Positions 1-64,000 of a stretch of DNA of 64,000 nucleotides are shown in pieces; positions within the stretch are counted from its first letter, which is position 1; every line of letters starts with the position of its first letter. Below the pieces are notes generated by a model. The model was not told the origin of the DNA and did not search any database. It was given only the letters and a program-made list of their open reading frames with translations. The stretch is from Nitrospira sp. GTDB lineage: Bacteria; Nitrospirota; Nitrospiria; Nitrospirales; Nitrospiraceae. The position numbers were made by a program, and so were the translations under genes. The stretch is from NCBI GenBank assembly GCA_020853775.1, contig JADYYH010000093.1:211-64210 (forward strand). The letters are read 5' to 3'.

Positions 1-762
1 CGGACACACATCTGATTGCGTTTCTCCGAATTACGCATCGCGTTCGATGGCACTGTCGATCTACCGCTGAGGACGCGAGTCTTCTTCAAAAAGGAGTCAG
101 GACGAATGACAGCATCCGTGTGGTGGGTGTACCCGTTGCGTGATGAGGCGTGTCAGTCGTTGGATCTGGTTCAGTCGGGCAGTCGCCCCCTGCAAATTGG
201 ACTTCCGAGGTAGTCCTAATGGACGAAAGAGGACAACTGTTCTGCGAGTTCTCCCCTTCGTTTTCCTGCCAATGGATCTATCAGATCCTCAAACATCGCC
301 CTGTGTGATCTGCTTTCGAGAATGATGCTCCTGTCGAAGGCGAAGCCGAACGGCCAAGCGACATATTCTGCTGCGGAGCGATCTACGTTGTTCGAATCGT
401 CGAGCCTCATGAACTTCTGTCGGCTGATCGCTCAACCGAACTACCTGGGGACTCTCTGGTGTGCCTACCAGGTCAGGGAGTGGACGTCGTTCCACAACCT
501 GAAGATTCGCTCGAAATTAAATGAACGTATTCTCAGCGTACCGTCCGGAAGAATGACGACAGGCTCCGGGACCAGCACAAACGTACGAGGGAAGGTGTGG
601 ATGTTTCCCGGTGGTGACCAGGCACCAATATCCGATGTGCGGATCCATACGACTCTGTATAAGTGGCCTCGATGGAATTCGAGCCGTCAGGGGTCGATGG
701 CTACATAACGGCATGCGGAGCGAACTGTAGCGGAATTGGATTCCGTCGGAAATCGTTTAAGA

Positions 763-1038
763 ATGCGCTCTCAATTCACTGACCAGCGGAAACAGCAGAT
801 TCTGAAAGAAGGACGCTCCAAAGGCGGGATTGAACACGTGTGCAGGAAATACGGCATTTCTATGAGCACGTTTTATCGCTGGAGAGCCAAGCTGGGCGGC
901 CAAGAGACGGATCCGACTGTTCACTTGCGTTCCTTGCAACTGGAGAATCGACGACTCAAACATCGGGTGGCTGAACTCTCGCTGGATTATACCATTCTCC
1001 GATCTGCATTGATCAACGACAGGGGGAATGAATGTTGA
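763..1038 (+). mobile_element. IS3-family transposase OrfA-like HTH protein, orphan (no OrfB)
   Basis: Translation has the OrfA pattern (RSQFTDQRKQQILKE...EHVCRKYGISMSTFYRWRAK...LQLENRRLKHRVAELSLDYTILR). No DDE ORF follows. Start placed at ATG 763. Confidence 0.8.
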
Positions 1039-1195
1039 TGCGCACGGCGCCAACGTTTGGCTTGGAGCAGCAACAGGTGAGCCCAGGACGGAGCGTTCTT
1101 GCGGGAGCACGACCATACTCGAATCGCGCGTTCCGATCAATGGTCGAACAGATTTCCCGTGTCATGCATTTCTTTTCGAGCATGGAGTGCATGGC

Positions 1196-2929
1196 ATGAA
1201 GGCTGTGATCATGGATGGCGCTCCATATGCCGGAACAATGCTGGCGTTTCCCGTCGGGAACGAATTGTTGATAGACCATTTGCTGTTGACGCTCAAGAAG
1301 GTTGGCATCCGGGACGTCGCGGTCGTGTCCTGCGAGCAGGATCCGTCTGTTCGCGAGTTGATCTGTCGCGCCGGCCGTTCGTGTGACATGACGGTGGTGT
1401 GGTGTCCACAGCCTGTCTATCGTGGCACCGCTGGCAGTTTGCAGACGGTCGAAGGCTTTCTCGATACGCCGACCTTTGTTGGTATCCATGCCAATGTTTA
1501 CTTGAGGGATGTGGACTTGGCGGCTGCATTCAAAGCGCATGACGAACATCGTGCAGGCATCACGCTGGTTACTCAGCGGCTGGCCGGTACTGATGACGAT
1601 CTGGAAAGTGTGGAGGTTGATCCTGCGGGGCTCGTTTCCAGGGTCAACATTCTGCATTGGTCGAGAAATCGCCGGAGTCAGTTGACCCCGTGCGGGGTGT
1701 ATGTGTTCGACCGAGAGATCCTCTCGCATATTCCTCGGGATGAATATTTCGACGTCAATGAGCAACTCGTGCCGCTGCTGCGAAGCCTTGGAGGCGTGAT
1801 ACGTGCTCATCAAATCGAGGGCGGTGTACACACGATTGCCGGGCCTGAGGACTTTCTCTGGTTGAACCGCGAGATTCTGCACGAAAATATGCAAGGCGGC
1901 CTGCGCGGAGGCAGTCGAGGTTGGGGTATGGACGACATCGTTATTGGAGAGAATTCCGATATCTCTCCACGCTCGTTTCTCCTCGGTCCTCTGGTGATCG
2001 GCCCCAATTGTGTAGTGGAAGATTATGTGCACCTGATCGGTCCCGCGGTGATCGGTCCAACCTCCCACTTGGAAAAAGGGAGCCTCGTGCGCGAGAGCGT
2101 GGTCCGGTCCGGTACGCGGGTGCAGGGAAATGCCAGGGTTGAATACTCCGTGGTAGCCGGCGATGAGACGGTGCCCGAGGGCATGCGCCTCCGAAGCACG
2201 TTCTGGACCACGGCGCAGCCGGCCATGTATGAGCCGCATGGACCGTCGAACCAGGCTGCTCCGAACAAGCTGCTGCAACGGACGAGGCGCGCTCAACGGT
2301 CTTCCGGAAAAGCGCAGAGGGGCAGCGGTCAACGGTCGATGTATGGCCTGATCAAGGCTGTCGGCGATATCGCGGCAGCTGCCGTCGGGATGGTCCTTGT
2401 GGGTCCGCTCATGCTGCTCATCGCACTGGCGGTCAAGTTGGATTCTCCGGGTCCGGTATTTTTTTCTCAAAAGCGGTGCGGAAAAAACGGCAAGGAGTTT
2501 TGGATGCATAAGTTCAGAACTATGGTGCCGGATGCCGAGCAACGCCAGAAGGACTTGCGGACGCACAATACGGTCGATGGACCGATGTTCAAGTTGGAGG
2601 AAGATCCGCGCGTCACCCGCTTGGGCAAGATTCTTCGCAAGACGAGCCTCGATGAGTTGCCGCAGTTGTTGAACGTCTTGCGCGGAGAAATGAGTCTGGT
2701 CGGCCCCCGACCGCTGGCCTATGACGAGATGAAATTCTGCCCGACATGGCGGGATGCGCGGCTGAGTGTGCATCCCGGACTCACAGGCCTCTGGCAGGTG
2801 AAGGCGCGCAATCGCAATCGATTTGCGGAGTGGATTCGATACGACCTCGAATATGTCCGCACACATTCGTTGTGGCTTGACCTGTACATTCTCATCCGGA
2901 CCGCTCGGGTGTTGCTGAAAGGAGTGTGA
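1196..2929 (+). CDS. Fusion: degenerate NDP-sugar pyrophosphorylase-like domain + left-handed beta-helix + priming phosphoglycosyltransferase (Bac_transf/WcaJ-like)
   Basis: N-terminal MKAVIM..GTAGSL..GVYVFD fold, hexapeptide repeats (IGENSDI, IGPNCVV), C-terminal KFRTM..DPRVT..SLDELPQL..SLVGPRP. GGAG SD before ATG 1196; the ORF track start at 1028 is probably too long. Confidence 0.88.
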   Translation: MKAVIMDGAPYAGTMLAFPVGNELLIDHLLLTLKKVGIRDVAVVSCEQDPSVRELICRAGRSCDMTVVWCPQPVYRGTAGSLQTVEGFLDTPTFVGIHANVYLRDVDLAAAFKAHDEHRAGITLVTQRLAGTDDDLESVEVDPAGLVSRVNILHWSRNRRSQLTPCGVYVFDREILSHIPRDEYFDVNEQLVPLLRSLGGVIRAHQIEGGVHTIAGPEDFLWLNREILHENMQGGLRGGSRGWGMDDIVIGENSDISPRSFLLGPLVIGPNCVVEDYVHLIGPAVIGPTSHLEKGSLVRESVVRSGTRVQGNARVEYSVVAGDETVPEGMRLRSTFWTTAQPAMYEPHGPSNQAAPNKLLQRTRRAQRSSGKAQRGSGQRSMYGLIKAVGDIAAAAVGMVLVGPLMLLIALAVKLDSPGPVFFSQKRCGKNGKEFWMHKFRTMVPDAEQRQKDLRTHNTVDGPMFKLEEDPRVTRLGKILRKTSLDELPQLLNVLRGEMSLVGPRPLAYDEMKFCPTWRDARLSVHPGLTGLWQVKARNRNRFAEWIRYDLEYVRTHSLWLDLYILIRTARVLLKGV

Positions 2930-5157
2930 CTGTGCCGTACACGACTGGGCTCCCTGAGGCGAACTCCGCCACTGTCGGCCGATCGGCGTTCGGCCTGCGA
3001 GAACACTTGATCACCGTGTTCCGCCAGAAACGTCTGTTGCTCACGATTCTCGGAGTCGCAACCATCGTGGCCGGGCCGGGCTCGTTTTTGATGACCAATA
3101 TCTATAGCGCCGAGGTTCGATTGCTCATCCAGAACGCGCGGACACCGTTCAGCATGAGCACTCCGTTGACGGGGCAGGTGTTCACGCCTTCCGACATCAC
3201 CCAAAAAGACGATGTGGCGACCGAAGTGCAAATTTTTACCAGCCCGATCCTGTTGGATAAGTTGGTCGACTACTTCGGAAATGAACGAGTGCTGGCTTCC
3301 ATGCGTGGGCGGTGGGACTGGGTCGCCGAGCTGCCGAAAACCGCTTTCAAGCAACTGGCCGGTCTGCCGCCGGTCGCACAGTTCCTAGCGACGATCGGGT
3401 ATGCGCCGAAACCCGAGAATCTACATTATCAAGCGGTACAGCAGATCCGGGCTCATTTGAATGTGGAAGGTGTGCGCCAAACGCACGTATTCGTGGCGAG
3501 TCTGGATTCTCCCGACCCGAACTTTTCGGCAGATGCTCTCAACGCCTTGGTCGCCATTTATCTGGATCATCAGTTGTCGATCCGTAAAGGCAAAGGGGCG
3601 CGTGAATTTTTCGATGAACAAACGAAGCAGATGCGCGGCGAATTGCAGCAGGCAGAGCTTCGGCTCCAGGCCTTCAAGGACAAGTGGAATATTGTCTCCA
3701 TCGAGGACCAGAAGCGACACCTCTTGCAGCAGGTGACCCACACGGAGGCCGCGCTTCGCGAAAGTCAGGTACAGGTCGCAGAAACGGAAGTGCGCATCAC
3801 CAAACTGAAGGAACGGCTGGCCGGACAACAAGAAGCGATTCCCCTGACGAACGTCTCCGAACGGAATCCGATGCTGGATCAATTGAAAAACCGGTTGATG
3901 CAGATGGAGTTGGAATACTCGCAGTACGTGCCGGACAGTCCGGCCGCCGCTGAGTTGGTACGAGAAATCGCCGCGGTCCGTGCCCGGCTGCAAGCGGAGA
4001 GTGCAAAAGTGACAGGCGCGGCCACCTCCGGTGTCAATCAAACGTATCAGGAACTGAAGCGTACCCTGGTCATGGAGGAAGGTCGCCGGGAGAGTCTGCG
4101 TCCGCGTCTTTCAGAGTTGACCAAGCAATTCAAGTCCTACCGGGACTCCCTGAATATTCTGGATCAACGTGAAATGGAACTGCAGGGCTTGATGCGCGAG
4201 GTCAAGGTCAAGCAGGAAGCGTTTGACGTCTACCTCAAGAAGGAAGAAGAGTCGCGTATCAATGAAGTGTTGGACCGAAAAGGCATTTCGAACGTCAATG
4301 CGATCGAGCATGCGATGGCCCCTCAGAAGCCGGTCAGACCCCGCAAGTTTCTCAATGTGGTGATCGGACTGTTGATTGGATTGGTCGGAGGATTCGGCTC
4401 GGCCTATGTCTCCGAATATATGCGTCGGACGTTCGTCACCCGTGAGGAAGTGGAAGACACCCTGAAGCGGCCTGTGCTCGCCGCATTGCCGCTCGTACGT
4501 CCCGGTACATCCGATGTGGGCAGTTTCGATCTTGAGTTACGGCAAGCGGCGCAACAGGTCATTCGCTCCTACCATGAGCGTGGTCTCAGAACAGTCCTTG
4601 TCACCAGTGCGCTGCGCGGAGAAGGCCGGTCGTATGTAGCTGCCGCGCTCGCGCGTGTGCTGGCCCAGCAGAAGTTTCGCATGCTGCTCATCACTTTCGA
4701 GGAGGCCGGGTCGGAGCAACCAACGCCGGGTGATGCCGCTGCCGGACTGAAACAGGGGCCGGGGGCGGATCGGCTGCTGCAGGAGACCCCCGAGCCGACT
4801 GATTGCCCGCAGTTGCATCGGTTACTGGTTCGGCACAGGGAGGGCACGGCGCTGGAATTTGCCGAACATCTGGCGGAGGTCGCTAAGACCATGCGGGATC
4901 GTTTCGATTTGATCGTGATTGACGGTCCCGCGTTGACCTCATTTCCTGAAATGCGGGTTGCCATCGCCGGTATCGACGGTACGATTTTGGTGATCGAAGC
5001 TGAGCGAACGGTGTCGGTGGCCGCGAGTAGAACGATCGCGGCGATCGAGGCGGCCGGAGGGCATTTGCTGGGACTCATGTTGAATAAGCGGCGGTACATC
5101 ATTCCGGACTGGATTTATGGGCGGTGGTTGGCGGCCGGTGGGAGGGAGGGCGTATGA
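2926..5157 (+). CDS. wzc: Polysaccharide co-polymerase, Wzc/GumC-like, with degenerate BY-kinase domain
   Basis: TM - Wzz-like region - long coiled coil - PQKPVRP + TM - P-loop-like domain (GEGRS, IVIDGP). GTGA overlap with the upstream gene. Confidence 0.85.
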   Translation: MTVPYTTGLPEANSATVGRSAFGLREHLITVFRQKRLLLTILGVATIVAGPGSFLMTNIYSAEVRLLIQNARTPFSMSTPLTGQVFTPSDITQKDDVATEVQIFTSPILLDKLVDYFGNERVLASMRGRWDWVAELPKTAFKQLAGLPPVAQFLATIGYAPKPENLHYQAVQQIRAHLNVEGVRQTHVFVASLDSPDPNFSADALNALVAIYLDHQLSIRKGKGAREFFDEQTKQMRGELQQAELRLQAFKDKWNIVSIEDQKRHLLQQVTHTEAALRESQVQVAETEVRITKLKERLAGQQEAIPLTNVSERNPMLDQLKNRLMQMELEYSQYVPDSPAAAELVREIAAVRARLQAESAKVTGAATSGVNQTYQELKRTLVMEEGRRESLRPRLSELTKQFKSYRDSLNILDQREMELQGLMREVKVKQEAFDVYLKKEEESRINEVLDRKGISNVNAIEHAMAPQKPVRPRKFLNVVIGLLIGLVGGFGSAYVSEYMRRTFVTREEVEDTLKRPVLAALPLVRPGTSDVGSFDLELRQAAQQVIRSYHERGLRTVLVTSALRGEGRSYVAAALARVLAQQKFRMLLITFEEAGSEQPTPGDAAAGLKQGPGADRLLQETPEPTDCPQLHRLLVRHREGTALEFAEHLAEVAKTMRDRFDLIVIDGPALTSFPEMRVAIAGIDGTILVIEAERTVSVAASRTIAAIEAAGGHLLGLMLNKRRYIIPDWIYGRWLAAGGREGV

Positions 5158-5948
5158 GTGACTCGATCGCGGGAGTAATGCCGGTCAATGACAAGACGGT
5201 CCCTGCAGAGGGATTCGTTCGAGAAGACGGGTGGTATGCGCCCTATGATTATTGGCTCACGTTATGGGGCCTCTATGAGCTGTATGCTTACGCACTGGCC
5301 TTGCTCGGCAATGTGAAGGACAAAGTGCTTCTGGATTGCGGCTGTGGTCCCGGCCATACCTCGGTGATGCTCGCGAAACGCGGCGCCATCGTCACGGCCT
5401 TCGATACGGCCGACGGTCAACTCGAGACGGCGCGCCGATTAGCACAGGCGAATGGAGTGCACGTGACCTTTCTGTGCAAGCCGTTCGAGGAGCTGGATTT
5501 TCCCGACGAGAGTTTCGACGTGGTCTTTGGCACATTCGTGTTGCATCACGTGGATCTTCCGAAGGCTAGTCGGCAATTGGCGCGTGTGCTGAAGCCGGGG
5601 GGAAAGGCAGTGTTCATAGAAAACTCCGCGCTGAATCCCTTGCTCATGGCGGCCAGAAGCAAAGTGTGCGGAAAGTTCGGTGTACCTCAATACAGCGATG
5701 AGCATGAGCACCCGCTCACTCGTCATGATATTGCGACGCTACAGAGCGCTTTTCCCGGCGCCTGCACCATTCATTTTCCGAGTTTCTTGTTCTTTCGATT
5801 GCTCGATTTCTACATGTTCAAGAAGCGCTGGGCGTGGATGACGGCCCTGCTACAACGCTGCGATCAGGTCGCCGGCTCGATATCGTTCGTGCGTCGATAT
5901 GGCTACCTGCAAGTCGTCGAACTGGGTAAGGGAATCGTACGTGCGTAA
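5154..5948 (+). CDS. Class I SAM-dependent methyltransferase
   Basis: Motif I LLDCGCGPG, then FPDESFDVVFG..LHHVD..RVLKPGG. ATGA overlap with the wzc stop. Confidence 0.88.
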   Translation: MSDSIAGVMPVNDKTVPAEGFVREDGWYAPYDYWLTLWGLYELYAYALALLGNVKDKVLLDCGCGPGHTSVMLAKRGAIVTAFDTADGQLETARRLAQANGVHVTFLCKPFEELDFPDESFDVVFGTFVLHHVDLPKASRQLARVLKPGGKAVFIENSALNPLLMAARSKVCGKFGVPQYSDEHEHPLTRHDIATLQSAFPGACTIHFPSFLFFRLLDFYMFKKRWAWMTALLQRCDQVAGSISFVRRYGYLQVVELGKGIVRA

Positions 5949-7215
5949 CGATCTGATCGAATCCGGACTGGGCGTCTGCCGGGGGCTGGTCATCCTGTCC
6001 GGGCTGTTCTTTGCGGCAACGGATATCTGGGCTTCGCCCGCCCCAGAGGCAGTGGCTGGATGTCGGGCCGAAGCCCTTGCGCCGAAAAATCATCGTACCT
6101 CTTTGCCGGATCGCGTCACGCTGATCCCGCCTTCGAACGGCACCTACATCGGCTTATACAGCATCGGTACAATCGCGGAAGACCAGCGGCGATTTGTTGA
6201 GAAAAGCGGGCATCGCCCCGCGATTGTATACACGTTTCACGATTGGGTGTCCGACGACGATTGGGCCTCGTCTTCGCCGCATTTCCGGACCTTCACCGAC
6301 CCGTTAGAATCATCCCGAGTGAGTCCGCTCCAGCTGGCCGAGCAGGTGAGAAAGGAAGGCAGTGTGCTGGCGGTGGCCTGGGCCATCCAGTGTTGCGATT
6401 GGGAGTCCCACTTGTTCTGGTATGGATTTCGGAAGCCGACGGTAACGGTCGATCGTCTTTTGCAGGGCGAATACGATTCGTACATCACGAGCGTGGCCCG
6501 TCAGATTAAGTCCTACGGTCATCCGATCATGCTGACCCTGTTCAGCGAGTTCAATTACCAGGGAATGATGGGATTCGGTAAGCGAGGGGGAGAACGGCTG
6601 GATGAGGTCGCCCATGTCTGTCGTCTGTATGGGGATCCGACATGGCCGGACGGGCCCGAACGCATTAAAGACGCTTTCGTGTACGTCATCGACAGATTTC
6701 GAAAAGAAGATGTGCGAAATGTGACGTGGTTCATGTATGCCGGGTCCCACTATATGAATCCTCGTCACGAGGACTACTCGCAATGGCTGCACCCTCAGTA
6801 TTTCTATCCCGGCGATGACTATATCGATTGGGTGGGGCAGAGCGCGTACTTCATCGATCCCAGAGCCATTCCAAAACTCCGGCAGCAGGAGCTCGCCACG
6901 TCAGTCACGGAGGCATTGGCGCCTGGCTATGTCGCGTGGGGGGCGGTGACTGAGCGGCCGCTGTTTCTTCCTGAGTTCGGGGTGTTGGGAGATAAGACGC
7001 ACAGTCGAGCACGAGTGCTGGAAGAGGTCTTTCGCGACGTGTTGCCCCAGTTCCCTCGAGTGCAGGCCATCACACTGGCTGATTTCAAAATTGCCGAGGA
7101 TTACTACGAAGTGCCCAGGCTTGGCACATTCGAGGATGAAACAGGCGCCTGGAAGCGGGCGGTTCGTGAGAACCCTCACTACCTCAAACAGGTCACCATC
7201 AAAGGCGGGGAGTAG
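5941..7215 (+). CDS. Secreted GH26-like glycoside hydrolase
   Basis: Signal-peptide-like N-terminus, acid/base motif SEFN, FYPGDDYIDWVG, nucleophile motif RPLFLPEFG. GTG start overlaps the upstream stop. Confidence 0.75.
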   Translation: MRNDLIESGLGVCRGLVILSGLFFAATDIWASPAPEAVAGCRAEALAPKNHRTSLPDRVTLIPPSNGTYIGLYSIGTIAEDQRRFVEKSGHRPAIVYTFHDWVSDDDWASSSPHFRTFTDPLESSRVSPLQLAEQVRKEGSVLAVAWAIQCCDWESHLFWYGFRKPTVTVDRLLQGEYDSYITSVARQIKSYGHPIMLTLFSEFNYQGMMGFGKRGGERLDEVAHVCRLYGDPTWPDGPERIKDAFVYVIDRFRKEDVRNVTWFMYAGSHYMNPRHEDYSQWLHPQYFYPGDDYIDWVGQSAYFIDPRAIPKLRQQELATSVTEALAPGYVAWGAVTERPLFLPEFGVLGDKTHSRARVLEEVFRDVLPQFPRVQAITLADFKIAEDYYEVPRLGTFEDETGAWKRAVRENPHYLKQVTIKGGE

Positions 7216-7222
7216 TCCGACG

Positions 7223-8608
7223 ATGGTGCCGAACCGGTCCTCCAAATGGCTGTGCCTCTGTGTGGTCTTTGCGCTCTGTTTCTCCCTGCGCGTCGGGGTT
7301 GGCGCGATCATCGATGCGACGGTGCCGGTCGTCAAACGCGCGGATGTCTATTCGGTCGTTGCCGAAAACCTGGCGCGCGGCTATGGCTTTGTCGCGGAGC
7401 CGGGCGGCGAACCCATTGTCTGGCGTGCCCCGCTCTATCCGGCATTTCTGGCGGCCATCTATGCGCTTTTCGGAGAGCATAACGAAACGGGGGTGTTTCT
7501 GGCGCAATCCGTGTTGGATTCGCTCACCGCCGTGTTGATCTTTTACATGGGAACCCGGTTGTTCGGTGAAGCCGTCGGATTCGTCTCTGCCGTGACCTTT
7601 GCGCTACATCCTCTCTCTGCCTACTACTCCCTTCGTTTCCTGTCTGAGCCGCTGTTTACCCTGGCGTTTACGGCGGTCATCGCATCCTGGATCGCGGCGG
7701 CCACGAGTCGTCGAATCATCGCGTACATGACCGTCGGGGCCTTGATTGCTCTCGCATCATTGGTGAAACCGATTGCGCTGGGCTTATGGCCGTTGCTTGC
7801 GAGCTGTGCCTTGTATCAGTTGAGAGAGGAGCCTGTTCGCGCATGGTTGGCCGCGACTGCGTTGACCGTGGCTTGCCTCATCGCGTTGTCTCCCTGGGCG
7901 CTTCGGAACTATCGTGTGACGGGCGAATTGGTGGCCGTGGCGACCGGAGGGGGCTACGCTCTCTGGCTCGGCAATCAAATGGTGAGCGAGGGGAAGGAAG
8001 ACTGGGAAGTCGACGACATGACCCGGGCACACCTGTTTGCGCGGCGCAGCGCGGTGATTGCAGGAAATGAAGAAGCCGATCGGTTTCTCATCCCTGTCCC
8101 AAGCCGACCGTCGATCCGATCGGCCACGCAGCCGGTTCACATTTCGGTTCCGGAAGATGATGCCTTTTTGAAAGCAGCCTGGCGTGAGATGGTATCTCAT
8201 CCGTTCGGCACGGCGTTGTTGACGACCAGGAAACTGTTCAGGTTTTGGTTCAAGATTTTTCTTCCCGATAATCGCTGGGCGCAATCCTACATTACCTTGT
8301 TTCAAACCTTCTTCCTGGGTGTGGCGGTTCTAGGCCTGCTGGAGGCGAAGCGAAGGGAAATTCCTGTGTTCGCGTTGATTCTACCGGTCATATTCCTTGC
8401 GGTCGTGCATGCGCTGACGTTTGCCACGATTCGCTACAGTATTCCGACTGTACCCGTCATGACGATCTTTATGTCGGTGGGATTACAAGTTGCCGTGCGC
8501 AGGCTGAATGAAAAAATGGGGATGTCCGTCGGCATGTTCTTGAGGCGACCGTTACAGGCCGCGTTTTCGGATAAAGCGATTCTGTCGTCTCGCAGACGGC
8601 GTTCATGA
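7223..8608 (+). CDS. GT-C membrane glycosyltransferase (ArnT/PMT_2-like)
   Basis: Many TM segments, NLARGYGF..RAPLYPAFLA, LSEPLF, PWALRNY, periplasmic loop. Confidence 0.8.
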   Translation: MVPNRSSKWLCLCVVFALCFSLRVGVGAIIDATVPVVKRADVYSVVAENLARGYGFVAEPGGEPIVWRAPLYPAFLAAIYALFGEHNETGVFLAQSVLDSLTAVLIFYMGTRLFGEAVGFVSAVTFALHPLSAYYSLRFLSEPLFTLAFTAVIASWIAAATSRRIIAYMTVGALIALASLVKPIALGLWPLLASCALYQLREEPVRAWLAATALTVACLIALSPWALRNYRVTGELVAVATGGGYALWLGNQMVSEGKEDWEVDDMTRAHLFARRSAVIAGNEEADRFLIPVPSRPSIRSATQPVHISVPEDDAFLKAAWREMVSHPFGTALLTTRKLFRFWFKIFLPDNRWAQSYITLFQTFFLGVAVLGLLEAKRREIPVFALILPVIFLAVVHALTFATIRYSIPTVPVMTIFMSVGLQVAVRRLNEKMGMSVGMFLRRPLQAAFSDKAILSSRRRRS

Positions 8609-8656
8609 TCAGGCGCATAGCCTGCTATTTCAGTATGGAGACGGGGTAACGCGAAC

Positions 8657-9967
8657 GTGCACATCCTGCAAACCGGCATAAAGGTTCTGCTCAGACAGAC
8701 GGCGCTGGTTTTTGCCGGAAAAATGGCGGCGGCCTGCCTGGGTTTTATCATGAGCCTGGTCGTAGCGAGGCTTATGGGACCGGACGAGTTCGGGTTGTTT
8801 TCACTGTTCGTCGTGATTCTGATTCTCGGCAATGATCTGCTTGGAGATGGACTCAATCCTGGGGTCGTCCGTTATTACGCGATGCATAGCATCACGAATC
8901 CGATCAGAGCCTCCGAGGTGTTGACCAATGCGCTTGCCCTGCGACTTCTGGTGGGCATCCCCGTGGTATTGCTAGGGGTGGTTCTCGGAGGTCAGGCCGC
9001 TGAACGACTATTCCAGAACCAGGTCTATGTGCTTCCGATTATGCTTGGCCTGGTCGGGTCCTTCGGCGCGGCTTTGTGGAGTTTTAATCTGGCTGCATGG
9101 CAATCCCGACAGGATTTTTTGACCTATTCTGTGATGGTAGGGCTGGTGAATTTTCTGCGAGTGCTCAGTCTGCCGGTCCTGCTCTTGATGGGACACCTGA
9201 CACTCGGGACCGTTATGGGGCTTCATGTGGTGTTTTTCTATATGTGCACGGTTGCGGGATTATGGATCCTTCGCCCGCATCTGGCTTATGTTCGGCTGAA
9301 TGGGGCACTGCTTCGCGAGCTGTTCCATTTTAGTAAATGGCCGGCATTGGCGAGCACCTGCTTTCTCCTTCAAGTCAATCTCGGGGTTCCGATCCTCAAC
9401 TATTTTTACAGTTCACGAGACGCCGGTGTGTATGCAGCGGGCGTGTCGCTTTTGCAAGGTATAGACTTCCTCACGATCAGTCTATTGACCACGTTGCTCC
9501 CGAAAGTGAGTCAATTGAGCGGGCTCGAGCAATGCCGTGCATATGTCCGGCGCTCATTCCCTCTATACCTGGGGCTCGCCCTCTGCCTCGTTCCGGTGAT
9601 GTTTTTTGCCCAACCTCTTGTGATCGGCCTGTTCGGTTCGGCCTATGAAGGTACCATTCCGGTGTTTCAGATTTTGTTTGTTGGAGTACTGGGAACGCTG
9701 GTGACGCAGCCCTTGTACCTCGTGTTGTATACGATTAACCGCCCTCACCTCTATACGTATTCCGGGTTTGTGGCTCTTGGTGCATGGATTTTCGCAGGAC
9801 TCTGGCTCATTCCCGCATATGGAGCCGTAGGCGCGGCCTTGACGACGTTGTGTGCCCGCCTCATCCAGTCTGTACTGATCGTCGTCATCATCTGGCACGC
9901 ATTGGAGTTCGGCGCGTCGTCGGGTCTGGCTGTACGTTCCATGATCTCGAATGTAAGGGAATCATGA
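8657..9967 (+). CDS. wzx: Oligosaccharide flippase (Wzx/MOP family)
   Basis: About 12 TM; ARLMGPDEFGLF, DAGVYAA, LIPAYGAVGAA motifs; operon context. Confidence 0.88.
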   Translation: MHILQTGIKVLLRQTALVFAGKMAAACLGFIMSLVVARLMGPDEFGLFSLFVVILILGNDLLGDGLNPGVVRYYAMHSITNPIRASEVLTNALALRLLVGIPVVLLGVVLGGQAAERLFQNQVYVLPIMLGLVGSFGAALWSFNLAAWQSRQDFLTYSVMVGLVNFLRVLSLPVLLLMGHLTLGTVMGLHVVFFYMCTVAGLWILRPHLAYVRLNGALLRELFHFSKWPALASTCFLLQVNLGVPILNYFYSSRDAGVYAAGVSLLQGIDFLTISLLTTLLPKVSQLSGLEQCRAYVRRSFPLYLGLALCLVPVMFFAQPLVIGLFGSAYEGTIPVFQILFVGVLGTLVTQPLYLVLYTINRPHLYTYSGFVALGAWIFAGLWLIPAYGAVGAALTTLCARLIQSVLIVVIIWHALEFGASSGLAVRSMISNVRES

Positions 9968-11361
9968 AGACCTCACAGGCGACCGTTGGTCCGAGCTTGG
10001 CCGGTGCCGTTTTGGGAGCCTCCGTGCTGGCGCTCTCCACAAAGGCCCTCGCCATTGTCGTTGCCGGAACGGCATTGGCGGCGATGGCGTCGTCGGCCGT
10101 CTTTCCCTATTACATTCTGGTGGCCACGATCCCCGTTCAGGTCGATCTTTTGGGAGGCATTACCGTTACCAAATTCATCACGCCGTTGGCCATCGGGATG
10201 GTATTGTTCAATGCCTTGATTTATCGCGGCCCTTGGCCGGTCATCGCGCGTTGGCCGGCCGGTTATCTCGCGATTGTATTCTTCGTCACCTCCATGGTGT
10301 CACTGTTCCTCGCGGAAGGCGTACGAGGATTTCCGGGTGAGGCCGCAAAAATTCCCGTCTACTGGGCGCTCTTTTTCTTCACCCTGACCTTCAATCGAAC
10401 GGCCGCTGATTTTCGTCGCCTTCTCTGGATCATCACCATCACCGGTATTGCGGAGGCGCTCATTACGGCCGCACAAGTGCAGTACGGGTTTGTCATGCCC
10501 GGAGATTGGCGGAGCAATATCGGTTTGCCGAGTGAAGGAGGGATGGACGGCGCGTTCATGTCTTTTTCTGAGGGAAAAATAAGAGCCGAGGGCACAACCG
10601 CCCATCCGATTCTGCTCGCAAGCTTTTTCTTGATGGCGATCCCGTGCACGGCTTTTCTCTTCATGACGGAAGGCTCCTCTCGGGTCAAAGTATTTCTGTG
10701 CGGCGCGCTTGTTTTGATGGGCTATGCCTGGTTCTACACGTTCGCTCGAAGTTCCATTATTGGTTTTGCAGTCGTATGTGTCGTGACCATGTGGTTTCAC
10801 TCGAAGCTCACTCGAAATCTGGTCTTGGCCGGCATCGGGATTCTCATTACAGGCTTGTTAAGTTATCAGGTGATCTCGCAAGTATTTCAGACCGGCATTC
10901 AACTGTTTGACAGTCAGAGTCTGTTCGGGAAAGCCGACTTGAACGACGGCAGTGGAAGCTTCGATTTTCGAATTGAATCCATCGTCGGTGGATGGAATCT
11001 CTTCTGGGTTCATCCGTGGTTCGGTGTCGGATTTGGTCAGTCGATCAATCACTACACAACATATTTGCCGGCCTGGGCCACCCATCCATTTCACCCTGCC
11101 ACGATTCACAATGTGTTCCTAGAGGTGGCGTGCGAACTGGGAGTCTTTGCGACATCGGCGTTCATTGGCTTGTGGATCTGGGCATTTGTCTCAGTGAGGC
11201 GCGCGCTTCGTATTGTCGAACTGAGACCATACGCCGTGTTACTCCTCGGCATCCTGCTGGGGCAAGCGGCCTTTTTAATGATTACCCCGATGGTAAGAGA
11301 AATCTGGCTGACGTTGGCCATGGCGACTGCCATTGGCCATATGGCGAGGAAAGCGACATGA
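9964..11361 (+). CDS. O-antigen ligase/polymerase family protein (Wzy_C), probable polymerase
   Basis: Multi-TM protein with TFARSS, PWFGVGFG, HNVFLEVACELG. ATGA overlap at 9964. Confidence 0.82.
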   Translation: MKTSQATVGPSLAGAVLGASVLALSTKALAIVVAGTALAAMASSAVFPYYILVATIPVQVDLLGGITVTKFITPLAIGMVLFNALIYRGPWPVIARWPAGYLAIVFFVTSMVSLFLAEGVRGFPGEAAKIPVYWALFFFTLTFNRTAADFRRLLWIITITGIAEALITAAQVQYGFVMPGDWRSNIGLPSEGGMDGAFMSFSEGKIRAEGTTAHPILLASFFLMAIPCTAFLFMTEGSSRVKVFLCGALVLMGYAWFYTFARSSIIGFAVVCVVTMWFHSKLTRNLVLAGIGILITGLLSYQVISQVFQTGIQLFDSQSLFGKADLNDGSGSFDFRIESIVGGWNLFWVHPWFGVGFGQSINHYTTYLPAWATHPFHPATIHNVFLEVACELGVFATSAFIGLWIWAFVSVRRALRIVELRPYAVLLLGILLGQAAFLMITPMVREIWLTLAMATAIGHMARKAT

Positions 11362-12638
11362 CACAGCTCCGCGCACTTCATTTGCGTAATTGCCGAGGGA
11401 TTACCGATATCACCGGGCCTGAAAACTATTTGCTGTCGCTTATTCCAAGGCTCAATCAGCAAGGGTGTGAAGCAAGTCTTGCCTGTGTGGTCGATCCTGA
11501 GCGCGGGGAAACACCATGGCTGAACGAAGCCAAGCGGTGTGGCTTGCCGATGGTCACGATTCCGGTGACCAACCGGCTGAGCGTGCGTGATGTATTGGCT
11601 GTCGTCCGGCTGGTTCGGGAGAGAGGAATAGACATTATTCATACCCATGACCATCGGGCCGATGCGGTTGGAATCATGGCTGCACGGATCACAGGATGCG
11701 CCGTGGTCGCCACGTTTGCCGGATGGACCAATTGGCCGTCGGGAACTCTGCGAGGGACTTTATATCCTTGGATTGATCGTCAGGTGCTCGGGTACGCAGA
11801 CGCTCTGATTTCAGATTCGGCGATGATGGCCGCTCAGATCGATCAAGGAACTTCGGGACCGCCGGTTGTAGTCATTCCAAATGGCGTAGACACGGAAGTA
11901 TTTCATCCGGACAGTCCGAACCGCCGAATGTGGGAATCTGGCGAAGGGCAGCAACCATTTGTCCTAGGTATGGTGGGACGGATTCACCCCAACAAAGGCC
12001 AACTGGAATTCCTCAAAACGGCGGCGACGATAACGAAGAGCCATCCTGAATGCCGGTTTCTGATTGTGGGAGAAGCTCCGCCAGGTTACGAACCATACAA
12101 GGCCGACGTATTGCGGTTCATCGAAGAAAAAGGACTGGAAAATGTGGTGACCGTCACCAAAGCGAGCAGAGCGCAGATACCGGGCATCGTAGCCGGCATC
12201 GATATGTTAGTGGCTCCATCGTTCACAGAAAGTTTTAGTTTTGCACTCATCGAAGCCATGGCCATGGGGAAACCTATCGTAGCCACGAACTCTGGGGGCA
12301 CCCCTGAGCTGATCGCACACAATGAGACCGGTGTGCTCATCGATCCTGGGAATGTTGAGCTTCTCACTCTCACGGTGCGCGATCTGATGAAAGACCAGGC
12401 AAGAATGAGACGTTTAGGGACAACAGCGTGTGAATACGTGCAGCGGCATCTCAGCGTTCAGTCAATGTCAGTGAAGACGTTAAATATTTACCGAGAAGTG
12501 GTTGCGTGGCGCAAACAACGCCGAACAGGTGTCTTTCAGGGGCCTGCCCTTGGTGAACGATTGCGGCAGACGTTGGTCCTGGATAAGAGACAGACTGAAC
12601 CTGAACCTCTTCGCCATCTTGATGCTGACGTAAACTGA
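11358..12638 (+). CDS. GT4 glycosyltransferase
   Basis: DIIHTH, VIPNGVD, ESFSFALIEAMAMGKPIVAT..GGTPE. ATGA overlap at 11358. Confidence 0.92.
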   Translation: MTQLRALHLRNCRGITDITGPENYLLSLIPRLNQQGCEASLACVVDPERGETPWLNEAKRCGLPMVTIPVTNRLSVRDVLAVVRLVRERGIDIIHTHDHRADAVGIMAARITGCAVVATFAGWTNWPSGTLRGTLYPWIDRQVLGYADALISDSAMMAAQIDQGTSGPPVVVIPNGVDTEVFHPDSPNRRMWESGEGQQPFVLGMVGRIHPNKGQLEFLKTAATITKSHPECRFLIVGEAPPGYEPYKADVLRFIEEKGLENVVTVTKASRAQIPGIVAGIDMLVAPSFTESFSFALIEAMAMGKPIVATNSGGTPELIAHNETGVLIDPGNVELLTLTVRDLMKDQARMRRLGTTACEYVQRHLSVQSMSVKTLNIYREVVAWRKQRRTGVFQGPALGERLRQTLVLDKRQTEPEPLRHLDADVN

Positions 12639-12651
12639 AAATGAGGAAAAG

Positions 12652-13656
12652 ATGGGAATACGTGTAACGGTCGTCATCCCGGCCTACAACGCTACCAAGA
12701 CGATTCATGACGGGTTGGATTCCTTCGCGCGTCAATCCTTCCCGGCGGGTGAGGTCGAGCTGATCATCGTCGATGACGAATCGACGGATGGCACACCTGA
12801 ATATATCGAACGCTACGTCAAGGATTGGGGCAGCGCGCACCCGAGGGTGCGCGTGCTTCGTCAGAAGCATCGGGGCCCGGCGGCGGCCAGGAATTTAGGC
12901 GCAGATGCGGCCGAAGGAGAATTTCTTCTGTTCACCGACGCCGACTGCGTGCCGCATGTCGACTGGATCAAGGAAATGGTGGCGCCGTTCCAGTCACCGA
13001 GTATTGCCGCGGTGAAAGGTGCCTATAAAACACAGCAACGCAGCCTCGTGGCGCGCTTCGCCCAGGCCGAGTTTGAGGCTCGGTATCGCCAATTGGCGGC
13101 CGCCGAGTATGTGGACGTGGTCTTTTCCTACTCGGCGGGATTTAGGCGAGAGGTATTTTGCTCCATCGGCGGGTTCGACACCAGTTTTCCCGTCGCCGAC
13201 AACGAAGACACGGATCTTTCGTATCGGGTCGCGACGGCCGGGCACAAGATTAAGTTCAATCCGGCGGCGATTATCTATCATCAACATCCGTCGACGCTGA
13301 AACAGTATCTGCGGAAGAAACATAGCCGGGCCTACTGGCGAGTCATGGTGTACAAGCGGTTTCCGCGCAAGGCCATTCGAGATTCCTATACCCCGCAAAC
13401 GCTCAAGATTCAGATCGGCGCGGTCGTCCTGGGCGCAGGTGCGCTGGCGTCGATGCCGCTTGTGCCGATTGCTGGCTATGTCGCAGCGCTTGCAGGCGGA
13501 CTGTTTACCGCCACCGCCTTGCCGTTTCTGTGGCAGCTGCCCCGCGAGGATCCGGGATTGCGAGTGGCCGCGCCATTCCTGTTGGTGTGTCGGGCGGCCG
13601 TGATGGCGTCAGGTTTGATGCGAACTGTGCCGCTGCTCATGAGGAAAACGAACTAA
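12652..13656 (+). CDS. GT2 glycosyltransferase with C-terminal TM helices
   Basis: VVIPAYN, IVDDESTDGT, GPAAARN, FTDADC, GGFD, EDTDL. Confidence 0.92.
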   Translation: MGIRVTVVIPAYNATKTIHDGLDSFARQSFPAGEVELIIVDDESTDGTPEYIERYVKDWGSAHPRVRVLRQKHRGPAAARNLGADAAEGEFLLFTDADCVPHVDWIKEMVAPFQSPSIAAVKGAYKTQQRSLVARFAQAEFEARYRQLAAAEYVDVVFSYSAGFRREVFCSIGGFDTSFPVADNEDTDLSYRVATAGHKIKFNPAAIIYHQHPSTLKQYLRKKHSRAYWRVMVYKRFPRKAIRDSYTPQTLKIQIGAVVLGAGALASMPLVPIAGYVAALAGGLFTATALPFLWQLPREDPGLRVAAPFLLVCRAAVMASGLMRTVPLLMRKTN

Positions 13657-13686
13657 CGATTGATGTTACGGAGAGGGAGGCGAGTC

Positions 13687-14289
13687 ATGCGACGTATTCT
13701 TCACACAAGCTGGGCTGTTTGTTCCATGGTGCTGTGCCTGCTGGGGGGCGCGCAGGCCTCTGAAAATGAGTTGCCTCTGGTGCCGGCCGTTGAAGCCGGC
13801 TGGAGTGGCCCGTTCCGGTTGGGCGCGGGAGACGTGCTCAATGTGTTCATTTGGAAGCATAAAGAACTCTCAACGATTGTGACCGTCCGTCCTGACGGGA
13901 AGATCAACTATCCGTTGATCGGCGAGATTGAGGCGAAAGGTCTGACCCTGGGGGAAATCGAAGACCGCATTAACAAGCAACTCAAGCAGCATATCCAGGA
14001 TCCGCAGGTCACGGTGATCTTGGAGGCGACCCACAGTTTCCGTATCTTCGTCCTGGGTGAAGTGATGCAGCCGGGCGTCTTCGATCTCAAGGGACCGGTG
14101 ACCGTCATTCAGGCCTTGGCCATGGCTCGCGGGCTCACCACGTTTGCGTCCCGGAACAAAATTTTCATCGTCAATCCCGCGCGCGGCAACGAGCAGCGCA
14201 TTCCATTCAGTTATAGCAAGTTCGTACAAGGGGAAGACACGAATCAGAATGTGATGCTTCGGCCCGGGGACACGGTCATCGTGCCGTAA
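13687..14289 (+). CDS. wza: Polysaccharide export protein (Poly_export + SLBB, Wza-like)
   Basis: FRLGAGDVLNV, VRPDGKINYPLIG, GEVMQPG, LRPGDTVIVP. GGAGG SD before ATG 13687. Confidence 0.88.
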   Translation: MRRILHTSWAVCSMVLCLLGGAQASENELPLVPAVEAGWSGPFRLGAGDVLNVFIWKHKELSTIVTVRPDGKINYPLIGEIEAKGLTLGEIEDRINKQLKQHIQDPQVTVILEATHSFRIFVLGEVMQPGVFDLKGPVTVIQALAMARGLTTFASRNKIFIVNPARGNEQRIPFSYSKFVQGEDTNQNVMLRPGDTVIVP

Positions 14290-14328
14290 TGGCGGGCAAC
14301 CAACTATTTCGGAGGAAAGTAATCGCAC

Positions 14329-15654
14329 GTGCTGCACAGTACGCCAGACCAGCCTGCCACTGCGGGCAGAGTGACCGAGCGGCTCTCCAGTGTGAGTCCT
14401 CTGTGGGGCCGCCGTGTCCTGTGCGGCATTGTGCTCTCTGCTGCCGGGCTGTTCGTGCCGTCGATGTTGTGCGCGGAGGAATCTGAACATGCGGAATTCA
14501 TTCGTCCTCAACGTGAGTTCGGTGAGTTGCCGTCATGGCAGAACCAGATGGGATATGAGCGAATGCCGGTGTCTGAAAAATTGCTGCTGGGAATCCCGAC
14601 TCGCCGGGAGGGGTTTACTCCGCGCCTGACCGTCACCGAGCAGTATACGGACAACGTGTTCTTCACTGCTCAGAACCGGGGGACCGACTATATCACGAAG
14701 ATTGCGCCGGGCTTCAGCTATATGACGTCAGGACGTCATGGGCAACTTACTGCGGATTACGCCATGGAGTCCAGAATGTACGTCAACAATACTAATCAAA
14801 ATCGGGCCGTCTCCAGGCAAAACGGAGAATTGCTTGCTTTGCTTGATCTGACGAGCCGAACGACGTTGACGCTTTTTGAGCGCTTTGAATCTTTTCAAGA
14901 TCCCACCGAACAACAGGTGCCCGGTATTCTGGGAACATTCGGCCGCACATCAATCAATATGGGCGCCCTGATGATTAAACATAGGCTGACACCGGCTGTT
15001 GACCTCCTTGTCAACTATGGGAACTTTCTCTGGTCGGTCGATGCGCCGGGGGCGATCAATAGCATGACTCACGAGGGCGAACTTGGTGTCAGAGTACGCG
15101 AGTCACATTGGGGACGGACGACTGTCAAATATCGGTTTCGCTTTTTCAATTTTCAACAAGGCCGTGATCTCCAATCCCATTCGGCGATGGTGGGACACGA
15201 GATGGATCTCTCTGAGACGCTGGCCGTGAGTGGAACGCTCGGAGCGGTTCGTGTCGCCCCGACCCCCTCGACACTCAACTTAATGGCTCAGGCCTCCATC
15301 AAAAAATCCATCGGAGAGGCGCTGTACGAGTTGAGCTATATGCGGGACGTATTTCCTCCTTCAGGAGGCATCAGCCAGCCGCTCGTTGGAGATTTTGTTC
15401 GGGCATCAGCCAAAATCAGGATCGCAAACGGGTTTCTCTTGGATGCGGGACTGGTATGGGTCTTGACCAGTACCAGCTCGGACGATTTGAAGGTGAACAC
15501 ATTGAAATGGAACGCGGGGATTTCCTATGCCCCCACATCGTGGCTCGTGGCTCGAGTGGGATATGACATGTTTGATCAACGGGAGGATCTTTTTGGTACG
15601 TCCACGAGTCGTGCAGCAAACAAGATCAGTTTGAGACTGACTGCCTCATTTTGA
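14329..15654 (+). CDS. Outer-membrane beta-barrel protein associated with polysaccharide export
   Basis: Signal-like segment, YTDNVF motif, alternating amphipathic strands, C-terminal Phe (LRLTASF). Exact start uncertain. Confidence 0.72.
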   Translation: MLHSTPDQPATAGRVTERLSSVSPLWGRRVLCGIVLSAAGLFVPSMLCAEESEHAEFIRPQREFGELPSWQNQMGYERMPVSEKLLLGIPTRREGFTPRLTVTEQYTDNVFFTAQNRGTDYITKIAPGFSYMTSGRHGQLTADYAMESRMYVNNTNQNRAVSRQNGELLALLDLTSRTTLTLFERFESFQDPTEQQVPGILGTFGRTSINMGALMIKHRLTPAVDLLVNYGNFLWSVDAPGAINSMTHEGELGVRVRESHWGRTTVKYRFRFFNFQQGRDLQSHSAMVGHEMDLSETLAVSGTLGAVRVAPTPSTLNLMAQASIKKSIGEALYELSYMRDVFPPSGGISQPLVGDFVRASAKIRIANGFLLDAGLVWVLTSTSSDDLKVNTLKWNAGISYAPTSWLVARVGYDMFDQREDLFGTSTSRAANKISLRLTASF

Positions 15655-15696
15655 GGAAATGATGTAACCGGTGCGCTTGCTGAAGACAAGAGGTAG

Positions 15697-16572
15697 ATGG
15701 TGATGCACAAAATAAAACGAAAAATTGTAAAGATTCTGGGGCGTATACTCGAGGCGAGTATGCCAGCAACTTCTGCAAATGTGGCATACAACAAAGTGCT
15801 TTGGAATCGCTATGCACGGTCCTGGAATTATATGAAGAGAGTGATACCTGTTGAGAATTGTGAAGTTGCCGTATCCGAACGAGCATCCTATCTCAAGAAC
15901 CTTGGGGACGAATGGGGCCGGCTCACTGACATTGAACAGATTGTTGCGCAGTACATTTATCCCTTCGTGACTCCTGAAAGCGTTGTTGGAGAGATTGGGT
16001 CGGGAGGGGGACGGATCGCATTGCGGGTAGCTCCGAAAGTGGGACAGTTTTATTGCTTCGATATTTCATCGGAAATGCTGAAGAAGGCAAAGGCCGCCTT
16101 GGGAGGAAGTGCAAATGCGACCTACGTTCTCTTGAAGGAAACGGTTCTTCCATCAAATCTGAAAGGCCAGTTAGATTTTATCTATGCCTTCGACGTGTTT
16201 GTGCACTTAGACCTCCATACCTTGTGGAAATACTTTCAGGAGATTGCAGGAGTGCTCAAGAGCGGGGGGCGGGCATTCATCCATACCACGAATCTCCGAG
16301 CCCCTGACGGTTGGAAGCGTTTTGTAAGTCAGAATGAATATTCCATTTTGGGCCATTACTTTATTTCGCCGGAAATCGTTGAAGTTTTGGCTTTTCATAG
16401 CGGGTTGCGAATTATCAAGGCATCACCTCCCGTATCGGATAGCAGCGAGACGAACTATTACTTAAGAAGGGATTTCCTGGTCGTTCTGGAGAAAATGCCT
16501 GAAGGTGTATCTCCCAATTTATCCGTGGAGAGCGGATCGGAGCGCACACCACAAAGGAATAAGCCACATTAG
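15697..16572 (+). CDS. Class I SAM-dependent methyltransferase (lower GC)
   Basis: VGEIGSGGGR, FDISSEML, DFIYAFDVFVH, LKSGG. Confidence 0.85.
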   Translation: MVMHKIKRKIVKILGRILEASMPATSANVAYNKVLWNRYARSWNYMKRVIPVENCEVAVSERASYLKNLGDEWGRLTDIEQIVAQYIYPFVTPESVVGEIGSGGGRIALRVAPKVGQFYCFDISSEMLKKAKAALGGSANATYVLLKETVLPSNLKGQLDFIYAFDVFVHLDLHTLWKYFQEIAGVLKSGGRAFIHTTNLRAPDGWKRFVSQNEYSILGHYFISPEIVEVLAFHSGLRIIKASPPVSDSSETNYYLRRDFLVVLEKMPEGVSPNLSVESGSERTPQRNKPH

Positions 16573-16577
16573 GTGTC

Positions 16578-17771
16578 ATGTTTCAAACGCATAGTGGGCG
16601 TGATGCCAAAGCAGTACAGATGAGCATTTTAACCGAGAGATTGCGCATTGTATTTATTGCCCCGGCGCCACGTGCCGGAACCGTGCAGTATACCCACAAC
16701 TTGGCCAATGCATTGGTGGACCGAGGCCATCGCGTCACGTTGGTCACGGGCTTGGGGTTCGAACTGGCTGACTATCCTCGAAAGTATACGGCGATGGAAG
16801 TGTTTGATCGTTATCGGCCCAGGCCGCTTCGGCTCTGCCGCTTCCTCTGGCATTGCGTGACCTTTCGGCCACAGATCATCCATTTACAAGGTGCGCAACA
16901 TCCGGCGCTGTATATCCTTTTGTGGGCAATGTTGCGACTCATTGGGAGTGCCTCATTTGTCTACACTCCGCAGGATGTTTTGCCCAATTCGTTACGGCCG
17001 TATCACATCCGCGCGTTCCGCTTTCTGTATGCCCGTATGCGGCACGTATTTCTCAATGCCAAACAGAATGAGCCTCTGGTCGTTGAAAATTTTGCGGTTC
17101 CCCGGGAACGTATCACGGTGTTGCCCATCGCCGATCTGACGGCCTTCGTGCGAGAGCATGTGACCGCAGAGCGTCCGGACATTCCTGTCGGTTCACGCGT
17201 GGTGTTGTGCTTTGGCTTGATTGAGCCGCGGAAAGGGATTCATACACTGCTTTCTGCCGCGCCGGAGTTTCTACGGCAGGTTCCGGAAGCCTTGCTGGTG
17301 ATTGTCGGAAAGCCGCTGATGGACATCGCTCCGTTGCAGCAGCAGCTGACGGAGTTGGGTCTGCAAGCGCGTGTGCGGCTGGTGCCGCAGTATGTGAGTT
17401 TTGCGCAAATGGCCGGGTATTTTACGTCCGCGCGATTGCTGGTTCTGCCGTACGAAAATGGGTGGAACAGCGGTGTTCTCGCCTCGGCCTTCGGGTTTGG
17501 AAAGCCGGTGGTTGCGACGCGTGTCGGCGGATTCGACGAGGTTGTGACCGACGAGTCGACGGGATTGCTCGTGCCTCCCAAGGACCCCGCCGTGCTCGCA
17601 CAGGCGATTGTGCGCGTATTGCGTGATGAGGCGCTGTACACCCGGATGGTCGCGAATGTGCAGACCGCGGCAGGAGATATCTCCTGGGAGGCAATCGCAC
17701 GGATCACCGAGGGGCGCTATGTGGATGTGTTAGGGATTGGAGCCGGTTGTGCAGTATCGCAAGCTCGGTAA
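16578..17771 (+). CDS. GT4 glycosyltransferase
   Basis: FGLIEPRKG, LPYENGWNSGVLASAFGFGKPVVATRVGGF. Confidence 0.92.
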   Translation: MFQTHSGRDAKAVQMSILTERLRIVFIAPAPRAGTVQYTHNLANALVDRGHRVTLVTGLGFELADYPRKYTAMEVFDRYRPRPLRLCRFLWHCVTFRPQIIHLQGAQHPALYILLWAMLRLIGSASFVYTPQDVLPNSLRPYHIRAFRFLYARMRHVFLNAKQNEPLVVENFAVPRERITVLPIADLTAFVREHVTAERPDIPVGSRVVLCFGLIEPRKGIHTLLSAAPEFLRQVPEALLVIVGKPLMDIAPLQQQLTELGLQARVRLVPQYVSFAQMAGYFTSARLLVLPYENGWNSGVLASAFGFGKPVVATRVGGFDEVVTDESTGLLVPPKDPAVLAQAIVRVLRDEALYTRMVANVQTAAGDISWEAIARITEGRYVDVLGIGAGCAVSQAR

Positions 17772-18615
17772 GACTGATCTCACGCCGTCGGTGCTGGGGT
17801 TCGGGTGTTCGATGATCGCATCGCTCGCGACACGTTATCCGCGCGCCGAAGTGGAGGCGACGCTTTGTGAAGCCAGAGAGGCCGGCGTGACGTTTTTCGA
17901 TACGGCCGATGTCTATGGGCAAGGGGACAGCGAACGTCTGCTCGGGAAACTGTTTCGGAGTCAGGGCGAAGGGATGATTCTCTGTACTAAGGCAGGATTA
18001 ACGGTCGGTCCTCTGGAAAACCTGATTCGACTCGCAAAACCGATCCTCAATCCGATCATGCGGCGCTGGCGAACCGCGCAAGTGGCGACCACGCAGGCGC
18101 GCCGTCATCAGGAGCGACAGTGTTTCGATCCGGACCATCTTCGCCGTCGAATCGAAGGCAGTCTGCGTCGCCTCACTGTGGATCGGATCGATCTCTTTTT
18201 GCTGCACAACCCTCCGGTTGATATGCCACTGCGAGATGCGGTGTTCGAACTGCTCACCCGCTGTAAGGCCCAGGGCAAGCTGCGGCAGATCGGCGTATCC
18301 TGTCGGACGTTGGACGATGCCTATGGATGGCTCGGACAGCCGGAGGTCGCCTGTGTGCAGATTCCCCTTGATGGCACCTGCATTGACTCAGCCCGTCCAC
18401 TATTGGAACGCGCGCGAGCCCAGCAAGTGGGCGTCATTGCGCGGGAGGTGTTTGCACACGAGGCTTTGGCCAGGGGTTCCGTATCCGAGGCCTTGCGGCC
18501 GCTCGTACAACATCCCGAAATCGGCGTCGTGCTCGCAGGAATGAGTTGCCGGCGGCATGTGCAGGAGAATATACGCGCGCTCGACGTCGCGATGAGGTGT
18601 GGTCATGTTGCTTGA
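17749..18615 (+). CDS. Aldo/keto reductase
   Basis: YRKLGKTDL..LGFG; catalytic tetrad D/Y (FDTADVYG), K (TKAG), H (LLHNP). GTG 17749 has a GGAG SD. Confidence 0.88.
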   Translation: MQYRKLGKTDLTPSVLGFGCSMIASLATRYPRAEVEATLCEAREAGVTFFDTADVYGQGDSERLLGKLFRSQGEGMILCTKAGLTVGPLENLIRLAKPILNPIMRRWRTAQVATTQARRHQERQCFDPDHLRRRIEGSLRRLTVDRIDLFLLHNPPVDMPLRDAVFELLTRCKAQGKLRQIGVSCRTLDDAYGWLGQPEVACVQIPLDGTCIDSARPLLERARAQQVGVIAREVFAHEALARGSVSEALRPLVQHPEIGVVLAGMSCRRHVQENIRALDVAMRCGHVA

Positions 18616-20263
18616 TGCACGATCGATCCCGGACGGACAGACCCTCACAGCTGACCTGTGTATTATAGGTGCGGGAGCCGCCGGTATCACGTTGGCAATG
18701 GAGTTGCTGACGACCGGTCTGAACATTATTTTACTGGAAGCGGGCGGGAAGACGCGAGCAGGAGACAGCCAGGCTCTCTATCAGGGCGCTCTCAACGATC
18801 CGGTCCGTCATCTGCCCCTGGATCAGGCTCGTTATCGCCAATTGGGAGGTACGACATCGCTGTGGGGAGGCCGCTGCATTCCGTTCGATTCTCTCGACTT
18901 CGATCAGCGGGAGTGGGTTGCCCACAGCGGCTGGCCGTTCCCGCAAAAGGTCATGGAAGACTTTTACCGGCGTGCCCACACCTACTGTGAGTGCGGCGGT
19001 TACGACTACCGAGTATCCTCGGCGCTTCCTGGTGCGCCACCTTCTATGCTGCCCGGTTTCGAGGATGGAGATGTGAGTACGTCGGGCATCGAACGGTGGA
19101 GTCCCCCGACACAGTTCGGGAAGGTCTACCGTCCGATTCTCGCGCGTGCAGAGAACGTACGTGTGCTGCTGCATGCTCCTGCGGTTGAGTTGCAGGCCTC
19201 ACCGGACGGCAAGCGGATTGACTCGGTCGACGTGGCGACTTTCAGCGGCCGTCGCTTCAACGTACGCGCACGCACTACTGTGCTTGCGGGTGGCGGCTTG
19301 GAAACCACACGGTTGCTGCTGGCTTCGCGGCGCATACATCGAGAGGGAATCGGCAACCATTCGGACTGGTTGGGGCGCGGCTACATGTCGCACATTCATG
19401 GCGTGATTGCGAGTGCCACGCTCACCGCGGGTCAGGAAGTGATGTTCGGGTATGAAGCCGATCCGCAGGGCGTATTCTGTCGGCGACGCATTGGCTTCTC
19501 CGAGGAGGCCCAGCGTCGTCATCGCCTCTTGAACCTGTACATGTTGCTGGATCGGCCCTTGGTGGGGGATCCGGACCATGGTAACGCGGTGCTTTCCGCG
19601 GCGTTCCTGCTCAAACGTCTTTTGGGGGGGAGACAGCAGGAGCAATTGGGGAAGGGCAAGTACGCCCTCTATTGGAGGCATATCAAGAATATCCTGGCAG
19701 GATCACCCCAGGCCTTGTCGGTGCTGCCAAAGTTCGGACGAAAGCGCCTGCTTCAGCGGCGACGCATTCCTTCCTTGCTGATGCGATCCCGGTCGAATGC
19801 GTATTATCTGTATTTTCAGAGCGAACAGATACCACATCGAGACAACCGTGTGACGTTGGGTGACTCACGGGACGAATTCGGCACGCCGCGCTTGCGCCTG
19901 CATTTTGGAGTTACCGAGCAGGATCGAGAGAGTGTGCAACGAGCCCATGAGCTGCTTGATCAGGAATTGCGCCGACAGAATTGTGGTTACCTGACCTATT
20001 TGGGGAAAGATGTGCCGCAGTTGATGCGAGACGTGAAGGCGGTGCTCGGCCACCACGTCGGCACCACGCGTATGTCCGCAGATCCCTCGGAGGGAGTGGT
20101 GGACAGCCAGTGTCGTGTGCATGGCATCGCCAATTTATTTATTGCCAGCAGTTCAGTGTTTCCAACCTCAAGTCATGCCAACCCGACGTTGACGATCGTC
20201 GCCATGGCTTTACGCCTGGCGGATCATCTGAAGTCGACACAAGCCGTCGTCACAAGAGTCTGA
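18605..20263 (+). CDS. GMC-family FAD oxidoreductase, cytoplasmic
   Basis: IIGAGAAG FAD motif, LGGTTSLWGG, HHVGTTRM, ANPTLTI. No signal peptide. Confidence 0.9.
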   Translation: MLLDARSIPDGQTLTADLCIIGAGAAGITLAMELLTTGLNIILLEAGGKTRAGDSQALYQGALNDPVRHLPLDQARYRQLGGTTSLWGGRCIPFDSLDFDQREWVAHSGWPFPQKVMEDFYRRAHTYCECGGYDYRVSSALPGAPPSMLPGFEDGDVSTSGIERWSPPTQFGKVYRPILARAENVRVLLHAPAVELQASPDGKRIDSVDVATFSGRRFNVRARTTVLAGGGLETTRLLLASRRIHREGIGNHSDWLGRGYMSHIHGVIASATLTAGQEVMFGYEADPQGVFCRRRIGFSEEAQRRHRLLNLYMLLDRPLVGDPDHGNAVLSAAFLLKRLLGGRQQEQLGKGKYALYWRHIKNILAGSPQALSVLPKFGRKRLLQRRRIPSLLMRSRSNAYYLYFQSEQIPHRDNRVTLGDSRDEFGTPRLRLHFGVTEQDRESVQRAHELLDQELRRQNCGYLTYLGKDVPQLMRDVKAVLGHHVGTTRMSADPSEGVVDSQCRVHGIANLFIASSSVFPTSSHANPTLTIVAMALRLADHLKSTQAVVTRV

Positions 20264-20293
20264 GCCATTATTTTTGCGTGAAAGGGGAGCACC

Positions 20294-21307
20294 ATGTATT
20301 GGAAGAATAAGCGCGTACTTGTGACCGGGGGCGCCGGTCAAATCGGTTCTCATCTTGTGGCACGCCTTGTTGCCGCAGGCGCACAGGTGACTGTGGCGGA
20401 CAATCTGTGGCGAGGGAAGAAATCGAACTTGCTCGGCGAGAACGGAGTGCCGGTCATCGACCTGGAAGGTCAATTCCTGGAACTCGACCTGTGCGACTAT
20501 GGTAACTGTGAGCGGGCGACGGAAGGCCAGGATATTGTGTACCACCTTGCCGATGTGGTCGCCGGGATTAACTACGTGTTTGGTAACCAGTTCTCGCTCT
20601 TCAACACAAATCTCATCATCGACTCCAACATGCTGCGGGCGGCCATTGCTAACAAGGTGTCTTCGTATGTGTACGTGGGGACTGCGTGCAGCTACCCCGC
20701 GGAGCGTCAAAGCAAATTGAATCCGCCGCCCTTCAAAGAAGACGACGTGTATCCGGCCTCTCCGGAGTCCTCCTACGGGTGGAGTAAGCTGATGGGGGAG
20801 ATGGGGTGTGACCTGGCCCGCAAAGAGAAACTGCTGGATATCGGCATCCTTCGCTTCCACAACGTGTATGGGCCTCATTGTGAAATGTCTCCTGAGAAAT
20901 CACAAGTCATTCCCTCGCTGATCCGCAAGGCGATTCGCCATCCCGACGAGGAATTTGTGGTGTGGGGATCAGGAAAGCAGCGCCGAGCGTTTGTGTTCGT
21001 GGAGGATATCGTCGATGCGCTCGTCTCTGTGGCCACACAGGGCATGAACCAGGGGGTCATTCAGATCGGCCCCGACTATAGTACTTCGATCAAGGAAATT
21101 GCCGAGCTGGTCTGCGGAATTTCCGGGAAGCAGATCACCATCCGCTTCGATATCAGCAAGCCGGAAGGCGATGTTGATCGCGCGGCGGATTGGAGTAAAG
21201 CGCACGACATTCTCGGTTGGTCACCCAAGACCAACATTCAAGAGGGGCTCGAACGCACGTATGCGTGGTGCGAACGGCAGGTCTTGCAAGGCATCGGGCG
21301 GGTGTGA
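20294..21307 (+). CDS. NAD-dependent epimerase/dehydratase, GDP-mannose 3,5-epimerase-like SDR
   Basis: TGGAGQIG, ACSYP, SYGWSK (YxxxK), RFHNVYGP. Confidence 0.85.
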   Translation: MYWKNKRVLVTGGAGQIGSHLVARLVAAGAQVTVADNLWRGKKSNLLGENGVPVIDLEGQFLELDLCDYGNCERATEGQDIVYHLADVVAGINYVFGNQFSLFNTNLIIDSNMLRAAIANKVSSYVYVGTACSYPAERQSKLNPPPFKEDDVYPASPESSYGWSKLMGEMGCDLARKEKLLDIGILRFHNVYGPHCEMSPEKSQVIPSLIRKAIRHPDEEFVVWGSGKQRRAFVFVEDIVDALVSVATQGMNQGVIQIGPDYSTSIKEIAELVCGISGKQITIRFDISKPEGDVDRAADWSKAHDILGWSPKTNIQEGLERTYAWCERQVLQGIGRV

Positions 21308-21412
21308 GGTCGTGAGACATCTTCCCGCCAGTCCGGCGCAGATGGGTGTGTGACGATCCGGACCGAATGGATTGGACGTTCCAGGTTGTAACAAAAGAAG
21401 TGAGGCAAGATC

Positions 21413-23382
<1,970 letters not shown>

Positions 23383-23431
23383 GCAATGCTGCGACCTCGA
23401 TTCCCAGTTCCCCAATGCCCTCGGTGCTCTC

Positions 23432-24829
23432 TTAGTTCGCGCAGTTCGGGTGTAGTTTTCCATCGGAGAGGTACACGCAGGAAAGAAACGCCGAGGCATT
23501 CGTCGTGACGGCATTTTTCAGAGCCGTTGCCTGCTGAGTTCCGGGACGAATCAAGCAGTCATAGGGGAACACCCCTGGAATCATCCATGAGGGATGGGCC
23601 GACCACATCGCAAAGCCATGGATTTGAGGATAGCCTGAGATGATCCGCGGAAGCGCTGCGGCGATTTTTTGTGCCGCCCAGCTCGAATTCTGCTGAGTGC
23701 CGTCGGGGAATCCCAATTCCATGAAGAACACGGGCTTGGTGGGCGCCACCGTTTTCACTTCTTGCAGGACCGCATCCAGCGCCGTGAAGTGATTCTCAAC
23801 GGGGATCACGTAGTCTTGGGTGAGCCCCGGCCAGTCCTTCGCATAATAATCGATCATATAAAAATCGAGACTGACCCAGTCGACGTATTGGTCTCCCGGA
23901 TAAAAATTTTCGAAGGAGTGGCAGCTTTGCAGAAGTTGCTTCGCGTAAGTCTTGTCCACCGAGGCCGGCAGATCGGTCACGTCGTACTCAATCTGATTCA
24001 GTTGGTTCACGGACCATCCCATTGAATCAAACGTAAGAAACTTGAGCCCTTCTCGGCGAACAAAAAAATCATAGTAGTAACGTTGCGCCGCTTTGAGGCG
24101 TTCTACCCCATCACAGACTTGAGGCGTACCGGTGTCGCTGTAAAGCGAACTGTAAGGAAAGGAAGATGGATTAAATTCCGCAAAGCCACGCTTGTTTTCA
24201 ATGGCCCACTGCAACGATTTGTCACCGGCCGGGCCGAAGCCGCCGAAATAATCGGCCCCGATGCCGTTGGGTTCGCGGCCCGAGATGAAAAATGTCGGTT
24301 TCCCGTACTGGCGGAGTTCGCCGGCGAACCGTCGCAATTCAGCGTCATAGACCCCGTTGAGCAATTTGTCCACGGTGAATCCCTCCGGTGCCTCCGATTC
24401 GCCCGGCGCCGGGTGCGTGTTGTAGGCTTGAACGACGATCACCTTTCCCTCCTGCCAGGCCAAGTTGGCGGCTTGCACGTCGAAATGGGGCTGGCCTGCC
24501 GCATCATATCCATTGGCCCAGGTGCCTCGATACTTCGACCAGAGCGCAGTTTTCCGTCCGCTCGCCGATTCAAATGATGCAATATCATTCTGAGTCCATT
24601 CGTATTGCCCGATGTATAGGCCAGTTGCGGGAGGAGGCGCGATCTTGAGGATCGAATAGTCACGAGCGGCCGTGGTCTGGCTTGACGGAGGGGTAACCGT
24701 TTGCGTTTGCACCTGACGTTTCTTGCGGAATAACCAGGATTGGGCCTCCGCCGGTGTGACGGAATCAAAGGAGAGCCAGAGGCCCGAGATAAAACTGAAT
24801 GCGAGGATGGTGGCGATGTGTGTTTTCAC
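23432..24829 (-). CDS. Second secreted GH26-like glycoside hydrolase
   Basis: Signal peptide (..TPAEA), GREPNG, FYPGDQYVDWV, KPVFFMELG. GGAGG SD before GTG. Confidence 0.75.
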   Translation of the reverse strand: MKTHIATILAFSFISGLWLSFDSVTPAEAQSWLFRKKRQVQTQTVTPPSSQTTAARDYSILKIAPPPATGLYIGQYEWTQNDIASFESASGRKTALWSKYRGTWANGYDAAGQPHFDVQAANLAWQEGKVIVVQAYNTHPAPGESEAPEGFTVDKLLNGVYDAELRRFAGELRQYGKPTFFISGREPNGIGADYFGGFGPAGDKSLQWAIENKRGFAEFNPSSFPYSSLYSDTGTPQVCDGVERLKAAQRYYYDFFVRREGLKFLTFDSMGWSVNQLNQIEYDVTDLPASVDKTYAKQLLQSCHSFENFYPGDQYVDWVSLDFYMIDYYAKDWPGLTQDYVIPVENHFTALDAVLQEVKTVAPTKPVFFMELGFPDGTQQNSSWAAQKIAAALPRIISGYPQIHGFAMWSAHPSWMIPGVFPYDCLIRPGTQQATALKNAVTTNASAFLSCVYLSDGKLHPNCAN

Positions 24830-24861
24830 GGTAAGCCCTCCGAGTATCTGTCTCGATACCC

Positions 24862-24877
24862 AGCAAGGGTCATACCA
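24862..24877 (-). promoter_or_regulatory. sigma54 (-24/-12) promoter for the second GH26 gene
   Basis: Minus strand reads TGGTATGACCCTTGCT: GG-N10-GC with TTGCT, about 33 nt upstream of the start codon. Confidence 0.65.
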
Positions 24878-25045
24878 TGCGTGGCGGAGTGAGCAGGCTA
24901 GAAAATCGCCTTACACGTCGCTTTTATCGGAGTACGTGTTCTCTAGGCGGGCACATTCTTGTACAAAATGCGGGCGGGACCATTCAATCAGACCAAGATT
25001 GTTGGATTTTTCTGCAGACGCTACAGGAGAGTTCAATCACGGCTT

Positions 25046-25405
25046 CTAAGGCTCCATCCCCGGAATACATTCCGTCGGCATGAGTTCGCCGCCGTGGAAA
25101 TGGGAGAGCTGTTTCCATTTCTGCAGCACGGCTGACCCGTCGAACGTCAGCAAATATTCCTCACACCAGATGCCGGGGGCGGTATACCGGTTGCCGGCCT
25201 GCTGTTCGCGAATTTCATAGACCCACACTGTCTCGCCCTCTTCGCTCTTCCGAACTGCTTTGGGATCGCCCAGTTCCTGCCTCACCTCAGTTTGTGTCGC
25301 CCGCCCTTTGACTGAATTCAGATACGCCGCTTCTTTATTTTGAAAATGACTGCATGCGGTGATCGCGATGGCGATCAGGCCGAAGGTCCAGGTGAGTTTT
25401 ATCAT
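25046..25405 (-). CDS. Small lipoprotein (SmpA/OmlA-like domain)
   Basis: Lipobox ITAC after a hydrophobic signal; TQTEVRQELGDP..WVY motif; GGAGG SD. Confidence 0.7.
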   Translation of the reverse strand: MIKLTWTFGLIAIAITACSHFQNKEAAYLNSVKGRATQTEVRQELGDPKAVRKSEEGETVWVYEIREQQAGNRYTAPGIWCEEYLLTFDGSAVLQKWKQLSHFHGGELMPTECIPGMEP

Positions 25406-25697
25406 GTTGCCTCCCGATTCGACGGTGATCCGGTCTGCGCGGTCTACGGTACCATGCGGGATTGTACACCGATAGAACGGATCCGTCTCCTCCACGGTAG
25501 AGACGTATCATGCGCTGGTGCTGTGCCTGCTGGAGCGTTGTACCTGGCGTAGGACGCGAATCAGGGAGAACGGCGCTGGAATCGGTTGCCGGCTTGCAAA
25601 CTGTGACGGTGTAGCGGTGGGGAACGGCGCGAGCGGGCGCACCTCGAATGTGAAATCAGATCAAGGACTGAAAAAATGGAAGGAAAGAGCGGGGAGA

Positions 25698-25889
25698 TCA
25701 GACCGCTTTTTTAACCAGACCCGACCGCAGGCAGCGGGTGCACACGCGGATGCGCAGAGCCGACCCGTTCACGAGTGCTTTCACGCGTTGCAGGTTGGGA
25801 TTGAAGACGCGCTTCGTCTTGTTGTTTGCGTGGCTGACGTTGTTACCGGTCTGATGTTTTTTTCCACAGAGATCACAGGCAAATGCCAC
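25698..25889 (-). CDS. rpmB: 50S ribosomal protein L28
   Basis: [37 protein letters not shown]. Confidence 0.98.
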
Positions 25890-25944
25890 GGCCCTACTCC
25901 TTTGTTGCGGCGTCTTTCAACGACTAGTCCTTGGATGGGAAGGG

Positions 25945-25974
25945 ATGCTACCATAGCGCTACGGGCCAAGACAA
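25945..25974 (-). promoter_or_regulatory. sigma70-type promoter for rpmB
   Basis: Minus strand TTGTCT-N18-TAGCAT with extended TGn. Confidence 0.5.
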
Positions 25975-26050
25975 GCTGCCGGGGTGAATTCTCCTTTCAG
26001 GATACCCGCTCTCGTTCGCGTCGCCCTTCATTCCATTTGAGGTCATCGCT

Positions 26051-26308
26051 ATGGATCAGGTCACGCTCATCGGATTGCTCGCGGGTACCCTCACGACCAT
26101 TGCCTTCATCCCCCAACTCCAGCAGACCTGGCGCAGTCGCTCCGCGCAAGATGTGTCGCTGGGGATGTTGCTGACCTTCACGACCGGGGTGTTTCTCTGG
26201 TTGATCTACGGTCTGCTGCTCGGCGCCTTCCCGATCATTCTGGCGAATCTCGTCACCTTGGTCCTGACGCTGGCCATTCTTATTCTTAAACTGCGGTATC
26301 GCTCTTAG
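26051..26308 (+). CDS. SemiSWEET (PQ-loop) transporter
   Basis: 85 aa, 3 TM, AFIPQ, DVSLGM, WLIYG, ILAN. Confidence 0.92.
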   Translation: MDQVTLIGLLAGTLTTIAFIPQLQQTWRSRSAQDVSLGMLLTFTTGVFLWLIYGLLLGAFPIILANLVTLVLTLAILILKLRYRS

Positions 26309-26386
26309 GCTCCTCTCCGGATGGGTCGGTGAATGGCTCTGGTGACGGGGAGTCGCTCCGCGGAGTCCGGTCGCTCAAATTTCACC

Positions 26387-26416
26387 TTGACAAGATTAAC
26401 CCTCCTCTCCTAGAGT
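26387..26416 (+). promoter_or_regulatory. sigma70-type promoter of the btu/cob operon
   Basis: TTGACA-N18-TAGAGT directly upstream of riboswitch 1. Confidence 0.65.
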
Positions 26417-26429
26417 TTGCTTCGTTTTC

Positions 26430-26580
26430 AGACACCTTGGGTGAAGGGAAGAGGGTGCAAAACCCTCGCGGTCCCGCCGCTGTAAATGGGGACGAAACCC
26501 GCAGGCGCCACTGTCCACTTCGGTGAACGGGAAGGCGCGGGGAGTAGGACGAACCATGAGCCAGAAGACCTGCCCAGGGA
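26430..26580 (+). ncRNA. Cobalamin riboswitch 1
   Basis: AAGGGAAGAGGGTGCAAAACCCT, CCCGCCGCTGTAA, GCCACTG..GGGAAG, GAGCCAGAAGACCTGCC; P1 CCTTGGG/CCCAGGG; precedes btuF. Confidence 0.93.
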
Positions 26581-26637
26581 GAGACCCTTTATTCCCTCGT
26601 GGGCTGGGGAATAGGCGAGGATGATCTTGCGGGTGCA

Positions 26638-26677
26638 ATCCTCAGGGTTCCACGTTGGCCCTGGGGATTTTTTATTT
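26638..26677 (+). terminator. Intrinsic terminator-like hairpin downstream of riboswitch 1
   Basis: Stem ATCCTCAGGG/CCCTGGGGAT followed by TTTTTATTT. Confidence 0.65.
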
Positions 26678-27698
26678 GCGCGCTGTTCGAATCCTTTCCC
26701 TTCGTCGGTTCGCAGTCGGATTTATTGGAGTCCTCTGGTATGTCCTACTGCCCTGCCTCCTGTTTGCGTTTGGAGAATCTCCAGGAGACGACACGGTGAT
26801 GAAACGCCGTCAACAAGGCATCCTCACCGGCATGCCGTTTATGGCCAATATCACCCCGCGTACGTTCATCGACGATGCGGGGAGGAAACTCTATGTCGCC
26901 AAGGCTCCCACGCGGGTCGTGTCATTGGCGCCGAGTATCACGGAAATGCTGTTTGCGCTGGGACTGGATGAACAGATCGTCGGGGTGACGGAGTTTTGCG
27001 ACTTTCCACCGGCTGCGGCACCCAAACCGAAAGTCGGCTATAGCAATCCCAATCTCGAATCGCTCATTGCCCTCCGTCCCGAGTTGATCGTGGCGCCGCT
27101 CGAGTTTCATCGCGCCAATGTGTTGGCCAAGCTGGAGGAATTGAAGATTCCGGTCCTGCTGCTTGAAGCCGCATCGGTAGAACAGATTTTTTCGCACATC
27201 CATACGCTGGGCCGCATTTTTGATCGCTCGACGGTCGCCCACGCCATGACGGCGGACATGCGAACCCGGATGGCCGAGATCAGTCGTCGAACGGAGCACC
27301 TGTCGCGCACCCGGGTGCTGTACGTGATCAATAGCCAGCCGCTGATCACGGTGGGGCCCGGCAGTTACATCCATCAGATGATCGGCCTGGCCGGGGGAAG
27401 CAATATCGCCTCGGAAGCCAATTCGCCCTATCCGCGCCTGACGATGGAAACCGTCTTGAAAGCAGATCCCGAGATTCTGATCTTTCCGCGGGGCTCGGTG
27501 GAGACGGTGCCGCGAAGCGAACAGGAATCCTGGCGGCGCTGGACGACATTGACCGCCGTGCAGCAGAACCGCCTCCGCGAAGTCTCGGCTAATGCGCTCA
27601 ATCGCCCCGGCCCACGGGTCATGGAGGGATTGGAATCGCTCGCCAGGGTGATCCACCCTGAAGCATTTCCGTCCGAGTCGGCGCCGGTACAGCCATGA
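26655..27698 (+). CDS. btuF: Cobalamin ABC transporter substrate-binding protein (start uncertain)
   Basis: RVVSLAPSITEMLFALG..VGVTEFCDFP, NLESLIALRPELI, RPGPRV. Alternative starts 26676 or 26799; see findings. Confidence 0.88.
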   Translation: MALGIFYLRAVRILSLRRFAVGFIGVLWYVLLPCLLFAFGESPGDDTVMKRRQQGILTGMPFMANITPRTFIDDAGRKLYVAKAPTRVVSLAPSITEMLFALGLDEQIVGVTEFCDFPPAAAPKPKVGYSNPNLESLIALRPELIVAPLEFHRANVLAKLEELKIPVLLLEAASVEQIFSHIHTLGRIFDRSTVAHAMTADMRTRMAEISRRTEHLSRTRVLYVINSQPLITVGPGSYIHQMIGLAGGSNIASEANSPYPRLTMETVLKADPEILIFPRGSVETVPRSEQESWRRWTTLTAVQQNRLREVSANALNRPGPRVMEGLESLARVIHPEAFPSESAPVQP

Positions 27699-28849
27699 TG
27701 CCTTCAGCCGGCCACCCCACGTCATCTCCCCCTGCACTGACGTCGACCTCGCCGGGCATGGTGCAAACCGGCGATAGGGCGACCGGATATGACCGGCCGT
27801 TTCAGGGCGCGATCCTGACCCCCTCGCGCTGGTGCGCCGTGATGGGTGTGCTGTCGACCCTCGCGCTTGTCCTGGCCACGCTGTGTTTGCAGCTTGGGAC
27901 GCAGTATATCGGCCTGGGAGATATTTTCAGGCTGTTGTCGTCGGCCCTGTTCGAGCCGGTGAGCGACAACGAGGCGTTCCGAACGACCGGCGTCATTCTG
28001 CTCCAGGTGCGGTTGCCGCGGGTGTTTCTGGGATTTCTGGTGGGAAGTTGCCTTGCATCCGTCGGTGTCGCGCTGCAGGCGCTGCTGAGAAATCCGCTGG
28101 CCGACCCCTATGTGCTGGGAGTGTCGAGCGGGGCGGCGCTGGGCGTGGCCATTGCCGTGCTGTTCGGCATCGGGACCACAGTCCTTGCCCTGTCGCTGTT
28201 GCCTGTCTGCGGGTTTGTGGGCGGCCTGGTTGCGCTGTTGGTGATCTATCGCATGGCGGCCACCTATGATCGCCTCCCGGTCCATTCGGTGCTGTTGGCG
28301 GGCGTCATTTTGAATGCCATTTTCTCCGCCTTGATTATGTTCATCACCTCCATCATGGAACCGAACCGGTCGTTCGGCATGATGGCTTGGCTCATGGGGT
28401 CCCTCACGGCGCCGGCCTATACGGTGTTGAGCGCGTTGTCTGCCTATCTGATGATCGGCCTCGTGCTGCTTTTTAAACAGGTTCGGGTGCTCAACATTCT
28501 CGCCTTGGGTGAAGAGCCGGCCCGGTCATTGGGGATCGATACGGAACGGGCGAAACGCTTCATCTTTCTCTTGTCGGCGTTGATGACCGGCGCCGTTGTG
28601 TCCTTCAGCGGCATGATCGGCTTCATCGGCATGATCATTCCGCATGCGGTGCGTCTGGTGGCGGGGGCCGACCATCGATTGCTGCTACCGGCTTCAGCAC
28701 TGGTCGGCGGAATGTTCTTGATGGTGGCGGATACTATAGCCCGCACGGCCTTTGTGCCATCGGAAGTCCCGGTCGGCGTCATTACGGCGTTAGCCGGGGG
28801 GCCCTTCTTTGTCTATCTCCTGGTCTGGCGGAAGGATCGGCTGGCATGA
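27695..28849 (+). CDS. btuC: Cobalamin ABC transporter permease
   Basis: VRLPRV, LRNPLADPYVLGVSSGA, GFIGMIIPH (FecCD family); downstream of a B12 riboswitch. Confidence 0.92.
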   Translation: MMPSAGHPTSSPPALTSTSPGMVQTGDRATGYDRPFQGAILTPSRWCAVMGVLSTLALVLATLCLQLGTQYIGLGDIFRLLSSALFEPVSDNEAFRTTGVILLQVRLPRVFLGFLVGSCLASVGVALQALLRNPLADPYVLGVSSGAALGVAIAVLFGIGTTVLALSLLPVCGFVGGLVALLVIYRMAATYDRLPVHSVLLAGVILNAIFSALIMFITSIMEPNRSFGMMAWLMGSLTAPAYTVLSALSAYLMIGLVLLFKQVRVLNILALGEEPARSLGIDTERAKRFIFLLSALMTGAVVSFSGMIGFIGMIIPHAVRLVAGADHRLLLPASALVGGMFLMVADTIARTAFVPSEVPVGVITALAGGPFFVYLLVWRKDRLA

Positions 28850-29742
28850 GCAGGGTCAGCGCGCAGGGTGCCGTCGTCGATGACGCAGCGAGTAGAGGTA
28901 CGAACGCGGTTCCTGCCTACGATGTGCGGGGACTGCATTTTTGTTATGGCCGGCCGGGTGTTCAGGATGTTCGGTGGGTGCTCCGGGATGTGACGCTGCA
29001 GGTCGAGCCGGGTGAAATCCTCGGCATCGTCGGTCCCAACGGGTCAGGCAAAACCTCGCTGGTGAAATTGTTGGCGAAGCTCGCCGTCCCTCAAACAGGG
29101 GACATCACATTGTTCGGTCGGAGTCTGACCGGCCTGTCCCAGGAAGAAACGGCTCAAACGGTCGCCTTCGTGCCGCAGGAAAGTGCGCAGATGTTTCCCT
29201 TCACGGTGGCGGAGACCGTGTTGATGGGACGATTTCCCCACCGGCACCGGTCCCGCTGGACCCTCGGATTCGGGTGGGAAGATCGAGACGATTGTCTGGC
29301 GGCGGCTCACGCGATGGCCACGATGGACATCGCGCACCTTGCATCACGCGCGGTGACCGACCTCTCCGGCGGTGAGCGTCAACGAACCATGATTGCGCGT
29401 GCCCTGGCTCAAACGCCCCGCGTGTTGCTGCTGGATGAGCCGACGGCCTTTCTCGATCTTCAACACCAACTCGGGATTTGTTCGGTGCTGCGCCGGCTGC
29501 GGGAGGAACGGGGCTTGACGGTGGTGATCGTCTCGCACGATTTGAACCTGGCCAGCCAATATTGTGACCGAGTTGCGATGGTAAGGGAAGGCCGGGTGTG
29601 TGCGCTCGGCACGCCGTCGAGCGTGATGTCGGTTGAAGTGCTGCGCGAGGTGTATGGGTGCGAGGTTTTGATCGACGCGCATCCCGAGTCCGGGCTGCCG
29701 CGCATCACCTTGCCGCGCCAGGTTGTGCCGTTTCATGAGTGA
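28846..29742 (+). CDS. btuD: Cobalamin ABC transporter ATPase
   Basis: GPNGSGKT, LSGGERQR, LLDEPT, VSHDLN. Confidence 0.92.
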   Translation: MSRVSAQGAVVDDAASRGTNAVPAYDVRGLHFCYGRPGVQDVRWVLRDVTLQVEPGEILGIVGPNGSGKTSLVKLLAKLAVPQTGDITLFGRSLTGLSQEETAQTVAFVPQESAQMFPFTVAETVLMGRFPHRHRSRWTLGFGWEDRDDCLAAAHAMATMDIAHLASRAVTDLSGGERQRTMIARALAQTPRVLLLDEPTAFLDLQHQLGICSVLRRLREERGLTVVIVSHDLNLASQYCDRVAMVREGRVCALGTPSSVMSVEVLREVYGCEVLIDAHPESGLPRITLPRQVVPFHE

Positions 29743-29834
29743 GGATGCGAATGTTGCGGGAGGGGTTCCTGCCCGGCCCACCCGTGTGACGAGAAGGGGC
29801 ATGTCATCATTGGAGAACGGAGTGTCAGGAAGAC

Positions 29835-30052
29835 GCCGTCAGCGTCGGGGAAGATGGTGCAAAACCATCACGGTGCCGCCACTGTAAGCGGGGAGTGACC
29901 CTGCAGGAAGCCACTGTTCGAGGAAGCCGTGAGCCATCAGCAGTCAGCCATCAGCGTGAAGCTGTGTGCTGAAAGCTGAGTGCTGAGAACTTCTTTGGTC
30001 GGGAAGGCGCAGGGGAACGATGAGCCGCAAGTCAGGAGACCCAACTGACGGC
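29835..30052 (+). ncRNA. Cobalamin riboswitch 2
   Basis: GGGGAAGATGGTGCAAAACCATC, GCCGCCACTGTAA, GCCACTG..GGGAAG, AAGTCAGGAGACC; P1 GCCGTCAG/CTGACGGC. TCCCTT/AAGGGA hairpin covers the btuB SD. Confidence 0.92.
29932..29986 (+). repeat. Inverted heptamer-periodic repeat inside riboswitch 2
   Basis: TCAGC at 29937, 29944, 29951 and its complement GCTGA at 29968, 29975, 29982 (7-nt period). Confidence 0.85.
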
Positions 30053-30091
30053 TGTTACGACTGATCCCTTCGAGCGAAAGGGAGTGTCAGT

Positions 30092-32074
30092 ATGTCGACG
30101 ATTGTCAGGGAATGGTCTGTCTATTTCGTGTTGCTGTGTGTCGTAAGTGTCCTGCCTGTCCGTCCGGCAGTGGCCACTGCCGAAGAACTTCCGGAGCCTG
30201 ATGCTGTCGTGCAAGCCGAGGAAGTGGTGGTCTCGGCAACCAAAACCCCGTTGCCGGTCACCCAGGTCACCAGCGCGGTCGAAGTCATTACGGCGCAGGA
30301 CATGAAGCGACAAAATATCCGGAGTGTAGTGGATGCGCTTCGGTTAGCCCAGGGTGTGGCGGTGTTTTCAAACGGCGGGCCCGGCACAGAGGTCACGGCC
30401 AAGATTCGAGGAGGCAGTGCGAATCAGACCCTGGTCCTGATCGACGGCGCGATCGTCAACAGCGGCACCGTCGGCAGTTACAACTTTGCCAACCTGACGA
30501 CCGACAATATCGAGCGAGTGGAGATTCTCCGCGGCTCGCAGAGCATGCTGTGGGGATCCGACGCCATGGGCGGTGTCATCAACATCGTGACGAAGAAGGG
30601 GCAGGGACCGCTCTCCGCCACCGGCTTTATGGAATACGGGTCCTTCGCCTCCCTGCGTGAAGGGGGCACGGTGTCGGGAAAGCAAGGGGCGGTGGATTAC
30701 AGTCTCTCGCTGTCCCGCTGGGACACCTCTAGTTTTTCGGCCGTTAACTACCGGCGTGGCGCAACGGAGCGGGATTCGTACCGGAATTGGCAGGGCTCGG
30801 GCCGGATCGGCGTCGATCTTCCGCATGACGGTAGGCTCGACTTGACGATGCGTTGGATGAATTCCGATGTTCAACTCGATAGTGTGTCGGCGACTTCTCC
30901 CAGCGATGTCTATGGGTCAAAAAATCGGAGTCAGGAATATGTGGTTGGCGGTACCTATGAGCAGCCGATCACGAACTGGTGGTCCCAGAAGTTGACGCTC
31001 GCGCGGGCGCAGGAGGCCTCGCAGTTTTTATCGGGGACCTTGCAACGCAGCCTGATCACAGGGGCGTTCAGCACGCCGTTCGACTCTTCCAATGAAATTC
31101 GCGTCCTCTCTAATCGGCTGGAGTGGCAGAACAATTTTCAAGTCACAAAGCTGTTGCTGCTGAGTGCCGGGTATCAATTCCGCGAACAACAGGGTGAGAA
31201 TGATACGGGGCTCACCAATAGGATTCTCAGCTCCCACGCCGGCTTTGCGCAGGCCCAATTCAACTTGTGGGATCGAGTGTTTGCGACCGCTGGCGTCCGT
31301 CATGATCGTTACAACGTCTTCGGCGATGCCACGACCTATCGCCTCACCGGCGGGTACTACCACAAAGAAACCGACACCAAGCTCCGCGCCGGATATTCCA
31401 CCGGCTTTCGAGCGCCAAGTATGAACGAACTGTATTTCCCTAATTTCGGCAATTCCCAATTGGGACCGGAAAAGAGTCAAAGCATGGACGTGGGGATCGA
31501 CCAGTATTTCTTCTCCAAGCAGCTGAAGTTCACGGGAGGGTTTTTCTGGAACCGCTACCGGAATTTGATCACGACCACGTTCGATCCGGTCTTTTGCGCG
31601 CCGTTCAGTACGTTCGGGTTCTGCCCGCAGCAGCTCGGTGAAGCCTCGACCAAGGGCTGGGAAGCCGGGCTGACCTATACCTATTCCAGCGACCGGCCAT
31701 TCCTCAAGGGAGTCGTAGTGCAGGCGAACTACACGAACACCATCACCCGCGATTTAGTCACCCAGACCCGCCTCCCGCGATGGCCGACCGACCAGTGGAG
31801 TGCCTCCGTCAGTTACCAGCCTATTGACCCGTTATGGATCACCTTGATCGGTCGCTACGCCGGTTCGCGCTTCAATACGACCGGGGACCGGCAACCTCTG
31901 CCGGCTTTCGATGTGTGGTCGTTGGCGGTTACCTACGATGTCACGAAGCAGCTACAGGCGTATCTCAGGGCCGAGAATCTGTTCAATGAGAAGTATGAAG
32001 AAATTGCCAGCGCCGGCACGCCAATTCGGTCGATTTTTGGTGGCGTGCGGGTCTCGTTCGGTGGGAAGTCATGA
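30092..32074 (+). CDS. btuB: TonB-dependent cobalamin receptor
   Basis: Signal peptide, EEVVVSATK, IRGG..LVLIDG, IERVEILRGSQSMLWGSDAMGGVINIVT, ENLFNEKY. Confidence 0.92.
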   Translation: MSTIVREWSVYFVLLCVVSVLPVRPAVATAEELPEPDAVVQAEEVVVSATKTPLPVTQVTSAVEVITAQDMKRQNIRSVVDALRLAQGVAVFSNGGPGTEVTAKIRGGSANQTLVLIDGAIVNSGTVGSYNFANLTTDNIERVEILRGSQSMLWGSDAMGGVINIVTKKGQGPLSATGFMEYGSFASLREGGTVSGKQGAVDYSLSLSRWDTSSFSAVNYRRGATERDSYRNWQGSGRIGVDLPHDGRLDLTMRWMNSDVQLDSVSATSPSDVYGSKNRSQEYVVGGTYEQPITNWWSQKLTLARAQEASQFLSGTLQRSLITGAFSTPFDSSNEIRVLSNRLEWQNNFQVTKLLLLSAGYQFREQQGENDTGLTNRILSSHAGFAQAQFNLWDRVFATAGVRHDRYNVFGDATTYRLTGGYYHKETDTKLRAGYSTGFRAPSMNELYFPNFGNSQLGPEKSQSMDVGIDQYFFSKQLKFTGGFFWNRYRNLITTTFDPVFCAPFSTFGFCPQQLGEASTKGWEAGLTYTYSSDRPFLKGVVVQANYTNTITRDLVTQTRLPRWPTDQWSASVSYQPIDPLWITLIGRYAGSRFNTTGDRQPLPAFDVWSLAVTYDVTKQLQAYLRAENLFNEKYEEIASAGTPIRSIFGGVRVSFGGKS

Positions 32075-32098
32075 GCAAGAGATGAGAGCCAGAGCCTG

Positions 32099-33496
32099 AT
32101 GCCACGTCCGCGTCTGGTCATCGCCGGCACCCACAGTGGTGCCGGCAAAACCACAGTCACTCTGGCGCTCATGGCCGCATTGAAAGCCAAAGGGATGGTG
32201 GTGCAACCGTTCAAGGCCGGGCCGGACTTCATCGATCCCGGCCATCACCAGGCGGTGACCGGACGGCCTTCGCGAAACCTGGATGGGTGGATATTAGGGG
32301 CGGCCGCCAACCATGCCATCTTTGCGCGCGCCTCGGCCGATGCGGACCTGTCGATCATCGAAGGCATGATGGGGTTATTTGACGGCAGCTCAGCGGTACA
32401 TGAGCAGGGGAGTACGGCGGAACTGGCGAAGCAACTCAACGCGCCGGTGCTGCTGGTGATCGACGGGAGCGCCATGGCGCGATCGGCCGCAGCCATGGCA
32501 TCGGGGTATGCGACATTCGACCCGGCCGTTCAGGTTCGCGGAGTCCTGTTTAATCGCGTGCGGAGTGAAGGCCACTATCAGTTATTGCGAGAGGCGGTGG
32601 AGGCGGAAACGGACTTGACGGTTGTGGGGTATTTGCAGCCGGATGCTTCGGTGACGATCCAGGATCGCCATCTCGGGCTGAGGACCGCCATCGAGCAGCG
32701 GCACGGTGACCTGTATGACCGGTTGGCGCGATCCGCGGCCTCAACAATCGATTTGGATCGAGTCGAGATTCTGGCTCGTTCCGCCGGCGAATTTCCGGAG
32801 GAAGATCTGCCGATCACGAGAGCGGCGGCAGGGCTAGCACCGGTCCGGGTCGGTGTGGCCTACGATGCGGCCTTTTGTTTTTACTATCAGGATAATCTGG
32901 AGTTGCTTGAATCGGCGGGCGCGGAGATCGTAAGGTTTTCGCCCTTGCACGATGACAAGTTGCCTGATGTGGACCTGCTGTATTTCGGCGGAGGTTACCC
33001 CGAACTGTACGGCGAGACATTGGCAGCCAATATGTCCATGCGTTCGGCCGTACGGACATTTGCCCGTCGTGGTGGGGCGGTGTATGCCGAATGTGGCGGG
33101 CTGATGTACTTGACGGACGCCATTCGCGACGGGGAAGGCAGGCGACATGAAATGGTCGGGGTGTTTCCGGCGGATGCGGTCATGCGGAAAAACGGAATGA
33201 CGTTAGGTTATCGAACCGTGGAGATCGCTGAATCCTGCATGCTGGGCGGAGCCGGGACAGTGGTGCGCGGGCATGAGTTTCACTATTCGATGCTCGAACC
33301 AACCGGCGAACTCCGTCATGCCTGTACCCTGTCGGATGCAGCGGGGAAACCCGTCGGGCAGGACGGGTTGACGACGGGGAATACCCTCGCGTTGTATAGC
33401 CATTTGCACTTCGGCAGTCATCCGGCTGTCGTGGCTGATCTATTGAGGACTGCTTATCGACAGCGGGGGGCGCAGGCCTCTGTCACAGAGGGATGA
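32099..33496 (+). CDS. cbiA: Cobyrinate a,c-diamide synthase
   Basis: SGAGKTT, FKAGPDFIDP, IIEGMMGLFDG, GGYPE, AECGGLMYL. Confidence 0.95.
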   Translation: MPRPRLVIAGTHSGAGKTTVTLALMAALKAKGMVVQPFKAGPDFIDPGHHQAVTGRPSRNLDGWILGAAANHAIFARASADADLSIIEGMMGLFDGSSAVHEQGSTAELAKQLNAPVLLVIDGSAMARSAAAMASGYATFDPAVQVRGVLFNRVRSEGHYQLLREAVEAETDLTVVGYLQPDASVTIQDRHLGLRTAIEQRHGDLYDRLARSAASTIDLDRVEILARSAGEFPEEDLPITRAAAGLAPVRVGVAYDAAFCFYYQDNLELLESAGAEIVRFSPLHDDKLPDVDLLYFGGGYPELYGETLAANMSMRSAVRTFARRGGAVYAECGGLMYLTDAIRDGEGRRHEMVGVFPADAVMRKNGMTLGYRTVEIAESCMLGGAGTVVRGHEFHYSMLEPTGELRHACTLSDAAGKPVGQDGLTTGNTLALYSHLHFGSHPAVVADLLRTAYRQRGAQASVTEG

Positions 33497-33497
33497 G

Positions 33498-34097
33498 ATG
33501 GCGGAACAGGACGACTATACGGCGAAGATGCAACGCGTGAAGGCCTCCGTGGATCGGCGGATCGAAGCGGCTCAGGACGAGAAGGGCCTGCTGATCGTCT
33601 ACACCGGCGCGGGTAAGGGAAAAACGACCGCGGCCCTCGGCATGGCGATTCGTTGCCTCGGCCATGGTATGAAGGTGGCCATCGTGCAATTCATCAAGGG
33701 GGCGATCGACACGGCAGAGGAGCGCATCCTGAAATCGTTCGACGACCGCGTGACGTTTCTCCGTATGGGTGAAGGGTATACCTGGGAGACGCAGGATCGG
33801 GAGCGCGATACGAGCCATGCGCAGGCGGCCTGGGCCAAGGCCTGCGAGTTCATGCGCGATCCATCCTATGCGATGGTGATCCTGGATGAATTCAATATTG
33901 CGCTGCACCACCAGTACGTCGAGGTGGCGGAGGTGTTGCCCCTCCTGCGGGCACGTCCGTTGATGCAGCATGTGGTCATCACCGGTCGCGGGGCTCCGGA
34001 GGAACTGATCGACGCGGCCGATCTGGTGACCGAGATGAAGCAGGTCAAACATCCCTTTCGAAAAGGCATCAAAGCACAAGCGGGGGTGGAGTTTTGA
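33498..34097 (+). CDS. cobO: Corrinoid adenosyltransferase, CobO/BtuR type
   Basis: YTGAGKGKTTAALG, QFIKG, LDEFN, ITGR, VKHPF..AQAGVEF. Confidence 0.96.
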   Translation: MAEQDDYTAKMQRVKASVDRRIEAAQDEKGLLIVYTGAGKGKTTAALGMAIRCLGHGMKVAIVQFIKGAIDTAEERILKSFDDRVTFLRMGEGYTWETQDRERDTSHAQAAWAKACEFMRDPSYAMVILDEFNIALHHQYVEVAEVLPLLRARPLMQHVVITGRGAPEELIDAADLVTEMKQVKHPFRKGIKAQAGVEF

Positions 34098-34105
34098 GAG
34101 GATCG

Positions 34106-34309
34106 GTGAGCAAGACCTGCGAGCATTGCCGTCAGCCGTTCGAGTGCGTCGGGTATCAATGCTGGTGCGGAAAGATCGGGATTACCGAAGCCCAGATGGA
34201 CTGGATTGCGGCGCGGTATCAGGATTGTCTGTGCCCCGCCTGCCTTCAACAGGTGGCGGACGGTCTGTTGGGGCCGGACGCATCACGGGGTGACCATCAT
34301 GACGGATGA
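34106..34309 (+). CDS. Small cysteine-rich CWC-family protein
   Basis: CEHC..FEC....CWC....DCLCPACL. Confidence 0.85.
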   Translation: MSKTCEHCRQPFECVGYQCWCGKIGITEAQMDWIAARYQDCLCPACLQQVADGLLGPDASRGDHHDG

Positions 34310-34994
34310 GGAGCGGGAGCAACGGCTGGCCCTCGAGGGGCGAGCACAATTTTCTTCCGTCGAGCGCGAGGCGGTCTATCGTGCGATCTTCGAGCGTCGG
34401 GATGTGCGTCGTAATTTTCTGCAGATGCCGATTGCTGACGAGGTGCTCGCGCGGTTGTTGAATGCCGCCCACCATGCCGGATCGGTCGGATTCATGCAGC
34501 CCTGGGATTTCGTCGTTGTTCGTGGGGCTGAGACGAAGCGTGCCGTCAAGCGGCTCTTTCAGCACACGAACGAGGCGGCGAGCCGGCGGTACAAGAAGCC
34601 CCGCGCGGAACTCTATCGCAGCCTCAAGCTTGAGGGCATCGAAGAATCGACGATCAATCTCTGTGTGACCTGCACCAGGCAGCGAGGAGGGCCTCATGTC
34701 CTCGGCCGCTCGACGGTTCGTGATACCGATTTGTACAGTACGTGCTGTGCCATTCAGAACCTCTGGTTGGCGGCACGGGCCGAAGGGATCGGGGTCGGAT
34801 GGGTGAGTATCCTGAATCACGCCGCGTTGAAACGGGTACTCGGTATTCCGAAGCCGGTCAAGGTGTTGGCCTATCTCTGTCTCGGGTACGTGTCGGAGTT
34901 TGCGGTCCGGCCGGATCTTGAAACAGCTGGCTGGCGGGCCAGGCTTCCGGTGCAGGAACTGGTGCATTATGAGACATGGGGGAACAGGCTGTAG
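34299..34994 (+). CDS. bluB: 5,6-dimethylbenzimidazole synthase
   Basis: RRDVR, SVGFMQPW, DLYSTCCAIQNLWLAARAEGIGVGWVSI. Confidence 0.95.
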   Translation: MTDEEREQRLALEGRAQFSSVEREAVYRAIFERRDVRRNFLQMPIADEVLARLLNAAHHAGSVGFMQPWDFVVVRGAETKRAVKRLFQHTNEAASRRYKKPRAELYRSLKLEGIEESTINLCVTCTRQRGGPHVLGRSTVRDTDLYSTCCAIQNLWLAARAEGIGVGWVSILNHAALKRVLGIPKPVKVLAYLCLGYVSEFAVRPDLETAGWRARLPVQELVHYETWGNRL

Positions 34995-35014
34995 GGCAAC
35001 GAAAGGAACCGGGC

Positions 35015-35611
35015 ATGCGAATCACCAAGGTGTATACACGAACCGGCGATGCGGGCCAAACGAGGCTTGCGGGGGGACAGCAGGTGTGGAAGGACTGCCT
35101 GCGAGTCGAAGCCTACGGCACCGTCGATGAGCTGAATGCATCCGTGGGATTAGTGCGGGCGATGAATGCCGAGGGCGGAAACACGTCTCCCGCCTCAACA
35201 CAACTCGAGGCCGACCTGCGCTGGATTCAAAACAAGTTGTTCGATGTCGGGAGTTTGCTTGCCACCGCGCCGGGCCAGAGCTTTCCCAACATGCCGAAAG
35301 TAACTGAGGATGACGTGACCAGGCTCGAGCAGATGATCGATCGCTGTCAGGAAGATCTGGCGCCGTTGAAAGAATTTATTCTTCCGGGAGGGGGCAAGGT
35401 TTCAGCGACGCTGCATCAAGCGCGAACGATCTGCCGGCGGGCCGAACGCGACTGCATCCGGCTGAGCCGTGAAGAACCGGTGTCGGCGGAGCTCAACAAG
35501 TACCTCAATCGGCTGAGCGATGCCTTGTTTGTCATGGCGCGCTGGGTGGCCAAGACCCAGGGGGAGCCGGAGTTTTTGTGGCAGCGTGAATCTGATGCCT
35601 CGGGCAAGTAA
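35015..35611 (+). CDS. pduO: Cob(I)alamin adenosyltransferase, PduO type
   Basis: KVYTRTGDAGQT, RVEAYGTVDELN, RTICRRAER, YLNRLSDALF. Confidence 0.93.
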   Translation: MRITKVYTRTGDAGQTRLAGGQQVWKDCLRVEAYGTVDELNASVGLVRAMNAEGGNTSPASTQLEADLRWIQNKLFDVGSLLATAPGQSFPNMPKVTEDDVTRLEQMIDRCQEDLAPLKEFILPGGGKVSATLHQARTICRRAERDCIRLSREEPVSAELNKYLNRLSDALFVMARWVAKTQGEPEFLWQRESDASGK

Positions 35612-36152
35612 AGCGACAAGGCAGCCGCGCCGTTCACAGTCCCGTCTCATCCTGGTACTGGGAGGAGCCTCCTCAGGGAAAAGCCAGGCGGCATTGGAGC
35701 AGGCGGGCAGCCGGGCCCCGAAGGCCTTCGTCGCGACAGGGCAGGGGCTGGATAAGGAAATGCAGGCGCGTATCGCGCGCCACCGTGCGACGCGTTCGGC
35801 CGATTGGGTCACGGCGGAGGTGCCGCGTGCTCTGGCAGTCTGGTTTCAATCGGAGGGCTCTGGCTATCGCACCATCGTCGTCGATTGCCTGACGCTCTGG
35901 TTGAGCAATGTCTGTGGACGCCGTATTGCCGGCACGGACGTGAGTGCCCTGGTCGAGGAGCTCGTGTACGCCATTCGCCGCATTCCGGCGCGGGTCGTGC
36001 TGGTGAGCAACGAATTGGGATTCGGCCTGGTGCCGACCAGTCGCAGCGCGCGCGCCTTCCGCGATGTTGCCGGACGGGTCAACCAGCAGATCGCCGCAGC
36101 GGCCGACGAAGTGTATTTCGTCATCAGCGGCCAGTCGCTCAAGATCAAATAG
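35595..36152 (+). CDS. cobU: Adenosylcobinamide kinase / phosphate guanylyltransferase
   Basis: LGGASSGKS, EMQARIARHR, VDCLTLWLSN, VSNELGFG, FRDVAGRVNQ. Confidence 0.95.
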   Translation: MPRASKATRQPRRSQSRLILVLGGASSGKSQAALEQAGSRAPKAFVATGQGLDKEMQARIARHRATRSADWVTAEVPRALAVWFQSEGSGYRTIVVDCLTLWLSNVCGRRIAGTDVSALVEELVYAIRRIPARVVLVSNELGFGLVPTSRSARAFRDVAGRVNQQIAAAADEVYFVISGQSLKIK

Positions 36153-36166
36153 GAGAGGGAGATACG

Positions 36167-37219
36167 ATGACGCTCGATGAGGTGGTCGGCCGGATTCATC
36201 CCGTGGATCGTGACAGTGCGGTGAACGCTCAGGGGCGCCTCGATCGACTCACGAAGCCGCTGGACAGTCTCGGGCGGCTGGAGGGGCTGGCCGTCCACTA
36301 CGCCATGATCACGGGCGAGGTGAAGCCCAATGTGCCGCGCGGGGTCGTGTTCACGTTTGCGGCCGATCATGGCGTGGCGAGTGAAGGCGTGAGCGCCTAC
36401 CCCAGTGAAGTCACGCCGCAGATGGTCTTGAATTTCCTCCGGGGCGGAGCCGGGGTGAATGTGCTGGCGCGCCATACGGGAGTCGAGGTTCGGGTGGTGG
36501 ACATCGGTGTGGCCTACGACTTCGGATCAGTGTCGGGACTCATTCAAAAGAAGATCATGCATGGGACCAACAATCTGTTGCGCGAACCGGCGATGACCCG
36601 CGCGCAGGCCGCGCACGCATTGCAGGTGGGAATCGATCTGGCGACGGATGCTGCGCGTGAGGGCATCGGTCTGATCGGCACAGGCGAGATGGGCATCGGC
36701 AACACCACTCCAAGCGCGGCGATTACGGCCATCATGACCGGTCGGCCGGTGGCGGAGGTGACCGGTCGTGGAACCGGCATCGACGAAGCCGGGCATGCCC
36801 GAAAGGTCTCGGTCATTCAGCAGGCGCTGGAGCGGCATCGCCCTGATCCTGCCGATGCGCTCGATGTGCTGGCCAAGGTGGGGGGCTTGGAAATCGCCGG
36901 GCTGGCCGGCCTTATGCTTGGCGCGGCAGCGGCACGCGTGCCGGTGGTGTTGGATGGATTTATTGCCGGCGCCGCGGCATTGATTGCCGTAGCATTGCAA
37001 CCGTTGTGTCGCGACTACTTGATTGCGTCGCACCGGTCGGTTGAACGGGGTCATCAGGCGATCCTGGAATGGTTGGCGCTGAAACCGCTGCTCGATCTGG
37101 ATCTCCGGCTGGGCGAAGGCACGGGGGCCTGTCTCGGGATGGGGCTCGTGCAAGCCTCCATCAAGATTCTCACTGAAATGGCGACCTTCGATGAAGCCGG
37201 TGTGACGGAACGTGACTGA
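36167..37219 (+). CDS. cobT: Nicotinate-nucleotide-DMB phosphoribosyltransferase
   Basis: LTKPLDSLGRLE, ADHGVA, GEMGIGNTT, GGLEIA, LRLGEGTGA. SD before ATG 36167. Confidence 0.96.
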   Translation: MTLDEVVGRIHPVDRDSAVNAQGRLDRLTKPLDSLGRLEGLAVHYAMITGEVKPNVPRGVVFTFAADHGVASEGVSAYPSEVTPQMVLNFLRGGAGVNVLARHTGVEVRVVDIGVAYDFGSVSGLIQKKIMHGTNNLLREPAMTRAQAAHALQVGIDLATDAAREGIGLIGTGEMGIGNTTPSAAITAIMTGRPVAEVTGRGTGIDEAGHARKVSVIQQALERHRPDPADALDVLAKVGGLEIAGLAGLMLGAAAARVPVVLDGFIAGAAALIAVALQPLCRDYLIASHRSVERGHQAILEWLALKPLLDLDLRLGEGTGACLGMGLVQASIKILTEMATFDEAGVTERD

Positions 37220-37985
37220 GGTTGCCGCCATGACCAGACCGTTTGTGTTTGCCTGGCACTTCCTGACCGCGATCCCGATCAGCCGACGTCACCATGCGCC
37301 CACCGCTCATGAGTTGGCGGCCTCGATGGCTTGGTATTCCACCGTCGGCCTCCTGATCGGCGGGCTGGTTGTATTGGCCGACGTTGGCTTGCGTGCGTGG
37401 GTGGCAGCCGAGGTCGGCAATGCGTTGCTGATCGTGCTTCTCGTGCTGCTGACGCGCGGGTTGCATCAGGATGGGTTGGCCGACACGGTCGATGGATTGG
37501 CCGGCGGCCGGACCGTTGAGGATCGTTTGCGGATCATGCGCGACCCGCGAGTCGGTGCCTTCGGCGCGACGGCCCTGTTTCTCTCTCTATTGCTGCGCTA
37601 TGCGGGATTACTGGCTCTGCCTTCACCGATGCGACTGCCGGTGCTGTTGTGCATGCCGGCGCTTGGTCGCTGGGCCATGGTCAGCCTCGCATGGGCTTCT
37701 CCCTCAGCAAGACGAGATGGCGGATTGGCTGCCTCGTTTCTCACTCACCTGTCCTGGCAACATGTCACCCTTTCGAGCCTCGTGTTGGCCGTTGCCTTGA
37801 CGATGGCCTTGGGCGAAGGTGCGGCGGTCGCGACCATGGGTGTGGCGATTGTGCTGTTGGTCCTCATCAGACAACGGTGCCTGACCCTGCTTGGCGGCAT
37901 AACGGGGGATGTCCTCGGAGCCACCAATGAGGTGGTCGAGATTTTGTTTCTCTTGTCGATTCCGGCGTTGGTGATGGCCCGATGA
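37212..37985 (+). CDS. cobS: Cobamide 5'-phosphate synthase
   Basis: LHQDGLADTVDG, IMRDPRVGAFG, GGITGDVLGA. Start may be ATG 37230. Confidence 0.94.
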   Translation: MTEVAAMTRPFVFAWHFLTAIPISRRHHAPTAHELAASMAWYSTVGLLIGGLVVLADVGLRAWVAAEVGNALLIVLLVLLTRGLHQDGLADTVDGLAGGRTVEDRLRIMRDPRVGAFGATALFLSLLLRYAGLLALPSPMRLPVLLCMPALGRWAMVSLAWASPSARRDGGLAASFLTHLSWQHVTLSSLVLAVALTMALGEGAAVATMGVAIVLLVLIRQRCLTLLGGITGDVLGATNEVVEILFLLSIPALVMAR

Positions 37986-38938
37986 CCGGTGTGGAATTAG
38001 CGCTTGCCGCGGTGCTGGATGTCGCGGCGGGGGATCCACGCTGGTTACCCCATCCGGTCAGGGGCATGGGGACCGTCATCGCCTGGGTCGATCATCGCAT
38101 CAGACAGCTCTTTCATAGTGATCAGGCGCTCCAATTTGCCGGAGCCTTCCTGGCGCTGGGTTTGCCGGCGGCCGTGTATGCCGCTGCCACCTGGGTGATC
38201 GCGCAGGCGACCGCGATCGAGCCTTTGCTCGGACAAATGGTCGGCATCGGTTTGGCGTATACAACTCTGGCAGGACGTGATTTGTTTGATCATGTGCAGG
38301 CGGTGTCCCGTGCATTGGCTGCAGGTGACCTGACCGGTGCCCGTGAAGCCGTGGCGATGATCGTGGGCCGCGACAGTGCCGGGTTGAAGGAACAGGACAT
38401 CGCCCGCGCGACGGTGGAAACCATCGCCGAAAGCACGTCCGATGGCATCATTGCGCCGTTGGTGTATCTCTCCCTGGGCGGGGCACCGCTCGCGCTGGCG
38501 TATAAGGCGGTCAACACGCTGGACTCGATGATCGGTCATCGCGACGAACGTTACGAACACGTTGGCTGGGCTTCCGCCAGGCTGGATGATCTGATGAACT
38601 GGGTGCCGGCACGATTGGCCGGCGGCTTCATTGCGCTGGCTGCAGGTCTCTCGGCCGGCCAGTGGCATCGCATCCACGAGAGTTGGTACATGCTCCACCG
38701 GGACGGAGACAAACATGCGAGCCCAAACAGCGGGCGGCCGGAAGCGGCCATGGCCGGCGCCTTGGGCGTGCAACTCGGCGGAACAAATTATTATGACGGC
38801 GTGCCGCACGAGGCTCCGCTCATCGGTGACGGCACCGCCGAGATCACTCCGGAGCATATCGGTCAGGCGTCCCGGATTATGATCGTCAGCTATGGCTTGG
38901 GGCTGTTCTTCGCGTTGCTGTCGCTATGGGTATCATGA
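37982..38938 (+). CDS. cbiB: Adenosylcobinamide-phosphate synthase
   Basis: GDPRWLPHPV, IVGRD, ETIAESTSDG, YKAVNTLDSMIG, SPNSGRPEAA. Confidence 0.95.
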   Translation: MTGVELALAAVLDVAAGDPRWLPHPVRGMGTVIAWVDHRIRQLFHSDQALQFAGAFLALGLPAAVYAAATWVIAQATAIEPLLGQMVGIGLAYTTLAGRDLFDHVQAVSRALAAGDLTGAREAVAMIVGRDSAGLKEQDIARATVETIAESTSDGIIAPLVYLSLGGAPLALAYKAVNTLDSMIGHRDERYEHVGWASARLDDLMNWVPARLAGGFIALAAGLSAGQWHRIHESWYMLHRDGDKHASPNSGRPEAAMAGALGVQLGGTNYYDGVPHEAPLIGDGTAEITPEHIGQASRIMIVSYGLGLFFALLSLWVS

Positions 38939-40017
38939 AGGGCGCGACCCATGGCGGAGATGTGTACGCGGCGGCTCGTGAATCAGGGCGGGATGTCCGG
39001 TACCTGCTGGATTTCAGCGCCAGCATCAATCCCTTGGGACCATCGCCTGCGGCACGGCGAACGATCGCCCGCGCGAATGAATGGCTGTGCCATTACCCGG
39101 ATCCGGCCTGTTGGGATTTGCGGCAGGCGCTGGCGACGTTTTGGCACCGTTCACCCGAAGAGTTTCTGATCGGCAACGGGTCGACGGAATTGATCCACCT
39201 GCTTCCCGAGGCACTGCAGATCAGGCATCTCCTGGTCATGGGCCCGACCTTTTCCGAATATGCGTCAGCCATGGTTCGCGTCGGCGGACAGACGAGCAGC
39301 GTGATGGCCGCGAGGGCAGACGGGTATCGGCCACCGCTTGAGCAGGTTCTGGTCGCCCCGGACGTATCGATTGATGCGGTGTTGCTCTGTAATCCCAATA
39401 GTCCGACCGGGCAAGCCTGTGATGCGGCCGAGGTCAGGGCACTCGCTCGCCAGACGGCTCGACATGGACAGTGGTGTATCGTGGACGAAACTTTTGCCGA
39501 ATATTGCGAACAGGTGTCGATCGTACCGGAGGACCTGCCCGCGCGTACCATCGTGTTACGGAGCTTCACGAAGTTTTACGGTTTGCCGGGTCTGCGGGTC
39601 GGCTACGTAGTCGCGAATCCAAGGATCATCACCCGGATCAAATCGCAGCAGCCTCCCTGGTCGGTGAATATGCTGGCGCAGCGAGCCGCTCAAGCGGCAT
39701 TGCAGGACAGCCGGCACAGCCGACGCAGCCTCCGCTTCATGGAACAGGAGCGGGCGAGATTGGTGAACGGGTTAGAGCGGTTACCCGGCTGTTCGCTATT
39801 TCCCTCCGCGGCCAATTTTTTGCTGATGGAATTACCCGCACGATTGAAGGCTGCGCGCGTGGTATCGCTGCTTCGGCGGCAAGGGCTTCTGATCCGGGAT
39901 TGTTCGCAGGTGCCGGGACTGAACGATCGTTCGATTCGTCTGGCGGTTCGCTCGCGCGCCGACAATGATCGCCTCGTCCGGTCCCTGTCGGAAATCGTCG
40001 GGAGGAGTGGCGCATGA
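38935..40017 (+). CDS. cobD: L-threonine-O-3-phosphate decarboxylase
   Basis: HGGD, DFSASINPLG, CNPNSPTG, RSFTKFYGLPGLRVGY. ATGA overlap. Confidence 0.92.
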   Translation: MKGATHGGDVYAAARESGRDVRYLLDFSASINPLGPSPAARRTIARANEWLCHYPDPACWDLRQALATFWHRSPEEFLIGNGSTELIHLLPEALQIRHLLVMGPTFSEYASAMVRVGGQTSSVMAARADGYRPPLEQVLVAPDVSIDAVLLCNPNSPTGQACDAAEVRALARQTARHGQWCIVDETFAEYCEQVSIVPEDLPARTIVLRSFTKFYGLPGLRVGYVVANPRIITRIKSQQPPWSVNMLAQRAAQAALQDSRHSRRSLRFMEQERARLVNGLERLPGCSLFPSAANFLLMELPARLKAARVVSLLRRQGLLIRDCSQVPGLNDRSIRLAVRSRADNDRLVRSLSEIVGRSGA

Positions 40018-40745
40018 CCGGAGTTCCTGTAAGGCGCGTCTCCACCCGGCATTGGGTGGCCTGCGACACGCTCATCGTGGACCTTGGCGCACGCATGCGC
40101 GTCTTGTCCTCGGCTCCGCGAGGGGGAGGACTTCGCACGACGCGATATATCCTGAATCATCAGGTGCCGTCACATCCCGCTGGGGCAGATACAGGCGGAG
40201 ACTGGACACATCCCTCCCATTACCTCAGGCGGCTTGCGGAGACGCATGGCGTGGACTCGGACTGTGTCGGACTCATGACGGCGGTTCCCATGACGCAGCT
40301 CGTGACGCATCGGGAGGAACAAGACGGACTATGGGTGGAGGGGCTTGCCACCGTGGGCGTGACGAATGCCGTGCGGGCAGGGGAACCGGTGTATCGAGTG
40401 CCAGGCGAACGCAGCGGCCCGACAGCAGGAACGATTAACCTAATCCTGGTGACGAACGGCTGTCTGGCAGTGCCGGCCATGGTCGGCGCAGTCCAGGTGG
40501 CGACGGAAAGCAAAACCGGCCTGTTGCGCGATCACGCCGTTCCCAGCTGGACCGGTCTTGCCGGTGCGACCGGGACGGGAACGGATGCGGTGGTGGTCGC
40601 CTCCGCCCGGCGAGGAAACGGTCCCTGGCTTCCCTATGCGGGGACCCATACGGAAGTCGGGTCGATGATCGGGCGGGTCGTGGCTGAGTGTCTCCTCCAA
40701 GGTTTGGCCCTGGCCGCGCAATGGGCCGAGAGGCATCGGCCCTAA
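40014..40745 (+). CDS. cbiZ: Adenosylcobinamide amidohydrolase
   Basis: LSSAPRGGG, GLMTAV, TVGVTNA, GTINL, ATGTGTDAVVV. Confidence 0.88.
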   Translation: MTGVPVRRVSTRHWVACDTLIVDLGARMRVLSSAPRGGGLRTTRYILNHQVPSHPAGADTGGDWTHPSHYLRRLAETHGVDSDCVGLMTAVPMTQLVTHREEQDGLWVEGLATVGVTNAVRAGEPVYRVPGERSGPTAGTINLILVTNGCLAVPAMVGAVQVATESKTGLLRDHAVPSWTGLAGATGTGTDAVVVASARRGNGPWLPYAGTHTEVGSMIGRVVAECLLQGLALAAQWAERHRP

Positions 40746-40759
40746 ACGCCGAGTATGTC

Positions 40760-42316
40760 ATGCCCCATCCTTCTCGCGCCAAAGCCATCGCGATTCTCGG
40801 AACCGGTTCCGATGTGGGGAAAAGCCTGGTCACGGCAGGCCTCTGCCGGCTTTTGCATCGTGCCGGGATCCGTGTGGCCCCTTTCAAAGCGCAGAACATG
40901 TCGCTGAATTCATTCGTCACCGCGGAGGGCGGCGAGATCGGGCGCGCGCAGGCCATGCAAGCCGAGGCCTGCGGCATTCCTCCCCATGTGGATATGAATC
41001 CCATCTTGCTCAAGCCTGAATCACACGCCAGGTCGCAAGTGGTGGTGCAGGGCAAAGTCTTTGCGACATTGGATGCGCGGGCGTATTTCACGCGGGGGCG
41101 GGACTCGCGCTTGTTACGCGCGGTGCAGGAGAGTTATGAACGGCTTGCCGCTCAGTATGAGGTGATCGTCATCGAGGGGGCCGGCAGCGCCGCCGAGGTA
41201 AATTTGCGCGATCGTGATCTCGTCAACTGGACCACAGTGGATCTGGCGAATGCCCGAGTGGTGCTGGTGGGTGACATCGACCGCGGAGGCGTCTTCGCTC
41301 AAATTGTCGGGACTCTCGACCTGATCACGGCGGAAGAACGGGCCCGTGTCTGCGGGATCGTGATCAACAAATTTCGCGGGGACAGGTCGCTGTTCGACGA
41401 TGGCGTCCGGTTTCTCACAGCACGCACAGGAATTCCCGTTCTCGGAGTGTTGCCGTATCTTCGCGATCTCGCTCTGGACCAGGAAGATAGCTTGGACGTC
41501 AACGCTCAGGCGCTGGTCCCTTTCACGGCCGATCGGATCAACATTGCCGTGTTGCTCGTCCCGCACATGAGCAACTTCACCGATTTTAACGCCCTCGCCG
41601 AAGAGGAGGATGTGTCGTTGCGGTATGTCGCAACTCGCGAAGAAGCAGCCGGCGCGGACGTGATGATCCTTCCCGGCTCAAAGACGACCTTGTTGGATCT
41701 TGCCTATCTGCGCGAGAAGGGGTTTGACCGCCTATTGCAGGACCACGTGCAGCGGGGAGGGGAATTGGTGGGCATTTGTGGCGGCTACCAAATGTTGGGT
41801 CAATGGATCGCTGATCCCGACGGGGTAGAGACCGGCGGGCAGGATGCCGGATTAGGATTGTTGCCCGTCACCACCCTGTTGGCGCGTGACAAAATTACGG
41901 AACAGGTCGAGGCGCAGGCCCTGCATATTCAGGGAGCGACTTCCTTGCCTGTCAGAGGATATCTCATCCACATGGGGAGAACGGATCGTGCCGGACTCCG
42001 GCCCTGCTTTCAACTTTTGCGAAGGCAGGGCAGGATTGAAACTGACGGCAAAGAAAGCCCTCGCGAGGAGGCATGTCTAGACGGGGCGGTGCGGCCTGAC
42101 GGGTTGGTGTGGGGGACCTACGTGCATGGTCTGTTTGATCAGCCGTCTTTTCGTCGTGCCTGGCTGAACCGGCTGCGTAGTCGCAAGGGGCTATCGGCGG
42201 TTCCCCTTGAGGCCTCTGAGCGCGTGAACCAGACGCGTCTCAAGGCGATGGACCGCTGGGCTGATCACGTCGATCAGCACCTAGACCTCGCTCCGGTGTT
42301 GGCATGGTTTCGGTAG
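40760..42316 (+). CDS. cbiP: Cobyric acid synthase
   Basis: GTGSDVGKS, PFKAQNMSLNS, MNPILLKP, EGAGSAAE, DIDRGG, SNFTDF, GICGGYQMLG, GTYVHG. Confidence 0.96.
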   Translation: MPHPSRAKAIAILGTGSDVGKSLVTAGLCRLLHRAGIRVAPFKAQNMSLNSFVTAEGGEIGRAQAMQAEACGIPPHVDMNPILLKPESHARSQVVVQGKVFATLDARAYFTRGRDSRLLRAVQESYERLAAQYEVIVIEGAGSAAEVNLRDRDLVNWTTVDLANARVVLVGDIDRGGVFAQIVGTLDLITAEERARVCGIVINKFRGDRSLFDDGVRFLTARTGIPVLGVLPYLRDLALDQEDSLDVNAQALVPFTADRINIAVLLVPHMSNFTDFNALAEEEDVSLRYVATREEAAGADVMILPGSKTTLLDLAYLREKGFDRLLQDHVQRGGELVGICGGYQMLGQWIADPDGVETGGQDAGLGLLPVTTLLARDKITEQVEAQALHIQGATSLPVRGYLIHMGRTDRAGLRPCFQLLRRQGRIETDGKESPREEACLDGAVRPDGLVWGTYVHGLFDQPSFRRAWLNRLRSRKGLSAVPLEASERVNQTRLKAMDRWADHVDQHLDLAPVLAWFR

Positions 42317-42364
42317 CGTGATGGGGTTTCATCTGCAACGCCCCGCTGCCGGCATCTCTCAATG

Positions 42365-42412
42365 AACTTTGACGCTTCCACCGTCAAGCGACCAAACTTT
42401 GGCGCTTCCATC
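42365..42412. promoter_or_regulatory. Tandem candidate activator sites (UAS-like)
   Basis: AACTTTG(A/G)CGCTTCCA(C/T)C repeated at a 30-nt period; first copy contains the palindrome TTGACG-N7-CGTCAA (42369-42387). Confidence 0.55.
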
Positions 42413-42557
42413 AAAATCCTGAACAATCGAGAACCCTCCTCAGACTCACTGACCATAGTGGGTATAGTTGGTCGTCCACATCTAATCATCCGCAAAATCG
42501 CCGACTTCATTTCATTCGCCTCCCTTCGCGTCAGAAATTCTAAGTAATTGTTTTGTT

Positions 42558-42573
42558 TGGCACCGAACGTGCA
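42558..42573 (+). promoter_or_regulatory. sigma54 (-24/-12) promoter for the DUF3365/chemosensory cluster
   Basis: TGGCACCGAACGTGCA: GG-N10-GC, one mismatch to TGGCAC-N5-TTGCW. Confidence 0.65.
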
Positions 42574-42714
42574 CGAGGCAGGCCGGGGCTGACGACATTG
42601 TCAGGAGGCCAAGAATTGTCAATCGCTAATTTTGCGCTATCTTTGACAGAGGTTTAGCGCAGTTGGTGCGATGAATTCCTCACGAGCGACATCGAGAGCG
42701 GCAGGAGGAGGGGC

Positions 42715-43449
42715 ATGGCAAATCATTTTCTCAGCAGAATCGTAATGACGGTCCTGACGGCGGCGTGTGTGGGCGTGCCCGTTGCCGCGTCGGCGAATAC
42801 TGAGGTGGAAACGGCTGAATTGCTGATCAAATTGTTACAAGTCGGCCGCGGAGTACTGTCGGAGAACCAGGCGACGATCAATGACGCCAGCAAGGGCGAC
42901 AAGGGGATTACCGGGGACTACATCGCCAACCAGGTTATCGACCGGTTCCGCAAAGCAACGAAGATCGACTTGAGCCGTCCGGCCACTGTGCCGCAGGCGC
43001 CGCTGTTCCTCGCCATGGTCGAATCGGAAAAAGAAGTCATCGATGAGGCCCAGCCCGTGATCAACAAGCAGGGCGTCGGCTTTAAAGGGATTATCCCCGC
43101 CGTGTTTGCACGCAAATCTGGCGAGCGGTTCTACCGGAAAACCGGGATTCGCGTGAAGCTTACGAGCATCGATTATCGTTTTCCCGGCAACCGCCCGGAT
43201 GATTTCGAATCCGAAGTGTTGCGGATTTTTTCCGACTCGCGCCATCCCAAGGGACAGCCGTACAGCAAGGCCACCATGTTGGATGGAAGAGCGGTGTTGC
43301 GCATGATGGATCCGGAATATGCCGCGACGACATGCCTCAGTTGCCATGGGAATCCGAAAGGCGAGCGCGATGTCACGGGCGCCAAGAAGGAAGGCTGGCA
43401 TGAGGGCGACTTGGCCGGCGCCATCAGCATTGTCATTCCTATGAAGTAG
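42715..43449 (+). CDS. Exported DUF3365 (Tll0287-like) c-type heme protein
   Basis: Signal peptide (..AASA), FRFPGNRPDDFE-like segment, CLSCH heme motif, GWHEGDLAGAISI. Confidence 0.82.
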   Translation: MANHFLSRIVMTVLTAACVGVPVAASANTEVETAELLIKLLQVGRGVLSENQATINDASKGDKGITGDYIANQVIDRFRKATKIDLSRPATVPQAPLFLAMVESEKEVIDEAQPVINKQGVGFKGIIPAVFARKSGERFYRKTGIRVKLTSIDYRFPGNRPDDFESEVLRIFSDSRHPKGQPYSKATMLDGRAVLRMMDPEYAATTCLSCHGNPKGERDVTGAKKEGWHEGDLAGAISIVIPMK

Positions 43450-43515
43450 CACGACGGCGCATTCGACATGCGGCTGTCGCAAAATTCTGGATGGTTGTGA
43501 AGGGGGGATGGATTC

Positions 43516-43878
43516 ATGAGCAAAATTGTTGTGGTCGATGATTCGTACGCCGAACTGCAGTTGATCGAAGGATATCTCAAATCCGCCAACCACACGGTGG
43601 TGTCCTATCCCAACACCGATAAACTCGAAGATAAGTTGGCGCTGGATAAGCCGGATTTGATCGTGTTGGACGTGGTCATGCCCGGGCGCAATGGATTCCA
43701 AGCCTGCCGCGACCTGAAGGGTGATGACCGGTTCAAAGGCATTCCGATCGTGCTGTGCACCTCCAAGGGGCAGGAAAGCGACAAGTTCTGGGGGCAGCAA
43801 CAGGGGGCAAACGGCTACGTGGTCAAGCCGTTCAAGGCCGAAGATCTGGTCGCAGCCGTGAAACGGGCACTGAACTAA
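43516..43878 (+). CDS. Single-domain response regulator (PilH/CheY-like)
   Basis: VVDDS, LDVVMP (Asp), DKFWG, KPF. Confidence 0.93.
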   Translation: MSKIVVVDDSYAELQLIEGYLKSANHTVVSYPNTDKLEDKLALDKPDLIVLDVVMPGRNGFQACRDLKGDDRFKGIPIVLCTSKGQESDKFWGQQQGANGYVVKPFKAEDLVAAVKRALN

Positions 43879-43881
43879 CTT

Positions 43882-44427
43882 ATGAGCGACGTTCCCATCA
43901 TCCAGTCTCAACCGTCCGCTTCCTCTCCGGCCCAAGGATCCTCCGCTTCATCGAGGGCTTCCGCCGCACCGACCGAAGGCGCGCTGCGCATGTGCGTGTT
44001 GACATTGGGAGGAGAACTGTTCGCCATCGATCTCCGCCATGTCAGTGAAGTGTTCGAGGTGGAAGCCGTGACGGCCGTCCCCAGTATGCCCGGTTATCTG
44101 ACGGGAGTGACCAACCTTCGGGGAACGGTGATCACGCTGGTTGATTTGCGCGGGAGCCTCGGCTTGTCGATGAGCAACACGTCGCTGCCCTTCGCGGTCG
44201 TGATCCGTCACGGCGTCAGGCAGGTGGGAGTACTGGTCGATCACGTGCCGGAAATTCATACGGTGGCCCGCGAGCACCTGTTGCCTGCCATGCAGGCGGG
44301 ACCGGCTGGCGCGAGACCCTGTGTGTCGGCCGTGTTGCGTCTGGATCAACGCCTGGGAGGCGTCTTGGAAGTGCCGCAGGTCTTCGCGCAAGTGGACGGA
44401 GGAAGTGCGGCAGTATCGGTCGTGTAA
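43882..44427 (+). CDS. cheW: CheW adaptor
   Basis: FAIDLRHVSEV, GVTNLRGTVITLVDL, GVLVD. Confidence 0.9.
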   Translation: MSDVPIIQSQPSASSPAQGSSASSRASAAPTEGALRMCVLTLGGELFAIDLRHVSEVFEVEAVTAVPSMPGYLTGVTNLRGTVITLVDLRGSLGLSMSNTSLPFAVVIRHGVRQVGVLVDHVPEIHTVAREHLLPAMQAGPAGARPCVSAVLRLDQRLGGVLEVPQVFAQVDGGSAAVSVV

Positions 44428-44520
44428 GAAACAGAGCTATGACGGTTCGGGGCCGGCGCGAGCAGGGATTGTGCGACCGGCCTTGAACATTGAGCACGCA
44501 GTAACAAGGAGGAGCGCACC

Positions 44521-46395
44521 ATGATCGGGCAAGGCGTCACCAATCGATTCCAGGATATGAAGACACGATCGAAGCTGCTGCTCAGTTTCGGTCTGGTGAG
44601 TTTCATCATCATGATCATGGCCAGCGTCGGTGTGTTCACTCTGCGGCAGCTCAGCGCCCAATCGCAAACCGTGTACGTGGATTACACGGTCCCGTTGGCC
44701 GAATTCGCGCAGATGGGAACGGCGCTCACCAAGCATCACCAGATCCTGTTGGACGTCGCCTCTGCCACCAAGCAAAGCGACTTTGCCCAGGAAGTCACGA
44801 AGCTCCCGCCGTTGAAGGCCGAAATCGAGAAAGCGGTCAACAACTACAAGAGCACCAACTTGCGGGTGTCACGATCAGGCCGCGACGAAATGAAGGACCT
44901 CACCCTGTTCGAGCCGGCGCTCAAAAGATATTTTCATGAGGCCGATGGCGCCCTGAGTGCCATGGCAGACAGTTTCGATCGCAACACGCTGACCGCGGCC
45001 CAGGCCGAGCAAATGCGAGCGCTCGGTGTCTTGGCCTTGACGGTCAACTTGACGCCTGCATTCGAAAATGCGGTGAAGCGCCACAATGAGCAGGTCACGA
45101 GCATTGAAGCGGTGGCCAAGGATCTGAACGACGACGCCCAGTCTCTGTCCGCCAACGGTACATTTATTCTCGTGGCCGGTGGTCTGGTCGCTGTGGCCCT
45201 GGGATTGTTCGTCGGATATCTCCTGGCGACTTTCTTGTCACGGAACATTACGCACATTGCGAATGTCGCGACTCAGGCCGCCGGCGGCAACCTCCAAGCG
45301 CGCGCCAGGATTGAATCGCATGATGAGCTGGGGCAGATGGCCACGGCGTTCAACTCCATGCTCGATCGTATTTCGGTGCTCGTGTCGACGGAGGAAGAGC
45401 GCGACTTGATGCAGAAACGCCTGATGCAATTCCTCGTACTCGTGTCCGAAGTGGGTAAAGGAGACTTGACCCGCCGAGGCGAGGTGACCGCCGACATGTT
45501 CGGAAACCTTGCCGACGGTTTCAACCTCATGATCGCGCGATTCGGCCAGTTGTTGAAACAGGTGCGTGAAGCCGCCGACCGCGTGAACAAATCGGCTGGT
45601 ACGCTCCGTGATTCGGCCGGTCAGATGTCCGGAACGGCACGCACGCAGGCGGAAGAGTCGGTGCGAACGCTGGGCGCGGTCGAACAGCTGGCCGCCGGTA
45701 TGCGTCAGGTCGCCACGACGGCCGGCGCCTCGTCGGATTCCGCCAAGCAAGTGCTGTCAGCAACAGAACGCGGAAACGTGGCCGTGCAGGAAACGGTGCG
45801 CGATATGCAGAGTATTCGTTCCGCGGTGCAACGCATGTCCAAGCAGGTAAAGGGCCTCGGCGACCGTTCGCTCGAAATTTCTCAGATCGTATCGACCATT
45901 CGAGATATCGCCAACCAGACGAACCTCCTCGCGCTCAACGCCGCCATCGAGGCGGCGGGCGCCGGTGAGGCCGGTGCGCGATTCGCCGTCGTCGCCGACC
46001 AGGTGAGAAAGCTGGCGGAAAGTTCCACGCAAGCCACACGCGAAATTGCCGACCTCGTCAAAGTGATTCAGACAGAAACGCAGGATGCGGTGGTCGCGAT
46101 GGAACATGAAACACAGGCGGTGGAAGCCGGATCTGCTTCGGCTCTCCGGACCGGTGACGTGTTCGCCGAAATTTCAGACATCGCGAAACGGTCATCCGAA
46201 CTGGCCCAGAATATCGCCAGCGCGGCGTCAGACCAGACCTCCTCGACGGAAAAAGTCGGCCGCGCGATTAAGGAATTCACGGGAGGCGCAGTGGCGACGC
46301 AGAAACAAACCGACTCCACGCGACTCACGATCGAGGATATGGCCAAGCTGGCCGAAGGCCTCAACTCCTCAGTCGCTCAGTTCAAGCTGACGTAG
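44521..46395 (+). CDS. Methyl-accepting chemotaxis protein (PilJ-like)
   Basis: TM - four-helix periplasmic domain - TM - HAMP; [38 protein letters not shown]. Confidence 0.95.
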
Positions 46396-46408
46396 CAGCA
46401 TTCTAGAA

Positions 46409-46430
46409 GAGCGGTGCCCAGTCACCGCTC
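46409..46430 (+). other. Intergenic stem-loop between MCP and cheA
   Basis: GAGCGGTG-cccagt-CACCGCTC, 8-bp perfect stem, no U tract. Confidence 0.5.
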
Positions 46431-46447
46431 GGATATGACGTAGGGCT

Positions 46448-49400
46448 ATGAGCGCTGATTTTGATCGCGACCAGCTGCTGGACATTTTCGTGGCCGAAGC
46501 CGGCGACGACATGGAGCGGTTCTGGAAGGCACTCCATCCGGAAGGGAAGGTGCGTCCCGAACCGGGTGAGGTCGCCGAATTCCATGCTGTGGGCCATAAG
46601 TTAAAAGGCGCGGCACTGCTGTACGGTTTTCCTGGTCTCGGGCAACTCGGCGCGTTACTGGAAGAGACGCTGGAACGTGTTCAGGAGATGTCTCCGAGTC
46701 AGTGGCCGGTCGCCTTTGAGGTGATCCGGGATATCGTCGCATCCTTTCGTCAGCAGGTGGCCAGGATCGGCCGTGGCGAAGGTGAAGATGCCTCTCTCGT
46801 GGACGGGTTTGTGCAACGGTGCGCGCACTTCCTGCCGGCGGCCTCCGATGACGACTCAGCACAGTCCCTCACCATCTCGACCGAGCCGGCGGATGACTAT
46901 CTTTTGCCTGTGATGGACGAGGAGGTTCTGTCGTACTTTGCCCCCGAAGCCGAAGAGTATCTCAATACGATTCAGAGCCTTCTCCAGCGTTTAGAGATTG
47001 AGCTGTCCGACGCGGAGACGATCCACCAGCTGTATCGTGTCGCCCATACGCTCAAGGGGTCGGCCTATACGGTGGGATTCCAGGTCGTGGGTGATGTGGT
47101 ACTGCCGATTGAAATCTGCATGATCGCGGTTCGTGAGGGAACGGCGGTTATTTCCTCGCAATGGATTGCCACGATTCGCCATGCGGTGGACGTGATGCGT
47201 TCGTTGATGGCGCGAGACAGGCAGCAGCTGCCGCGGTTGCGGCAGGACGTGCCCTGTATTACGGCGATGCTGCGGGAGCTGGAGCAAGGCATGCCGCAAG
47301 TCGCACAGGCGGATGCGGTTTCCTCGCCAGGCAAACATGCGCCTGAGGAGAACGGTATCCCGCCTGCGGCCTTGCCTGTCGATGCTGCGGCGCAGTCCTT
47401 AGAGCCCAACCCCTCGGTCGAATTGTCGGAAGCCTATCTCATTCCGATGCTGGATGCCGAAGTCATCTCCTATTTCGCCCCCGAGGCCCAAGAGTATCTG
47501 GAGAGTCTCGAAACCGACTTGCTGCGAGTGGATAAGGATGCGGCTAACCCTGACATCATCCACCAACTGTTTCGCACGGCTCATACGTTAAAGGGATCAG
47601 CCTATACCGTCGGGTTCCAATCGATTGGGGACCTGACACACCACATCGAAGATTTCATGGGCGCGGTTCGCGAGGGCCGCCTGAGGTTTCTTCCCGGCCA
47701 TACGGATGTGCTTCTGCGGGCAATCGACGTCATTCGTGCCCTGATGCGGCGCGACCCCTCGATGCTCAGCCGGACTCGACAGCGGTTTGCCGTAGCGCTT
47801 CAGGAATTGAGGGGGTTGGGTGAAGCCGCAACGACAGGAGCCATCGAGCCTGCTGTGTCCTCGCAGACCGACACAGTCGTGCCCCTCGATGGGCATGACT
47901 CTGAGACGGCTGAGCCTGTTACGGCCGGCGAAGGAAAAGCCGGAGAAGAGCGGGAGGTGATCCGTGTCAGCCGCGATCGGCTTGAACGCCTGCTCAATCT
48001 GGTCGGCGAATTGGTGATCGATCGCGGACGTCTCGAACAGCGGTTGCGCACGCTGGATCAACTGGCGACTCAAGTGTTAGCCAATAAGAATCGCCTCACG
48101 GATGCCGTACGGACATTTGAAGACAAACACACCTTCTCCTTTCAGCCCTCTCCCACGACCCAGGGAGAATCCATGCCGCAGGCGTTCCCTGGTGTCAGCG
48201 ACTTCGGCAGCCTGGAATTCGATAAGTACGATGACTTCAATATTCTGGCCCGTCGCATCAGCGAGGTGACGGCGGACATCAACGAATCCATGTCGCAGTT
48301 GTCCGGATCGATCCACCGTGCTCAGGACGACATGGGCTCACTGCAACAGTTGACGCTCGGCATGCGCGATGAAATCGCCCGCGCCCGTATGGTGCCGATC
48401 GGTACCCCGTTTACCAGGTTCCGTCGTGCGGCCCGCGAAATGGCCAGGGCCACGGGGAAAGACGTGAATTTGGTGACTTCCGGTGAACATACAGAAATCG
48501 ACACCGGCGTCGTCGAGCGTTTGGTGGACCCGCTGGTGCATTTAGTCAGAAACGCCGTGTACCACGGCATCGAGCCGGCGGCCGTCCGCCGAGTTCAGGG
48601 TAAGCCGGCGGCGGGGACGATTTATCTGCACGCTGCGCATCGAGGGAACTCGGTGTTGATCGAGGTCGAAGACGACGGCGCGGGGCTCGACATCGCCAAG
48701 ATCAAGGCGAAGGCCATCAAGCTGGGGCTCGTCAGGCAGGATGTCGCTGAAACCCTTCCCGAAAGCGAAGTCATCAAGTTCATCTTCCTGCCAGGATTTT
48801 CCACCGCCGATGCCGTCGGCGACCAAGCGGGACGTGGCGTCGGCATGGATGTGGTGAAGCGCGTCATTGAGACGATGAACGGCCATATCGAGGTGGAATC
48901 GGTGCGCGGGCAGGGTACGAAGTTCACCATGCATTTGCCGCTCACCCTGTTGATCGCCACGGCATTGCTCGTGCGGGTCGGAAAGGAACGTTATGCGATT
49001 CCTCTTCCGAGTGTGCGCGAAGTGACTATGTCGACGGCGTCAACGTTGCAACAGATGGGCGATCGGCAGGTGGTCCAAATCGGGGACGAGGCTATCGAAG
49101 TCTACCCACTCGGCAGCCTCATTCGTCGCGAGGCCGGGACGACAGACGGCGTCTCTCCCGTGGTGATTGTGCGCACCTCGACCGGCGCGCTCGGCTGTGC
49201 GGTGGATGAGTTACTGGGCCGGCAGGAAATCGTTATCAAGTCGCTGGGCGGACTGAAGCCGTATGACCGCTCGGTATTCGGTGGCGCCACGATCGATCCG
49301 GAGGGACGTGTGGTGCTGGTGTTGGACGTCAGTCGCCTGACCACCCGTGAATATCATGAAACCATGTCCATCGCGCCGGCTCCGGTGGTGTCAGCGATTG

Positions 49401-49828
49401 AAGACGCGACAGGGCACAGCGATGCGCGACCGGATGTCCGCTCGCCCTTACCGCTGCTGTTGATCGACGATTCACTCAGCATCCGAAAGTTCGTGGGCCG
49501 TATGCTCGAAGCCGCCGGGTATACCGTCGAAACAGCGACGGACGGCGAAGAGGGCTGCCGCAAAGCGATGGCGCAAGCCTACCAGTTGATTATCACCGAT
49601 CTCGAAATGCCCAAGTTGAACGGCTATGAAGTCATTCAAGCCCTTCGCGCGAGGCCTCAGACTCAGGCGACGCCGATTCTTGTGATGACGACGCGGGCAG
49701 GGGAGAAGCATCGCCAGATGGCCGTCAGTGTCGGCGCATCGGGCTACATTGCCAAGCCGGTCGAAGAGCGGGCCTTGATTCAGGAAGTGCGCAAATGGAC
49801 CGGTGTCGAGGCACGGGCTGAAAAGTAA
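46448..49828 (+). CDS. cheA: Hybrid CheA/ChpA-like kinase: 3 Hpt, dimerisation, HATPase, CheW, REC
   Basis: HKLKG, HTLKG, HTLKG; HLVRNAVYHG, DDGAG, FLPGFST, GRGVGMDVV; C-terminal IDDS..TDLEMP..KP. Confidence 0.95.
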   Translation: MSADFDRDQLLDIFVAEAGDDMERFWKALHPEGKVRPEPGEVAEFHAVGHKLKGAALLYGFPGLGQLGALLEETLERVQEMSPSQWPVAFEVIRDIVASFRQQVARIGRGEGEDASLVDGFVQRCAHFLPAASDDDSAQSLTISTEPADDYLLPVMDEEVLSYFAPEAEEYLNTIQSLLQRLEIELSDAETIHQLYRVAHTLKGSAYTVGFQVVGDVVLPIEICMIAVREGTAVISSQWIATIRHAVDVMRSLMARDRQQLPRLRQDVPCITAMLRELEQGMPQVAQADAVSSPGKHAPEENGIPPAALPVDAAAQSLEPNPSVELSEAYLIPMLDAEVISYFAPEAQEYLESLETDLLRVDKDAANPDIIHQLFRTAHTLKGSAYTVGFQSIGDLTHHIEDFMGAVREGRLRFLPGHTDVLLRAIDVIRALMRRDPSMLSRTRQRFAVALQELRGLGEAATTGAIEPAVSSQTDTVVPLDGHDSETAEPVTAGEGKAGEEREVIRVSRDRLERLLNLVGELVIDRGRLEQRLRTLDQLATQVLANKNRLTDAVRTFEDKHTFSFQPSPTTQGESMPQAFPGVSDFGSLEFDKYDDFNILARRISEVTADINESMSQLSGSIHRAQDDMGSLQQLTLGMRDEIARARMVPIGTPFTRFRRAAREMARATGKDVNLVTSGEHTEIDTGVVERLVDPLVHLVRNAVYHGIEPAAVRRVQGKPAAGTIYLHAAHRGNSVLIEVEDDGAGLDIAKIKAKAIKLGLVRQDVAETLPESEVIKFIFLPGFSTADAVGDQAGRGVGMDVVKRVIETMNGHIEVESVRGQGTKFTMHLPLTLLIATALLVRVGKERYAIPLPSVREVTMSTASTLQQMGDRQVVQIGDEAIEVYPLGSLIRREAGTTDGVSPVVIVRTSTGALGCAVDELLGRQEIVIKSLGGLKPYDRSVFGGATIDPEGRVVLVLDVSRLTTREYHETMSIAPAPVVSAIEDATGHSDARPDVRSPLPLLLIDDSLSIRKFVGRMLEAAGYTVETATDGEEGCRKAMAQAYQLIITDLEMPKLNGYEVIQALRARPQTQATPILVMTTRAGEKHRQMAVSVGASGYIAKPVEERALIQEVRKWTGVEARAEK

Positions 49829-49875
49829 CAAGGTTTTGCCGACTCCTGCCGTTGCTGGCAGAATGAAGGACACAT

Positions 49876-50457
49876 ATGGGTCTTCGGGGACAACGGGCAG
49901 TCACTCTCTCAAGCGGGCAAGCGATCAGGTTTCTTGTCACGCTGATCGGTGGTTCCGCCGTTGCGTTTCCCGCGCAGTGGGTTCGCGGTATCGTAATGCC
50001 CGCCGCCACCGGACCTGATGGCCTCGTCACGTGGGCCGGCATGGATTACGAACGAACCGATCTCTCTGCTCGACTCAAGGTGATCTCCAAAGGTCCTTCC
50101 CCCGACACCAGGCTGATTCTCTATGGCAATGAAGAACGGTCACGATCGTTTGAGGTCGACAAGGTGCTCGGTTTGCTGGACGTCGAGCGGGCGCTGATTC
50201 ATCCGTTGCCTCCTCAGTTCCGAGGCAAGGAACGGGAGCGCTTGCTGGGAGTTGTTGTCGACTCTTCGTTTATCGCCCTCATCGCCAATCCTTTTTGGGT
50301 GCTTGAGCTCCCGCTCAGGTCGCATGCCTTGGAAATGTTTGCAATCCGGTTTGCGGAAGGGATGCCCGAAGAGAGCGCGTCACGGCTTCATCTACCGGTC
50401 GTGGCCATGAATGAGCCGGTGTTGATGTCCACGAGCCACGTGAGTCCATCATCGTAG
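49876..50457 (+). CDS. Divergent CheW-like protein
   Basis: RFLV..AFPAQWVRGIV..VDKVLGLLDV..HPLP pattern; operon context. Confidence 0.6.
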   Translation: MGLRGQRAVTLSSGQAIRFLVTLIGGSAVAFPAQWVRGIVMPAATGPDGLVTWAGMDYERTDLSARLKVISKGPSPDTRLILYGNEERSRSFEVDKVLGLLDVERALIHPLPPQFRGKERERLLGVVVDSSFIALIANPFWVLELPLRSHALEMFAIRFAEGMPEESASRLHLPVVAMNEPVLMSTSHVSPSS

Positions 50458-50463
50458 GTCATC

Positions 50464-50940
50464 ATGCTTCGTAGTCAGCTACACAGGCAATCACAGGGCA
50501 CGGGGGCTGGAGCGACCCACGCCCGACTTCAGAATATGGTCGTCTTTTCGGTTGCCGGGAAGTGGCTGGCCGCCAGAACTGAGGAGATCGGCGGGGTCTT
50601 GCCGTGGCCCGGCGCCACGCCGGTTCCCAGTGAGACGCCGCATGTCGCCTCGCTGGTCCGGCATGAGGACTCGTGTCTTCCGGTGTTCGATCTTGCGGCA
50701 AAATTCAACCGCACGGTGCGCGAAGAGGAGTCACTGTGTTTGATCGTCAAACATGTTGACGGCCCTCTTGCCATTTGCATCGATGCTCAGGTGCCCTCGC
50801 TGCATGTGGTGTCGCGTTCAGAAGTGCAGTATCAAAGCGGCCTGGATCCGGACATCGCCGGGTCCTGTGTCGCGGGTGACGAACAATTGCCACTCATCAA
50901 CCTGGCAACCTTAGGGGTCGCATCACCGCGTCCAGCCTGA
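50464..50940 (+). CDS. CheW-like protein (ChpC-like)
   Basis: VVFSVAGKWLAARTEEIGGV, LPVFDL, LPLINL. Confidence 0.7.
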   Translation: MLRSQLHRQSQGTGAGATHARLQNMVVFSVAGKWLAARTEEIGGVLPWPGATPVPSETPHVASLVRHEDSCLPVFDLAAKFNRTVREEESLCLIVKHVDGPLAICIDAQVPSLHVVSRSEVQYQSGLDPDIAGSCVAGDEQLPLINLATLGVASPRPA

Positions 50941-50968
50941 TGCATCCGACATCGCGTAGAGGAATGAT

Positions 50969-52444
50969 ATGCCAAAGATCTTAATTGCCGACGACAGCAT
51001 TGCGGTTCGCAAGGTGGCCGAACGACTTTTGACCGAGGCCGGAATGGGCGTCACGCTGGCGGCTAACGGTTCTGAAGCCCTGGCGATGTTGGCAAAAGAT
51101 CGTCCCGATCTGATCGTCTCCGACGTCATCATGCCCGACAAGAGCGGCTACGAAGTCTGTGCATTTGTTCGCGGGCATGCCAATCTCGCCGATCTTCCCG
51201 TGCTGCTCATCAGCGGCATTGTCAACGACGAAGTATCCAGGCAGGCGGAGTCCTGTAAGGCTGATGGTGTGCTGAAGAAACCGTTTCAGGGATCCTCCCT
51301 GAAGGATCGCGTGCTGGATTTGCTCACCAAGCGTCCGCACAAGCCTGCGCCGGTTACTGAAGCGGTTGCCGCTCCGATTGTGGAACCCGCAGTGATGGCA
51401 GAGGTCCAGCCAGCGCCAGTCCCATCGATGCAGGAAGATCTCATGCCAGCCCCCTTGGTACAGCGGGGGTGGCAACCATCGGTCGAACCGGTGGCGATTG
51501 TTCCGGAGCCGACCCCGGTTGTCCCGGTGCTCAATGAGGACGCTCATGTCCAGAACAGTCCCGTTGATCAGGTTGCCGAGCCAAGCCTGGTGATGCAGCC
51601 GGATGATCGTTACCAGGTGGTGCTGGCCGAGCGCGACGCCAGGATTGCCGAACTTGAAGCGCAGCTGGGATCTGAGCGCCGGCAGAGTCAGGAGGAGCGG
51701 GAACAGCACCAGCTCATCTTGTCGGAGGAACGTGAACAGATTGCGGCATGGTCCTCCAAAATGCAGGCGTGTGAGCATGATCTTGCAGAAACACGCGCTC
51801 ACCGGGATTCGATGACCCAACAGGTGGAGGATCTATCCAGGCAGGCGCACCGGCTGAGCGAGGTGGAGGCCGCCCTGGGTGAGGAGCGGCACCGTGCCCA
51901 GCAGCTTGCGCAGCAAGCCGCCGAAGGTGTTCGATTGGGCGCGCGTGTCGTGGAATTGGAAGCTCATCTCGAAGCCGAGCGTGAAGCGGCCAACCAATTG
52001 GTCAACCAGATTACCAGCCTCGAGCATGTCGAAGATCGCATGCGGGAGCTGGAACGGGTGCTGGCGAGCGAGCGGGAAGAGGCGATGGCTCTGCGAAACG
52101 AACGGGCGCATTTGGAAAAGAGTGCGGCGATGGTGCCCGTACTGGAAGAGGCAGGCGAGAAAGCTCGCGCTCAGGTGGCCGAACTCGAAGCGGCACTCAC
52201 CGCTGAACGTGAGGCGGCGGCCGCGCTGCTTGCGCAATATAAGGAGATGGAAACAAAGGCGGAGCGAGTGGAGGACTTGGAACAGGAGCTCAGTGCTGAG
52301 CGTGACCACTCCATGCAACTGACAAAACGGGTGGCGGATGCCGAGTCGATGGCTGAACAGTCGACGCGACGATTTGAAGATCTGGCGCGAAAGCTGGGAG
52401 AAATCGCCGGCCTTGCGTCCCAACTCGGAAACGCAAAACGCTAA
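50969..52444 (+). CDS. Response regulator: REC + Pro/Val/Glu linker + long coiled coil
   Basis: IADDS, SDVIMPDKSGYEVC, KPF; heptad-rich C-terminal half. Confidence 0.88.
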   Translation: MPKILIADDSIAVRKVAERLLTEAGMGVTLAANGSEALAMLAKDRPDLIVSDVIMPDKSGYEVCAFVRGHANLADLPVLLISGIVNDEVSRQAESCKADGVLKKPFQGSSLKDRVLDLLTKRPHKPAPVTEAVAAPIVEPAVMAEVQPAPVPSMQEDLMPAPLVQRGWQPSVEPVAIVPEPTPVVPVLNEDAHVQNSPVDQVAEPSLVMQPDDRYQVVLAERDARIAELEAQLGSERRQSQEEREQHQLILSEEREQIAAWSSKMQACEHDLAETRAHRDSMTQQVEDLSRQAHRLSEVEAALGEERHRAQQLAQQAAEGVRLGARVVELEAHLEAEREAANQLVNQITSLEHVEDRMRELERVLASEREEAMALRNERAHLEKSAAMVPVLEEAGEKARAQVAELEAALTAEREAAAALLAQYKEMETKAERVEDLEQELSAERDHSMQLTKRVADAESMAEQSTRRFEDLARKLGEIAGLASQLGNAKR

Positions 52445-52477
52445 GAGGCCGTCACTCGTCCCGTCGCGGGCGGGTGC

Positions 52478-53449
52478 ATGAGCCATAGGCAGGATGCTGC
52501 TGTGTCGACGGAACCAGAGCAAACCCAGGACGATTTCCAAAAAGAGCTCATCGAGCTGTTCGGGCAGGAAGCGCAGGAGTGGCTCGTGCAGATCCATGCG
52601 GCTCTGATTGAACTCGAGAGCCTCCCCGACTCGGACCGGCATACGCAACTGATCGACGCGGTGGTGCGGGGCATTACCAGTCTCGGAGGCTCCGCAGCCA
52701 CAGTGAGCCTGCCGGATGTCGAACGCGCCACGTTCGCACTCCTTCCGTTCATCGAAACGATCAAAGACCGAACAACGGCGACCGCACAGGACTTCAGCAC
52801 GGTCCGGGAACACTTTCGGATTGTGATCAGTTCAGTGAAAGTGGCCACGGGAATCACCCTCGACATCGATCCGTTGCCGGAGGTGGCGGTTGCGCCCGAA
52901 CCGGTGCTGGAGTTTTTCCCTCTCTTGAATGCCCTGCATCAGCTGCAGGATGAATTGGCGGCGCCCGGTGGCGTGTCCCGCAGCCTCATTCCGCAGGTGC
53001 TGCAACGTTTGGAGCATGAGGCGCGAATCGGAACCGGTCAGATCCAGGCCGCAAAGTACCAGGAACTATTGGTAACGATTCGTCACACGGATGCGCAATA
53101 TCTGGGCTCGCTCAGACAGGACTTGCCCGGCATTGCGTTGCACCTGAGCCGGCTTCGCGCCGGGGGCCTTGCAGTCCTGGCTTCCGACACCGGATTCGGC
53201 GCCTCAATCCAGCTCGTCGCAGGGCTTCAAGATATCGCCAAGCAGACCAATGCCACGCCGCTCGTCACGTTCCTGACCGGCCTGCAGAGTTTCCTCACGT
53301 TGCTCGTTCAACGCCGCATCGACATTGCCGCTCACCGGCTCCAATCGGTCGAGACGCGTATTCTGGCCGTGGCCAGCATGGTCGAAGAGTGGATTGCGGA
53401 CGGGCAAAAAGAGTTGGACATGATGAGCCGGCTCGCCCCATCGACCTAA
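52478..53449 (+). CDS. Helical protein with His-less Hpt-like domain
   Basis: ELIELFGQEAQEWL..ITSLGGSAATV (Thr at the His position) plus a second helical region. Confidence 0.75.
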   Translation: MSHRQDAAVSTEPEQTQDDFQKELIELFGQEAQEWLVQIHAALIELESLPDSDRHTQLIDAVVRGITSLGGSAATVSLPDVERATFALLPFIETIKDRTTATAQDFSTVREHFRIVISSVKVATGITLDIDPLPEVAVAPEPVLEFFPLLNALHQLQDELAAPGGVSRSLIPQVLQRLEHEARIGTGQIQAAKYQELLVTIRHTDAQYLGSLRQDLPGIALHLSRLRAGGLAVLASDTGFGASIQLVAGLQDIAKQTNATPLVTFLTGLQSFLTLLVQRRIDIAAHRLQSVETRILAVASMVEEWIADGQKELDMMSRLAPST

Positions 53450-53637
53450 GGGTGTCCAGTGCCATCGGCAAGCCGGTGCGGACCTGCCGCAGCCGCCGGT
53501 CGAATCGTGATCGTGCTTACCTTGTGCGCGATATCGCCATGGCTATGAATCGGTCCGAATAAGATCAGCGCGGTCGCGGGTCTCTCCGGTGGGTACGTTC
53601 ACCGATCCAAGGGACATGGGCGAAGGACAGAGACGGA

Positions 53638-55722
53638 ATGGAACAGAACCACTACCGGCAGGCCGAGGAGATACTGGCGCAGCTGGCGGCCTCCGTCCAG
53701 CGGCAGGACGCCGTAGACCTAGGCGAGCTCACGCAGCATGCTAATGGCATCGTGGAATCCGTACAGGGCAGCGATCAGTTGGTGGTTGAAGCGCTCTCCA
53801 GTCCTACGGGTCCTCCGCTGGTGACCAATCTCATCAATGTTGGAATCCTGGCCACGAAGGTTGGTATCGGCCTTGGATACTACGGCGTGGATTTACACCG
53901 TCTCGCCTTAGCCGGCTTGGTGCACGACATTGGAATTTTTGCCATCCCGCAACAGCTCCTGACAAAAACTGGGCGTCTGACCGCCGAAGAACGGACGCTG
54001 GTGGAGCAACATCCTCGTCTCGGTTTCGACGTTATCCGGCAGGCGGGGCCGGACTATGCGTGGTTGGCTGAAGTGGTGCTGCAAGCGCACGAGCGGGGGA
54101 AAGGCCAGGGTTATCCTCATCGCTTGAAAGGTCGGGAGATCAACGAGCTGGCGCAAATCATCGGCCTGGTGGACATCTTCGATGCGCTGGTCAGTCCGCG
54201 TCCCTATCGCCGACGCTTATTGCCGCATGAGGCTGTGCGCGAATTGCTCACGACGGAGCGCACCGCGTTTCCCCGGGAAATCATGAAGGCCTTGGTCGAA
54301 CAGTTATCGGTCTTCCCCCTCGGCACGAGGGTGAGGCTCAGCAGCGGAGAGGAAGGAGTGGTGGTACGCATCACGGCTCGCTATCCGTCGCGCCCGGTGT
54401 TGCGGATCACGGCCACAGAGAACGCTTCGACGTTGGAGCCCACGCGCATAGTCGATTTGAGTCAGTTGCCCCATGTGTCGGTGGTCGATGCCGTCGAGCC
54501 ACCGGCGTTGGAACGCGTCACATTCGAATCCGTTGAACCTGCACCCGCAGCCCCTGCCGCGCCGACAAACGTCTCGGACCAATTTGCAGCCCTGCTGGAG
54601 AGTCTGGATGCCATTGCCGGCGTGATTCAGGCGGCCGTAGACCAACCGGCTGCAGCACCGGGGCCTGTTCAAGCGTCGGAGGAAGCGGAGGCACCTGAGC
54701 CGATGATCCCTGTACGCCGGGAGATTTTAGGCCTGTTCGTGCTGGAAGCGCGGGAATGGCTCAATCAGATCCAAACAGCGTTAGAACGGTTAGACGCCAC
54801 CAGTGAGCAGGCGCGCCGCGCGCAATTGGCCTCGATTTTATGGCAGAGCGTCAACAACCTCGCCCGTTCCGCTGCCACGGTGGGATTGACGGCGGTGGAG
54901 ACAATGGCGACCAGGCTGTTTCCGCTCCTGCAGGCGGCGGCCAGGCATGAACGGGCCGTGGCCGCGCATCACGTGGCGTCGCTTCGGGAGGGATTGCTGG
55001 AGATCAGCAAAACGGTCCAGGAGCTTCGACCGGTGGAAGAGCATCCTTCGAAAGCGGACGAAACGATCCAGCGACCACCGCAGGCCGTTGAGCAACCGGA
55101 GCAGCGGGAGTCTCAGGAGCCGCAGCTGCCCGGCCAGACCACCGCTGAAATCGCCTCGCCCATCTCCATCGCTCCACACCCCATGCCTGCGTCCTCCATT
55201 CTCGAGGCCTTGCGGCAATTGCATGTGGCGCGCGGACGCTCGCTTGAACCGGTGCGGGATGTGTTGGAGACGATCATTCAACGTGCGGAACGCAAGGTGG
55301 CCGGGGGGGCTATGGTGGATGCACGGGCCATCGGACGTCTGTTGCAGGAGTTAGATGAGTTGGATGAGCGGTTTCTCGGCCATATGCAGGTTCGAGTACC
55401 ATCCGTCGTCGCGACGCTCGGCCGTATTGCACGGGCGAGCGAAGAACGCGTGTTGCCCCCGCAGGCGCTGGAGCCTATTTTTGAAGAGATCGATGTGCTC
55501 TTCGAGGCCTCTGAAAAAGTCTCCGCAGCGAATATCAGTGTCTTCCTCCAGGGCCTGCGAACCTTCCTCCGCGTGACCGCACAACATAAGCCGGCAGTCA
55601 TCCGTGAGCGGTTGGCTGCCTTGGAAGAGCGGTTGGCGACGCTTGTTCCGCTGGCCCAGCAATGGGTGGACGTCGGGCGAGTGGAACGGGCGGCCATTTT
55701 CGATATTCTGCCGATGGCCTAG
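53638..55722 (+). CDS. HD-GYP domain protein fused to a His-less Hpt-like module
   Basis: HDIG, HERGKGQGYP, DIFDA, RPYR; C-terminal LFVLEAREWL..VNNLARSAATVG. Confidence 0.85.
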   Translation: MEQNHYRQAEEILAQLAASVQRQDAVDLGELTQHANGIVESVQGSDQLVVEALSSPTGPPLVTNLINVGILATKVGIGLGYYGVDLHRLALAGLVHDIGIFAIPQQLLTKTGRLTAEERTLVEQHPRLGFDVIRQAGPDYAWLAEVVLQAHERGKGQGYPHRLKGREINELAQIIGLVDIFDALVSPRPYRRRLLPHEAVRELLTTERTAFPREIMKALVEQLSVFPLGTRVRLSSGEEGVVVRITARYPSRPVLRITATENASTLEPTRIVDLSQLPHVSVVDAVEPPALERVTFESVEPAPAAPAAPTNVSDQFAALLESLDAIAGVIQAAVDQPAAAPGPVQASEEAEAPEPMIPVRREILGLFVLEAREWLNQIQTALERLDATSEQARRAQLASILWQSVNNLARSAATVGLTAVETMATRLFPLLQAAARHERAVAAHHVASLREGLLEISKTVQELRPVEEHPSKADETIQRPPQAVEQPEQRESQEPQLPGQTTAEIASPISIAPHPMPASSILEALRQLHVARGRSLEPVRDVLETIIQRAERKVAGGAMVDARAIGRLLQELDELDERFLGHMQVRVPSVVATLGRIARASEERVLPPQALEPIFEEIDVLFEASEKVSAANISVFLQGLRTFLRVTAQHKPAVIRERLAALEERLATLVPLAQQWVDVGRVERAAIFDILPMA

Positions 55723-55980
55723 CGTATTTTTCTCCACACGAATCATATTCCAGTCCTTCTGCAGATCGGTTTTTCCCACGCCTAATCCTTAGGCAGTTGA
55801 TCTGCGCCCCCTCGTAGTCTGTGCAAAAGCGTTCCATCCACATGGTTGCGCACAGTCCGTCCACAGTTCTTGTGGACAGAAGGCGAGAGCAGCCTGCAGA
55901 GGTGAGGAGACGAACATATCTCATCAGTACCGCACCTTTTCTCTTGCGGTTGTGGTGGCGATTATACGACCATCACGGCC

Positions 55981-56505
55981 ATGCCAAAACTTGTCTCAGT
56001 CAAACAGCAGGAAGGGCACGACGCGCGCGCGACGGCCTATATCAAAGCCTACATGCTCTTTCCGGCCGGGATTCTCGGCCTGATCTCCATGCTCGGCGGA
56101 GTCGGCGGGTTGGGCTATCAACTCATCGCCACGGATACCTATTCGTGGACCACCTTTGTCGAAAGCTCCGGGTTGTTGCTGCTGGGGGGATTGCTGGGGT
56201 GGGTGCAGACCACCTACCATCGCTGGATCCTGGCCAACCGTCCTGAAGTTTTCGCCGAGCGTATGCGGCAGCCCGCGCTCAACAAAAGCGGCAAGCCGAA
56301 ACGCGAGAGCGGGAAGGCTCAGGAATCGGCCAGCGGATCCCCATGGGCTCCGGGTGCCTATATGGTCGGTCTGGCCTTGTTGCTGGCTGCATCGACCATG
56401 GCGGTGCTGTACGGGGCCGTCCATCCCATCCCGGCCTGCTTCCTGCCTTGGGCCGGTTTTTTCTGGGCCAAACTGTTCTTTTGGAAGACGCTGCTGAAAC
56501 CCTGA
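55981..56505 (+). CDS. Hypothetical membrane protein
   Basis: 174-aa ORF with about 4 hydrophobic segments; no family recognised. Confidence 0.65.
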   Translation: MPKLVSVKQQEGHDARATAYIKAYMLFPAGILGLISMLGGVGGLGYQLIATDTYSWTTFVESSGLLLLGGLLGWVQTTYHRWILANRPEVFAERMRQPALNKSGKPKRESGKAQESASGSPWAPGAYMVGLALLLAASTMAVLYGAVHPIPACFLPWAGFFWAKLFFWKTLLKP

Positions 56506-56522
56506 CGAGACCGGTGAGTCAG

Positions 56523-57605
56523 TTAGGTTCGGCGAGATTTGCGAGGTTTGGCGGCAGGCTTCGCGGCTTGCTCCAGGGTTGCAAGACGTTCTTCCAATTC
56601 GCGGATCCGCTGGCGGAGTTCAGGCAGCTGGGGAATCACCGCCTGTACTTTGAGAAAGGTGGCGTGGGCCATCACCGGCGCGCCGGAGACGATTTGATTC
56701 GGTTCCAGGCTGCGGGTAACCCCGGATTTCGCCGCGATCATCACCTGATCGCCGATCTGCAAATGATCGGCTAGACCTGCCTGACCTCCCACCATCACGT
56801 AGCGCCCCAGGGTGGTGCTTCCGGCAATGCCGACCTGCGCGACCAGAATATTGTGTTCGCCGACGACCACGTTGTGGGCGATCTGGACGAGGTTATCGAT
56901 CTTGGTGCCGCGCTTGATGATCGTATCCCCGAAAGTCGCGCGATCCACGGAGACGTTGGCGCCCAATTCCACGTCGTCTTCGATCAGCACGCCGCCCAGC
57001 TGAGGGATTTTCTGGTGTCGGCCCTGGTATTGCACATACCCGAAGCCGTCGCTGCCGATCACCGTTCCGCTGTGGATGATGACGCGGGTCCCGATCCGAC
57101 ATCCTTCCCGTACCACCACATTGGGATAGAGGAGGCTGTCGTCGCCGATGATGCTGTCGTCCCCGATGAACACGCCGGGGTACAGGGTCACTCGTGCGCC
57201 GATGGTGACACGGTCGCCCAAGGTCACGCCGGGCCAAATCGAGACATCGGCCCCGATCGTCACGCCGTCACCGCGCGTGATGCCTTCTGCAACGCCGCGC
57301 GCTCGGGCCGGCCGCGCAAAAAATTGTTGTGCGGCCCGCGCGAAGGCATAGGCGGGGTTGTCCACGACGATTTGTGGAGACGGACAGTCAGGGATGCGCC
57401 GTCCGACGAGTAGGGCGCCGATGGTAGAAGTCTGTGGGGATTTCAGATGGCGCTCGGACGTGACAAATGCCAGATCGCCCGGTCCTGCCTGCTCCAGGCT
57501 GGCGACGCTGGTGACGGTTGCATCCGGTGAACCGATCAGTTCACCACCCACATACTCGTGAAGGTCCCGGAGTGTCAGCGGGGTACGCCTGGGTGCCGTG
57601 CTCAT
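56523..57605 (-). CDS. lpxD: UDP-3-O-acylglucosamine N-acyltransferase
   Basis: AGPGDLAFV, hexapeptide repeats, IGSDGFGY, KIDNLVQIAHN. Confidence 0.96.
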   Translation of the reverse strand: MSTAPRRTPLTLRDLHEYVGGELIGSPDATVTSVASLEQAGPGDLAFVTSERHLKSPQTSTIGALLVGRRIPDCPSPQIVVDNPAYAFARAAQQFFARPARARGVAEGITRGDGVTIGADVSIWPGVTLGDRVTIGARVTLYPGVFIGDDSIIGDDSLLYPNVVVREGCRIGTRVIIHSGTVIGSDGFGYVQYQGRHQKIPQLGGVLIEDDVELGANVSVDRATFGDTIIKRGTKIDNLVQIAHNVVVGEHNILVAQVGIAGSTTLGRYVMVGGQAGLADHLQIGDQVMIAAKSGVTRSLEPNQIVSGAPVMAHATFLKVQAVIPQLPELRQRIRELEERLATLEQAAKPAAKPRKSRRT

Positions 57606-57609
57606 CCAG

Positions 57610-57957
57610 TTAGGCTTTCTTGCTTTTGGTCGAAGGTTTCGCGGCGGGCTTCTTGGTTGCGGTCTTTGCCGGGGGCTTCGCAGGAGTCTTGGCAGCGCTC
57701 TTGGCCGGGGCGGGGGCTACCCGCCCTTGCACATAGTCGATGACATGCCCGACGGTGGTGAGGCCCACCAGATCCTGGTCGGGAATCTGCAGATTGAAGA
57801 CCTCTTCGATGCGATACAGCATTTCAATGACCGCCATCGAGTCCAATCCAAGATCTTCCCGCAAGTGATGGGTCGGCTCGATCGAGGCTGCATCCCGCTT
57901 CAGATAGTCCGCCAGCGCCTGAACGATCTTGTTGGAAACGTCTGTCGTAGTGGCCAT
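57610..57957 (-). CDS. Acyl carrier protein with C-terminal Lys/Ala/Pro-rich tail
   Basis: DLGLDSMAVIE phosphopantetheine motif, IEEVFNLQIPD, TTVGHVI; basic tail. Confidence 0.9.
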   Translation of the reverse strand: MATTTDVSNKIVQALADYLKRDAASIEPTHHLREDLGLDSMAVIEMLYRIEEVFNLQIPDQDLVGLTTVGHVIDYVQGRVAPAPAKSAAKTPAKPPAKTATKKPAAKPSTKSKKA

Positions 57958-58022
57958 TCCCTGGTTCCTTCGTATCGTGTCTGCTGCATCGATCGCGGAG
58001 CGCTGTCGTTGCCGGACAGGCG

Positions 58023-59279
58023 TCAGGAGGCGACCGCTTTTAAAACGACCGCCGCGTTGTTGCTACCAAATCCAAATGCGTTGATCAGCGCCACCTTCGC
58101 CTTGCGCGTTTGCTGCTCCTTGGACAGGCCCGCCAGGGCGCAAGCCGGGTCGGGATCGTCCAGATTGAGCGTGGGATGAACCTGACCGCTCGTGAGCGTG
58201 AGGGCGGAGACCACGCCGGCCAGCGATCCGGCCGCGCCGAGCGTATGGCCCACCAGCGACTTCGTGGCATTCACGGCGAGTTTGTCCGCTCGTGATTTAA
58301 ACACCAGGCGAATGGCTTTGACCTCTACCGCATCGCCGACTGTGGTCGATGTGGCATGGGCGTTGATGTAATCCACCTGCGCTGGCGTCACGCCCGCATC
58401 TTTGAGGGCCAGCCGCATGGTTGTGGCGACTTCCTCGCCGTCTTCACGGGGGATGACCATGTGATGGGCTTCGCTGGTGGCGGCATAGCCGGCTACTTCC
58501 GCATAGATCCGTGCCTTGCGCTTTTTGGCATGGGCCAGCGATTCGAGGATCAGCGCGCCGGCGCCTTCCCCCATGACAAACCCGTCCCGTCCACGGTCAA
58601 AAGGTCGCGAAGCTTTCTCCGGGGCATCGTTATACTTCGTGGAGAGGGCCCGAAGCGAGCAAAATCCCGCGAAGACCAGGGGGGTGATGCTGGCATCGGC
58701 GCCGACCACGATCACGGCGTCGGCCGTGCCGGCGCGAATGGCGTGCATGGCTTGCCCCAACGCATGGGCGCTCGATGAGCACGCAGTGGAAATCGTGAGG
58801 TTCGGGCCCTTGGCTCCATAGGCCATGGCCACGATCCCGGAGGCGGAATTCAGCGTAATCACCGGGATAAAGTTCGGATGCACCCGGTGGGGACGTTTCT
58901 GTTCATAGAGTTGCGTAATCTCGCGTTCGCCCATCACCATCCCGCCCATGCCGGCGCCGACGATCACGCCGACGCGGTGCGGGTCTTCACGGTCCATTTT
59001 GAAGTCGGCATCCGCTAGCGCTTCCTTGGCGGCCACGAGCGCGAATTGAGCATAGCGATCCACACGATCGCCCTGGCCGGCGGGGAGATACTGGTCCGGA
59101 GAGAAGTCGACGATGCGCCCCGCAATGCGTGATCGATAGCCTTCCAAGGGAAAGGGATCGAAGGAGGGAATGGCAGAAATCCCAGACCGGCCTTCCAGCG
59201 CCGCTTTCCAGAATTGCGGTACTCCGATGCCGATGGGGGAGACGACTCCCAAACCTGTGATGACGACCCTCGTCGACAT
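58023..59279 (-). CDS. fabF: Beta-ketoacyl-ACP synthase II-like
   Basis: RVVITGLG, TACSSS (Cys), INAHATST, KSLVGHTLGAAG, NAFGFG. Confidence 0.9.
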   Translation of the reverse strand: MSTRVVITGLGVVSPIGIGVPQFWKAALEGRSGISAIPSFDPFPLEGYRSRIAGRIVDFSPDQYLPAGQGDRVDRYAQFALVAAKEALADADFKMDREDPHRVGVIVGAGMGGMVMGEREITQLYEQKRPHRVHPNFIPVITLNSASGIVAMAYGAKGPNLTISTACSSSAHALGQAMHAIRAGTADAVIVVGADASITPLVFAGFCSLRALSTKYNDAPEKASRPFDRGRDGFVMGEGAGALILESLAHAKKRKARIYAEVAGYAATSEAHHMVIPREDGEEVATTMRLALKDAGVTPAQVDYINAHATSTTVGDAVEVKAIRLVFKSRADKLAVNATKSLVGHTLGAAGSLAGVVSALTLTSGQVHPTLNLDDPDPACALAGLSKEQQTRKAKVALINAFGFGSNNAAVVLKAVAS

Positions 59280-59464
59280 AAACCCCTTTCGCGGCCGCGT
59301 GATGGTGATGTGTGCGGCCTGTCTACTTACCGTACGGTGGCGTCACAGTCAATGCTGAAGGACTACCCACTCGTCGGTCGCGGCCCGCTATGCAACGTCA
59401 GGCATTCAGGAACCTGCGAAAAAATATTGTGATCGCGCAGACGCATAGGGGGAGGTTTTTCCGC

Positions 59465-59585
59465 AGGATGCTCAAAAAGACCGTCCAGCAAGGCCGCAGC
59501 GAGTGCAGGTCCGGAGGCGTACCCTCGGGTACGTTGAGAACCTGGACGATGCGAGAACGCTGCTGGCGGACAATTTCAGCGTCCT
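59465..59585. repeat. 121-bp MITE/REP-like element
   Basis: Imperfect terminal inverted repeats AGGATGCTCAAAAAGACCGTCCAGC / GCTGGCGGACAATTTCAGCGTCCT; central palindrome CGTACCC-TC-GGGTACG. Confidence 0.7.
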
Positions 59586-60677
59586 TTAGTAGCGCACCTT
59601 CATGAGCAGGTATAAGCCGAACGTCAGAAACACCATATTCGCCATCCAGCCGGCCAGCATCGGAGACAGCGCGCCGCCGCGCCCCAGCGCGATGGCGACG
59701 GAGTGCGTGGACCAATAGAAGAACCCTACCGCCATCGCTTGGCCGATGCCCATGGCCATGCCGCTTCCGCGGACACCCGTGCGCCGAAGGCTCAAGGCGA
59801 TACCGACGATCACCATAATGAGCGTGACGCAGGGGAAGGCGATCCGGCCGTAATAATCCGTCAACAATCGGGGGAGCATGGTGCCGCCCAGGTGGAGGCG
59901 ATCAACGTAAGCGCGAATCTCGCGCAGGGTCATGGTTTCCGAGTCCAATTCAGCCCAGGTGGTAAAGTCGTCAGGAATGTGGGGGAGTGCCAGCGGCTGC
60001 GTCTGAAAGCTGGTGACCGACACGGTGCCGTCCTCTCGGAATGCTCTGGTGATGCCCTCCTGCAGGGCCCAGCCCTGTGGTGAATAGACTGCGCGCTTGG
60101 CCTCTGCGATTTCTTCCAATTGAAAGGTCGGGCTCAAGCGATAGAGCCGGATGTTGCGCAACACCGCGCCTCCGGGATCAATGGTGTCGATGTTCAGCAG
60201 GGTCTGGCCGCCCAGGCTCACCCAGGGCTGCGCCGCTTTCAGCGAGACAGGCGCGGTGCGTTTCTCGATCTGTGTCGTCTTGATCTGTTCGGCCTTGGCC
60301 AGGGCCAGTGGAATGACAGTGGAACTGAACAGAAACAGCACCATCGCCAGCACGGTTCCGAGAAAGATAAACGGCGAGGTGATCCAATAGAGGCTGATGC
60401 CGCAGCTGCGCATGGCCGTGATTTCGTGGCTGCGCGAGAGCAGGCCGATGGTCAACAAGGTCGCCATCAGCACCGCGAGCGGGGCAATCTGATAGGAAAT
60501 GGCCGGCATCTTCAACACGAAGTAGGCCAGCACATCGAGCGCATGCGCGTCATAGCGCAGGAAGCGGCGGACCTTCTCAAAGAAGTCGATGACGAGGTAA
60601 ATCGTCATGAGCCCCGAAAAGCACATGCCGAAAATCTTCACGTATTCGCGCAGCATGTATCGAAACAGAATGTTCAT
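59586..60677 (-). CDS. lptG: LPS export permease LptG
   Basis: ILFRYMLRE, LSRSHEITAMRSCGIS, YYGRIAFP, LAGWMANMVF. Confidence 0.92.
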   Translation of the reverse strand: MNILFRYMLREYVKIFGMCFSGLMTIYLVIDFFEKVRRFLRYDAHALDVLAYFVLKMPAISYQIAPLAVLMATLLTIGLLSRSHEITAMRSCGISLYWITSPFIFLGTVLAMVLFLFSSTVIPLALAKAEQIKTTQIEKRTAPVSLKAAQPWVSLGGQTLLNIDTIDPGGAVLRNIRLYRLSPTFQLEEIAEAKRAVYSPQGWALQEGITRAFREDGTVSVTSFQTQPLALPHIPDDFTTWAELDSETMTLREIRAYVDRLHLGGTMLPRLLTDYYGRIAFPCVTLIMVIVGIALSLRRTGVRGSGMAMGIGQAMAVGFFYWSTHSVAIALGRGGALSPMLAGWMANMVFLTFGLYLLMKVRY

Positions 60678-60681
60678 GGGG

Positions 60682-61767
60682 CTACTGCCGGCTCACGCGA
60701 TAAAACCAGAGAATTGTCACGATCGTGAAGATGACATTGGGCAACCAGGCGCCGGCGAACGGAGAAATCCAGAGTGTGGTCACCAGAAACTCGCACGCGA
60801 CGTTGATGACGTAATAGGCGATCACGACGAGCACGCCGACGGCAAACCCGCCGATGCTGCCGGAGCGTTTCGACACAATCCCGACCGGCACGCCCAGGAT
60901 GCAGAACACCAGCGAGGCGGCCGGAAACGCCAGGTCTTTATAATATTCCATGAGCCGCCGCAAGGCGTTGGTGTCTGTCCAGTTGGAACTCTCCAATTTT
61001 GCGCGAATGACCTCCATCGGCGTGCGTTCTTCGGCGCCGTAGAGGCTCGCGTTGATGCTCAATTTAAGGTCATAGGCCGTAAACGAAATCTTCTGGTATT
61101 CCTCGGGGTTTTGAGGACGGCTGTGGATGACGCCGTTCAGGAGCCGCAATGCCACCTGGCTGCTCGCCGAATCGGTCATGACCTGGTACTGCTGCGCCAC
61201 AATAATGCGCGGATCGGCCGGATTGCGTTCGTCCGCCACAAAAATGCCCCGGTTGTCCTGCCCCTCCTGCGCATCGGGTACGTAGATCACCATCTTGGGG
61301 ATGGCTTCATTAAAGACCCCGCGGTCGAGTTCCAGAACCAGTTCGTCGCGCAACAGATTGAGCGCCACTTTCTTGAGATTGACATTGCTCCACGGCTGGC
61401 CGTATTGCGCCATCATGAGCGTGAGGCCGCAGACGAGCGTCGCAAACAAGAACACGGATTGGGACAGCCGCAACAGGCTGAAACCCGCCGCGCGCATGGC
61501 GACCAGTTCTTTATCCAGCGAGAGCCGGCCGAACGCCGTAATAGACGCGATGATGCCGGCGATTGGCAGCGTCAGCACGAGGAAAGAGGGGAGCAAGTGG
61601 GCGAAGACTTTTAACACCGACAGGAAGCCGATGCCCTTCGTGACCAGCAGCTCCACCAGGCGAAGCAGCTCCTTCGTGAGCATCACAAAGCACAGGGCGC
61701 CTAAGCTGATGCAAAAGGGCGAGAGGAGTTCGCGGAAGATATAGCGATCGAGGATGGTGTGCAGCAC
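60682..61767 (-). CDS. lptF: LPS export permease LptF (start uncertain, 61767 or 61809)
   Basis: ILDRYIFRE, RLSLDKELVAMRAAG, LAFPAASL, AWLPNV. Confidence 0.92.
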   Translation of the reverse strand: MLHTILDRYIFRELLSPFCISLGALCFVMLTKELLRLVELLVTKGIGFLSVLKVFAHLLPSFLVLTLPIAGIIASITAFGRLSLDKELVAMRAAGFSLLRLSQSVFLFATLVCGLTLMMAQYGQPWSNVNLKKVALNLLRDELVLELDRGVFNEAIPKMVIYVPDAQEGQDNRGIFVADERNPADPRIIVAQQYQVMTDSASSQVALRLLNGVIHSRPQNPEEYQKISFTAYDLKLSINASLYGAEERTPMEVIRAKLESSNWTDTNALRRLMEYYKDLAFPAASLVFCILGVPVGIVSKRSGSIGGFAVGVLVVIAYYVINVACEFLVTTLWISPFAGAWLPNVIFTIVTILWFYRVSRQ

Positions 61768-61869
61768 GAGAGCGGTCGGGGTCCTACATCGGAGAATTGG
61801 TTGCTGCACTATAGAAGAGTCTGCGTGGGTTGTAAACAGATCAGAACGGCCCAGGGCCAAAAGATCCGC

Positions 61870-61898
61870 TTGACAAGCACTGCACCCCATGGTACATC
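61870..61898 (+). promoter_or_regulatory. Possible sigma70 promoter of the cold-shock gene (long 5' UTR)
   Basis: Perfect TTGACA, 17-nt spacer, weak -10 (TGG-TACATC), about 180 nt upstream of the ATG. Confidence 0.4.
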
Positions 61899-62078
61899 GC
61901 TGCGCACTTTTCAGCAGGTCAAGATGGTTCGGGTTGAATATTGTCTGAACGCCCCCGCAAGAGCTGCCGCGCTCGTCGCTGTTGTTTCTCCTTTTTATCG
62001 TCATCATTTCATGTCATGCGACTCAGCAGACGAGCTGATGCGCTCATTATGTCCGTGCGTTGAGAAAAGGAGGATCGT

Positions 62079-62297
62079 ATGAAAACTAAGGGCACCGTGA
62101 AGTGGTTCAATGATCGTAAGGGATTCGGATTTATCCGGCTCGATGGCGGAGACGATGTCTTCGTGCATTACTCTGCGTTGCAGGGTGACGGATTTAAGAC
62201 CTTGAAAGAGGGCGAGAACGTGGAGTTCGACATCGTTCAGGGCGCCAAGGGACCGCAGGCAGCCAACGTGTTGAAGGATCTCGCACCGGCCAACTAA
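62079..62297 (+). CDS. Cold-shock protein (CspA family)
   Basis: GTVKWFN, RNP1 KGFGFI, RNP2 VFVHYS, GFKTL; AGGAGG SD. Confidence 0.97.
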
Positions 62298-62322
62298 CTC
62301 CGGCCGGCGTCATACGTAATCC

Positions 62323-62360
62323 GCGGCCCCTCTGCCTCATCGAGGGGCCGCCGGTTTTTT
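62323..62360 (+). terminator. Intrinsic terminator after the csp gene
   Basis: GCGGCCCCTC/GAGGGGCCGC 10-bp stem followed by a T6 tract. Confidence 0.8.
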
Positions 62361-62416
62361 CAAAGAACACCCGCTCTGGACGCCGCGTTTGCAGTGTCTC
62401 TCTTTTATCCATTTGT

Positions 62417-62445
62417 TTGACAATACATAGGTTGACTGTTAGCGT
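62417..62445 (+). promoter_or_regulatory. sigma70-type promoter for the TPR gene
   Basis: TTGACA-N17-TAGCGT with extended TGn. Confidence 0.65.
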
Positions 62446-62474
62446 GGACTCTCAACGTCGGGTGAGGGGTTTCC

Positions 62475-64000
62475 TTGGCTGTCGACCGTCGAACCGTGCT
62501 TCAGAACGCGCAGCTCTTTGCGTCCAAAGGGCAGTATGATGCCGCCATCGCCGAATGGCGGAAGCTGACCACCGACACGCCTAACGACGGCACCGTCTTT
62601 AATTCCATCGGCGATCTTCAACTCAAACGCAATGCGACCGCAGAGGCCGTCGCGGCTTTCCTGCAAGCCGCGAGCGCCTTCCGCTCCGAAGGCTCCGTCC
62701 TCAAGGCCATCGCCGCGTACAAGAAAATCCTCAAGGTCGATCCGACCAGGATTGAGATCTATCGCCATCTCGGTGATCTGAACGCCGAACGGGGGCTGCT
62801 GAGCAGCGCCGTCCAGGACTATCTCACGCTCGGCAAACATTACTTCAAGGACGGCCGCAATAAAGAAGCGCTCGAGATCTACCGCAAGATCGTCTCCCAG
62901 GATCCGTCGAATCGCGACGCCCAGTTGCGCGTCGCGGAGCTCTGCGTGCAGGAAGGGCTCGTCGACGAAGCGGTGCGGATGTATCTCCAGCTGGGCCGCG
63001 AGCAATCGGCCGCGCAACAGTACGAACAAGCCAAGGCGATGTATACGGCGGTCCTCCGGTTGGATCCGGAGAATGCCGAAGCCAAAGAAATCACCTCCAT
63101 GATCGAGACAGGCGGAGGGGCACCCATCAACACGGCGCGTACCGCCAAACCGCCGACGGCGGCAGCCAAACCCGGCGATGCGAACGACCTCATGGCTGAA
63201 GCCACGCGCCGGATCGAAGAGGGGCAGTACGCCGGAGCCGAGGCCATGTTGACCCAGTTGCTGAGCCGAGAGCCCGGCAATCCGGAGATTTGTCAATTGT
63301 TGGCCCGGATGCATCTCTTGCAGGGGAATCTGGTCGTGGCCTTGGGGGAGTACCGGTTTCTGGCCGGTGCGGCCCTTCGCGCGCAGGACTATGGCATGGC
63401 CGAATCATTGATCGCCGACTATCTCAAAGTCGAACCGGCCTCAGTCCCTATGTTGGAATTGCTGGGCGAGCTCTATCAGGAAAAGGGTGATGCCGCCACC
63501 GCCGCGCAGCATTACGGACGGGCGGTCGAAATCTTGTTGGAACATCCTGAGCCGGGCATGCCGACCTTGCCGGCTGAGCTGTTTGAAAAGGTGCAGGCGT
63601 TGGCGCCGGGCAGTGCCATCGCGCGCAAGCTCGCACCGGCCTTCGATCCCAATGCCGAGTCGATGCCGGAACCGGAACCCATCGCCCCGGTGCTGGAGGT
63701 TGCGCAAGCACCAATGCCTGAACCGGAGCCGGAACCGGCCCCTGTGGTCATGGCTCCCGAGCCGATCGCGGAGGCACCCTTCAGGCTCGTGGATCACTCG
63801 GCGCCGCCAACGGAAGCGGCAGTCGCGCGGCCTCCGGTGGTCGAGCCGGTTGCTGAGCCGATCGTTGCGAAGGTTGCGCCGCCCCCTGTGGCTCCCTCCG
63901 CGCCGGTGGTCGAAACCGCACCGGTTGTCTCGGCCATCCTGCCGTCGCCCCCACCGCCGGTGGCGGAGCCTGTGCTGCCAGTCGTAGAGCCGGTGGATGC
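62475..64000 (+). CDS. Large TPR protein, SgmX-like N-terminus (runs off the window; absent from the ORF track)
   Basis: TTG 62475 after a GAGGGG SD. Reading AVDRRTVLQNAQLFASKGQYDAAIAEW..KAIAAYKKILKVDP.. with many TPRs, then a Pro/Glu-rich linker; no stop seen in the parts I translated. Confidence 0.85.
   Translation, partial: MAVDRRTVLQNAQLFASKGQYDAAIAEWRKLTTDTPNDGTVFNSIGDLQLKRNATAEAVAAFLQAASAFRSEGSVLKAIAAYKKILKVDPTRIEIYRHLGDLNAERGLLSSAVQDYLTLGKHYFKDGRNKEALEIYRKIVSQDPSNRDAQLRVAELCVQEGLVDEAVRMYLQLGREQSAAQQYEQAKAMYTAVLRLDPENAEAKEITSMIETGGGAPINTARTAKPPTAAAKPGDANDLMAEATRRIEEGQYAGAEAMLTQLLSREPGNPEICQLLARMHLLQGNLVVALGEYRFLAGAALRAQDYGMAESLIADYLKVEPASVPMLELLGELYQEKGDAATAAQHYGRAVEILLEHPEPGMPTLPAELFEKVQALAPGSAIARKLAPAFDPNAESMPEPEPIAPVLEVAQAPMPEPEPEPAPVVMAPEPIAEAPFRLVDHSAPPTEAAVARPPVVEPVAEPIVAKVAPPPVAPSAPVVETAPVVSAILPSPPPPVAEPVLPVVEPVD

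Follow-up and report, generated by a model that had tools for sequence, protein, structure and literature searches.

The control of the committed step of polysaccharide synthesis, which consumes undecaprenyl phosphate, is a current open question, and one gene in the DNA analysed here bears on it. The window (the whole stretch analysed, 64,000 nucleotides from Nitrospira sp.) encodes a phosphoglycosyl transferase (PGT) that is preceded, in the same polypeptide, by a domain resembling a sugar-1-phosphate nucleotidyltransferase (NT). Why should a predicted priming enzyme carry such a domain, and what could the domain do if it no longer catalyses? A preliminary description had proposed that it senses nucleotide sugars and thereby gates the initiation of exopolysaccharide synthesis.

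Gene and domain layout

A single product of 577 aa is encoded by the ORF at 1196-2929 (+). An alternative, longer frame opens at 1028, but we placed the start at the ATG at 1196 because the relatives begin with MKAVI and are mostly 577 aa long; GGAG lies 9-12 nt upstream of this ATG. The gene is transcribed, as it is covered by RNA contigs. A chimeric assembly was ruled out, since independent metagenome contigs cross the domain junction with zero differences. The features are as follows.

1196..2929, +: whole gene, comprising NT-like domain, left-handed beta-helix (LbH), linker, predicted re-entrant helix and PGT (ORF, Pfam, NCBIfam, same-length homologues)
1196..1900, +: pseudo sugar-1-phosphate nucleotidyltransferase (Rossmann-like) subdomain, aa 1-235 (PF00483; Foldseek 8x7s/7d72/7x8j)
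1196..1243, +: degenerate signature loop MKAVIMDGAPYAGTML in place of GGxGTRLxPLT..PK (alignments)
1421..1435, +: retained RGTAG loop, presumably nucleoside-binding (family alignment)
1487..1495, +: HAN (aa 98-100) in place of NGD, first metal-binding Asp gone (alignment)
1649..1684, +: ILHWSRNRRSQL in place of the sugar-phosphate motif F-x-E-K-P, with a His and an Arg-rich cluster (alignment)
1745..1774, +: family signature Y-x-D-x-[KN]-E-Q-L-x-P at the presumed former hexose subsite (family alignment)
1829..1843, +: HTIAG in place of W-x-D-x-G (Asp to Thr213), second metal-binding Asp gone (alignment)
1931..2215, +: LbH, aa 246-340 (PF00132, PF25084; ladder of beta-strands in the model)
2216..2329, +: linker, aa 341-378, basic and disordered, with little conservation (pLDDT < 50)
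2339..2455, +: hydrophobic helix with Pro404 and DSPGP, presumed equivalent of the re-entrant membrane helix in monotopic PGTs (model; alignment to the start of the WbaP core)
2456..2926, +: catalytic core of the PGT; motifs KFRTM, DPRVT, SLDELPQ (containing the Asp-Glu dyad), GPRP and PGLTGLWQ (PF02397; WbaP alignment)

Pfam placed NTP_transferase (PF00483) at aa 17-128 (30.4 bits against a cut-off of 21.2), Hexapep/LbH (PF00132, PF25084) at aa 248-331 and Bac_transf (PF02397) at aa 387-574 (222.9 bits against a cut-off of 27, E 2.9e-66, profile positions 1-178 of 179). The PF00483 match begins only at profile position 24, leaving the signature loop unmatched. In NCBIfam, aa 19-333 match a mannose-1-phosphate guanylyltransferase model (E 4e-21). 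The AlphaFold2 model of the 577-aa protein (mean pLDDT 80.6) has a soluble alpha/beta domain and a beta-helix N-terminal of the core, for which Foldseek retrieved pyrophosphorylases of NT+LbH type, the best being 8x7s (E 4.6e-21), as well as GMPPA/B (7d72/7d74), VTC1 and eIF2B (target TM 0.66-0.72), with 7x8j also among the matches. E-values of this size cannot be put down to chance. The profiles and Foldseek agree that the NTP_transferase scaffold and the beta-helix are kept, as initially described, and the likeness to the dead folds of GMPPA and eIF2B noted at that time was recovered by the structural matches.

The C-terminal part carries KFRTM (aa 439-443), DPRVT (470-474), SLDELPQ (484-490), GPRP (503-506) and PGLTGLWQ (527-534), and its core aligns motif by motif with WbaP (8t53, E 5e-42). 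The dyad within SLDELPQ, which the preliminary description had reported as kept, is intact in this alignment, and the PGT motifs are present in 127 of 133 related fusions. A helix at 373-416 in the model, hydrophobic at 382-416, precedes the core, and its P404 is nearly invariant. Both the profile and the motifs, including the dyad, place this part among the monotopic PGTs. To judge from these motifs, it is an intact monotopic PGT with a WbaP-like core, predicted to transfer sugar-1-phosphate from a UDP-sugar to undecaprenyl phosphate; the monotopic PGTs characterised to date use UDP-sugars (PMC11626204).

A catalytically inactive but conserved N-terminal module

In an alignment to 51 active-looking relatives, none of the five canonical catalytic residues was left in the N-domain of this protein. 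The same decay appeared across the family: among the 133 fusions, 64 keep none of the five, 58 keep one and 10 keep two, so that 132 have two or fewer, whereas all five occur in 51 of 71 non-fusions. The loop MKAVIMDGAPYAGTML lacks both the catalytic Arg and the P-K lysine of the signature G-x-G-T-R-x-x-P-L-T, and has a deletion of 8-9 residues that is seen only in Nitrospiraceae-type members. The first metal-binding Asp is kept in 12 of the 133 fusions versus 56 of the 71 non-fusions; the second, which is likewise present in 56 of the 71, is not among the residues tallied in the fusions. F-x-E-K-P is replaced by LHWSR in this protein, its Glu column being His in 105 of the 133 fusions and Lys not being among the residues tallied in its Lys column. 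The loss of the loop and of both metal-binding Asp (NGD to HAN, W-x-D-x-G to HTIAG) had been claimed from the start, and the alignment confirms it. The protein has the fold and profile of an active sugar-1-phosphate nucleotidyltransferase without its signature loop, metal-binding Asp or E-K-P lysine, and in being an inactive NT+LbH protein it corresponds to the pseudo-pyrophosphorylases of GMPPA type. On the residues lost, the N-domain is a catalytically dead pyrophosphorylase fold, here and family-wide.

Residues in the former pocket have been retained nonetheless. Across 92 non-redundant fusions, the RGTAG loop is conserved at G77 (99%), A79 (89%) and G80 (99%), and the family signature at D186 (100%), E189 (97%) and Q190 (98%), positions at which active enzymes differ. 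We take the loop and the signature to lie at the former nucleoside and hexose subsites, respectively, by motif homology with the RmlA and GMPP enzymes. The kept nucleoside loop and the near-invariant motif at the sugar subsite are compatible with a domain that still binds a ligand, in the manner of the non-catalytic paralogue GMPPA with GDP-mannose (PMC11228364). A candidate ligand pocket in the N-domain is, on this pattern of conservation, probable. It is also to be considered that an RGTAG-type loop is retained in eIF2B gamma, and for this reason the loop may be structural. Ligand binding by eIF2B gamma is itself doubtful. In the Nitrospira clade, the deletion of the phosphate-covering loop and the loss of the PK lysine may mean weaker nucleotide binding. 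The nearest active relatives give a mixed signal on base specificity: the best NCBIfam model is of GMPP type, and the closest solved relative by both sequence and fold, 8x7s, is deposited as a UTP-glucose-1-phosphate uridylyltransferase (UDP-glucose pyrophosphorylase). A UDP-sugar, UMP or a GDP-sugar are possible ligands.

The N-terminal module is under strong purifying selection, with dN/dS at 0.08-0.13 in its NT part and 0.02-0.03 in its LbH. The PGT gave 0.06-0.12 and the linker 0.45-0.68; the most constrained stretch of the protein is the LbH, not the pocket. Family-wide identity was 30-38% for the N-domain versus 57% for the PGT, and 7-12% for the linker; among family members, the PGT has diverged more slowly than the N-domain. 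The long disordered linker speaks against a rigid allosteric interface.

Spread of the fusion and its genomic context

Of the best 150 representatives at 50% identity, 85 have the fusion, so that it is present in at least 85 such clusters. When species genomes were searched with the signature Y-x-D-x-[KN]-E-Q-L, 80 loci were obtained from at least five phyla, including Nitrospirota, Thermodesulfobacteriota, Planctomycetota and Acidobacteriota. The fusion is intact in 74 of them, and four of the remaining six end at contig edges. The family is large and resides mostly in uncultured environmental phyla. In the tree, the dead fusions stand apart from the active enzymes. The preliminary description had named absence of the fusion from relatives as grounds for refuting its proposal; the fusion is instead conserved, and both it and the residue losses were borne out by the domain architectures and the alignment to active enzymes. 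Unfused 'dead' relatives were considered as a separate free-standing family and rejected: the majority can be put down to truncation of the gene call or to a recent split, as most stop at the start of the PGT helix or adjoin a specific fusion on short branches. One protein (P0215), in which a seemingly active nucleotidyltransferase was fused independently, falls outside the dead-module family. The full-text literature yielded no paper on an NTP_transferase-Bac_transf fusion, in line with the initial remark that the architecture has no known characterisation, albeit the survey of PGT fusions by O'Toole et al. 2021 may list it. The NT-like/PGT fusion is an old, widespread and uncharacterised design.

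We also noticed the dead module, with the motif D[ILV]KEQL, fused to an exosortase in 60 proteins; such fusions occur in Planctomycetota. One PGT fusion (P0060) maps to a Phycisphaerales chromosome (CP070744.1; 5,666,113 bp), and the record of one exosortase fusion (P0270) gives a Phycisphaerales contig that likewise measures 5,666,113 bp. By its occurrence on both, the NT+LbH module appears to be portable between membrane enzymes.

In the present locus, the PGT, co-polymerase, export and outer-membrane proteins resemble those of XrtA/PEP-CTERM loci in that their best models are TIGR03013, 03007, 03018, 03027 and 03016. The locus differs from such loci, however, as all these scores are below the curated cut-offs and the genome gave zero matches to the exosortase profile PF09721. 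We thus do not assign it to the XrtA/PEP-CTERM exopolysaccharide system, and a link to an exosortase was ruled out in this Nitrospira genome. Neighbours were clustered across 79-80 loci (all proteins of at least 120 aa, plus a set of 70-170 aa), and no conserved STAS, kinase or receiver partner was found among them. A search for riboswitches and known RNAs in the long upstream region of one relative gave nothing credible.

Function of the module and its bearing on known systems

We consider that the NT and LbH parts form a non-catalytic module for regulation and assembly, the candidate pocket of which would tune the PGT; to this explanation as a whole we assign a probability of about 0.5. The gene would then encode the enzyme that primes synthesis in an exopolysaccharide locus of Wzx/Wzy type, with a flexible linker of ~38 residues tethering the cytoplasmic N-terminus of the PGT to the pyrophosphorylase-like module. 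The LbH would serve protein-protein contacts, by which the PGT self-associates or docks to partner machinery, and the remodelled pocket (RGTAG, D-x-K/N-E-Q-L and HxSRxRR) would bind a nucleotide-sugar-like or nucleotide ligand and tune the PGT. The response to the ligand would couple the committed step to the level of a precursor or signal. It is probable that the design serves to regulate or assemble the opening step of a polysaccharide pathway, and a nucleotide-sugar sensor that gates priming is plausible in the light of the residues retained. It is attractive to speculate further that the GTAG and Y-x-D-x-K-E-Q-L module is an unrecognised portable receptor for a nucleotide sugar or second messenger, mounted in at least five phyla on membrane enzymes of surface-polymer systems (priming PGTs and, in Planctomycetota, exosortases too), through which one metabolic signal gates these enzymes post-translationally, possibly by ligand-controlled oligomerisation of the LbH. 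We regard this wider idea as tentative.

The module could alternatively be a pure scaffold, binding no small ligand, in which the LbH oligomerises the PGT or docks it to co-polymerase and export proteins or, where present, to the exosortase. The extreme constraint on the LbH argues for this, as do the assembly role of the LbH in the structural relatives (GMPPA/B, VTC1-KJC, eIF2B), the synteny with PCP (58 of 79 loci) and Wza (45 of 79) genes, the deleted signature loop in Nitrospira and the occurrence of the module on exosortases, enzymes that use no NDP-sugar. Given the constraint on the LbH and the exosortase fusions, docking or oligomerisation is at least as well supported as sensing. Nevertheless, the strongest family-specific conservation (D186, E189, Q190, G77, G80) lies in the old substrate subsites rather than in the LbH, and the whole NT half is held at a dN/dS of ~0.1, though a bare LbH would suffice for assembly. 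A scaffold without any ligand is therefore somewhat doubtful in our view. A more specific version of sensing, in which priming begins only once the GDP-mannose/GDP-fucose pool of the cluster is full, follows the link to GDP-mannose drawn in the preliminary description. That link stood for this locus, where 20294-23382 holds gmd (TIGR01472, a match of 550 bits that exceeds the cut-off), one Fcl-like gene and another epimerase gene, but failed family-wide, homologues occurring within 8 kb in only 2-3 of 80 loci. Although the guanylyltransferase model in NCBIfam and the precedent of GMPPA (PMC11228364) favour it, the deposited identity of 8x7s, the use of UDP-sugars by characterised monotopic PGTs (PMC11626204) and the exosortase fusions all count against it, and we judge it unlikely.

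Could the module instead recruit an active pyrophosphorylase, so that NDP-sugars are made next to the membrane-bound PGT? Hetero-oligomers of dead and active NT+LbH paralogues are common, as in the structures matched by Foldseek; GMPPA pairs with GMPPB, and GlgD with GlgC. However, no active nucleotidyltransferase is conserved as a neighbour in the 79 loci, nor was a close active NT+LbH paralogue found in the genome. An active NT+LbH query (P0065) matched through the LbH at only two other loci of the genome (a 500-aa open frame on C50 and a 561-aa one on C12), the remaining nucleotidyltransferases being devoid of an LbH. Recruitment is accordingly very unlikely. Even less probable is continued catalysis by the domain through a novel active site made up of H154, D186, E189 and Q190, for example for hydrolysis of NDP-sugars or sugar modification. 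The near-invariant polar residues at the former substrate site would suit such an enzyme, but both metal-binding Asp and both phosphate-binding basic residues are lost, we know of no precedent for a new active site in the NT fold, and none of the present results speaks for catalysis.

The regulatory and assembly module that we favour has partial parallels in known systems. Large PGTs such as WbaP and CpsE share the core and a cytoplasmic N-terminal accessory domain with a nucleotide-binding type of fold, and the DUF of WbaP is both a sensor of uridine nucleotides and a dimerisation domain (PMC10942596); the module described here may stand in for this DUF. Unlike these enzymes, the present protein has neither a four-helix membrane bundle nor a PF13727-type DUF, Pfam giving only NTP_transferase, Hexapep/LbH and Bac_transf, and its accessory domain is a dead, soluble pyrophosphorylase with an LbH on a disordered linker. 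As in small PGTs, the predicted re-entrant helix comes directly after the N-terminal soluble part. Human GMPPA, plant KONJAC, eIF2B gamma/epsilon and GlgD (7d72-7d74, 8yre, 6caj) have similarly kept the two-domain fold, lost catalysis and taken on regulatory or assembly roles, but they work as free subunits on a paralogue that is active. The module in the present protein is joined covalently to a membrane enzyme from another family, its residue losses go further, and no close active paralogue was found in the genome or among conserved neighbours. BiPGTs (acetyltransferase-PGT and GT-PGT; PMC11626204) also fuse the PGT core to a domain of the same pathway; their additional domain is a working enzyme, in contrast to the pseudoenzyme found here, which lacks all canonical catalytic residues. 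Finally, direct post-translational control of a priming PGT by an N-terminal or partner domain is seen in STAS-PGT proteins (All4160/XssP), the STAS domain fused to the PGT in All4160 being a phospho-switch (PMC13555669), and in EpsW-EpsZ, where phosphorylated EpsW switches EpsZ on via dimerisation (PMC12802240). The input in those systems is phosphorylation or partner switching, and no STAS, kinase or receiver neighbour is conserved in the 79-80 loci of the present family.

Regulated monotopic PGTs and GMPPA-type pseudoenzymes are thus kinds already known, and what appears to be new is the fusion of the dead module to the PGT. If the proposed function is genuine, it would be a fourth solution to the control of this step, of different origin from the WbaP DUF, EpsW-EpsZ dimerisation and the STAS phospho-switches, in which a pseudoenzyme derived from the enzymes that make PGT substrates controls the PGT itself. 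Nitrite-oxidising Nitrospira are among the bacteria that carry the family, and the biofilms and flocs that they form are relevant to wastewater treatment.

Architecture, structure and authenticity of the fusion protein

The fusion gene opens a Wzx/Wzy-type locus as a single open frame of 577 codons (window 1196-2929, forward strand) with GGAG ahead of its start ATG at 1196, and its product shares the N-terminus MKAVI with its relatives. The protein comprises the following parts:

aa 17-128, NTP_transferase (nucleotidyltransferase, NT), Pfam score above cut-off
aa 248-331, hexapeptide/left-handed beta-helix (LbH) repeats, Pfam
aa 341-378, disordered linker, AlphaFold2 model
aa 373-416, long hydrophobic helix, AlphaFold2 model
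aa 387-574, Bac_transf (phosphoglycosyl transferase, PGT), Pfam, E 2.9e-66

The NTP_transferase match begins only at profile position 24, so that the signature loop of the N-domain (NT plus LbH, aa 1-340) is left unmatched. In NCBIfam, aa 19-333 match NT plus LbH pyrophosphorylases, with mannose-1-phosphate guanylyltransferase on top (E 4e-21), ahead of archaeal GlmU and long RmlA. The AlphaFold2 model (76 homologues as input; mean pLDDT 80.6) comprises, in order, an alpha/beta domain, a beta-helix, a disordered segment, a hydrophobic helix and the PGT core. Foldseek matched its N-terminal 340 residues (best E = 4.6e-21) most closely to tlr0611 (8x7s), GMPPB, VTC1 and Leishmania GMPP, with target TM-scores of 0.66-0.72, and also to GMPPA, eIF2B gamma/epsilon, ST0452, GlmU and ADP-glucose pyrophosphorylases. 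The PGT half aligned with the core of WbaP (8t53; E 5e-42), and every motif is in place. The protein is an intact priming PGT covalently tethered to a selected, non-catalytic NT plus LbH module on the predicted cytoplasmic side.

The sequence of the fusion gene was present in metagenomes from 12 studies or more, and single contigs from independent runs span the domain junction with zero differences. RNA-seq contigs cover the fusion gene, including the junction (1936-2394), and extend into it from a small ORF:

736-1038, forward strand, 100-aa IS3 OrfA-like HTH ORF just upstream of the fusion gene

We rejected this ORF as an IS relic. Five or six other Nitrospira genomes have a homologue at the same position, ~160 bp ahead of the fusion gene, and coding-type conservation extends as far as the stop codon. 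The ORF probably encodes a small, domesticated regulator of the EPS operon.

Catalytic loss and selection in the N-domain

The preliminary description had the signature loop and both metal-binding Asp lost from the N-domain and the PGT dyad kept; alignment to active relatives bore out all of these motif statements and added a fifth loss, the lysine of E-K-P, where the fusion protein reads LHWSR. We scored five positions (Arg of GTRL, Lys of PK, Asp of xGD, Lys of EKP and Asp of DxG) in 204 aligned N-domains. Among the 133 fusions, 64 kept none of these residues, 58 kept one, 10 kept two and a single protein kept all five, as did 51 of the 71 non-fusions. In the Nitrospiraceae-type members, the signature loop is also shortened by a deletion of 8-9 residues. 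The tree places the active enzymes in a single group (SH-aLRT 92) and the dead fusions in the remainder, with the unfused dead sequences pairing with individual fusions. Many of these unfused sequences visibly stop inside the first helix of the PGT, and are therefore truncated calls. The exceptional fusion, P0215 (a database protein of 603 aa), branches inside the active clade, and its PGT-like half is aberrant, without GPRP and other motifs; it is an independent fusion event. Its NT with all five catalytic residues and its aberrant PGT-like half are the reverse of the pattern in the dead-NT PGT fusions.

Against six Nitrospira orthologues, dN/dS was 0.08-0.13 for the NT half, 0.02-0.03 for the LbH (rising to 0.09 with the most distant orthologue, at saturating dS), 0.45-0.68 for the linker and 0.06-0.12 for the PGT, all approximate values because dS is partly saturated. 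Mean identities across the whole family were 30-33%, 38-40%, 7-12% and 57-59%, respectively. Together, these patterns argue that the dead N-domain is functional rather than decaying.

In the NT half of 92 non-redundant fusions, positions conserved at 80% or more include G77, A79 and G80 of the RGTAG loop, which active enzymes also have, as well as G167 and Y169. A family-specific block follows, with Y184, D186 (100%), K/N188, E189 (97%) and Q190 (98%); the subsequent L191 and P193 are conserved and kept by active enzymes as well. From RmlA, Ep and GMPP structures, we take the GTAG loop to contact the nucleoside, the segment after the GxY strand to line the hexose pocket, and the E-K-P site, where the family has H-x-S-R-x-R-R, to bind sugar phosphate. 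As read from the alignment, residues for chemistry are lost, and binding subsites appear to be retained and remodelled.

Distribution and genomic context

A word-indexed search with the N-domain yielded ~60 clusters at 90% identity sharing the four-part architecture, at identities from 99% down to ~30% and with source names including Nitrospira and Phycisphaerales. When 1.84 billion representatives were searched exhaustively with phmmer, 2588 matched at E <= 0.001, and 85 of the best 150 were N-domain-then-PGT fusions of about 560-640 aa. Scanning one genome per species for the family motif (Y-x-D-x-[KN]-E-Q-L), we found 80 loci in Nitrospirota (Nitrospira, Thermodesulfovibrionia), Thermodesulfobacteriota and Syntrophobacterales, Planctomycetota (Phycisphaerales, Brocadiaceae), Acidobacteriota, Nitrospinota, Schekmanbacteria and one Burkholderiales. 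The fusion, whose absence from relatives would have counted against the preliminary description, does recur there in one frame (74/80 loci; a contig end cuts four of the remaining six). Within Nitrospira, 11 of 37 species genomes have it, each time in a single open frame of about 608-658 codons, and the locus is accessory in the genus; no copy was found in 24 genomes of other genera of the order (threshold E 1e-30).

Besides the fusion gene, the window locus carries genes for a Wzz/GNVR co-polymerase, methyltransferases, a PMT_2 protein, Wzx, Wzy, GT4 and GT2 transferases, Wza, AKR, a GMC oxidoreductase, an epimerase, gmd and an Fcl-like gene. The best models for its proteins are those of XrtA/PEP-CTERM EPS systems, all below cut-off:

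2926-15654, forward strand, co-polymerase, Wza and a 441-aa protein (TIGR03007, 03018, 03027, 03016, below cut-off)
2926-5157, forward strand, the Wzc-like co-polymerase itself

No exosortase was found in the window's genome, and the locus has the look of an XrtA/PEP-CTERM descendant or cousin that lacks the exosortase. The co-polymerase matches tyrosine autokinase models weakly, below cut-off, and has Arg for Lys in its translated Walker A (GEGRS); in most of the distantly related loci, the co-polymerase is only ~507 aa with GNVR as its sole domain match.

Across the family, the co-polymerase (58/79 loci), Wza (45/79), Wzx (18/79) and Wzy (15/79) recur as neighbours, and neither STAS nor any other small partner is conserved beside the fusion gene in the related loci. 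A GerE/LuxR regulator lies nearby in 23/79 loci; in locus L018, a REC+GerE protein (6224-6952, reverse strand) is encoded ~1 kb upstream in the opposite orientation, and the window's contig begins too near the fusion gene to show such a regulator. An AMP-binding enzyme (16/79) or a type I phosphodiesterase/nucleotide pyrophosphatase (NPP-type, PF01663; 12/79, e.g. L048:27-1487) could be relevant to nucleotide-sugar turnover around the priming step.

The module is not confined to PGTs. One weak match of the word-indexed search, P0095, is an exosortase with an N-terminal LbH, and a search with its N-terminus found ~60 exosortase (PF09721) fusions (P0095, P0241-P0297), mostly named Phycisphaerales or Phycisphaerae (Planctomycetota). 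All of these modules lack the catalytic residues, and 43/60 carry [YF]-x-D-[ILV]-K-E-Q-L. The Phycisphaerales chromosome CP070744.1 (5,666,113 bp; locus L060) carries the PGT fusion P0060, and the record of the exosortase fusion P0270 names a Phycisphaerales contig of equal length; probably both lie on CP070744.1, placing the module on both enzymes in one genome. The dead NT plus LbH module is portable and, as we know of no exosortase that uses NDP-sugars, it is not simply a substrate-capturing arm of the PGT.

Possible roles of the tethered module

The N-domain is catalytically dead, conserved and selected, and the gene is transcribed; any function beyond these we infer. We put at about even odds (roughly 0.5) that it is a combined regulatory and assembly module. 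The extremely constrained LbH would make protein contacts, which may oligomerise the PGT or dock it to partner machinery, and the remodelled pocket may, judging from its residues, bind a nucleotide-sugar-like ligand that modulates priming. By analogy, the module would correspond in function to the DUF of WbaP, a domain that binds uridine nucleotides and supports the dimer (PMC10942596). EpsZ is activated via dimerisation (PMC12802240), a parallel to the control proposed for the fusion PGT.

A ligand-free scaffold would accord with the constraint on the LbH and less readily with the family-specific block in the pocket; we regard it as possible but rather unlikely. The preliminary description proposed an NDP-sugar sensor and pointed to GDP-mannose. 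The window locus does encode gmd, an Fcl-like gene and an epimerase, but their homologues occur in only 2-3 related loci, and specificity for GDP-mannose is improbable. Recruitment of an active pyrophosphorylase by the N-domain is more doubtful still, as no active nucleotidyltransferase was found among the conserved neighbours in the 79 loci. At other sites, the genome encodes canonical nucleotidyltransferases, one of them a ManC-type enzyme adjoining another PGT, and three PGTs besides the fusion protein. A new catalytic activity has the slimmest chance.

With the combined module, the protein would behave like a pseudoenzyme of the GMPPA type attached to a WbaP-like core. It does not belong to the large-PGT class because it has neither a four-helix bundle nor the DUF, nor is it a BiPGT in the strict sense, since its second domain is not an enzyme; it is probably not a GMPPA-type subunit either, as no active paralogue partner is evident. 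A literature search, not covering the main PGT fusion survey, found no publication on a dead-NT/PGT fusion. These fusions constitute a large, testable and uncharacterised family that bears on the regulation of priming.

Follow-up and report, generated by a model that had tools for sequence, protein, structure and literature searches.

Binding-protein-dependent inputs are known from MBP-Tar, RBP/GBP-Trg, LuxP-LuxQ, and TorT-TorS, and LuxP and TorT are encoded with their receptors. The NO sensors H-NOX and NosP belong to other folds, carry haem b, and reside in the cytoplasm; their genes are located beside those of partner kinases or cyclases. Both were used as comparators in a recent preprint on the sCache_heme (DUF3365, Tll0287-like) domains (bioRxiv 10.64898/2026.02.01.703092). 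The fused domains of this family, Cluster 2, are represented by the Geobacter sulfurreducens MCPs GSU0582 and GSU0935 and by the Cache_heme-HAMP receptor of P. azotoformans (10.64898/2026.02.01.703092; 10.64898/2026.05.25.727664), and the absence of an axial Cys is a trait of the NO-binding fused class, which is characterized by tight NO binding with slow release and by the lack of a stable O2 complex (10.64898/2026.02.01.703092). Cluster 1 contains the stand-alone Tll0287 of Thermosynechococcus (5B82) and a P. putida protein. The latter is the one stand-alone member with biochemistry and behaved as a redox protein, its six-coordinate haem being inert and releasing NO fast; a redox role was assigned to the stand-alone members from these data, and gene neighbourhoods were not covered (10.64898/2026.02.01.703092).

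Here, we describe a stand-alone member of the family encoded at the head of a chemosensory operon of Nitrospira. It was analyzed within a 64-kb window, i.e., the whole stretch of DNA under study, which contains the following features:

42365..42410, + strand: two 16-nt direct repeats, AACTTTGACGCTTCCA and AACTTTGGCGCTTCCA, 30 nt apart, read from the sequence
42558..42573, + strand: sigma-54-type -24/-12 element TGGCACCGAACGTGCA, located 142 nt before the start codon of the haem protein gene
42715..43449, + strand: stand-alone exported sCache_heme (Tll0287-like/DUF3365) protein of 244 aa (ORF, Pfam, AF2 model)
43333..43347, + strand: CLSCH c-type haem attachment motif, residues 207-211, the single CxxCH of the protein
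43450..43515, + strand: intergenic spacer of 66 bp, from the haem protein gene to the REC gene, devoid of sites resembling a promoter or a terminator
43516..43878, + strand: REC gene, single-domain response regulator (PilG/PilH- or CheY-like) of 120 aa (Pfam Response_reg, E 1.2e-23)
43882..44427, + strand: CheW-like coupling protein (Pfam CheW, E 9e-29)
44521..46395, + strand: transmembrane MCP, the proposed partner (4HB_MCP_1, E 1.3e-15; HAMP; MCPsignal)
46448..49828, + strand: CheA-type kinase with three Hpt domains and a C-terminal receiver (Pfam), the only CheA in the genome

The ATG of the haem protein gene is preceded by an AGGAGG Shine-Dalgarno sequence. The N-terminus of the product is of the Sec type (MANHFLSRIVMTVLTAACVGVPVAASA followed by N), with a signal peptide of residues 1-27 ending at an ASA-N site, an additional helical module (28-94), and the haem-Cache core (95-244). 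Neither Pfam nor the AF2 model revealed a TM segment beyond the signal peptide or an output domain. Reading the product as a lipoprotein was rejected, the signal-peptide Cys18 being unconserved among the orthologues. In the mature protein, Cys residues occur only within CLSCH, hence Cys/His ligation, as in the "redox" stand-alone prototypes, cannot occur. A conserved Cys was likewise absent from the subfamily alignments of 40 and 52 sequences. We infer a soluble, periplasmic mono-haem-c protein, with haem loading predicted from the motif. The preliminary description of the locus, which had listed the signal peptide, one CxxCH, no TM or output domain, and a position 66 bp upstream of a PilH-like gene, was correct on all these points according to the ORF, Pfam, and the model. 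Its statement that DUF3365/Tll0287-like domains are usually fused proved inexact, since about half of them stand alone (10.64898/2026.02.01.703092) and this genome has seven stand-alone loci.

Pfam placed the protein in PF11845, Tll0287-like (E 8.6e-25, 88.3 bits vs. the cut-off of 24.1). The AF2 model forms a single compact domain (pLDDT 91.4), for which the top PDB match in Foldseek was Tll0287 (5B82; E 1.7e-5, TM 0.60, rmsd 2.4 Å, 123 columns), followed by the sensor domain of the haem MCP GSU0935 and the CitA Cache. In the model, CLSCH lies in the helix 205-211, between the strands 192-202 and 233-242, which is the haem insertion position of the family, a short helix before the last beta-strand (10.64898/2026.02.01.703092). 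With phmmer, MCPs and histidine kinases were matched through their N-terminal haem domains (E 1e-19 to 1e-21), and 24 invariant residues are common to the core and the fused domains (four MCPs and four kinases). No match to the PDB sequences, Tll0287 included, was obtained with phmmer, and Tll0287 was reached only by the 52-sequence profile (E 1e-3). A search of the PDB with a short-type paralogue, meant to align the Cys68 region of Tll0287, gave nothing useful, so the equivalence of Cys68 with Pro128, counted from the 52-sequence profile match, is approximate only. At the level of sequence, these comparisons show a detached haem sensor domain of the MCP/kinase type, lacking the axial Cys that marks stand-alone proteins of the "redox" type.

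With the Cluster 2 sensors, the protein shares the Pfam family, the fold, the CxxCH insertion, the lack of an axial Cys, the 24 invariant residues, and the periplasmic location. Unlike them, it has no TM helices, HAMP, or output domain, but a cleavable signal peptide and the conserved extra 65-residue module (28-94), and its signal would have to cross between two proteins. With Cluster 1 it has in common the stand-alone, exported form, the one predicted haem c, and 5B82 as the best fold, whereas it lacks the Cys for Cys/His ligation, shows very low sequence similarity, and belongs to a chemosensory operon, a context reported for neither Tll0287 nor the P. putida protein.

The REC-CheW-MCP-CheA genes constitute the only chemotaxis-type operon of the genome. 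Two TM segments of the MCP (approximately residues 20-38 and 209-227) bracket about 170 periplasmic residues, and this part (approximately nt 44638-45135) is a cofactor-less four-helix bundle lacking any Cys; HAMP and the signalling domain come next in the chain. The 4HB_MCP_1 match and the two flanking TMs confirmed the periplasmic four-helix domain that the MCP had been credited with before. The operon had also been called Chp-like, which held in part. The gene order REC-CheW-MCP-CheA and a CheA with several Hpt domains and a C-terminal receiver are shared with Pil-Chp and Wsp of Pseudomonas; however, neither CheR (PilK) nor CheB_methylest (ChpB) had a match anywhere in the 100%-complete genome, and here a haem protein heads the operon.

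An intact orthologue of the haem gene was found in 33 of the 51 Nitrospiraceae genomes. In 32 of these, no more than 2 kb separate it from the MCP orthologue, and in the 33rd the locus is truncated by a contig end. Positions E30, S49, R133, E137, Y154, E167, K179, and E201 of the protein are specific to the orthologues. The gene was kept at operons in which the REC gene was lost (L075-L077) and at those in which the upstream genes differ (L074, L078). In the subfamily tree, rooted on the fused domains, the stand-alone subfamily was monophyletic (support 99). Adjacency to an MCP was observed for the basal member L090, for 7 of the 11 clade A members, and throughout clade B, that is, three deep lineages adjoin haem-less transmembrane MCPs. 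The partner MCPs differ; each has two TMs and a periplasmic domain without haem, about 130-450 residues long. Within one CheY-CheA-CheV-CheB operon (G285), a stand-alone gene is flanked by a haem-fused MCP on one side and a haem-less MCP on the other; the origin of this gene as a recent copy of the adjoining fused domain was rejected (27% identity, E 2e-5). Synteny, proposed earlier as a check on the linkage, is therefore conserved among the Nitrospiraceae orthologues and recurs well beyond the genus. The upstream cobalamin genes are equally syntenic in Nitrospiraceae, so part of the linkage between the haem gene and the MCP is plain inheritance.

The haem gene decayed at least three times, always in comammox (AmoC+) Nitrospira, and the operon survived. 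The MCP cluster was kept in 15 comammox genomes, in which the site holds a pseudogene, relics, or nothing. In a genome of another family (G258), the Che cluster is present with no trace of the haem gene, and in L082 the haem gene was kept after deletion of the Che cluster. Judging from these genomes, the haem gene is dispensable to the operon. Its repeated loss from an intact operon argues for an accessory input and not the only input of the receptor, and since the operon persists without the haem gene, the MCP must have an input of its own. That comammox lineages lost the gene repeatedly suggests that the sensor exists for an ecological reason.

Because the haem protein resembles a detached sensor head of a chemoreceptor, the receptor probably receives a gas or redox signal from it on the periplasmic side. 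On balance, we consider it probable that a free haem sensor heads the operon, senses a small ligand, and signals to the MCP of the operon as an accessory input.

The best competing explanation, although an unlikely one, assumes a periplasmic redox or NO-handling haem protein (an electron carrier, NO buffer, or cytochrome c'-like scavenger) that is co-expressed with the Che genes and plays no role in MCP signalling. It would agree with the redox role given to stand-alone sCache_heme on the basis of the P. putida protein (10.64898/2026.02.01.703092). It would also agree with the neighbourhoods of most Nitrospiraceae paralogues, which adjoin non-signalling genes (for an SBP_bac_3-like protein, peptidases, FGE-sulfatase, and DUF6754); clade C, with 37 members the largest Nitrospiraceae clade of the subfamily, occupies non-signalling contexts. 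The comammox Che cluster functioning without the haem gene, and the haem gene of L082 existing without the cluster, point the same way. However, the axial Cys of the redox class is absent, the core is much nearer to the MCP/kinase sensor domains than to Tll0287, and a general redox protein would not need the linkage to MCPs that spans three deep lineages and different receptors.

Co-evolution was assessed by mirror-tree analysis with a partial Mantel test, in which the haem protein (Tll) was compared with the periplasmic domain of the MCP and the cytoplasmic domain served as the covariate. The partial correlation was 0.26 (p 0.03) vs. 0.46 for the CheW control, and as the control exceeded it, there is no specific co-evolution signal. 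On the stem of the largest clade lacking the gene, the periplasmic domain of the MCP accumulated 0.61 substitutions per site vs. 0.013 in the cytoplasmic domain (a ratio of 46 vs. the tree mean of 2.6). A second Tll-less clade (L055, L141) displayed no periplasmic acceleration (ratio 2.4), and other periplasmic bursts fall in Tll+ lineages; hence, the acceleration after the loss is suggestive only. The lack of specific co-evolution with the MCP periplasmic domain would suit a trans-acting haem sensor with another membrane partner, e.g., a sensor kinase, or one acting as a decoy/competitor rather than an activator. Two paralogues of this genome would suit it as well: a short-type one overlaps the gene of an 853-aa sensor kinase (C4), and the neighbourhood of another includes a kinase and a CHASE2 cyclase (C70). 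Nevertheless, we find such a partner quite improbable, as the MCP is the only transmembrane protein in the operon and the recurrent neighbour of the relatives is an MCP, not a kinase. Altogether, the split sensor put forward in the preliminary description finds partial support in comparative evidence, namely the homology to fused sensors and the deep MCP linkage, and lost ground through the gene losses from an intact operon and the mirror-tree result.

Upstream of the haem gene, the first 16-nt repeat holds the palindrome TTGACG-N7-CGTCAA (42369-42387), and the repeats are candidate sites for an enhancer-binding protein. The sigma-54-type element is the sole match in the window on both strands with one mismatch allowed; as one match vs. 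1.2 expected is not above chance, its weight comes from position and conservation and not from the window count. The motif TGGCACCGAWCNTGCA is conserved 149-155 nt upstream of the orthologue at eight loci of the same genus, and CGGCACAATAGTTGCC lies about 170 nt upstream at four loci of another genus; all comammox loci and several divergent loci gave no match to the element. The genome encodes rpoN. The RNA of the 66-bp gap folds no better than its shuffles (z -0.41), the gap contains no U tract or sigma-54-type element, and the orthologous gaps measure 41-85 bp. Most likely, the sigma-54-type promoter drives the haem gene, which would be co-transcribed with the operon as its first gene. A mere neighbour with inherited Nitrospiraceae synteny, its own transcript, and no functional tie would be in line with the equally syntenic cobalamin genes and the dispensability of the haem gene, but it is the least probable alternative, given that the MCP linkage recurs in distant lineages with unrelated flanks, the gap is short, conserved, and without a terminator, and it is the haem gene, not the REC gene, that the conserved sigma-54-type element precedes.

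In the favoured reading, the haem gene would be transcribed first, from the sigma-54-type promoter, along with the chemosensory operon. The soluble product represents a free-standing form of the fused sensor head, extended by the N-terminal helical module of about 65 residues. A small ligand may bind to the haem, with NO as the best guess and hydroxylamine or the redox state as alternatives. The state of the haem might then be relayed through direct contact between the protein and the periplasmic domain of the MCP, a haem-less four-helix bundle, and the contact would modulate CheA and subsequently the downstream receiver/HD-GYP branch. Such an accessory input would act in the style of a binding protein, with MBP-Tar and LuxP-LuxQ as analogues and, for haem, H-NOX/NosP with their partner kinases. 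Like the former class, the locus combines a soluble periplasmic protein, a proposed docking on a helical receptor domain, and a conserved linkage to a transmembrane receptor; unlike it, the proposed sensor is a haem Cache and not a Venus-flytrap solute-binding protein, and the docking is predicted. With H-NOX/NosP it shares an operon that unites the gene of a stand-alone haem sensor with that of a presumed signalling partner, NO as a candidate ligand, and c-di-GMP (HD-GYP) downstream, whereas the protein described here is a periplasmic, predicted haem-c protein and its partner would be an MCP.

A broader reading, possible though rather doubtful, is that the Cys-less stand-alone sCache_heme proteins and haem-less chemoreceptors form an old two-gene module, which reports periplasmic NO/hydroxylamine to the sole array and was dropped at least three times after ammonia oxidation had been gained. 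The comammox clade (AmoC) would make NO/hydroxylamine internally and would then have discarded the sensor. If so, these proteins would constitute the first haem gas sensors that serve MCPs from the periplasm in the manner of binding proteins; the rule proposed for the family, "stand-alone = redox, fused = sensor", would be overturned, and an NO/hydroxylamine signal would reach the sole chemosensory array and the c-di-GMP branch in nitrite-oxidising Nitrospira.

The family itself is known from the 2026 preprints; the proposed wiring of a haem co-sensor to a chemoreceptor has not yet been described for it. The family description leaves the signalling role of the stand-alone half open, and this locus with its relatives provides a concrete case: the organism has a single chemosensory pathway, with one kinase, one receptor, and one soluble haem protein to consider. 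If the proposed signalling to the MCP is true, it would constitute a new mode of chemoreceptor input, a haem co-sensor acting in trans, and would offer a handle on NO/redox sensing by nitrifiers in the choice between biofilm and free-living behaviour.

The gene coding for the Tll0287-like haem protein heads a putative operon whose layout, based on ORF calls and Pfam searches, is as follows.

42715-43449, + strand: stand-alone haem gene, 244 aa
43516-43878, + strand: receiver, 120 aa
43882-44427, + strand: CheW
44521-46395, + strand: MCP, 624 aa
46448-49828, + strand: CheA, 1126 aa
after CheA, + strand: two CheW-like genes, receiver/coiled-coil, pseudo-Hpt and HD-GYP proteins

ORF, Pfam and sequence reading confirmed what the preliminary description had listed: the signal peptide, one CxxCH, the 66-bp gap between the haem and receiver genes, and the four-helix domain of the MCP, which is a Cys-free bundle flanked by two TM segments. 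In the gap, a consensus scan found no promoter-like or terminator-like site, and RNA folding was no better than for shuffled sequences. The window's assembly encodes two MCPs, FlhA, RpoN and one CheA, so the operon represents the only chemosensory pathway of this genome. The earlier label "Chp-like" fits the gene order but not otherwise, CheR and CheB not being found in the assembly.

At 142 nt 5' of the haem gene stands a sigma-54-type element, TGGCACCGAACGTGCA, the sole match of its kind within the window. It is kept at this spacing in eight congeneric loci, and the variant CGGCACAATAGTTGCC was found again in four from a second genus; the haem-receiver interval contains no comparable element. 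Two 16-nt direct repeats, 30 nt apart (window 42365-42410; 150-190 nt 5' of the element), are candidate activator sites, the first being placed within the palindrome TTGACG-N7-CGTCAA. The motif TCGCACA(C)ATTTA (window 43476-43490, there TCGCAAAATTCT), situated about 25-35 nt 5' of the receiver start, recurs in the orthologous gaps of the same genus (L061-L069, L098), which may reflect mere close relatedness.

The haem ORF is preceded by a Shine-Dalgarno sequence and hits PF11845 in Pfam (Tll0287-like, previously DUF3365; E 8.6e-25). Its Sec-type signal peptide ends in ASA before N, and the mature chain is Cys-free beyond a single CLSCH (residues 207-211), so Cys/His ligation is impossible. In the confident AF2 model (52 input sequences; pLDDT 91.4, pTM 0.83), the signal helix is followed by three additional helices (28-50, 52-55, 67-82) and a Cache-type core, with CxxCH within a short helix preceding the last strand. 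The best Foldseek match was Tll0287 (5B82; E 1.7e-5), with GSU0935 (haem sensor domain of a Geobacter MCP) and Cache domains of CitA next; a sequence search did not reach Tll0287, and a profile search did so only at E 1e-3. Sequence search did match haem domains at the N-termini of bona fide MCPs and histidine kinases (E 1e-19 to 1e-21). When the protein was aligned with four MCPs and four kinases of this kind, 24 columns were invariant (including Q113, N117, K124, P128, R155, N159, D162, E165, R196 and P200), the CLxCHG block being likewise invariant. These matches and shared columns thus characterize the protein as a detached sensor head of the MCP/kinase type. TM1 is replaced by the signal peptide plus a helical module of 65 residues, which is conserved and has the motif LINDxxKGDKGFT, and the chain ends where TM2 would start.

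The family and its general logic are already known. Two 2026 preprints name it sCache_heme (10.64898/2026.02.01.703092; 10.64898/2026.05.25.727664), and the earlier view that such domains are usually fused is inexact, as about half of the members are stand-alone (10.64898/2026.02.01.703092). The family is proposed to fall in two: Cys/His ligation and a redox role are assigned to stand-alone proteins (Tll0287, P. putida), whereas domains fused to signalling modules lack an axial Cys and bind NO tightly (10.64898/2026.02.01.703092). The window's protein is stand-alone like the former but cannot adopt their ligation, and shares the absence of an axial Cys with the latter. A co-expressed redox or NO-handling protein seems an unlikely reading. 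Neither preprint analyzed gene neighbourhoods, and both declared signalling by stand-alone members an open question (10.64898/2026.02.01.703092; 10.64898/2026.05.25.727664). No description of a stand-alone, Cys-less, MCP-linked subfamily was found in the searchable literature.

Synteny bore out the haem-MCP linkage. An intact haem gene orthologue (at least 55% identity) occurs in 33 of the 51 Nitrospiraceae genomes surveyed, in 32 of them at most 2 kb from the MCP orthologue; the 33rd locus is interrupted by a contig end. The window's gene order is also found in N. japonica and other MAGs, and the haem gene is retained even in loci lacking the receiver gene (L075-L077) or having different genes upstream (L074, L078). 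In a maximum-likelihood tree rooted on fused domains, the stand-alone "long" subfamily is monophyletic (support 99), its basal member (L090) sitting before a 685-aa MCP. Seven of the 11 clade A members (support 100), Dissulfurispiraceae included, adjoin MCPs of 496-844 aa, and clade B (support 95) unites the Che-operon orthologues with a sister pair having flanking MCPs. The MCPs paired with the stand-alone genes each have two TM segments and a periplasmic domain without haem. In L048 (G285:C2:95000-114000, positions 2575-12425), a classical Che operon, fused and free sensors are adjacent (CheY, CheA, CheV, CheB, haem-fused MCP, stand-alone sCache_heme gene, haem-less MCP, CheW); the fused MCP has its own sCache_heme domain with the motif CIGCH, only 27% identical to the stand-alone one. 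Clade C (support 100, n=37) has shifted to non-signalling neighbours, e.g., an SBP_bac_3-like protein, peptidases, FGE-sulfatase and DUF6754. A sensor serving another membrane partner appears rather improbable. MCP genes account for well below 1% of the gene content of the surveyed genomes; therefore the recurrent adjacency is not chance, whether ancient retention or repeated re-association. A mere neighbour of Che genes is the least credible reading.

Several related loci were also recorded. In L084 (8593-9822) a haem gene of the sister type directly precedes an MCP that stops past its HAMP domain, apparently truncated by the adjoining IS3-like element, whose transposase ORF runs on the other strand. 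Outside the window, the same genome carries a short-type stand-alone Tll0287-like gene (C4:46567-49706; 197 aa, CVKCH) overlapping, by 16 bp, the end of a gene for an 853-aa sensor histidine kinase, a candidate second split haem sensor with the kinase as partner, and a paralogue in two pieces with an internal TGA (C60:10140-10573), probably a pseudogene. The commonest clade C context is an adjoining 350-378-aa exported protein, with a weak SBP_bac_3 match in one case (L099, L100, L103, L105, L109, L112, L114, L116-L118, L122, L125, L128, L134-L136; G000 C119:18753-20595). Its gene ends about 17-26 bp before the haem gene or slightly overlaps it in most of these loci (210-341 bp in L109 and L136), and the two may form a two-protein periplasmic module.

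In 15 Nitrospiraceae genomes the MCP cluster is present but no intact haem gene is. In G293 two in-frame stops interrupt what is now a pseudogene; G162 and G100 retain a relic lacking residues 61-181, and a nine-genome clade has heavily decayed relics with other stops and CLLCR replacing CLxCH. On the MCP tree, G174 with its intact gene is sister to G293 (support 100) and the three relic types are not nested, a topology that requires at least three separate inactivations. All 15 genomes encode AmoC and so are comammox Nitrospira; loss was seen in 0 of 26-27 AmoC-negative genomes with the cluster, and six AmoC-positive genomes still keep the gene, an association that is a pattern and not a statistic because the genomes are related. 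In G258, from another family, the cluster is present with no trace of the haem gene, and in L082 the Che cluster is deleted and the haem gene kept. There (L082:7872-16693), what comes 3' of the intact gene is a coiled-coil remnant similar to the receiver/coiled-coil protein's tail and, further on, lpxD, fabF and lptF/G, the flanks of the cluster in the window. In comammox L054 (G265:C1:1758000-1776000) the REC, MCP and CheA genes are each in two ORFs, and the whole cluster looks decayed. The sigma-54-type element was not detected 5' of the cluster in any of the comammox loci (L049, L050, L055, L141-L151 and L155), two of which still contain the haem gene; a change in operon regulation may have preceded the loss of the gene.

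On the stem of the nine-genome clade, the MCP accumulated 0.61 periplasmic vs. 0.013 cytoplasmic substitutions per site (ratio 46 vs. a tree mean of 2.6; direct identities 0.50 vs. 0.90). No such acceleration was seen in the other clade deprived of the haem gene, periplasmic bursts occur also in lineages keeping it, and the partial Mantel correlation between the haem protein and the MCP periplasmic domain (0.26) was less than the CheW control (0.46). Contact between the two proteins is thus plausible at most. Altogether, we lean towards the haem protein being an accessory, trans-acting haem sensor, much as the split sensor envisaged earlier, which would act from the periplasm on the operon's MCP; it probably responds to NO, to another nitrogen oxide of that kind, or to redox state.

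Follow-up and report, generated by a model that had tools for sequence, protein, structure and literature searches.

Pseudo-Hpt domains and HD-GYP proteins in described signalling systems

Hpt folds that have lost the phospho-accepting histidine are known from the Pil-Chp pathway of Pseudomonas aeruginosa, which includes ChpA, PilG, FimV and CyaB. In this pathway, the separate protein FimL consists of two His-less Hpt-like bundles that stem from the N-terminal part of a CheA with several Hpt domains and a C-terminal receiver; it recruits the receiver PilG and couples chemosensory signalling to a second messenger of the nucleotide type (PMC3019171, PMC10519157). In addition, the kinase ChpA of this Tfp-class pathway contains Xpt (Spt/Tpt) domains, Hpt folds whose His is exchanged for Thr or Ser; a scaffold role has been proposed for them, and they are not phosphorylated in vitro (PMC12632253, PMC10782961). 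A chemosensory pathway without motility output that acts on c-di-GMP is represented by Wsp, in which WspE signals to the REC-GGDEF protein WspR and synthesis of the messenger is driven via this phosphorylated receiver-cyclase; CheR and CheB are both part of the system. Finally, RpfG-type REC-HD-GYP proteins place an HD-GYP domain under a two-component receiver, and DvhD is a documented case of a degenerate HD-GYP domain acting as a pure, non-catalytic c-di-GMP receptor (PMC13090378).

The locus described here was found in a stretch of 64,000 nucleotides of a Nitrospira sp. contig (JADYYH010000093.1), hereafter the window. Two adjacent genes encode the free protein P0001 and the protein P0002, in which the module that makes up P0001 is fused to an HD-GYP domain. 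As in FimL, His-less Hpt-like bundles reside in a separate protein alongside a multi-Hpt CheA with a C-terminal receiver; FimL, in contrast, has Gln at its acceptor sites, where P0001 and P0002 have Thr and Asn, measures about 560 aa, is encoded away from the chp genes and acts on cAMP via the cyclase CyaB, with no fused nucleotide domain. Whereas the ChpA Xpt domains are internal to the kinase, the Nitrospira copies are separate duplicated proteins, one of them HD-GYP-fused. With respect to Wsp, the c-di-GMP module is a receiver-less HD-GYP domain on a pseudo-Hpt domain, and no methylation enzymes are present in the pathway. Unlike RpfG, P0002 has no receiver in cis, and contact with one would occur in trans via the pseudo-Hpt; unlike in DvhD, the HD motif of P0002 is intact, and the residue pattern G58, P60, N64, I100, A150, specific to the P0002 clade, sets it apart from both. 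No description of this architecture was found in the literature, as the original prediction had anticipated, and the main text of a survey of HD-GYP architectures (10.1101/2021.11.05.467447) makes no mention of Hpt.

The reading that we favour, with a probability of roughly one half, is that P0001 and P0002 are FimL-like receiver-docking scaffolds, one of which tethers a probable c-di-GMP sensor, and that they form the output end of a Nitrospirales-specific chemosensory pathway. The original prediction, in which pseudo-Hpt bundles coupled a Chp-like array to c-di-GMP turnover or sensing, is supported in part.

The chemosensory operon

The operon lies on the plus strand, as do all features listed below. 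Its first gene codes for a Tll0287-like (haem-c PAS-like) protein (42715..43449; Pfam PF11845, E 8.6e-25), which occupies the equivalent position in 8 of 12 related loci. It is followed by REC1, a single-domain receiver of the CheY/PilG-like type (43516..43878; Pfam Response_reg, E 1.2e-23) with 76-91% identity across genera, by a CheW (43882..44427; Pfam CheW, E 9e-29) and by a chemoreceptor in which Pfam recognises 4HB_MCP, HAMP and MCPsignal domains (44521..46395). The CheA protein, of 1126 aa (46448..49828), comprises, according to Pfam and its sequence, three His-bearing Hpt stretches, a long dimerisation region, HATPase_c, a CheW domain and a C-terminal REC domain (residues 1004-1114). 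Further downstream are a divergent CheW-like protein (49876..50457), under the Pfam CheW threshold at 20.8 bits and conserved in synteny, and a second CheW (50464..50940; Pfam CheW, E 3.6e-13). The gene directly upstream of P0001 encodes a protein, here named RECcc (50969..52444), composed of a receiver (Pfam Response_reg, residues 4-115), a linker rich in Pro and Ala and about 280 aa of coiled coil; the acceptor residues of its receiver are intact in the sequence (DD8-9, D52, K103).

The CheA of this operon is the only one of the genome, which returns a single H-kinase_dim match and a single tblastn match, and tblastn finds one other MCP signalling domain elsewhere in the genome. No CheR or CheB belongs to the pathway. 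Its domain make-up corresponds to the description of the Tfp/ACF type, namely a CheA that has several Hpt domains, ends in a receiver and lacks P2, and about 93% of multi-Hpt CheAs fall in the ACF or Tfp classes (PMC10782961). Judged by its domains, the pathway is of the Tfp/ACF type, with one chemoreceptor, a multi-Hpt CheA plus receiver and three CheW-type couplers, and the two genes belong to a Chp/Tfp-like operon, in keeping with the Chp-like array of the original prediction. No pil genes are found within the window around the operon, and PilB/PilT-type ATPases are encoded on other contigs of the genome; likewise, the operon has no pilus, flagellar or EPS genes as neighbours. A control of EPS genes, also part of the original prediction, is pure speculation, because these genes are not adjacent but at least 28 kb away, beyond the cobalamin genes that lie in between.

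Two paralogous proteins from an old duplication

Both open reading frames were recovered where they had first been read, that is, P0001 at 52478..53449 (323 aa) and P0002 at 53638..55722 (694 aa). The true start of P0001 may alternatively be the GTG at 52502, since most homologues are 315 aa long. BLASTP aligns residues 21-312 of P0001 with residues 360-683 of P0002 (22% identity, E 2e-17), and all the segment pairs from which a shared module of about 300 aa had been proposed are present in this alignment. Moreover, comparison of the family profiles with hhalign indicates homology of both the N halves (E 4.8e-23) and the C halves (E 7.3e-37), and on this sequence evidence P0001 is a paralogue of the C-terminal half of P0002. 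The duplication of the module is borne out by both methods, but its description as Hpt throughout is not: only the first 110 aa or so are demonstrably Hpt, and they are followed by a separate helical domain of about 180 aa. The AF2 model of P0001 (mean pLDDT 84.8) consists of two helical domains.

The operon is kept across the Nitrospiraceae, and its gene order is shared by 12 loci that represent at least 8 genera and 2 families; in all 12, including the divergent operon of G104, the RECcc gene is directly upstream of the free pseudo-Hpt gene. The HD-GYP gene at the operon end is fused, unfused or absent, depending on the locus. Separation of the module from che genes in relatives had been named as an observation that would speak against the original prediction; the linkage holds in every one of these loci, and two genomes without the module, G116 and G213, also have no CheA. 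When 301 genomes drawn from the phylum were searched, almost every listed genome of this family contained the module, as did a single genome from another family of the same order; the remaining matches cover the Hpt part only, in reading frames of 560-820 aa. Many lineage II Nitrospira encode the same HD-GYP protein without the fused module, and tethering is therefore dispensable there. In some early-branching relatives, the operon does not end in an HD-GYP gene, so that c-di-GMP is not core to the pathway. The free copies and the fused copies separate into two clades (100/99 support) whose topologies mirror each other, which points to one old duplication and retention of both copies.

An HD-GYP domain with an altered catalytic site

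The HD-GYP domain of P0002 (53803..54312) is matched by Pfam HD_5 (E 4.2e-27) and HD (E 2.3e-10) and, by phmmer, by PmGH (4mcw; E 7.7e-19); DvhD (9rbz) is among its best PDB sequence matches. The alignment to 4mcw confirms that HD (H96 D97), GYP (G158 Y159 P160), DxxD (D179, D182) and RPYR (188-191) are kept, as the original prediction had it; H125 and H151 are kept as well. The domain continues into a conserved extension (PLGTxVRL...G...G.V; 54313..54537) with invariant columns P227-R233, G237 and V242 and no Pfam match.

The two metal histidines reported earlier as changed are the first metal His, which is N64 here, and the leading His of the HH pair, which is A150, and three further replacements add to the atypical character of the site. 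Specifically, G58, P60, N64, I100 and A150 take the places of PmGH D183, E185, H189, K225 and H276, respectively. Of the full metal-ligand set of PmGH (E185, H189, H221, D222, H250, H276, H277, D305), three members are therefore replaced, by P60, N64 and A150, and the catalytic D183 and K225 are not kept. Among 14 homologues, G58, N64, K110, H96, D97, H125 and H151 are invariant and P60 and A150 nearly so (at least 90%), while position 100 is I, L or M. The N64/A150 pair occurs only in P0002 among the nine HD-GYP paralogues of the genome. The residues for contact with c-di-GMP (K110, Y159, R188, R191) are retained in the 4mcw alignment and compatible with binding of the messenger, and alanine substitution of PmGH D183, E185, H189, K225 or H276 abolished or reduced activity (PMC4159591). 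Most likely, as far as such residue patterns can tell, the domain senses c-di-GMP or hydrolyses it slowly.

A tentative alternative is that the domain still functions as a phosphodiesterase, with a remodelled site for one or two metals. The operon would then lower c-di-GMP/cGAMP locally upon activation of the pathway, mirroring Wsp/WspR, and the pseudo-Hpt would only localise or activate the enzyme. HD, H125, H151, D179, D182, GYP and RPYR are all invariant across the P0002 homologues, and the invariance of HD, H125, H151 and D179 is a pattern that would be expected if an enzyme had been remodelled at its metal site. At the position of H189, the Asn does not drift but is invariant, which suggests a function, and asparagine is also able to coordinate metal. 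Furthermore, RpfG is an active phosphodiesterase without equivalents of PmGH E185 and H189 (PMC4159591), so that two of the five substitutions in P0002 are not decisive. The other three are more difficult to accommodate, as H276A, K225A and D183A each abolished the activity of PmGH (PMC4159591) and the corresponding A150, I100 and G58 are non-functional; in addition, DvhD provides a precedent for a degenerate domain serving solely as receptor. A c-di-GMP sensor, or a slow hydrolase, is the reading retained below.

Hpt folds without the phospho-accepting histidine

The N-domain of P0001 (52520..52852) scores 21.9 bits with Pfam Hpt (PF01627), under the 24.6-bit cutoff, and P0002 has no match to this model; some homologues, however, clear the cutoff (G258 with 33.4 bits, G285 with 27.8 bits), and others carry precomputed PF01627 assignments. 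In hhalign comparisons with a profile of the local CheA Hpt domains, the N-domain of P0001 (probability 95.5%, E 1.5e-8) and the N'-domain of P0002 (54703..55047; probability 95.7%, E 9.1e-9) are both recognised, and the family profile matches the P1 domain of Thermotoga maritima CheA (1tqg) with E 0.004, with T67 placed on the phospho-His. At the structural level, residues 17-124 of P0001 are modelled by AF2 as a helical bundle (pLDDT mostly 89-97 per 10-residue block) with the predicted four-helix-bundle fold of CheA P1 and Hpt domains, and Foldseek retrieves the CheA P1 domains 3kyj, 1tqg and 1i5n with target-normalised TM scores of 0.63-0.70. The original reading of the N-domain as a His-less Hpt is supported by the profile-profile and fold comparisons.

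In the alignment to Hpt2 and Hpt3 of the operon's CheA (AHTLKGSAYTVGF) and to 1tqg, Thr67 of P0001 (ITSLGGSAATVSL) falls in the phospho-His column, which it shares with Asn404 of P0002 (VNNLARSAATVGL). Neither N-domain has a phospho-accepting histidine at this position, and the Thr and Asn first reported there are confirmed. The helper residues are also replaced (in P0001, K+3 by G70, H+19 by F86 and E+22 by L89), and the operon's own CheA Hpt domains retain H, K(+3) and E(+22). All 18 free-copy homologues, the most distant at 42% identity, have T67, G70, F86 and L89, and the stretch 'TSLGGSAAT...VER.TF.LLPF' is fully invariant among them. The position of Thr67 is Ala in two distant orthologues, G065 and G104. 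In the fused copy, Thr is ancestral; other genera have Thr at this position, and in this genus N, G or S takes its place. By these alignments, the N-domains are pseudo-Hpt domains, in which acceptor chemistry appears erased and the scaffold is strongly conserved.

Isolated P1 domains can interact with P4 in trans in the CheA proteins of E. coli and T. maritima. The N-domains might, though this seems unlikely, exploit such an interaction as pseudo-substrate regulators, that is, as His-less P1 look-alikes that dock on CheA P4 and tune autophosphorylation by competing with its three genuine Hpt domains, with the HD-GYP domain making the inhibition c-di-GMP-responsive. They are closest to Hpt2 and Hpt3 of the operon's own CheA, the helix with the acceptor position is almost invariant, and the genes always travel with this particular CheA. 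On the other hand, none of the residues by which P1 is positioned for catalysis (K+3, H+19, E+22) is retained, the RECcc gene and not cheA is the most tightly linked one, and FimL, the one characterised precedent, binds a receiver (PMC10519157). A role of Thr67 as true phospho-acceptor, in a 'Tpt' domain of an unconventional relay feeding the HD-GYP protein, is very improbable: the conservation of Thr67 in the free copies, its ancestry in the fused copy and the Thr and Ser Hpt versions of ChpA (PMC12632253) would suit it, but the Ala, N, G and S found at the position in the homologues, the loss of the catalytic helpers and the lack of in vitro phosphorylation of the His-less ChpA domains (PMC10782961) do not.

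Proposed function

In the favoured reading, the receiver-docking scaffold, the N-domains would be Hpt domains no longer able to carry a phosphoryl group, and the pseudo-Hpt bundle would retain the receiver-docking face of a CheA P1 domain, thus binding a receiver of the pathway without phosphotransfer, much as FimL binds PilG in Pseudomonas. The likeliest partner would be RECcc, encoded directly upstream, with REC1 or the CheA receiver as alternatives. The C-domain could give a second contact, to itself, to the paralogue or to a target. In P0002, the docking module would tether the HD-GYP domain, which, with c-di-GMP contacts kept and five residues for PmGH activity replaced, would sense or slowly hydrolyse c-di-GMP at the chemosensory complex, so that the phosphorylation state of the pathway and c-di-GMP might be read jointly. 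Receiver binding, c-di-GMP binding and a cellular output, in motility or aggregation, are what we infer for this locus; overall, it looks like a lineage-specific wiring of chemosensing to c-di-GMP signalling. A more detailed version, which we put forward as speculative, is that of a coincidence detector of phosphorylation and c-di-GMP: a silent HD-GYP receptor would dock, via its His-less Hpt, on a phosphorylatable receiver, the free paralogue would compete for that receiver or heterodimerise with the fused copy, and RECcc would set a switch between motile and aggregated states.

Nitrospira are the main nitrite oxidisers, including complete ammonia oxidisers, of soils, waters and wastewater plants, where their growth in flocs and biofilms governs process performance. 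To our knowledge, signalling in these bacteria is essentially unstudied, and within the family no chemosensory system is kept more widely than this operon, which is also the sole one of this genome. If the docking model is true, the locus would represent a second, independent case, besides FimL, of a pseudo-Hpt as receiver-docking scaffold and, as far as found in the literature, the first HD-GYP domain on such a scaffold. It would also offer a concrete handle on the use of His-less Hpt domains, whose role in ChpA has yet to be settled.

A helical domain family of the Nitrospirales

The C-domains of P0001 (52895..53437, residues 140-320; about 180 aa) and of P0002 (C', 55180..55719, residues 515-694; paralogous by hhalign and alignment A3) constitute a protein family with no Pfam model and a confidently predicted helical fold (pLDDT 87.8 and pTM 0.77 in the AF2 model of the P0001 domain). 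The motifs FLxGLxxF and W...E are invariant in A3. The top Foldseek matches are CheA P1 and P1-sized four-helix bundles, with TM scores of 0.66-0.83 that are target-normalised and E values of at least 0.07. The hhalign probability against the Hpt profile is 0.2%, with no Hpt signal, and Pfam Hpt appears under threshold in one of the 28 A3 members (E 0.0044) and in the separately scanned G258 orthologue (E 0.0012), in both cases at the level of noise families. The predicted structure resembles Hpt only in the generic manner of four-helix bundles.

P0001 has no match in NCBIfam. Membership of the FimL family, with FimL compared by description, was considered and rejected: a search with the C-domain profile returned only 164 representatives among 1.84 billion (1.84e9) proteins, and in the six more distant clusters that were looked up, those members that carry a name belong to the Nitrospirales, and none matches FimL in length. 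The analogy with FimL drawn in the original prediction stands for the His-less Hpt scaffold and does not extend to family membership; with a C-domain that has no relatives outside the Nitrospirales, the protein is therefore a FimL analogue of independent origin and not an orthologue. On these representatives, the C-domain family is confined to this order.

Organization and surroundings of the chemosensory cluster

The genes for P0001, a free pseudo-Hpt protein of 323 aa (52478-53449), and for P0002, a 694-aa fusion of an HD-GYP domain to a pseudo-Hpt module (53638-55722), are the terminal genes of a ten-gene cluster on a single strand of contig C93, which belongs to a genome of 4.25 Mb, spread over 121 contigs and rated as 100% complete. 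In particular, the cluster opens with a Tll0287-like haem protein (42715-43449), followed by the single-domain receiver REC1 (43516-43878), a CheW (43882-44427), a 4HB-HAMP-MCPsignal chemoreceptor (44521-46395), a CheA of 1126 aa (46448-49828), a divergent CheW-like protein (49876-50457), another CheW (50464-50940) and RECcc, a receiver with a long coiled coil (50969-52444). The CheA comprises three Hpt domains, a dimerisation region, HATPase_c and CheW domains and a C-terminal REC. A search for promoter or terminator consensus in the 189-nt gap between P0001 and P0002 (53450-53637) found none. Near homologues of both proteins are annotated as Nitrospira or Nitrospiraceae in every case, and Candidatus Nitrospira defluvii has a matching locus at 65% identity.

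Homologues of P0001 are mostly 315 aa long, with an N-terminus, MSTE, that corresponds to the GTG at 52502; the annotated ATG at 52478 may lie eight codons too early. At the other end, a 174-aa ORF lacking a Pfam match is found directly 3' of the operon (55981-56505, plus strand), and five related loci carry, just beyond the operon end, ORFs of 175-178 aa that start similarly ('MPKLI...') and contain a hydrophobic stretch. The 174-aa ORF may be part of the operon unit, its likeness to those of the relatives being one of size and N-terminus.

Inspection of the flanks on both sides revealed no pilus, flagellar or EPS genes adjoining the operon: a TonB receptor and cobalamin salvage genes lie 5' of it, and lpxD, fabF and lptF/lptG lie 3' of it on the opposite strand. 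The control of EPS genes by P0001 and P0002, suggested in the original prediction, was consequently abandoned, as the cobalamin salvage genes and the TonB receptor intervene and the downstream genes are of another kind and strand.

A shared module with an inactivated Hpt bundle

The module proposed to be common to the two adjacent genes is indeed shared. Residues 21-312 of P0001 align with residues 360-683 of P0002 (BLASTP, E 2e-17), all segment pairs originally quoted fall inside this alignment, and the family alignments match in both their N halves (hhalign, E 4.8e-23) and C halves (E 7.3e-37). AF2 models P0001 (mean pLDDT 84.8) as two helical domains, residues 17-124 and 143-317, with a disordered linker between them. 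The first of these, the N-domain, is predicted to be an Hpt domain: against a local profile of 20 Hpt domains from the operon's CheA and its orthologues hhalign gave it probabilities of 95.5% (free family) and 95.7% (fused family), and Foldseek matched it to CheA P1 structures with a TM of 0.63-0.70 normalised to target.

Specifically, in BLASTP against the operon's CheA, 'RGITSLGGSAATVSL' of P0001 pairs with 'RVAHTLKGSAYTVGF' and 'RTAHTLKGSAYTVGF' of its domains Hpt2 and Hpt3, and the family profile places Thr67 of P0001 on the phospho-His of T. maritima CheA P1 (1tqg, E 0.004). Asn404 of P0002 shares the column of this Thr, so that the substitutions predicted for the phospho-His position, Thr in one module and Asn in the other, are borne out. 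In CheA P1, work on E. coli and T. maritima has established that Lys at +3, His at +19 and Glu at +22 assist phosphorylation of the His. In the 1tqg alignment, P0001 has lost these as well, the corresponding G70, F86 and L89 being invariant among 18 homologues, and P0002 has A, T and F; H, K(+3) and E(+22) are still present in each of the three Hpt domains of the CheA encoded in the operon. The pattern 'TSLGGSAAT...VER.TF.LLPF' around the acceptor position is invariant in the same 18 homologues, down to 42% identity. Accordingly, with the His and its three assisting residues gone and this pattern kept, the acceptor chemistry has been removed from an invariant surface. In other words, the cluster encodes two paralogous scaffolds whose Hpt bundle is inactivated yet strongly constrained. 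A rival explanation is that both modules act as pseudo-substrate inhibitors of the CheA kinase domain. The reading preferred here is that the pseudo-Hpt bundles would dock a receiver domain with no phosphotransfer, on the model of Pseudomonas FimL, which docks the receiver PilG in this way (PMC3019171, PMC10519157).

The Hpt fold had been predicted for the whole 300-aa module, of which the C-domain is at most a candidate Hpt. No Pfam family matches this domain, and hhalign against the local Hpt profile gave no signal (probability 0.2%). Pfam Hpt appears below threshold in one of 28 aligned C-domains and in the separately scanned orthologue from the related genome G258, which is noise level, Dynamitin and DUF7553 scoring no worse on C-domains. 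When the C-domain is modelled alone (AF2, pLDDT 87.8, pTM 0.77), its top Foldseek matches are CheA P1 and P1-sized four-helix bundles (1tqg, 3kyi, 2lch, 3u3b), with a TM of 0.66-0.83 normalised to target but weak E values of 0.07 or worse. As modelled, the C-domain is a lineage-specific helical domain having a four-helix core of Hpt-like topology, with homology to Hpt unproven. A full HMMER profile search gave 164 matches among 1.84 billion representative proteins, nearly all of about 310-360 aa, of about 700 aa, or fragments, and found no relatives outside Nitrospirales; the named members of six more distant clusters that were looked up are Nitrospirales. Two long, eukaryote-sized matches were discarded as repeat matches in multiple stretches; one of them was looked up and is a repeat artefact in a pigeon protein.

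The HD-GYP domain of P0002

The HD-GYP domain of P0002 keeps its ligand contacts, not the catalytic set. Alignment to the reference phosphodiesterase PmGH (4mcw), together with a 14-member family alignment, equates PmGH H221 and D222 with H96 and D97, H250 with H125, H277 with H151, D305 with D179 and D308 with D182, and places GYP at 158-160; the c-di-GMP contacts K235, Y285, R314 and K317 are retained as K110, Y159, R188 and R191. In the same alignments D183 is replaced by G58 and H189 by N64, both invariant, E185 by P60 (nearly invariant), K225 by I100 (I, L or M in the family) and H276 by A150 (V in one of the 14 members). The anticipated loss of two metal His from a domain with HD and GYP intact thus corresponds to N64 and A150, a combination that, among the nine HD-GYP paralogues of the genome, only P0002 has.

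A rival explanation is that this domain is a genuinely active phosphodiesterase. RpfG works without equivalents of E185 and H189 (PMC4159591), and the strict conservation of the remaining metal ligands is as expected of an enzyme whose metal site has been remodelled. However, in PmGH substitution by Ala of H189, H276, K225 or D183, all replaced in P0002, abolishes activity, and that of E185 reduces it (PMC4159591). The structure of DvhD, a documented non-catalytic HD-GYP serving as c-di-GMP receptor (9rbz; PMC13090378), is among the best PDB sequence matches of the domain. Judged from its residues, sensing or very slow turnover is more likely than ordinary phosphodiesterase activity.

CheA and the type of pathway

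The genome encodes a single CheA, one further MCP signalling domain (tblastn), a flagellar FliG and six PilB/PilT-type ATPases that lie on other contigs; CheR was not found in it. Across the family, the most widespread CheA is the type of about 1100 aa present in this operon, and some other Nitrospiraceae genomes have one to three additional classical CheAs of 640-760 aa. A classical flagellar chemotaxis system was rejected, as the operon's CheA falls in a group separate from, and scoring weaker than, these ordinary CheAs; the flagellar chemotaxis system missing from this genome was either lost or lies in an assembly gap. About 93% of multi-Hpt CheAs with a C-terminal receiver belong to the ACF or Tfp class, and ChpA has known His-less Hpt domains, unphosphorylated in vitro and of unexplained function (PMC10782961, PMC12632253). 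In the operon's CheA the Pfam dimerisation match covers residues 503-556 only and HATPase_c begins at 694, so that residues ~503-693 would form an extended dimerisation region of the kind known in Cyanobacteria and Chloroflexota for CheAs of the Tfp class (PMC10782961).

Proposed mechanism and comparison with FimL

By docking a receiver, P0002 would bring an HD-GYP that binds c-di-GMP to the output of the chemosensory pathway, and the docked receiver would stand in, in trans, for the receiver that RpfG-type proteins have in cis. P0001 might compete with P0002 for one receiver, or pair with it via the shared C-domain. The mechanism as a whole is a plausible proposal. The nearest known system is FimL with Pil-Chp, a resemblance of architecture and probable role rather than of descent, since the C-domain lacks relatives outside Nitrospirales and NCBIfam gave no match; the expectation of an analogous but distinct system agrees with this. 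The fusion had also been taken to be undescribed, and no description of an HD-GYP joined to an Hpt-like module was found in the literature: Hpt does not come up in the main text of a survey of HD-GYP architectures (10.1101/2021.11.05.467447), and full-text literature searches gave nothing relevant on a Nitrospira chemosensory HD-GYP. The observation is solid, and the Nitrospira lineage is ecologically important.

Distribution and history of the module

Of 301 genomes drawn from the phylum, nearly all those listed for Nitrospira's family have the free protein, as does one from a second family of the same order; it was not found in the Leptospirillum-sized genomes of the sister family. Elsewhere in the phylum, matches cover the generic Hpt part alone, in reading frames of 560-820 aa that are probably ordinary CheA genes. 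Two genomes, G116 and G213, lack both the module and any CheA.

The predicted linkage to che genes is maintained in relatives, the 12 loci compared sharing one gene order between REC1 and the free pseudo-Hpt gene. The RECcc gene always lies directly 5' of the pseudo-Hpt gene; G104 follows this rule too, in a divergent operon that has neither REC1 nor the additional CheWs nor the receiver of CheA. The scaffold genes are thus tightly coupled to the gene of the phosphorylatable RECcc protein and to one particular CheA. The next gene encodes the fusion of HD-GYP and module in G289, G252, G092, G195 and G210. In G189 and G136 it is an HD-GYP gene of 361-368 aa that lacks the module, as is common in lineage II Nitrospira; G285, G104, G258 and G065 have no HD-GYP gene there. 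The best 120 matches of the HD-GYP-only protein of G189 are Nitrospira-type relatives only. Between the pseudo-Hpt and HD-GYP genes, where the window has just the 189-nt gap, several Nitrospiraceae genera carry an ATPase gene of the AAA_22 (ExeA-like) kind, 275-292 aa long (L016:13594-14421 and L017:14980-15858).

A maximum-likelihood tree of 45 modules resolves fused and free copies as two clades (support 100/99) of mirrored internal topology, which indicates a single old duplication after which both copies were kept. The HD-GYP-only genomes, having the free-type copy alone, nest among fusion-bearing genomes and so lost the fused module secondarily. Early-branching lineages have single-copy versions beside the fused clade, on long branches.

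In Nitrospira proper the free copy always has Thr at the acceptor position. Ala replaces it in the orthologues of G065 and G104, and the fused copy has Thr in most genera and, in the genus of the window, N, G or S; this variation argues against Thr67 as a real phospho-acceptor, which was rejected as the main reading.

At one related locus (L026, G265:C1:1751500-1771000), the REC1, MCP, CheA, RECcc and HD-GYP genes of the same operon show several frame interruptions, which could reflect pseudogenisation or an error-prone assembly. In a Nitrospiraceae MAG, the free copy (P0101, 420 aa, L068:4001-5242) has its Thr-bearing Hpt N-domain tandemly duplicated.
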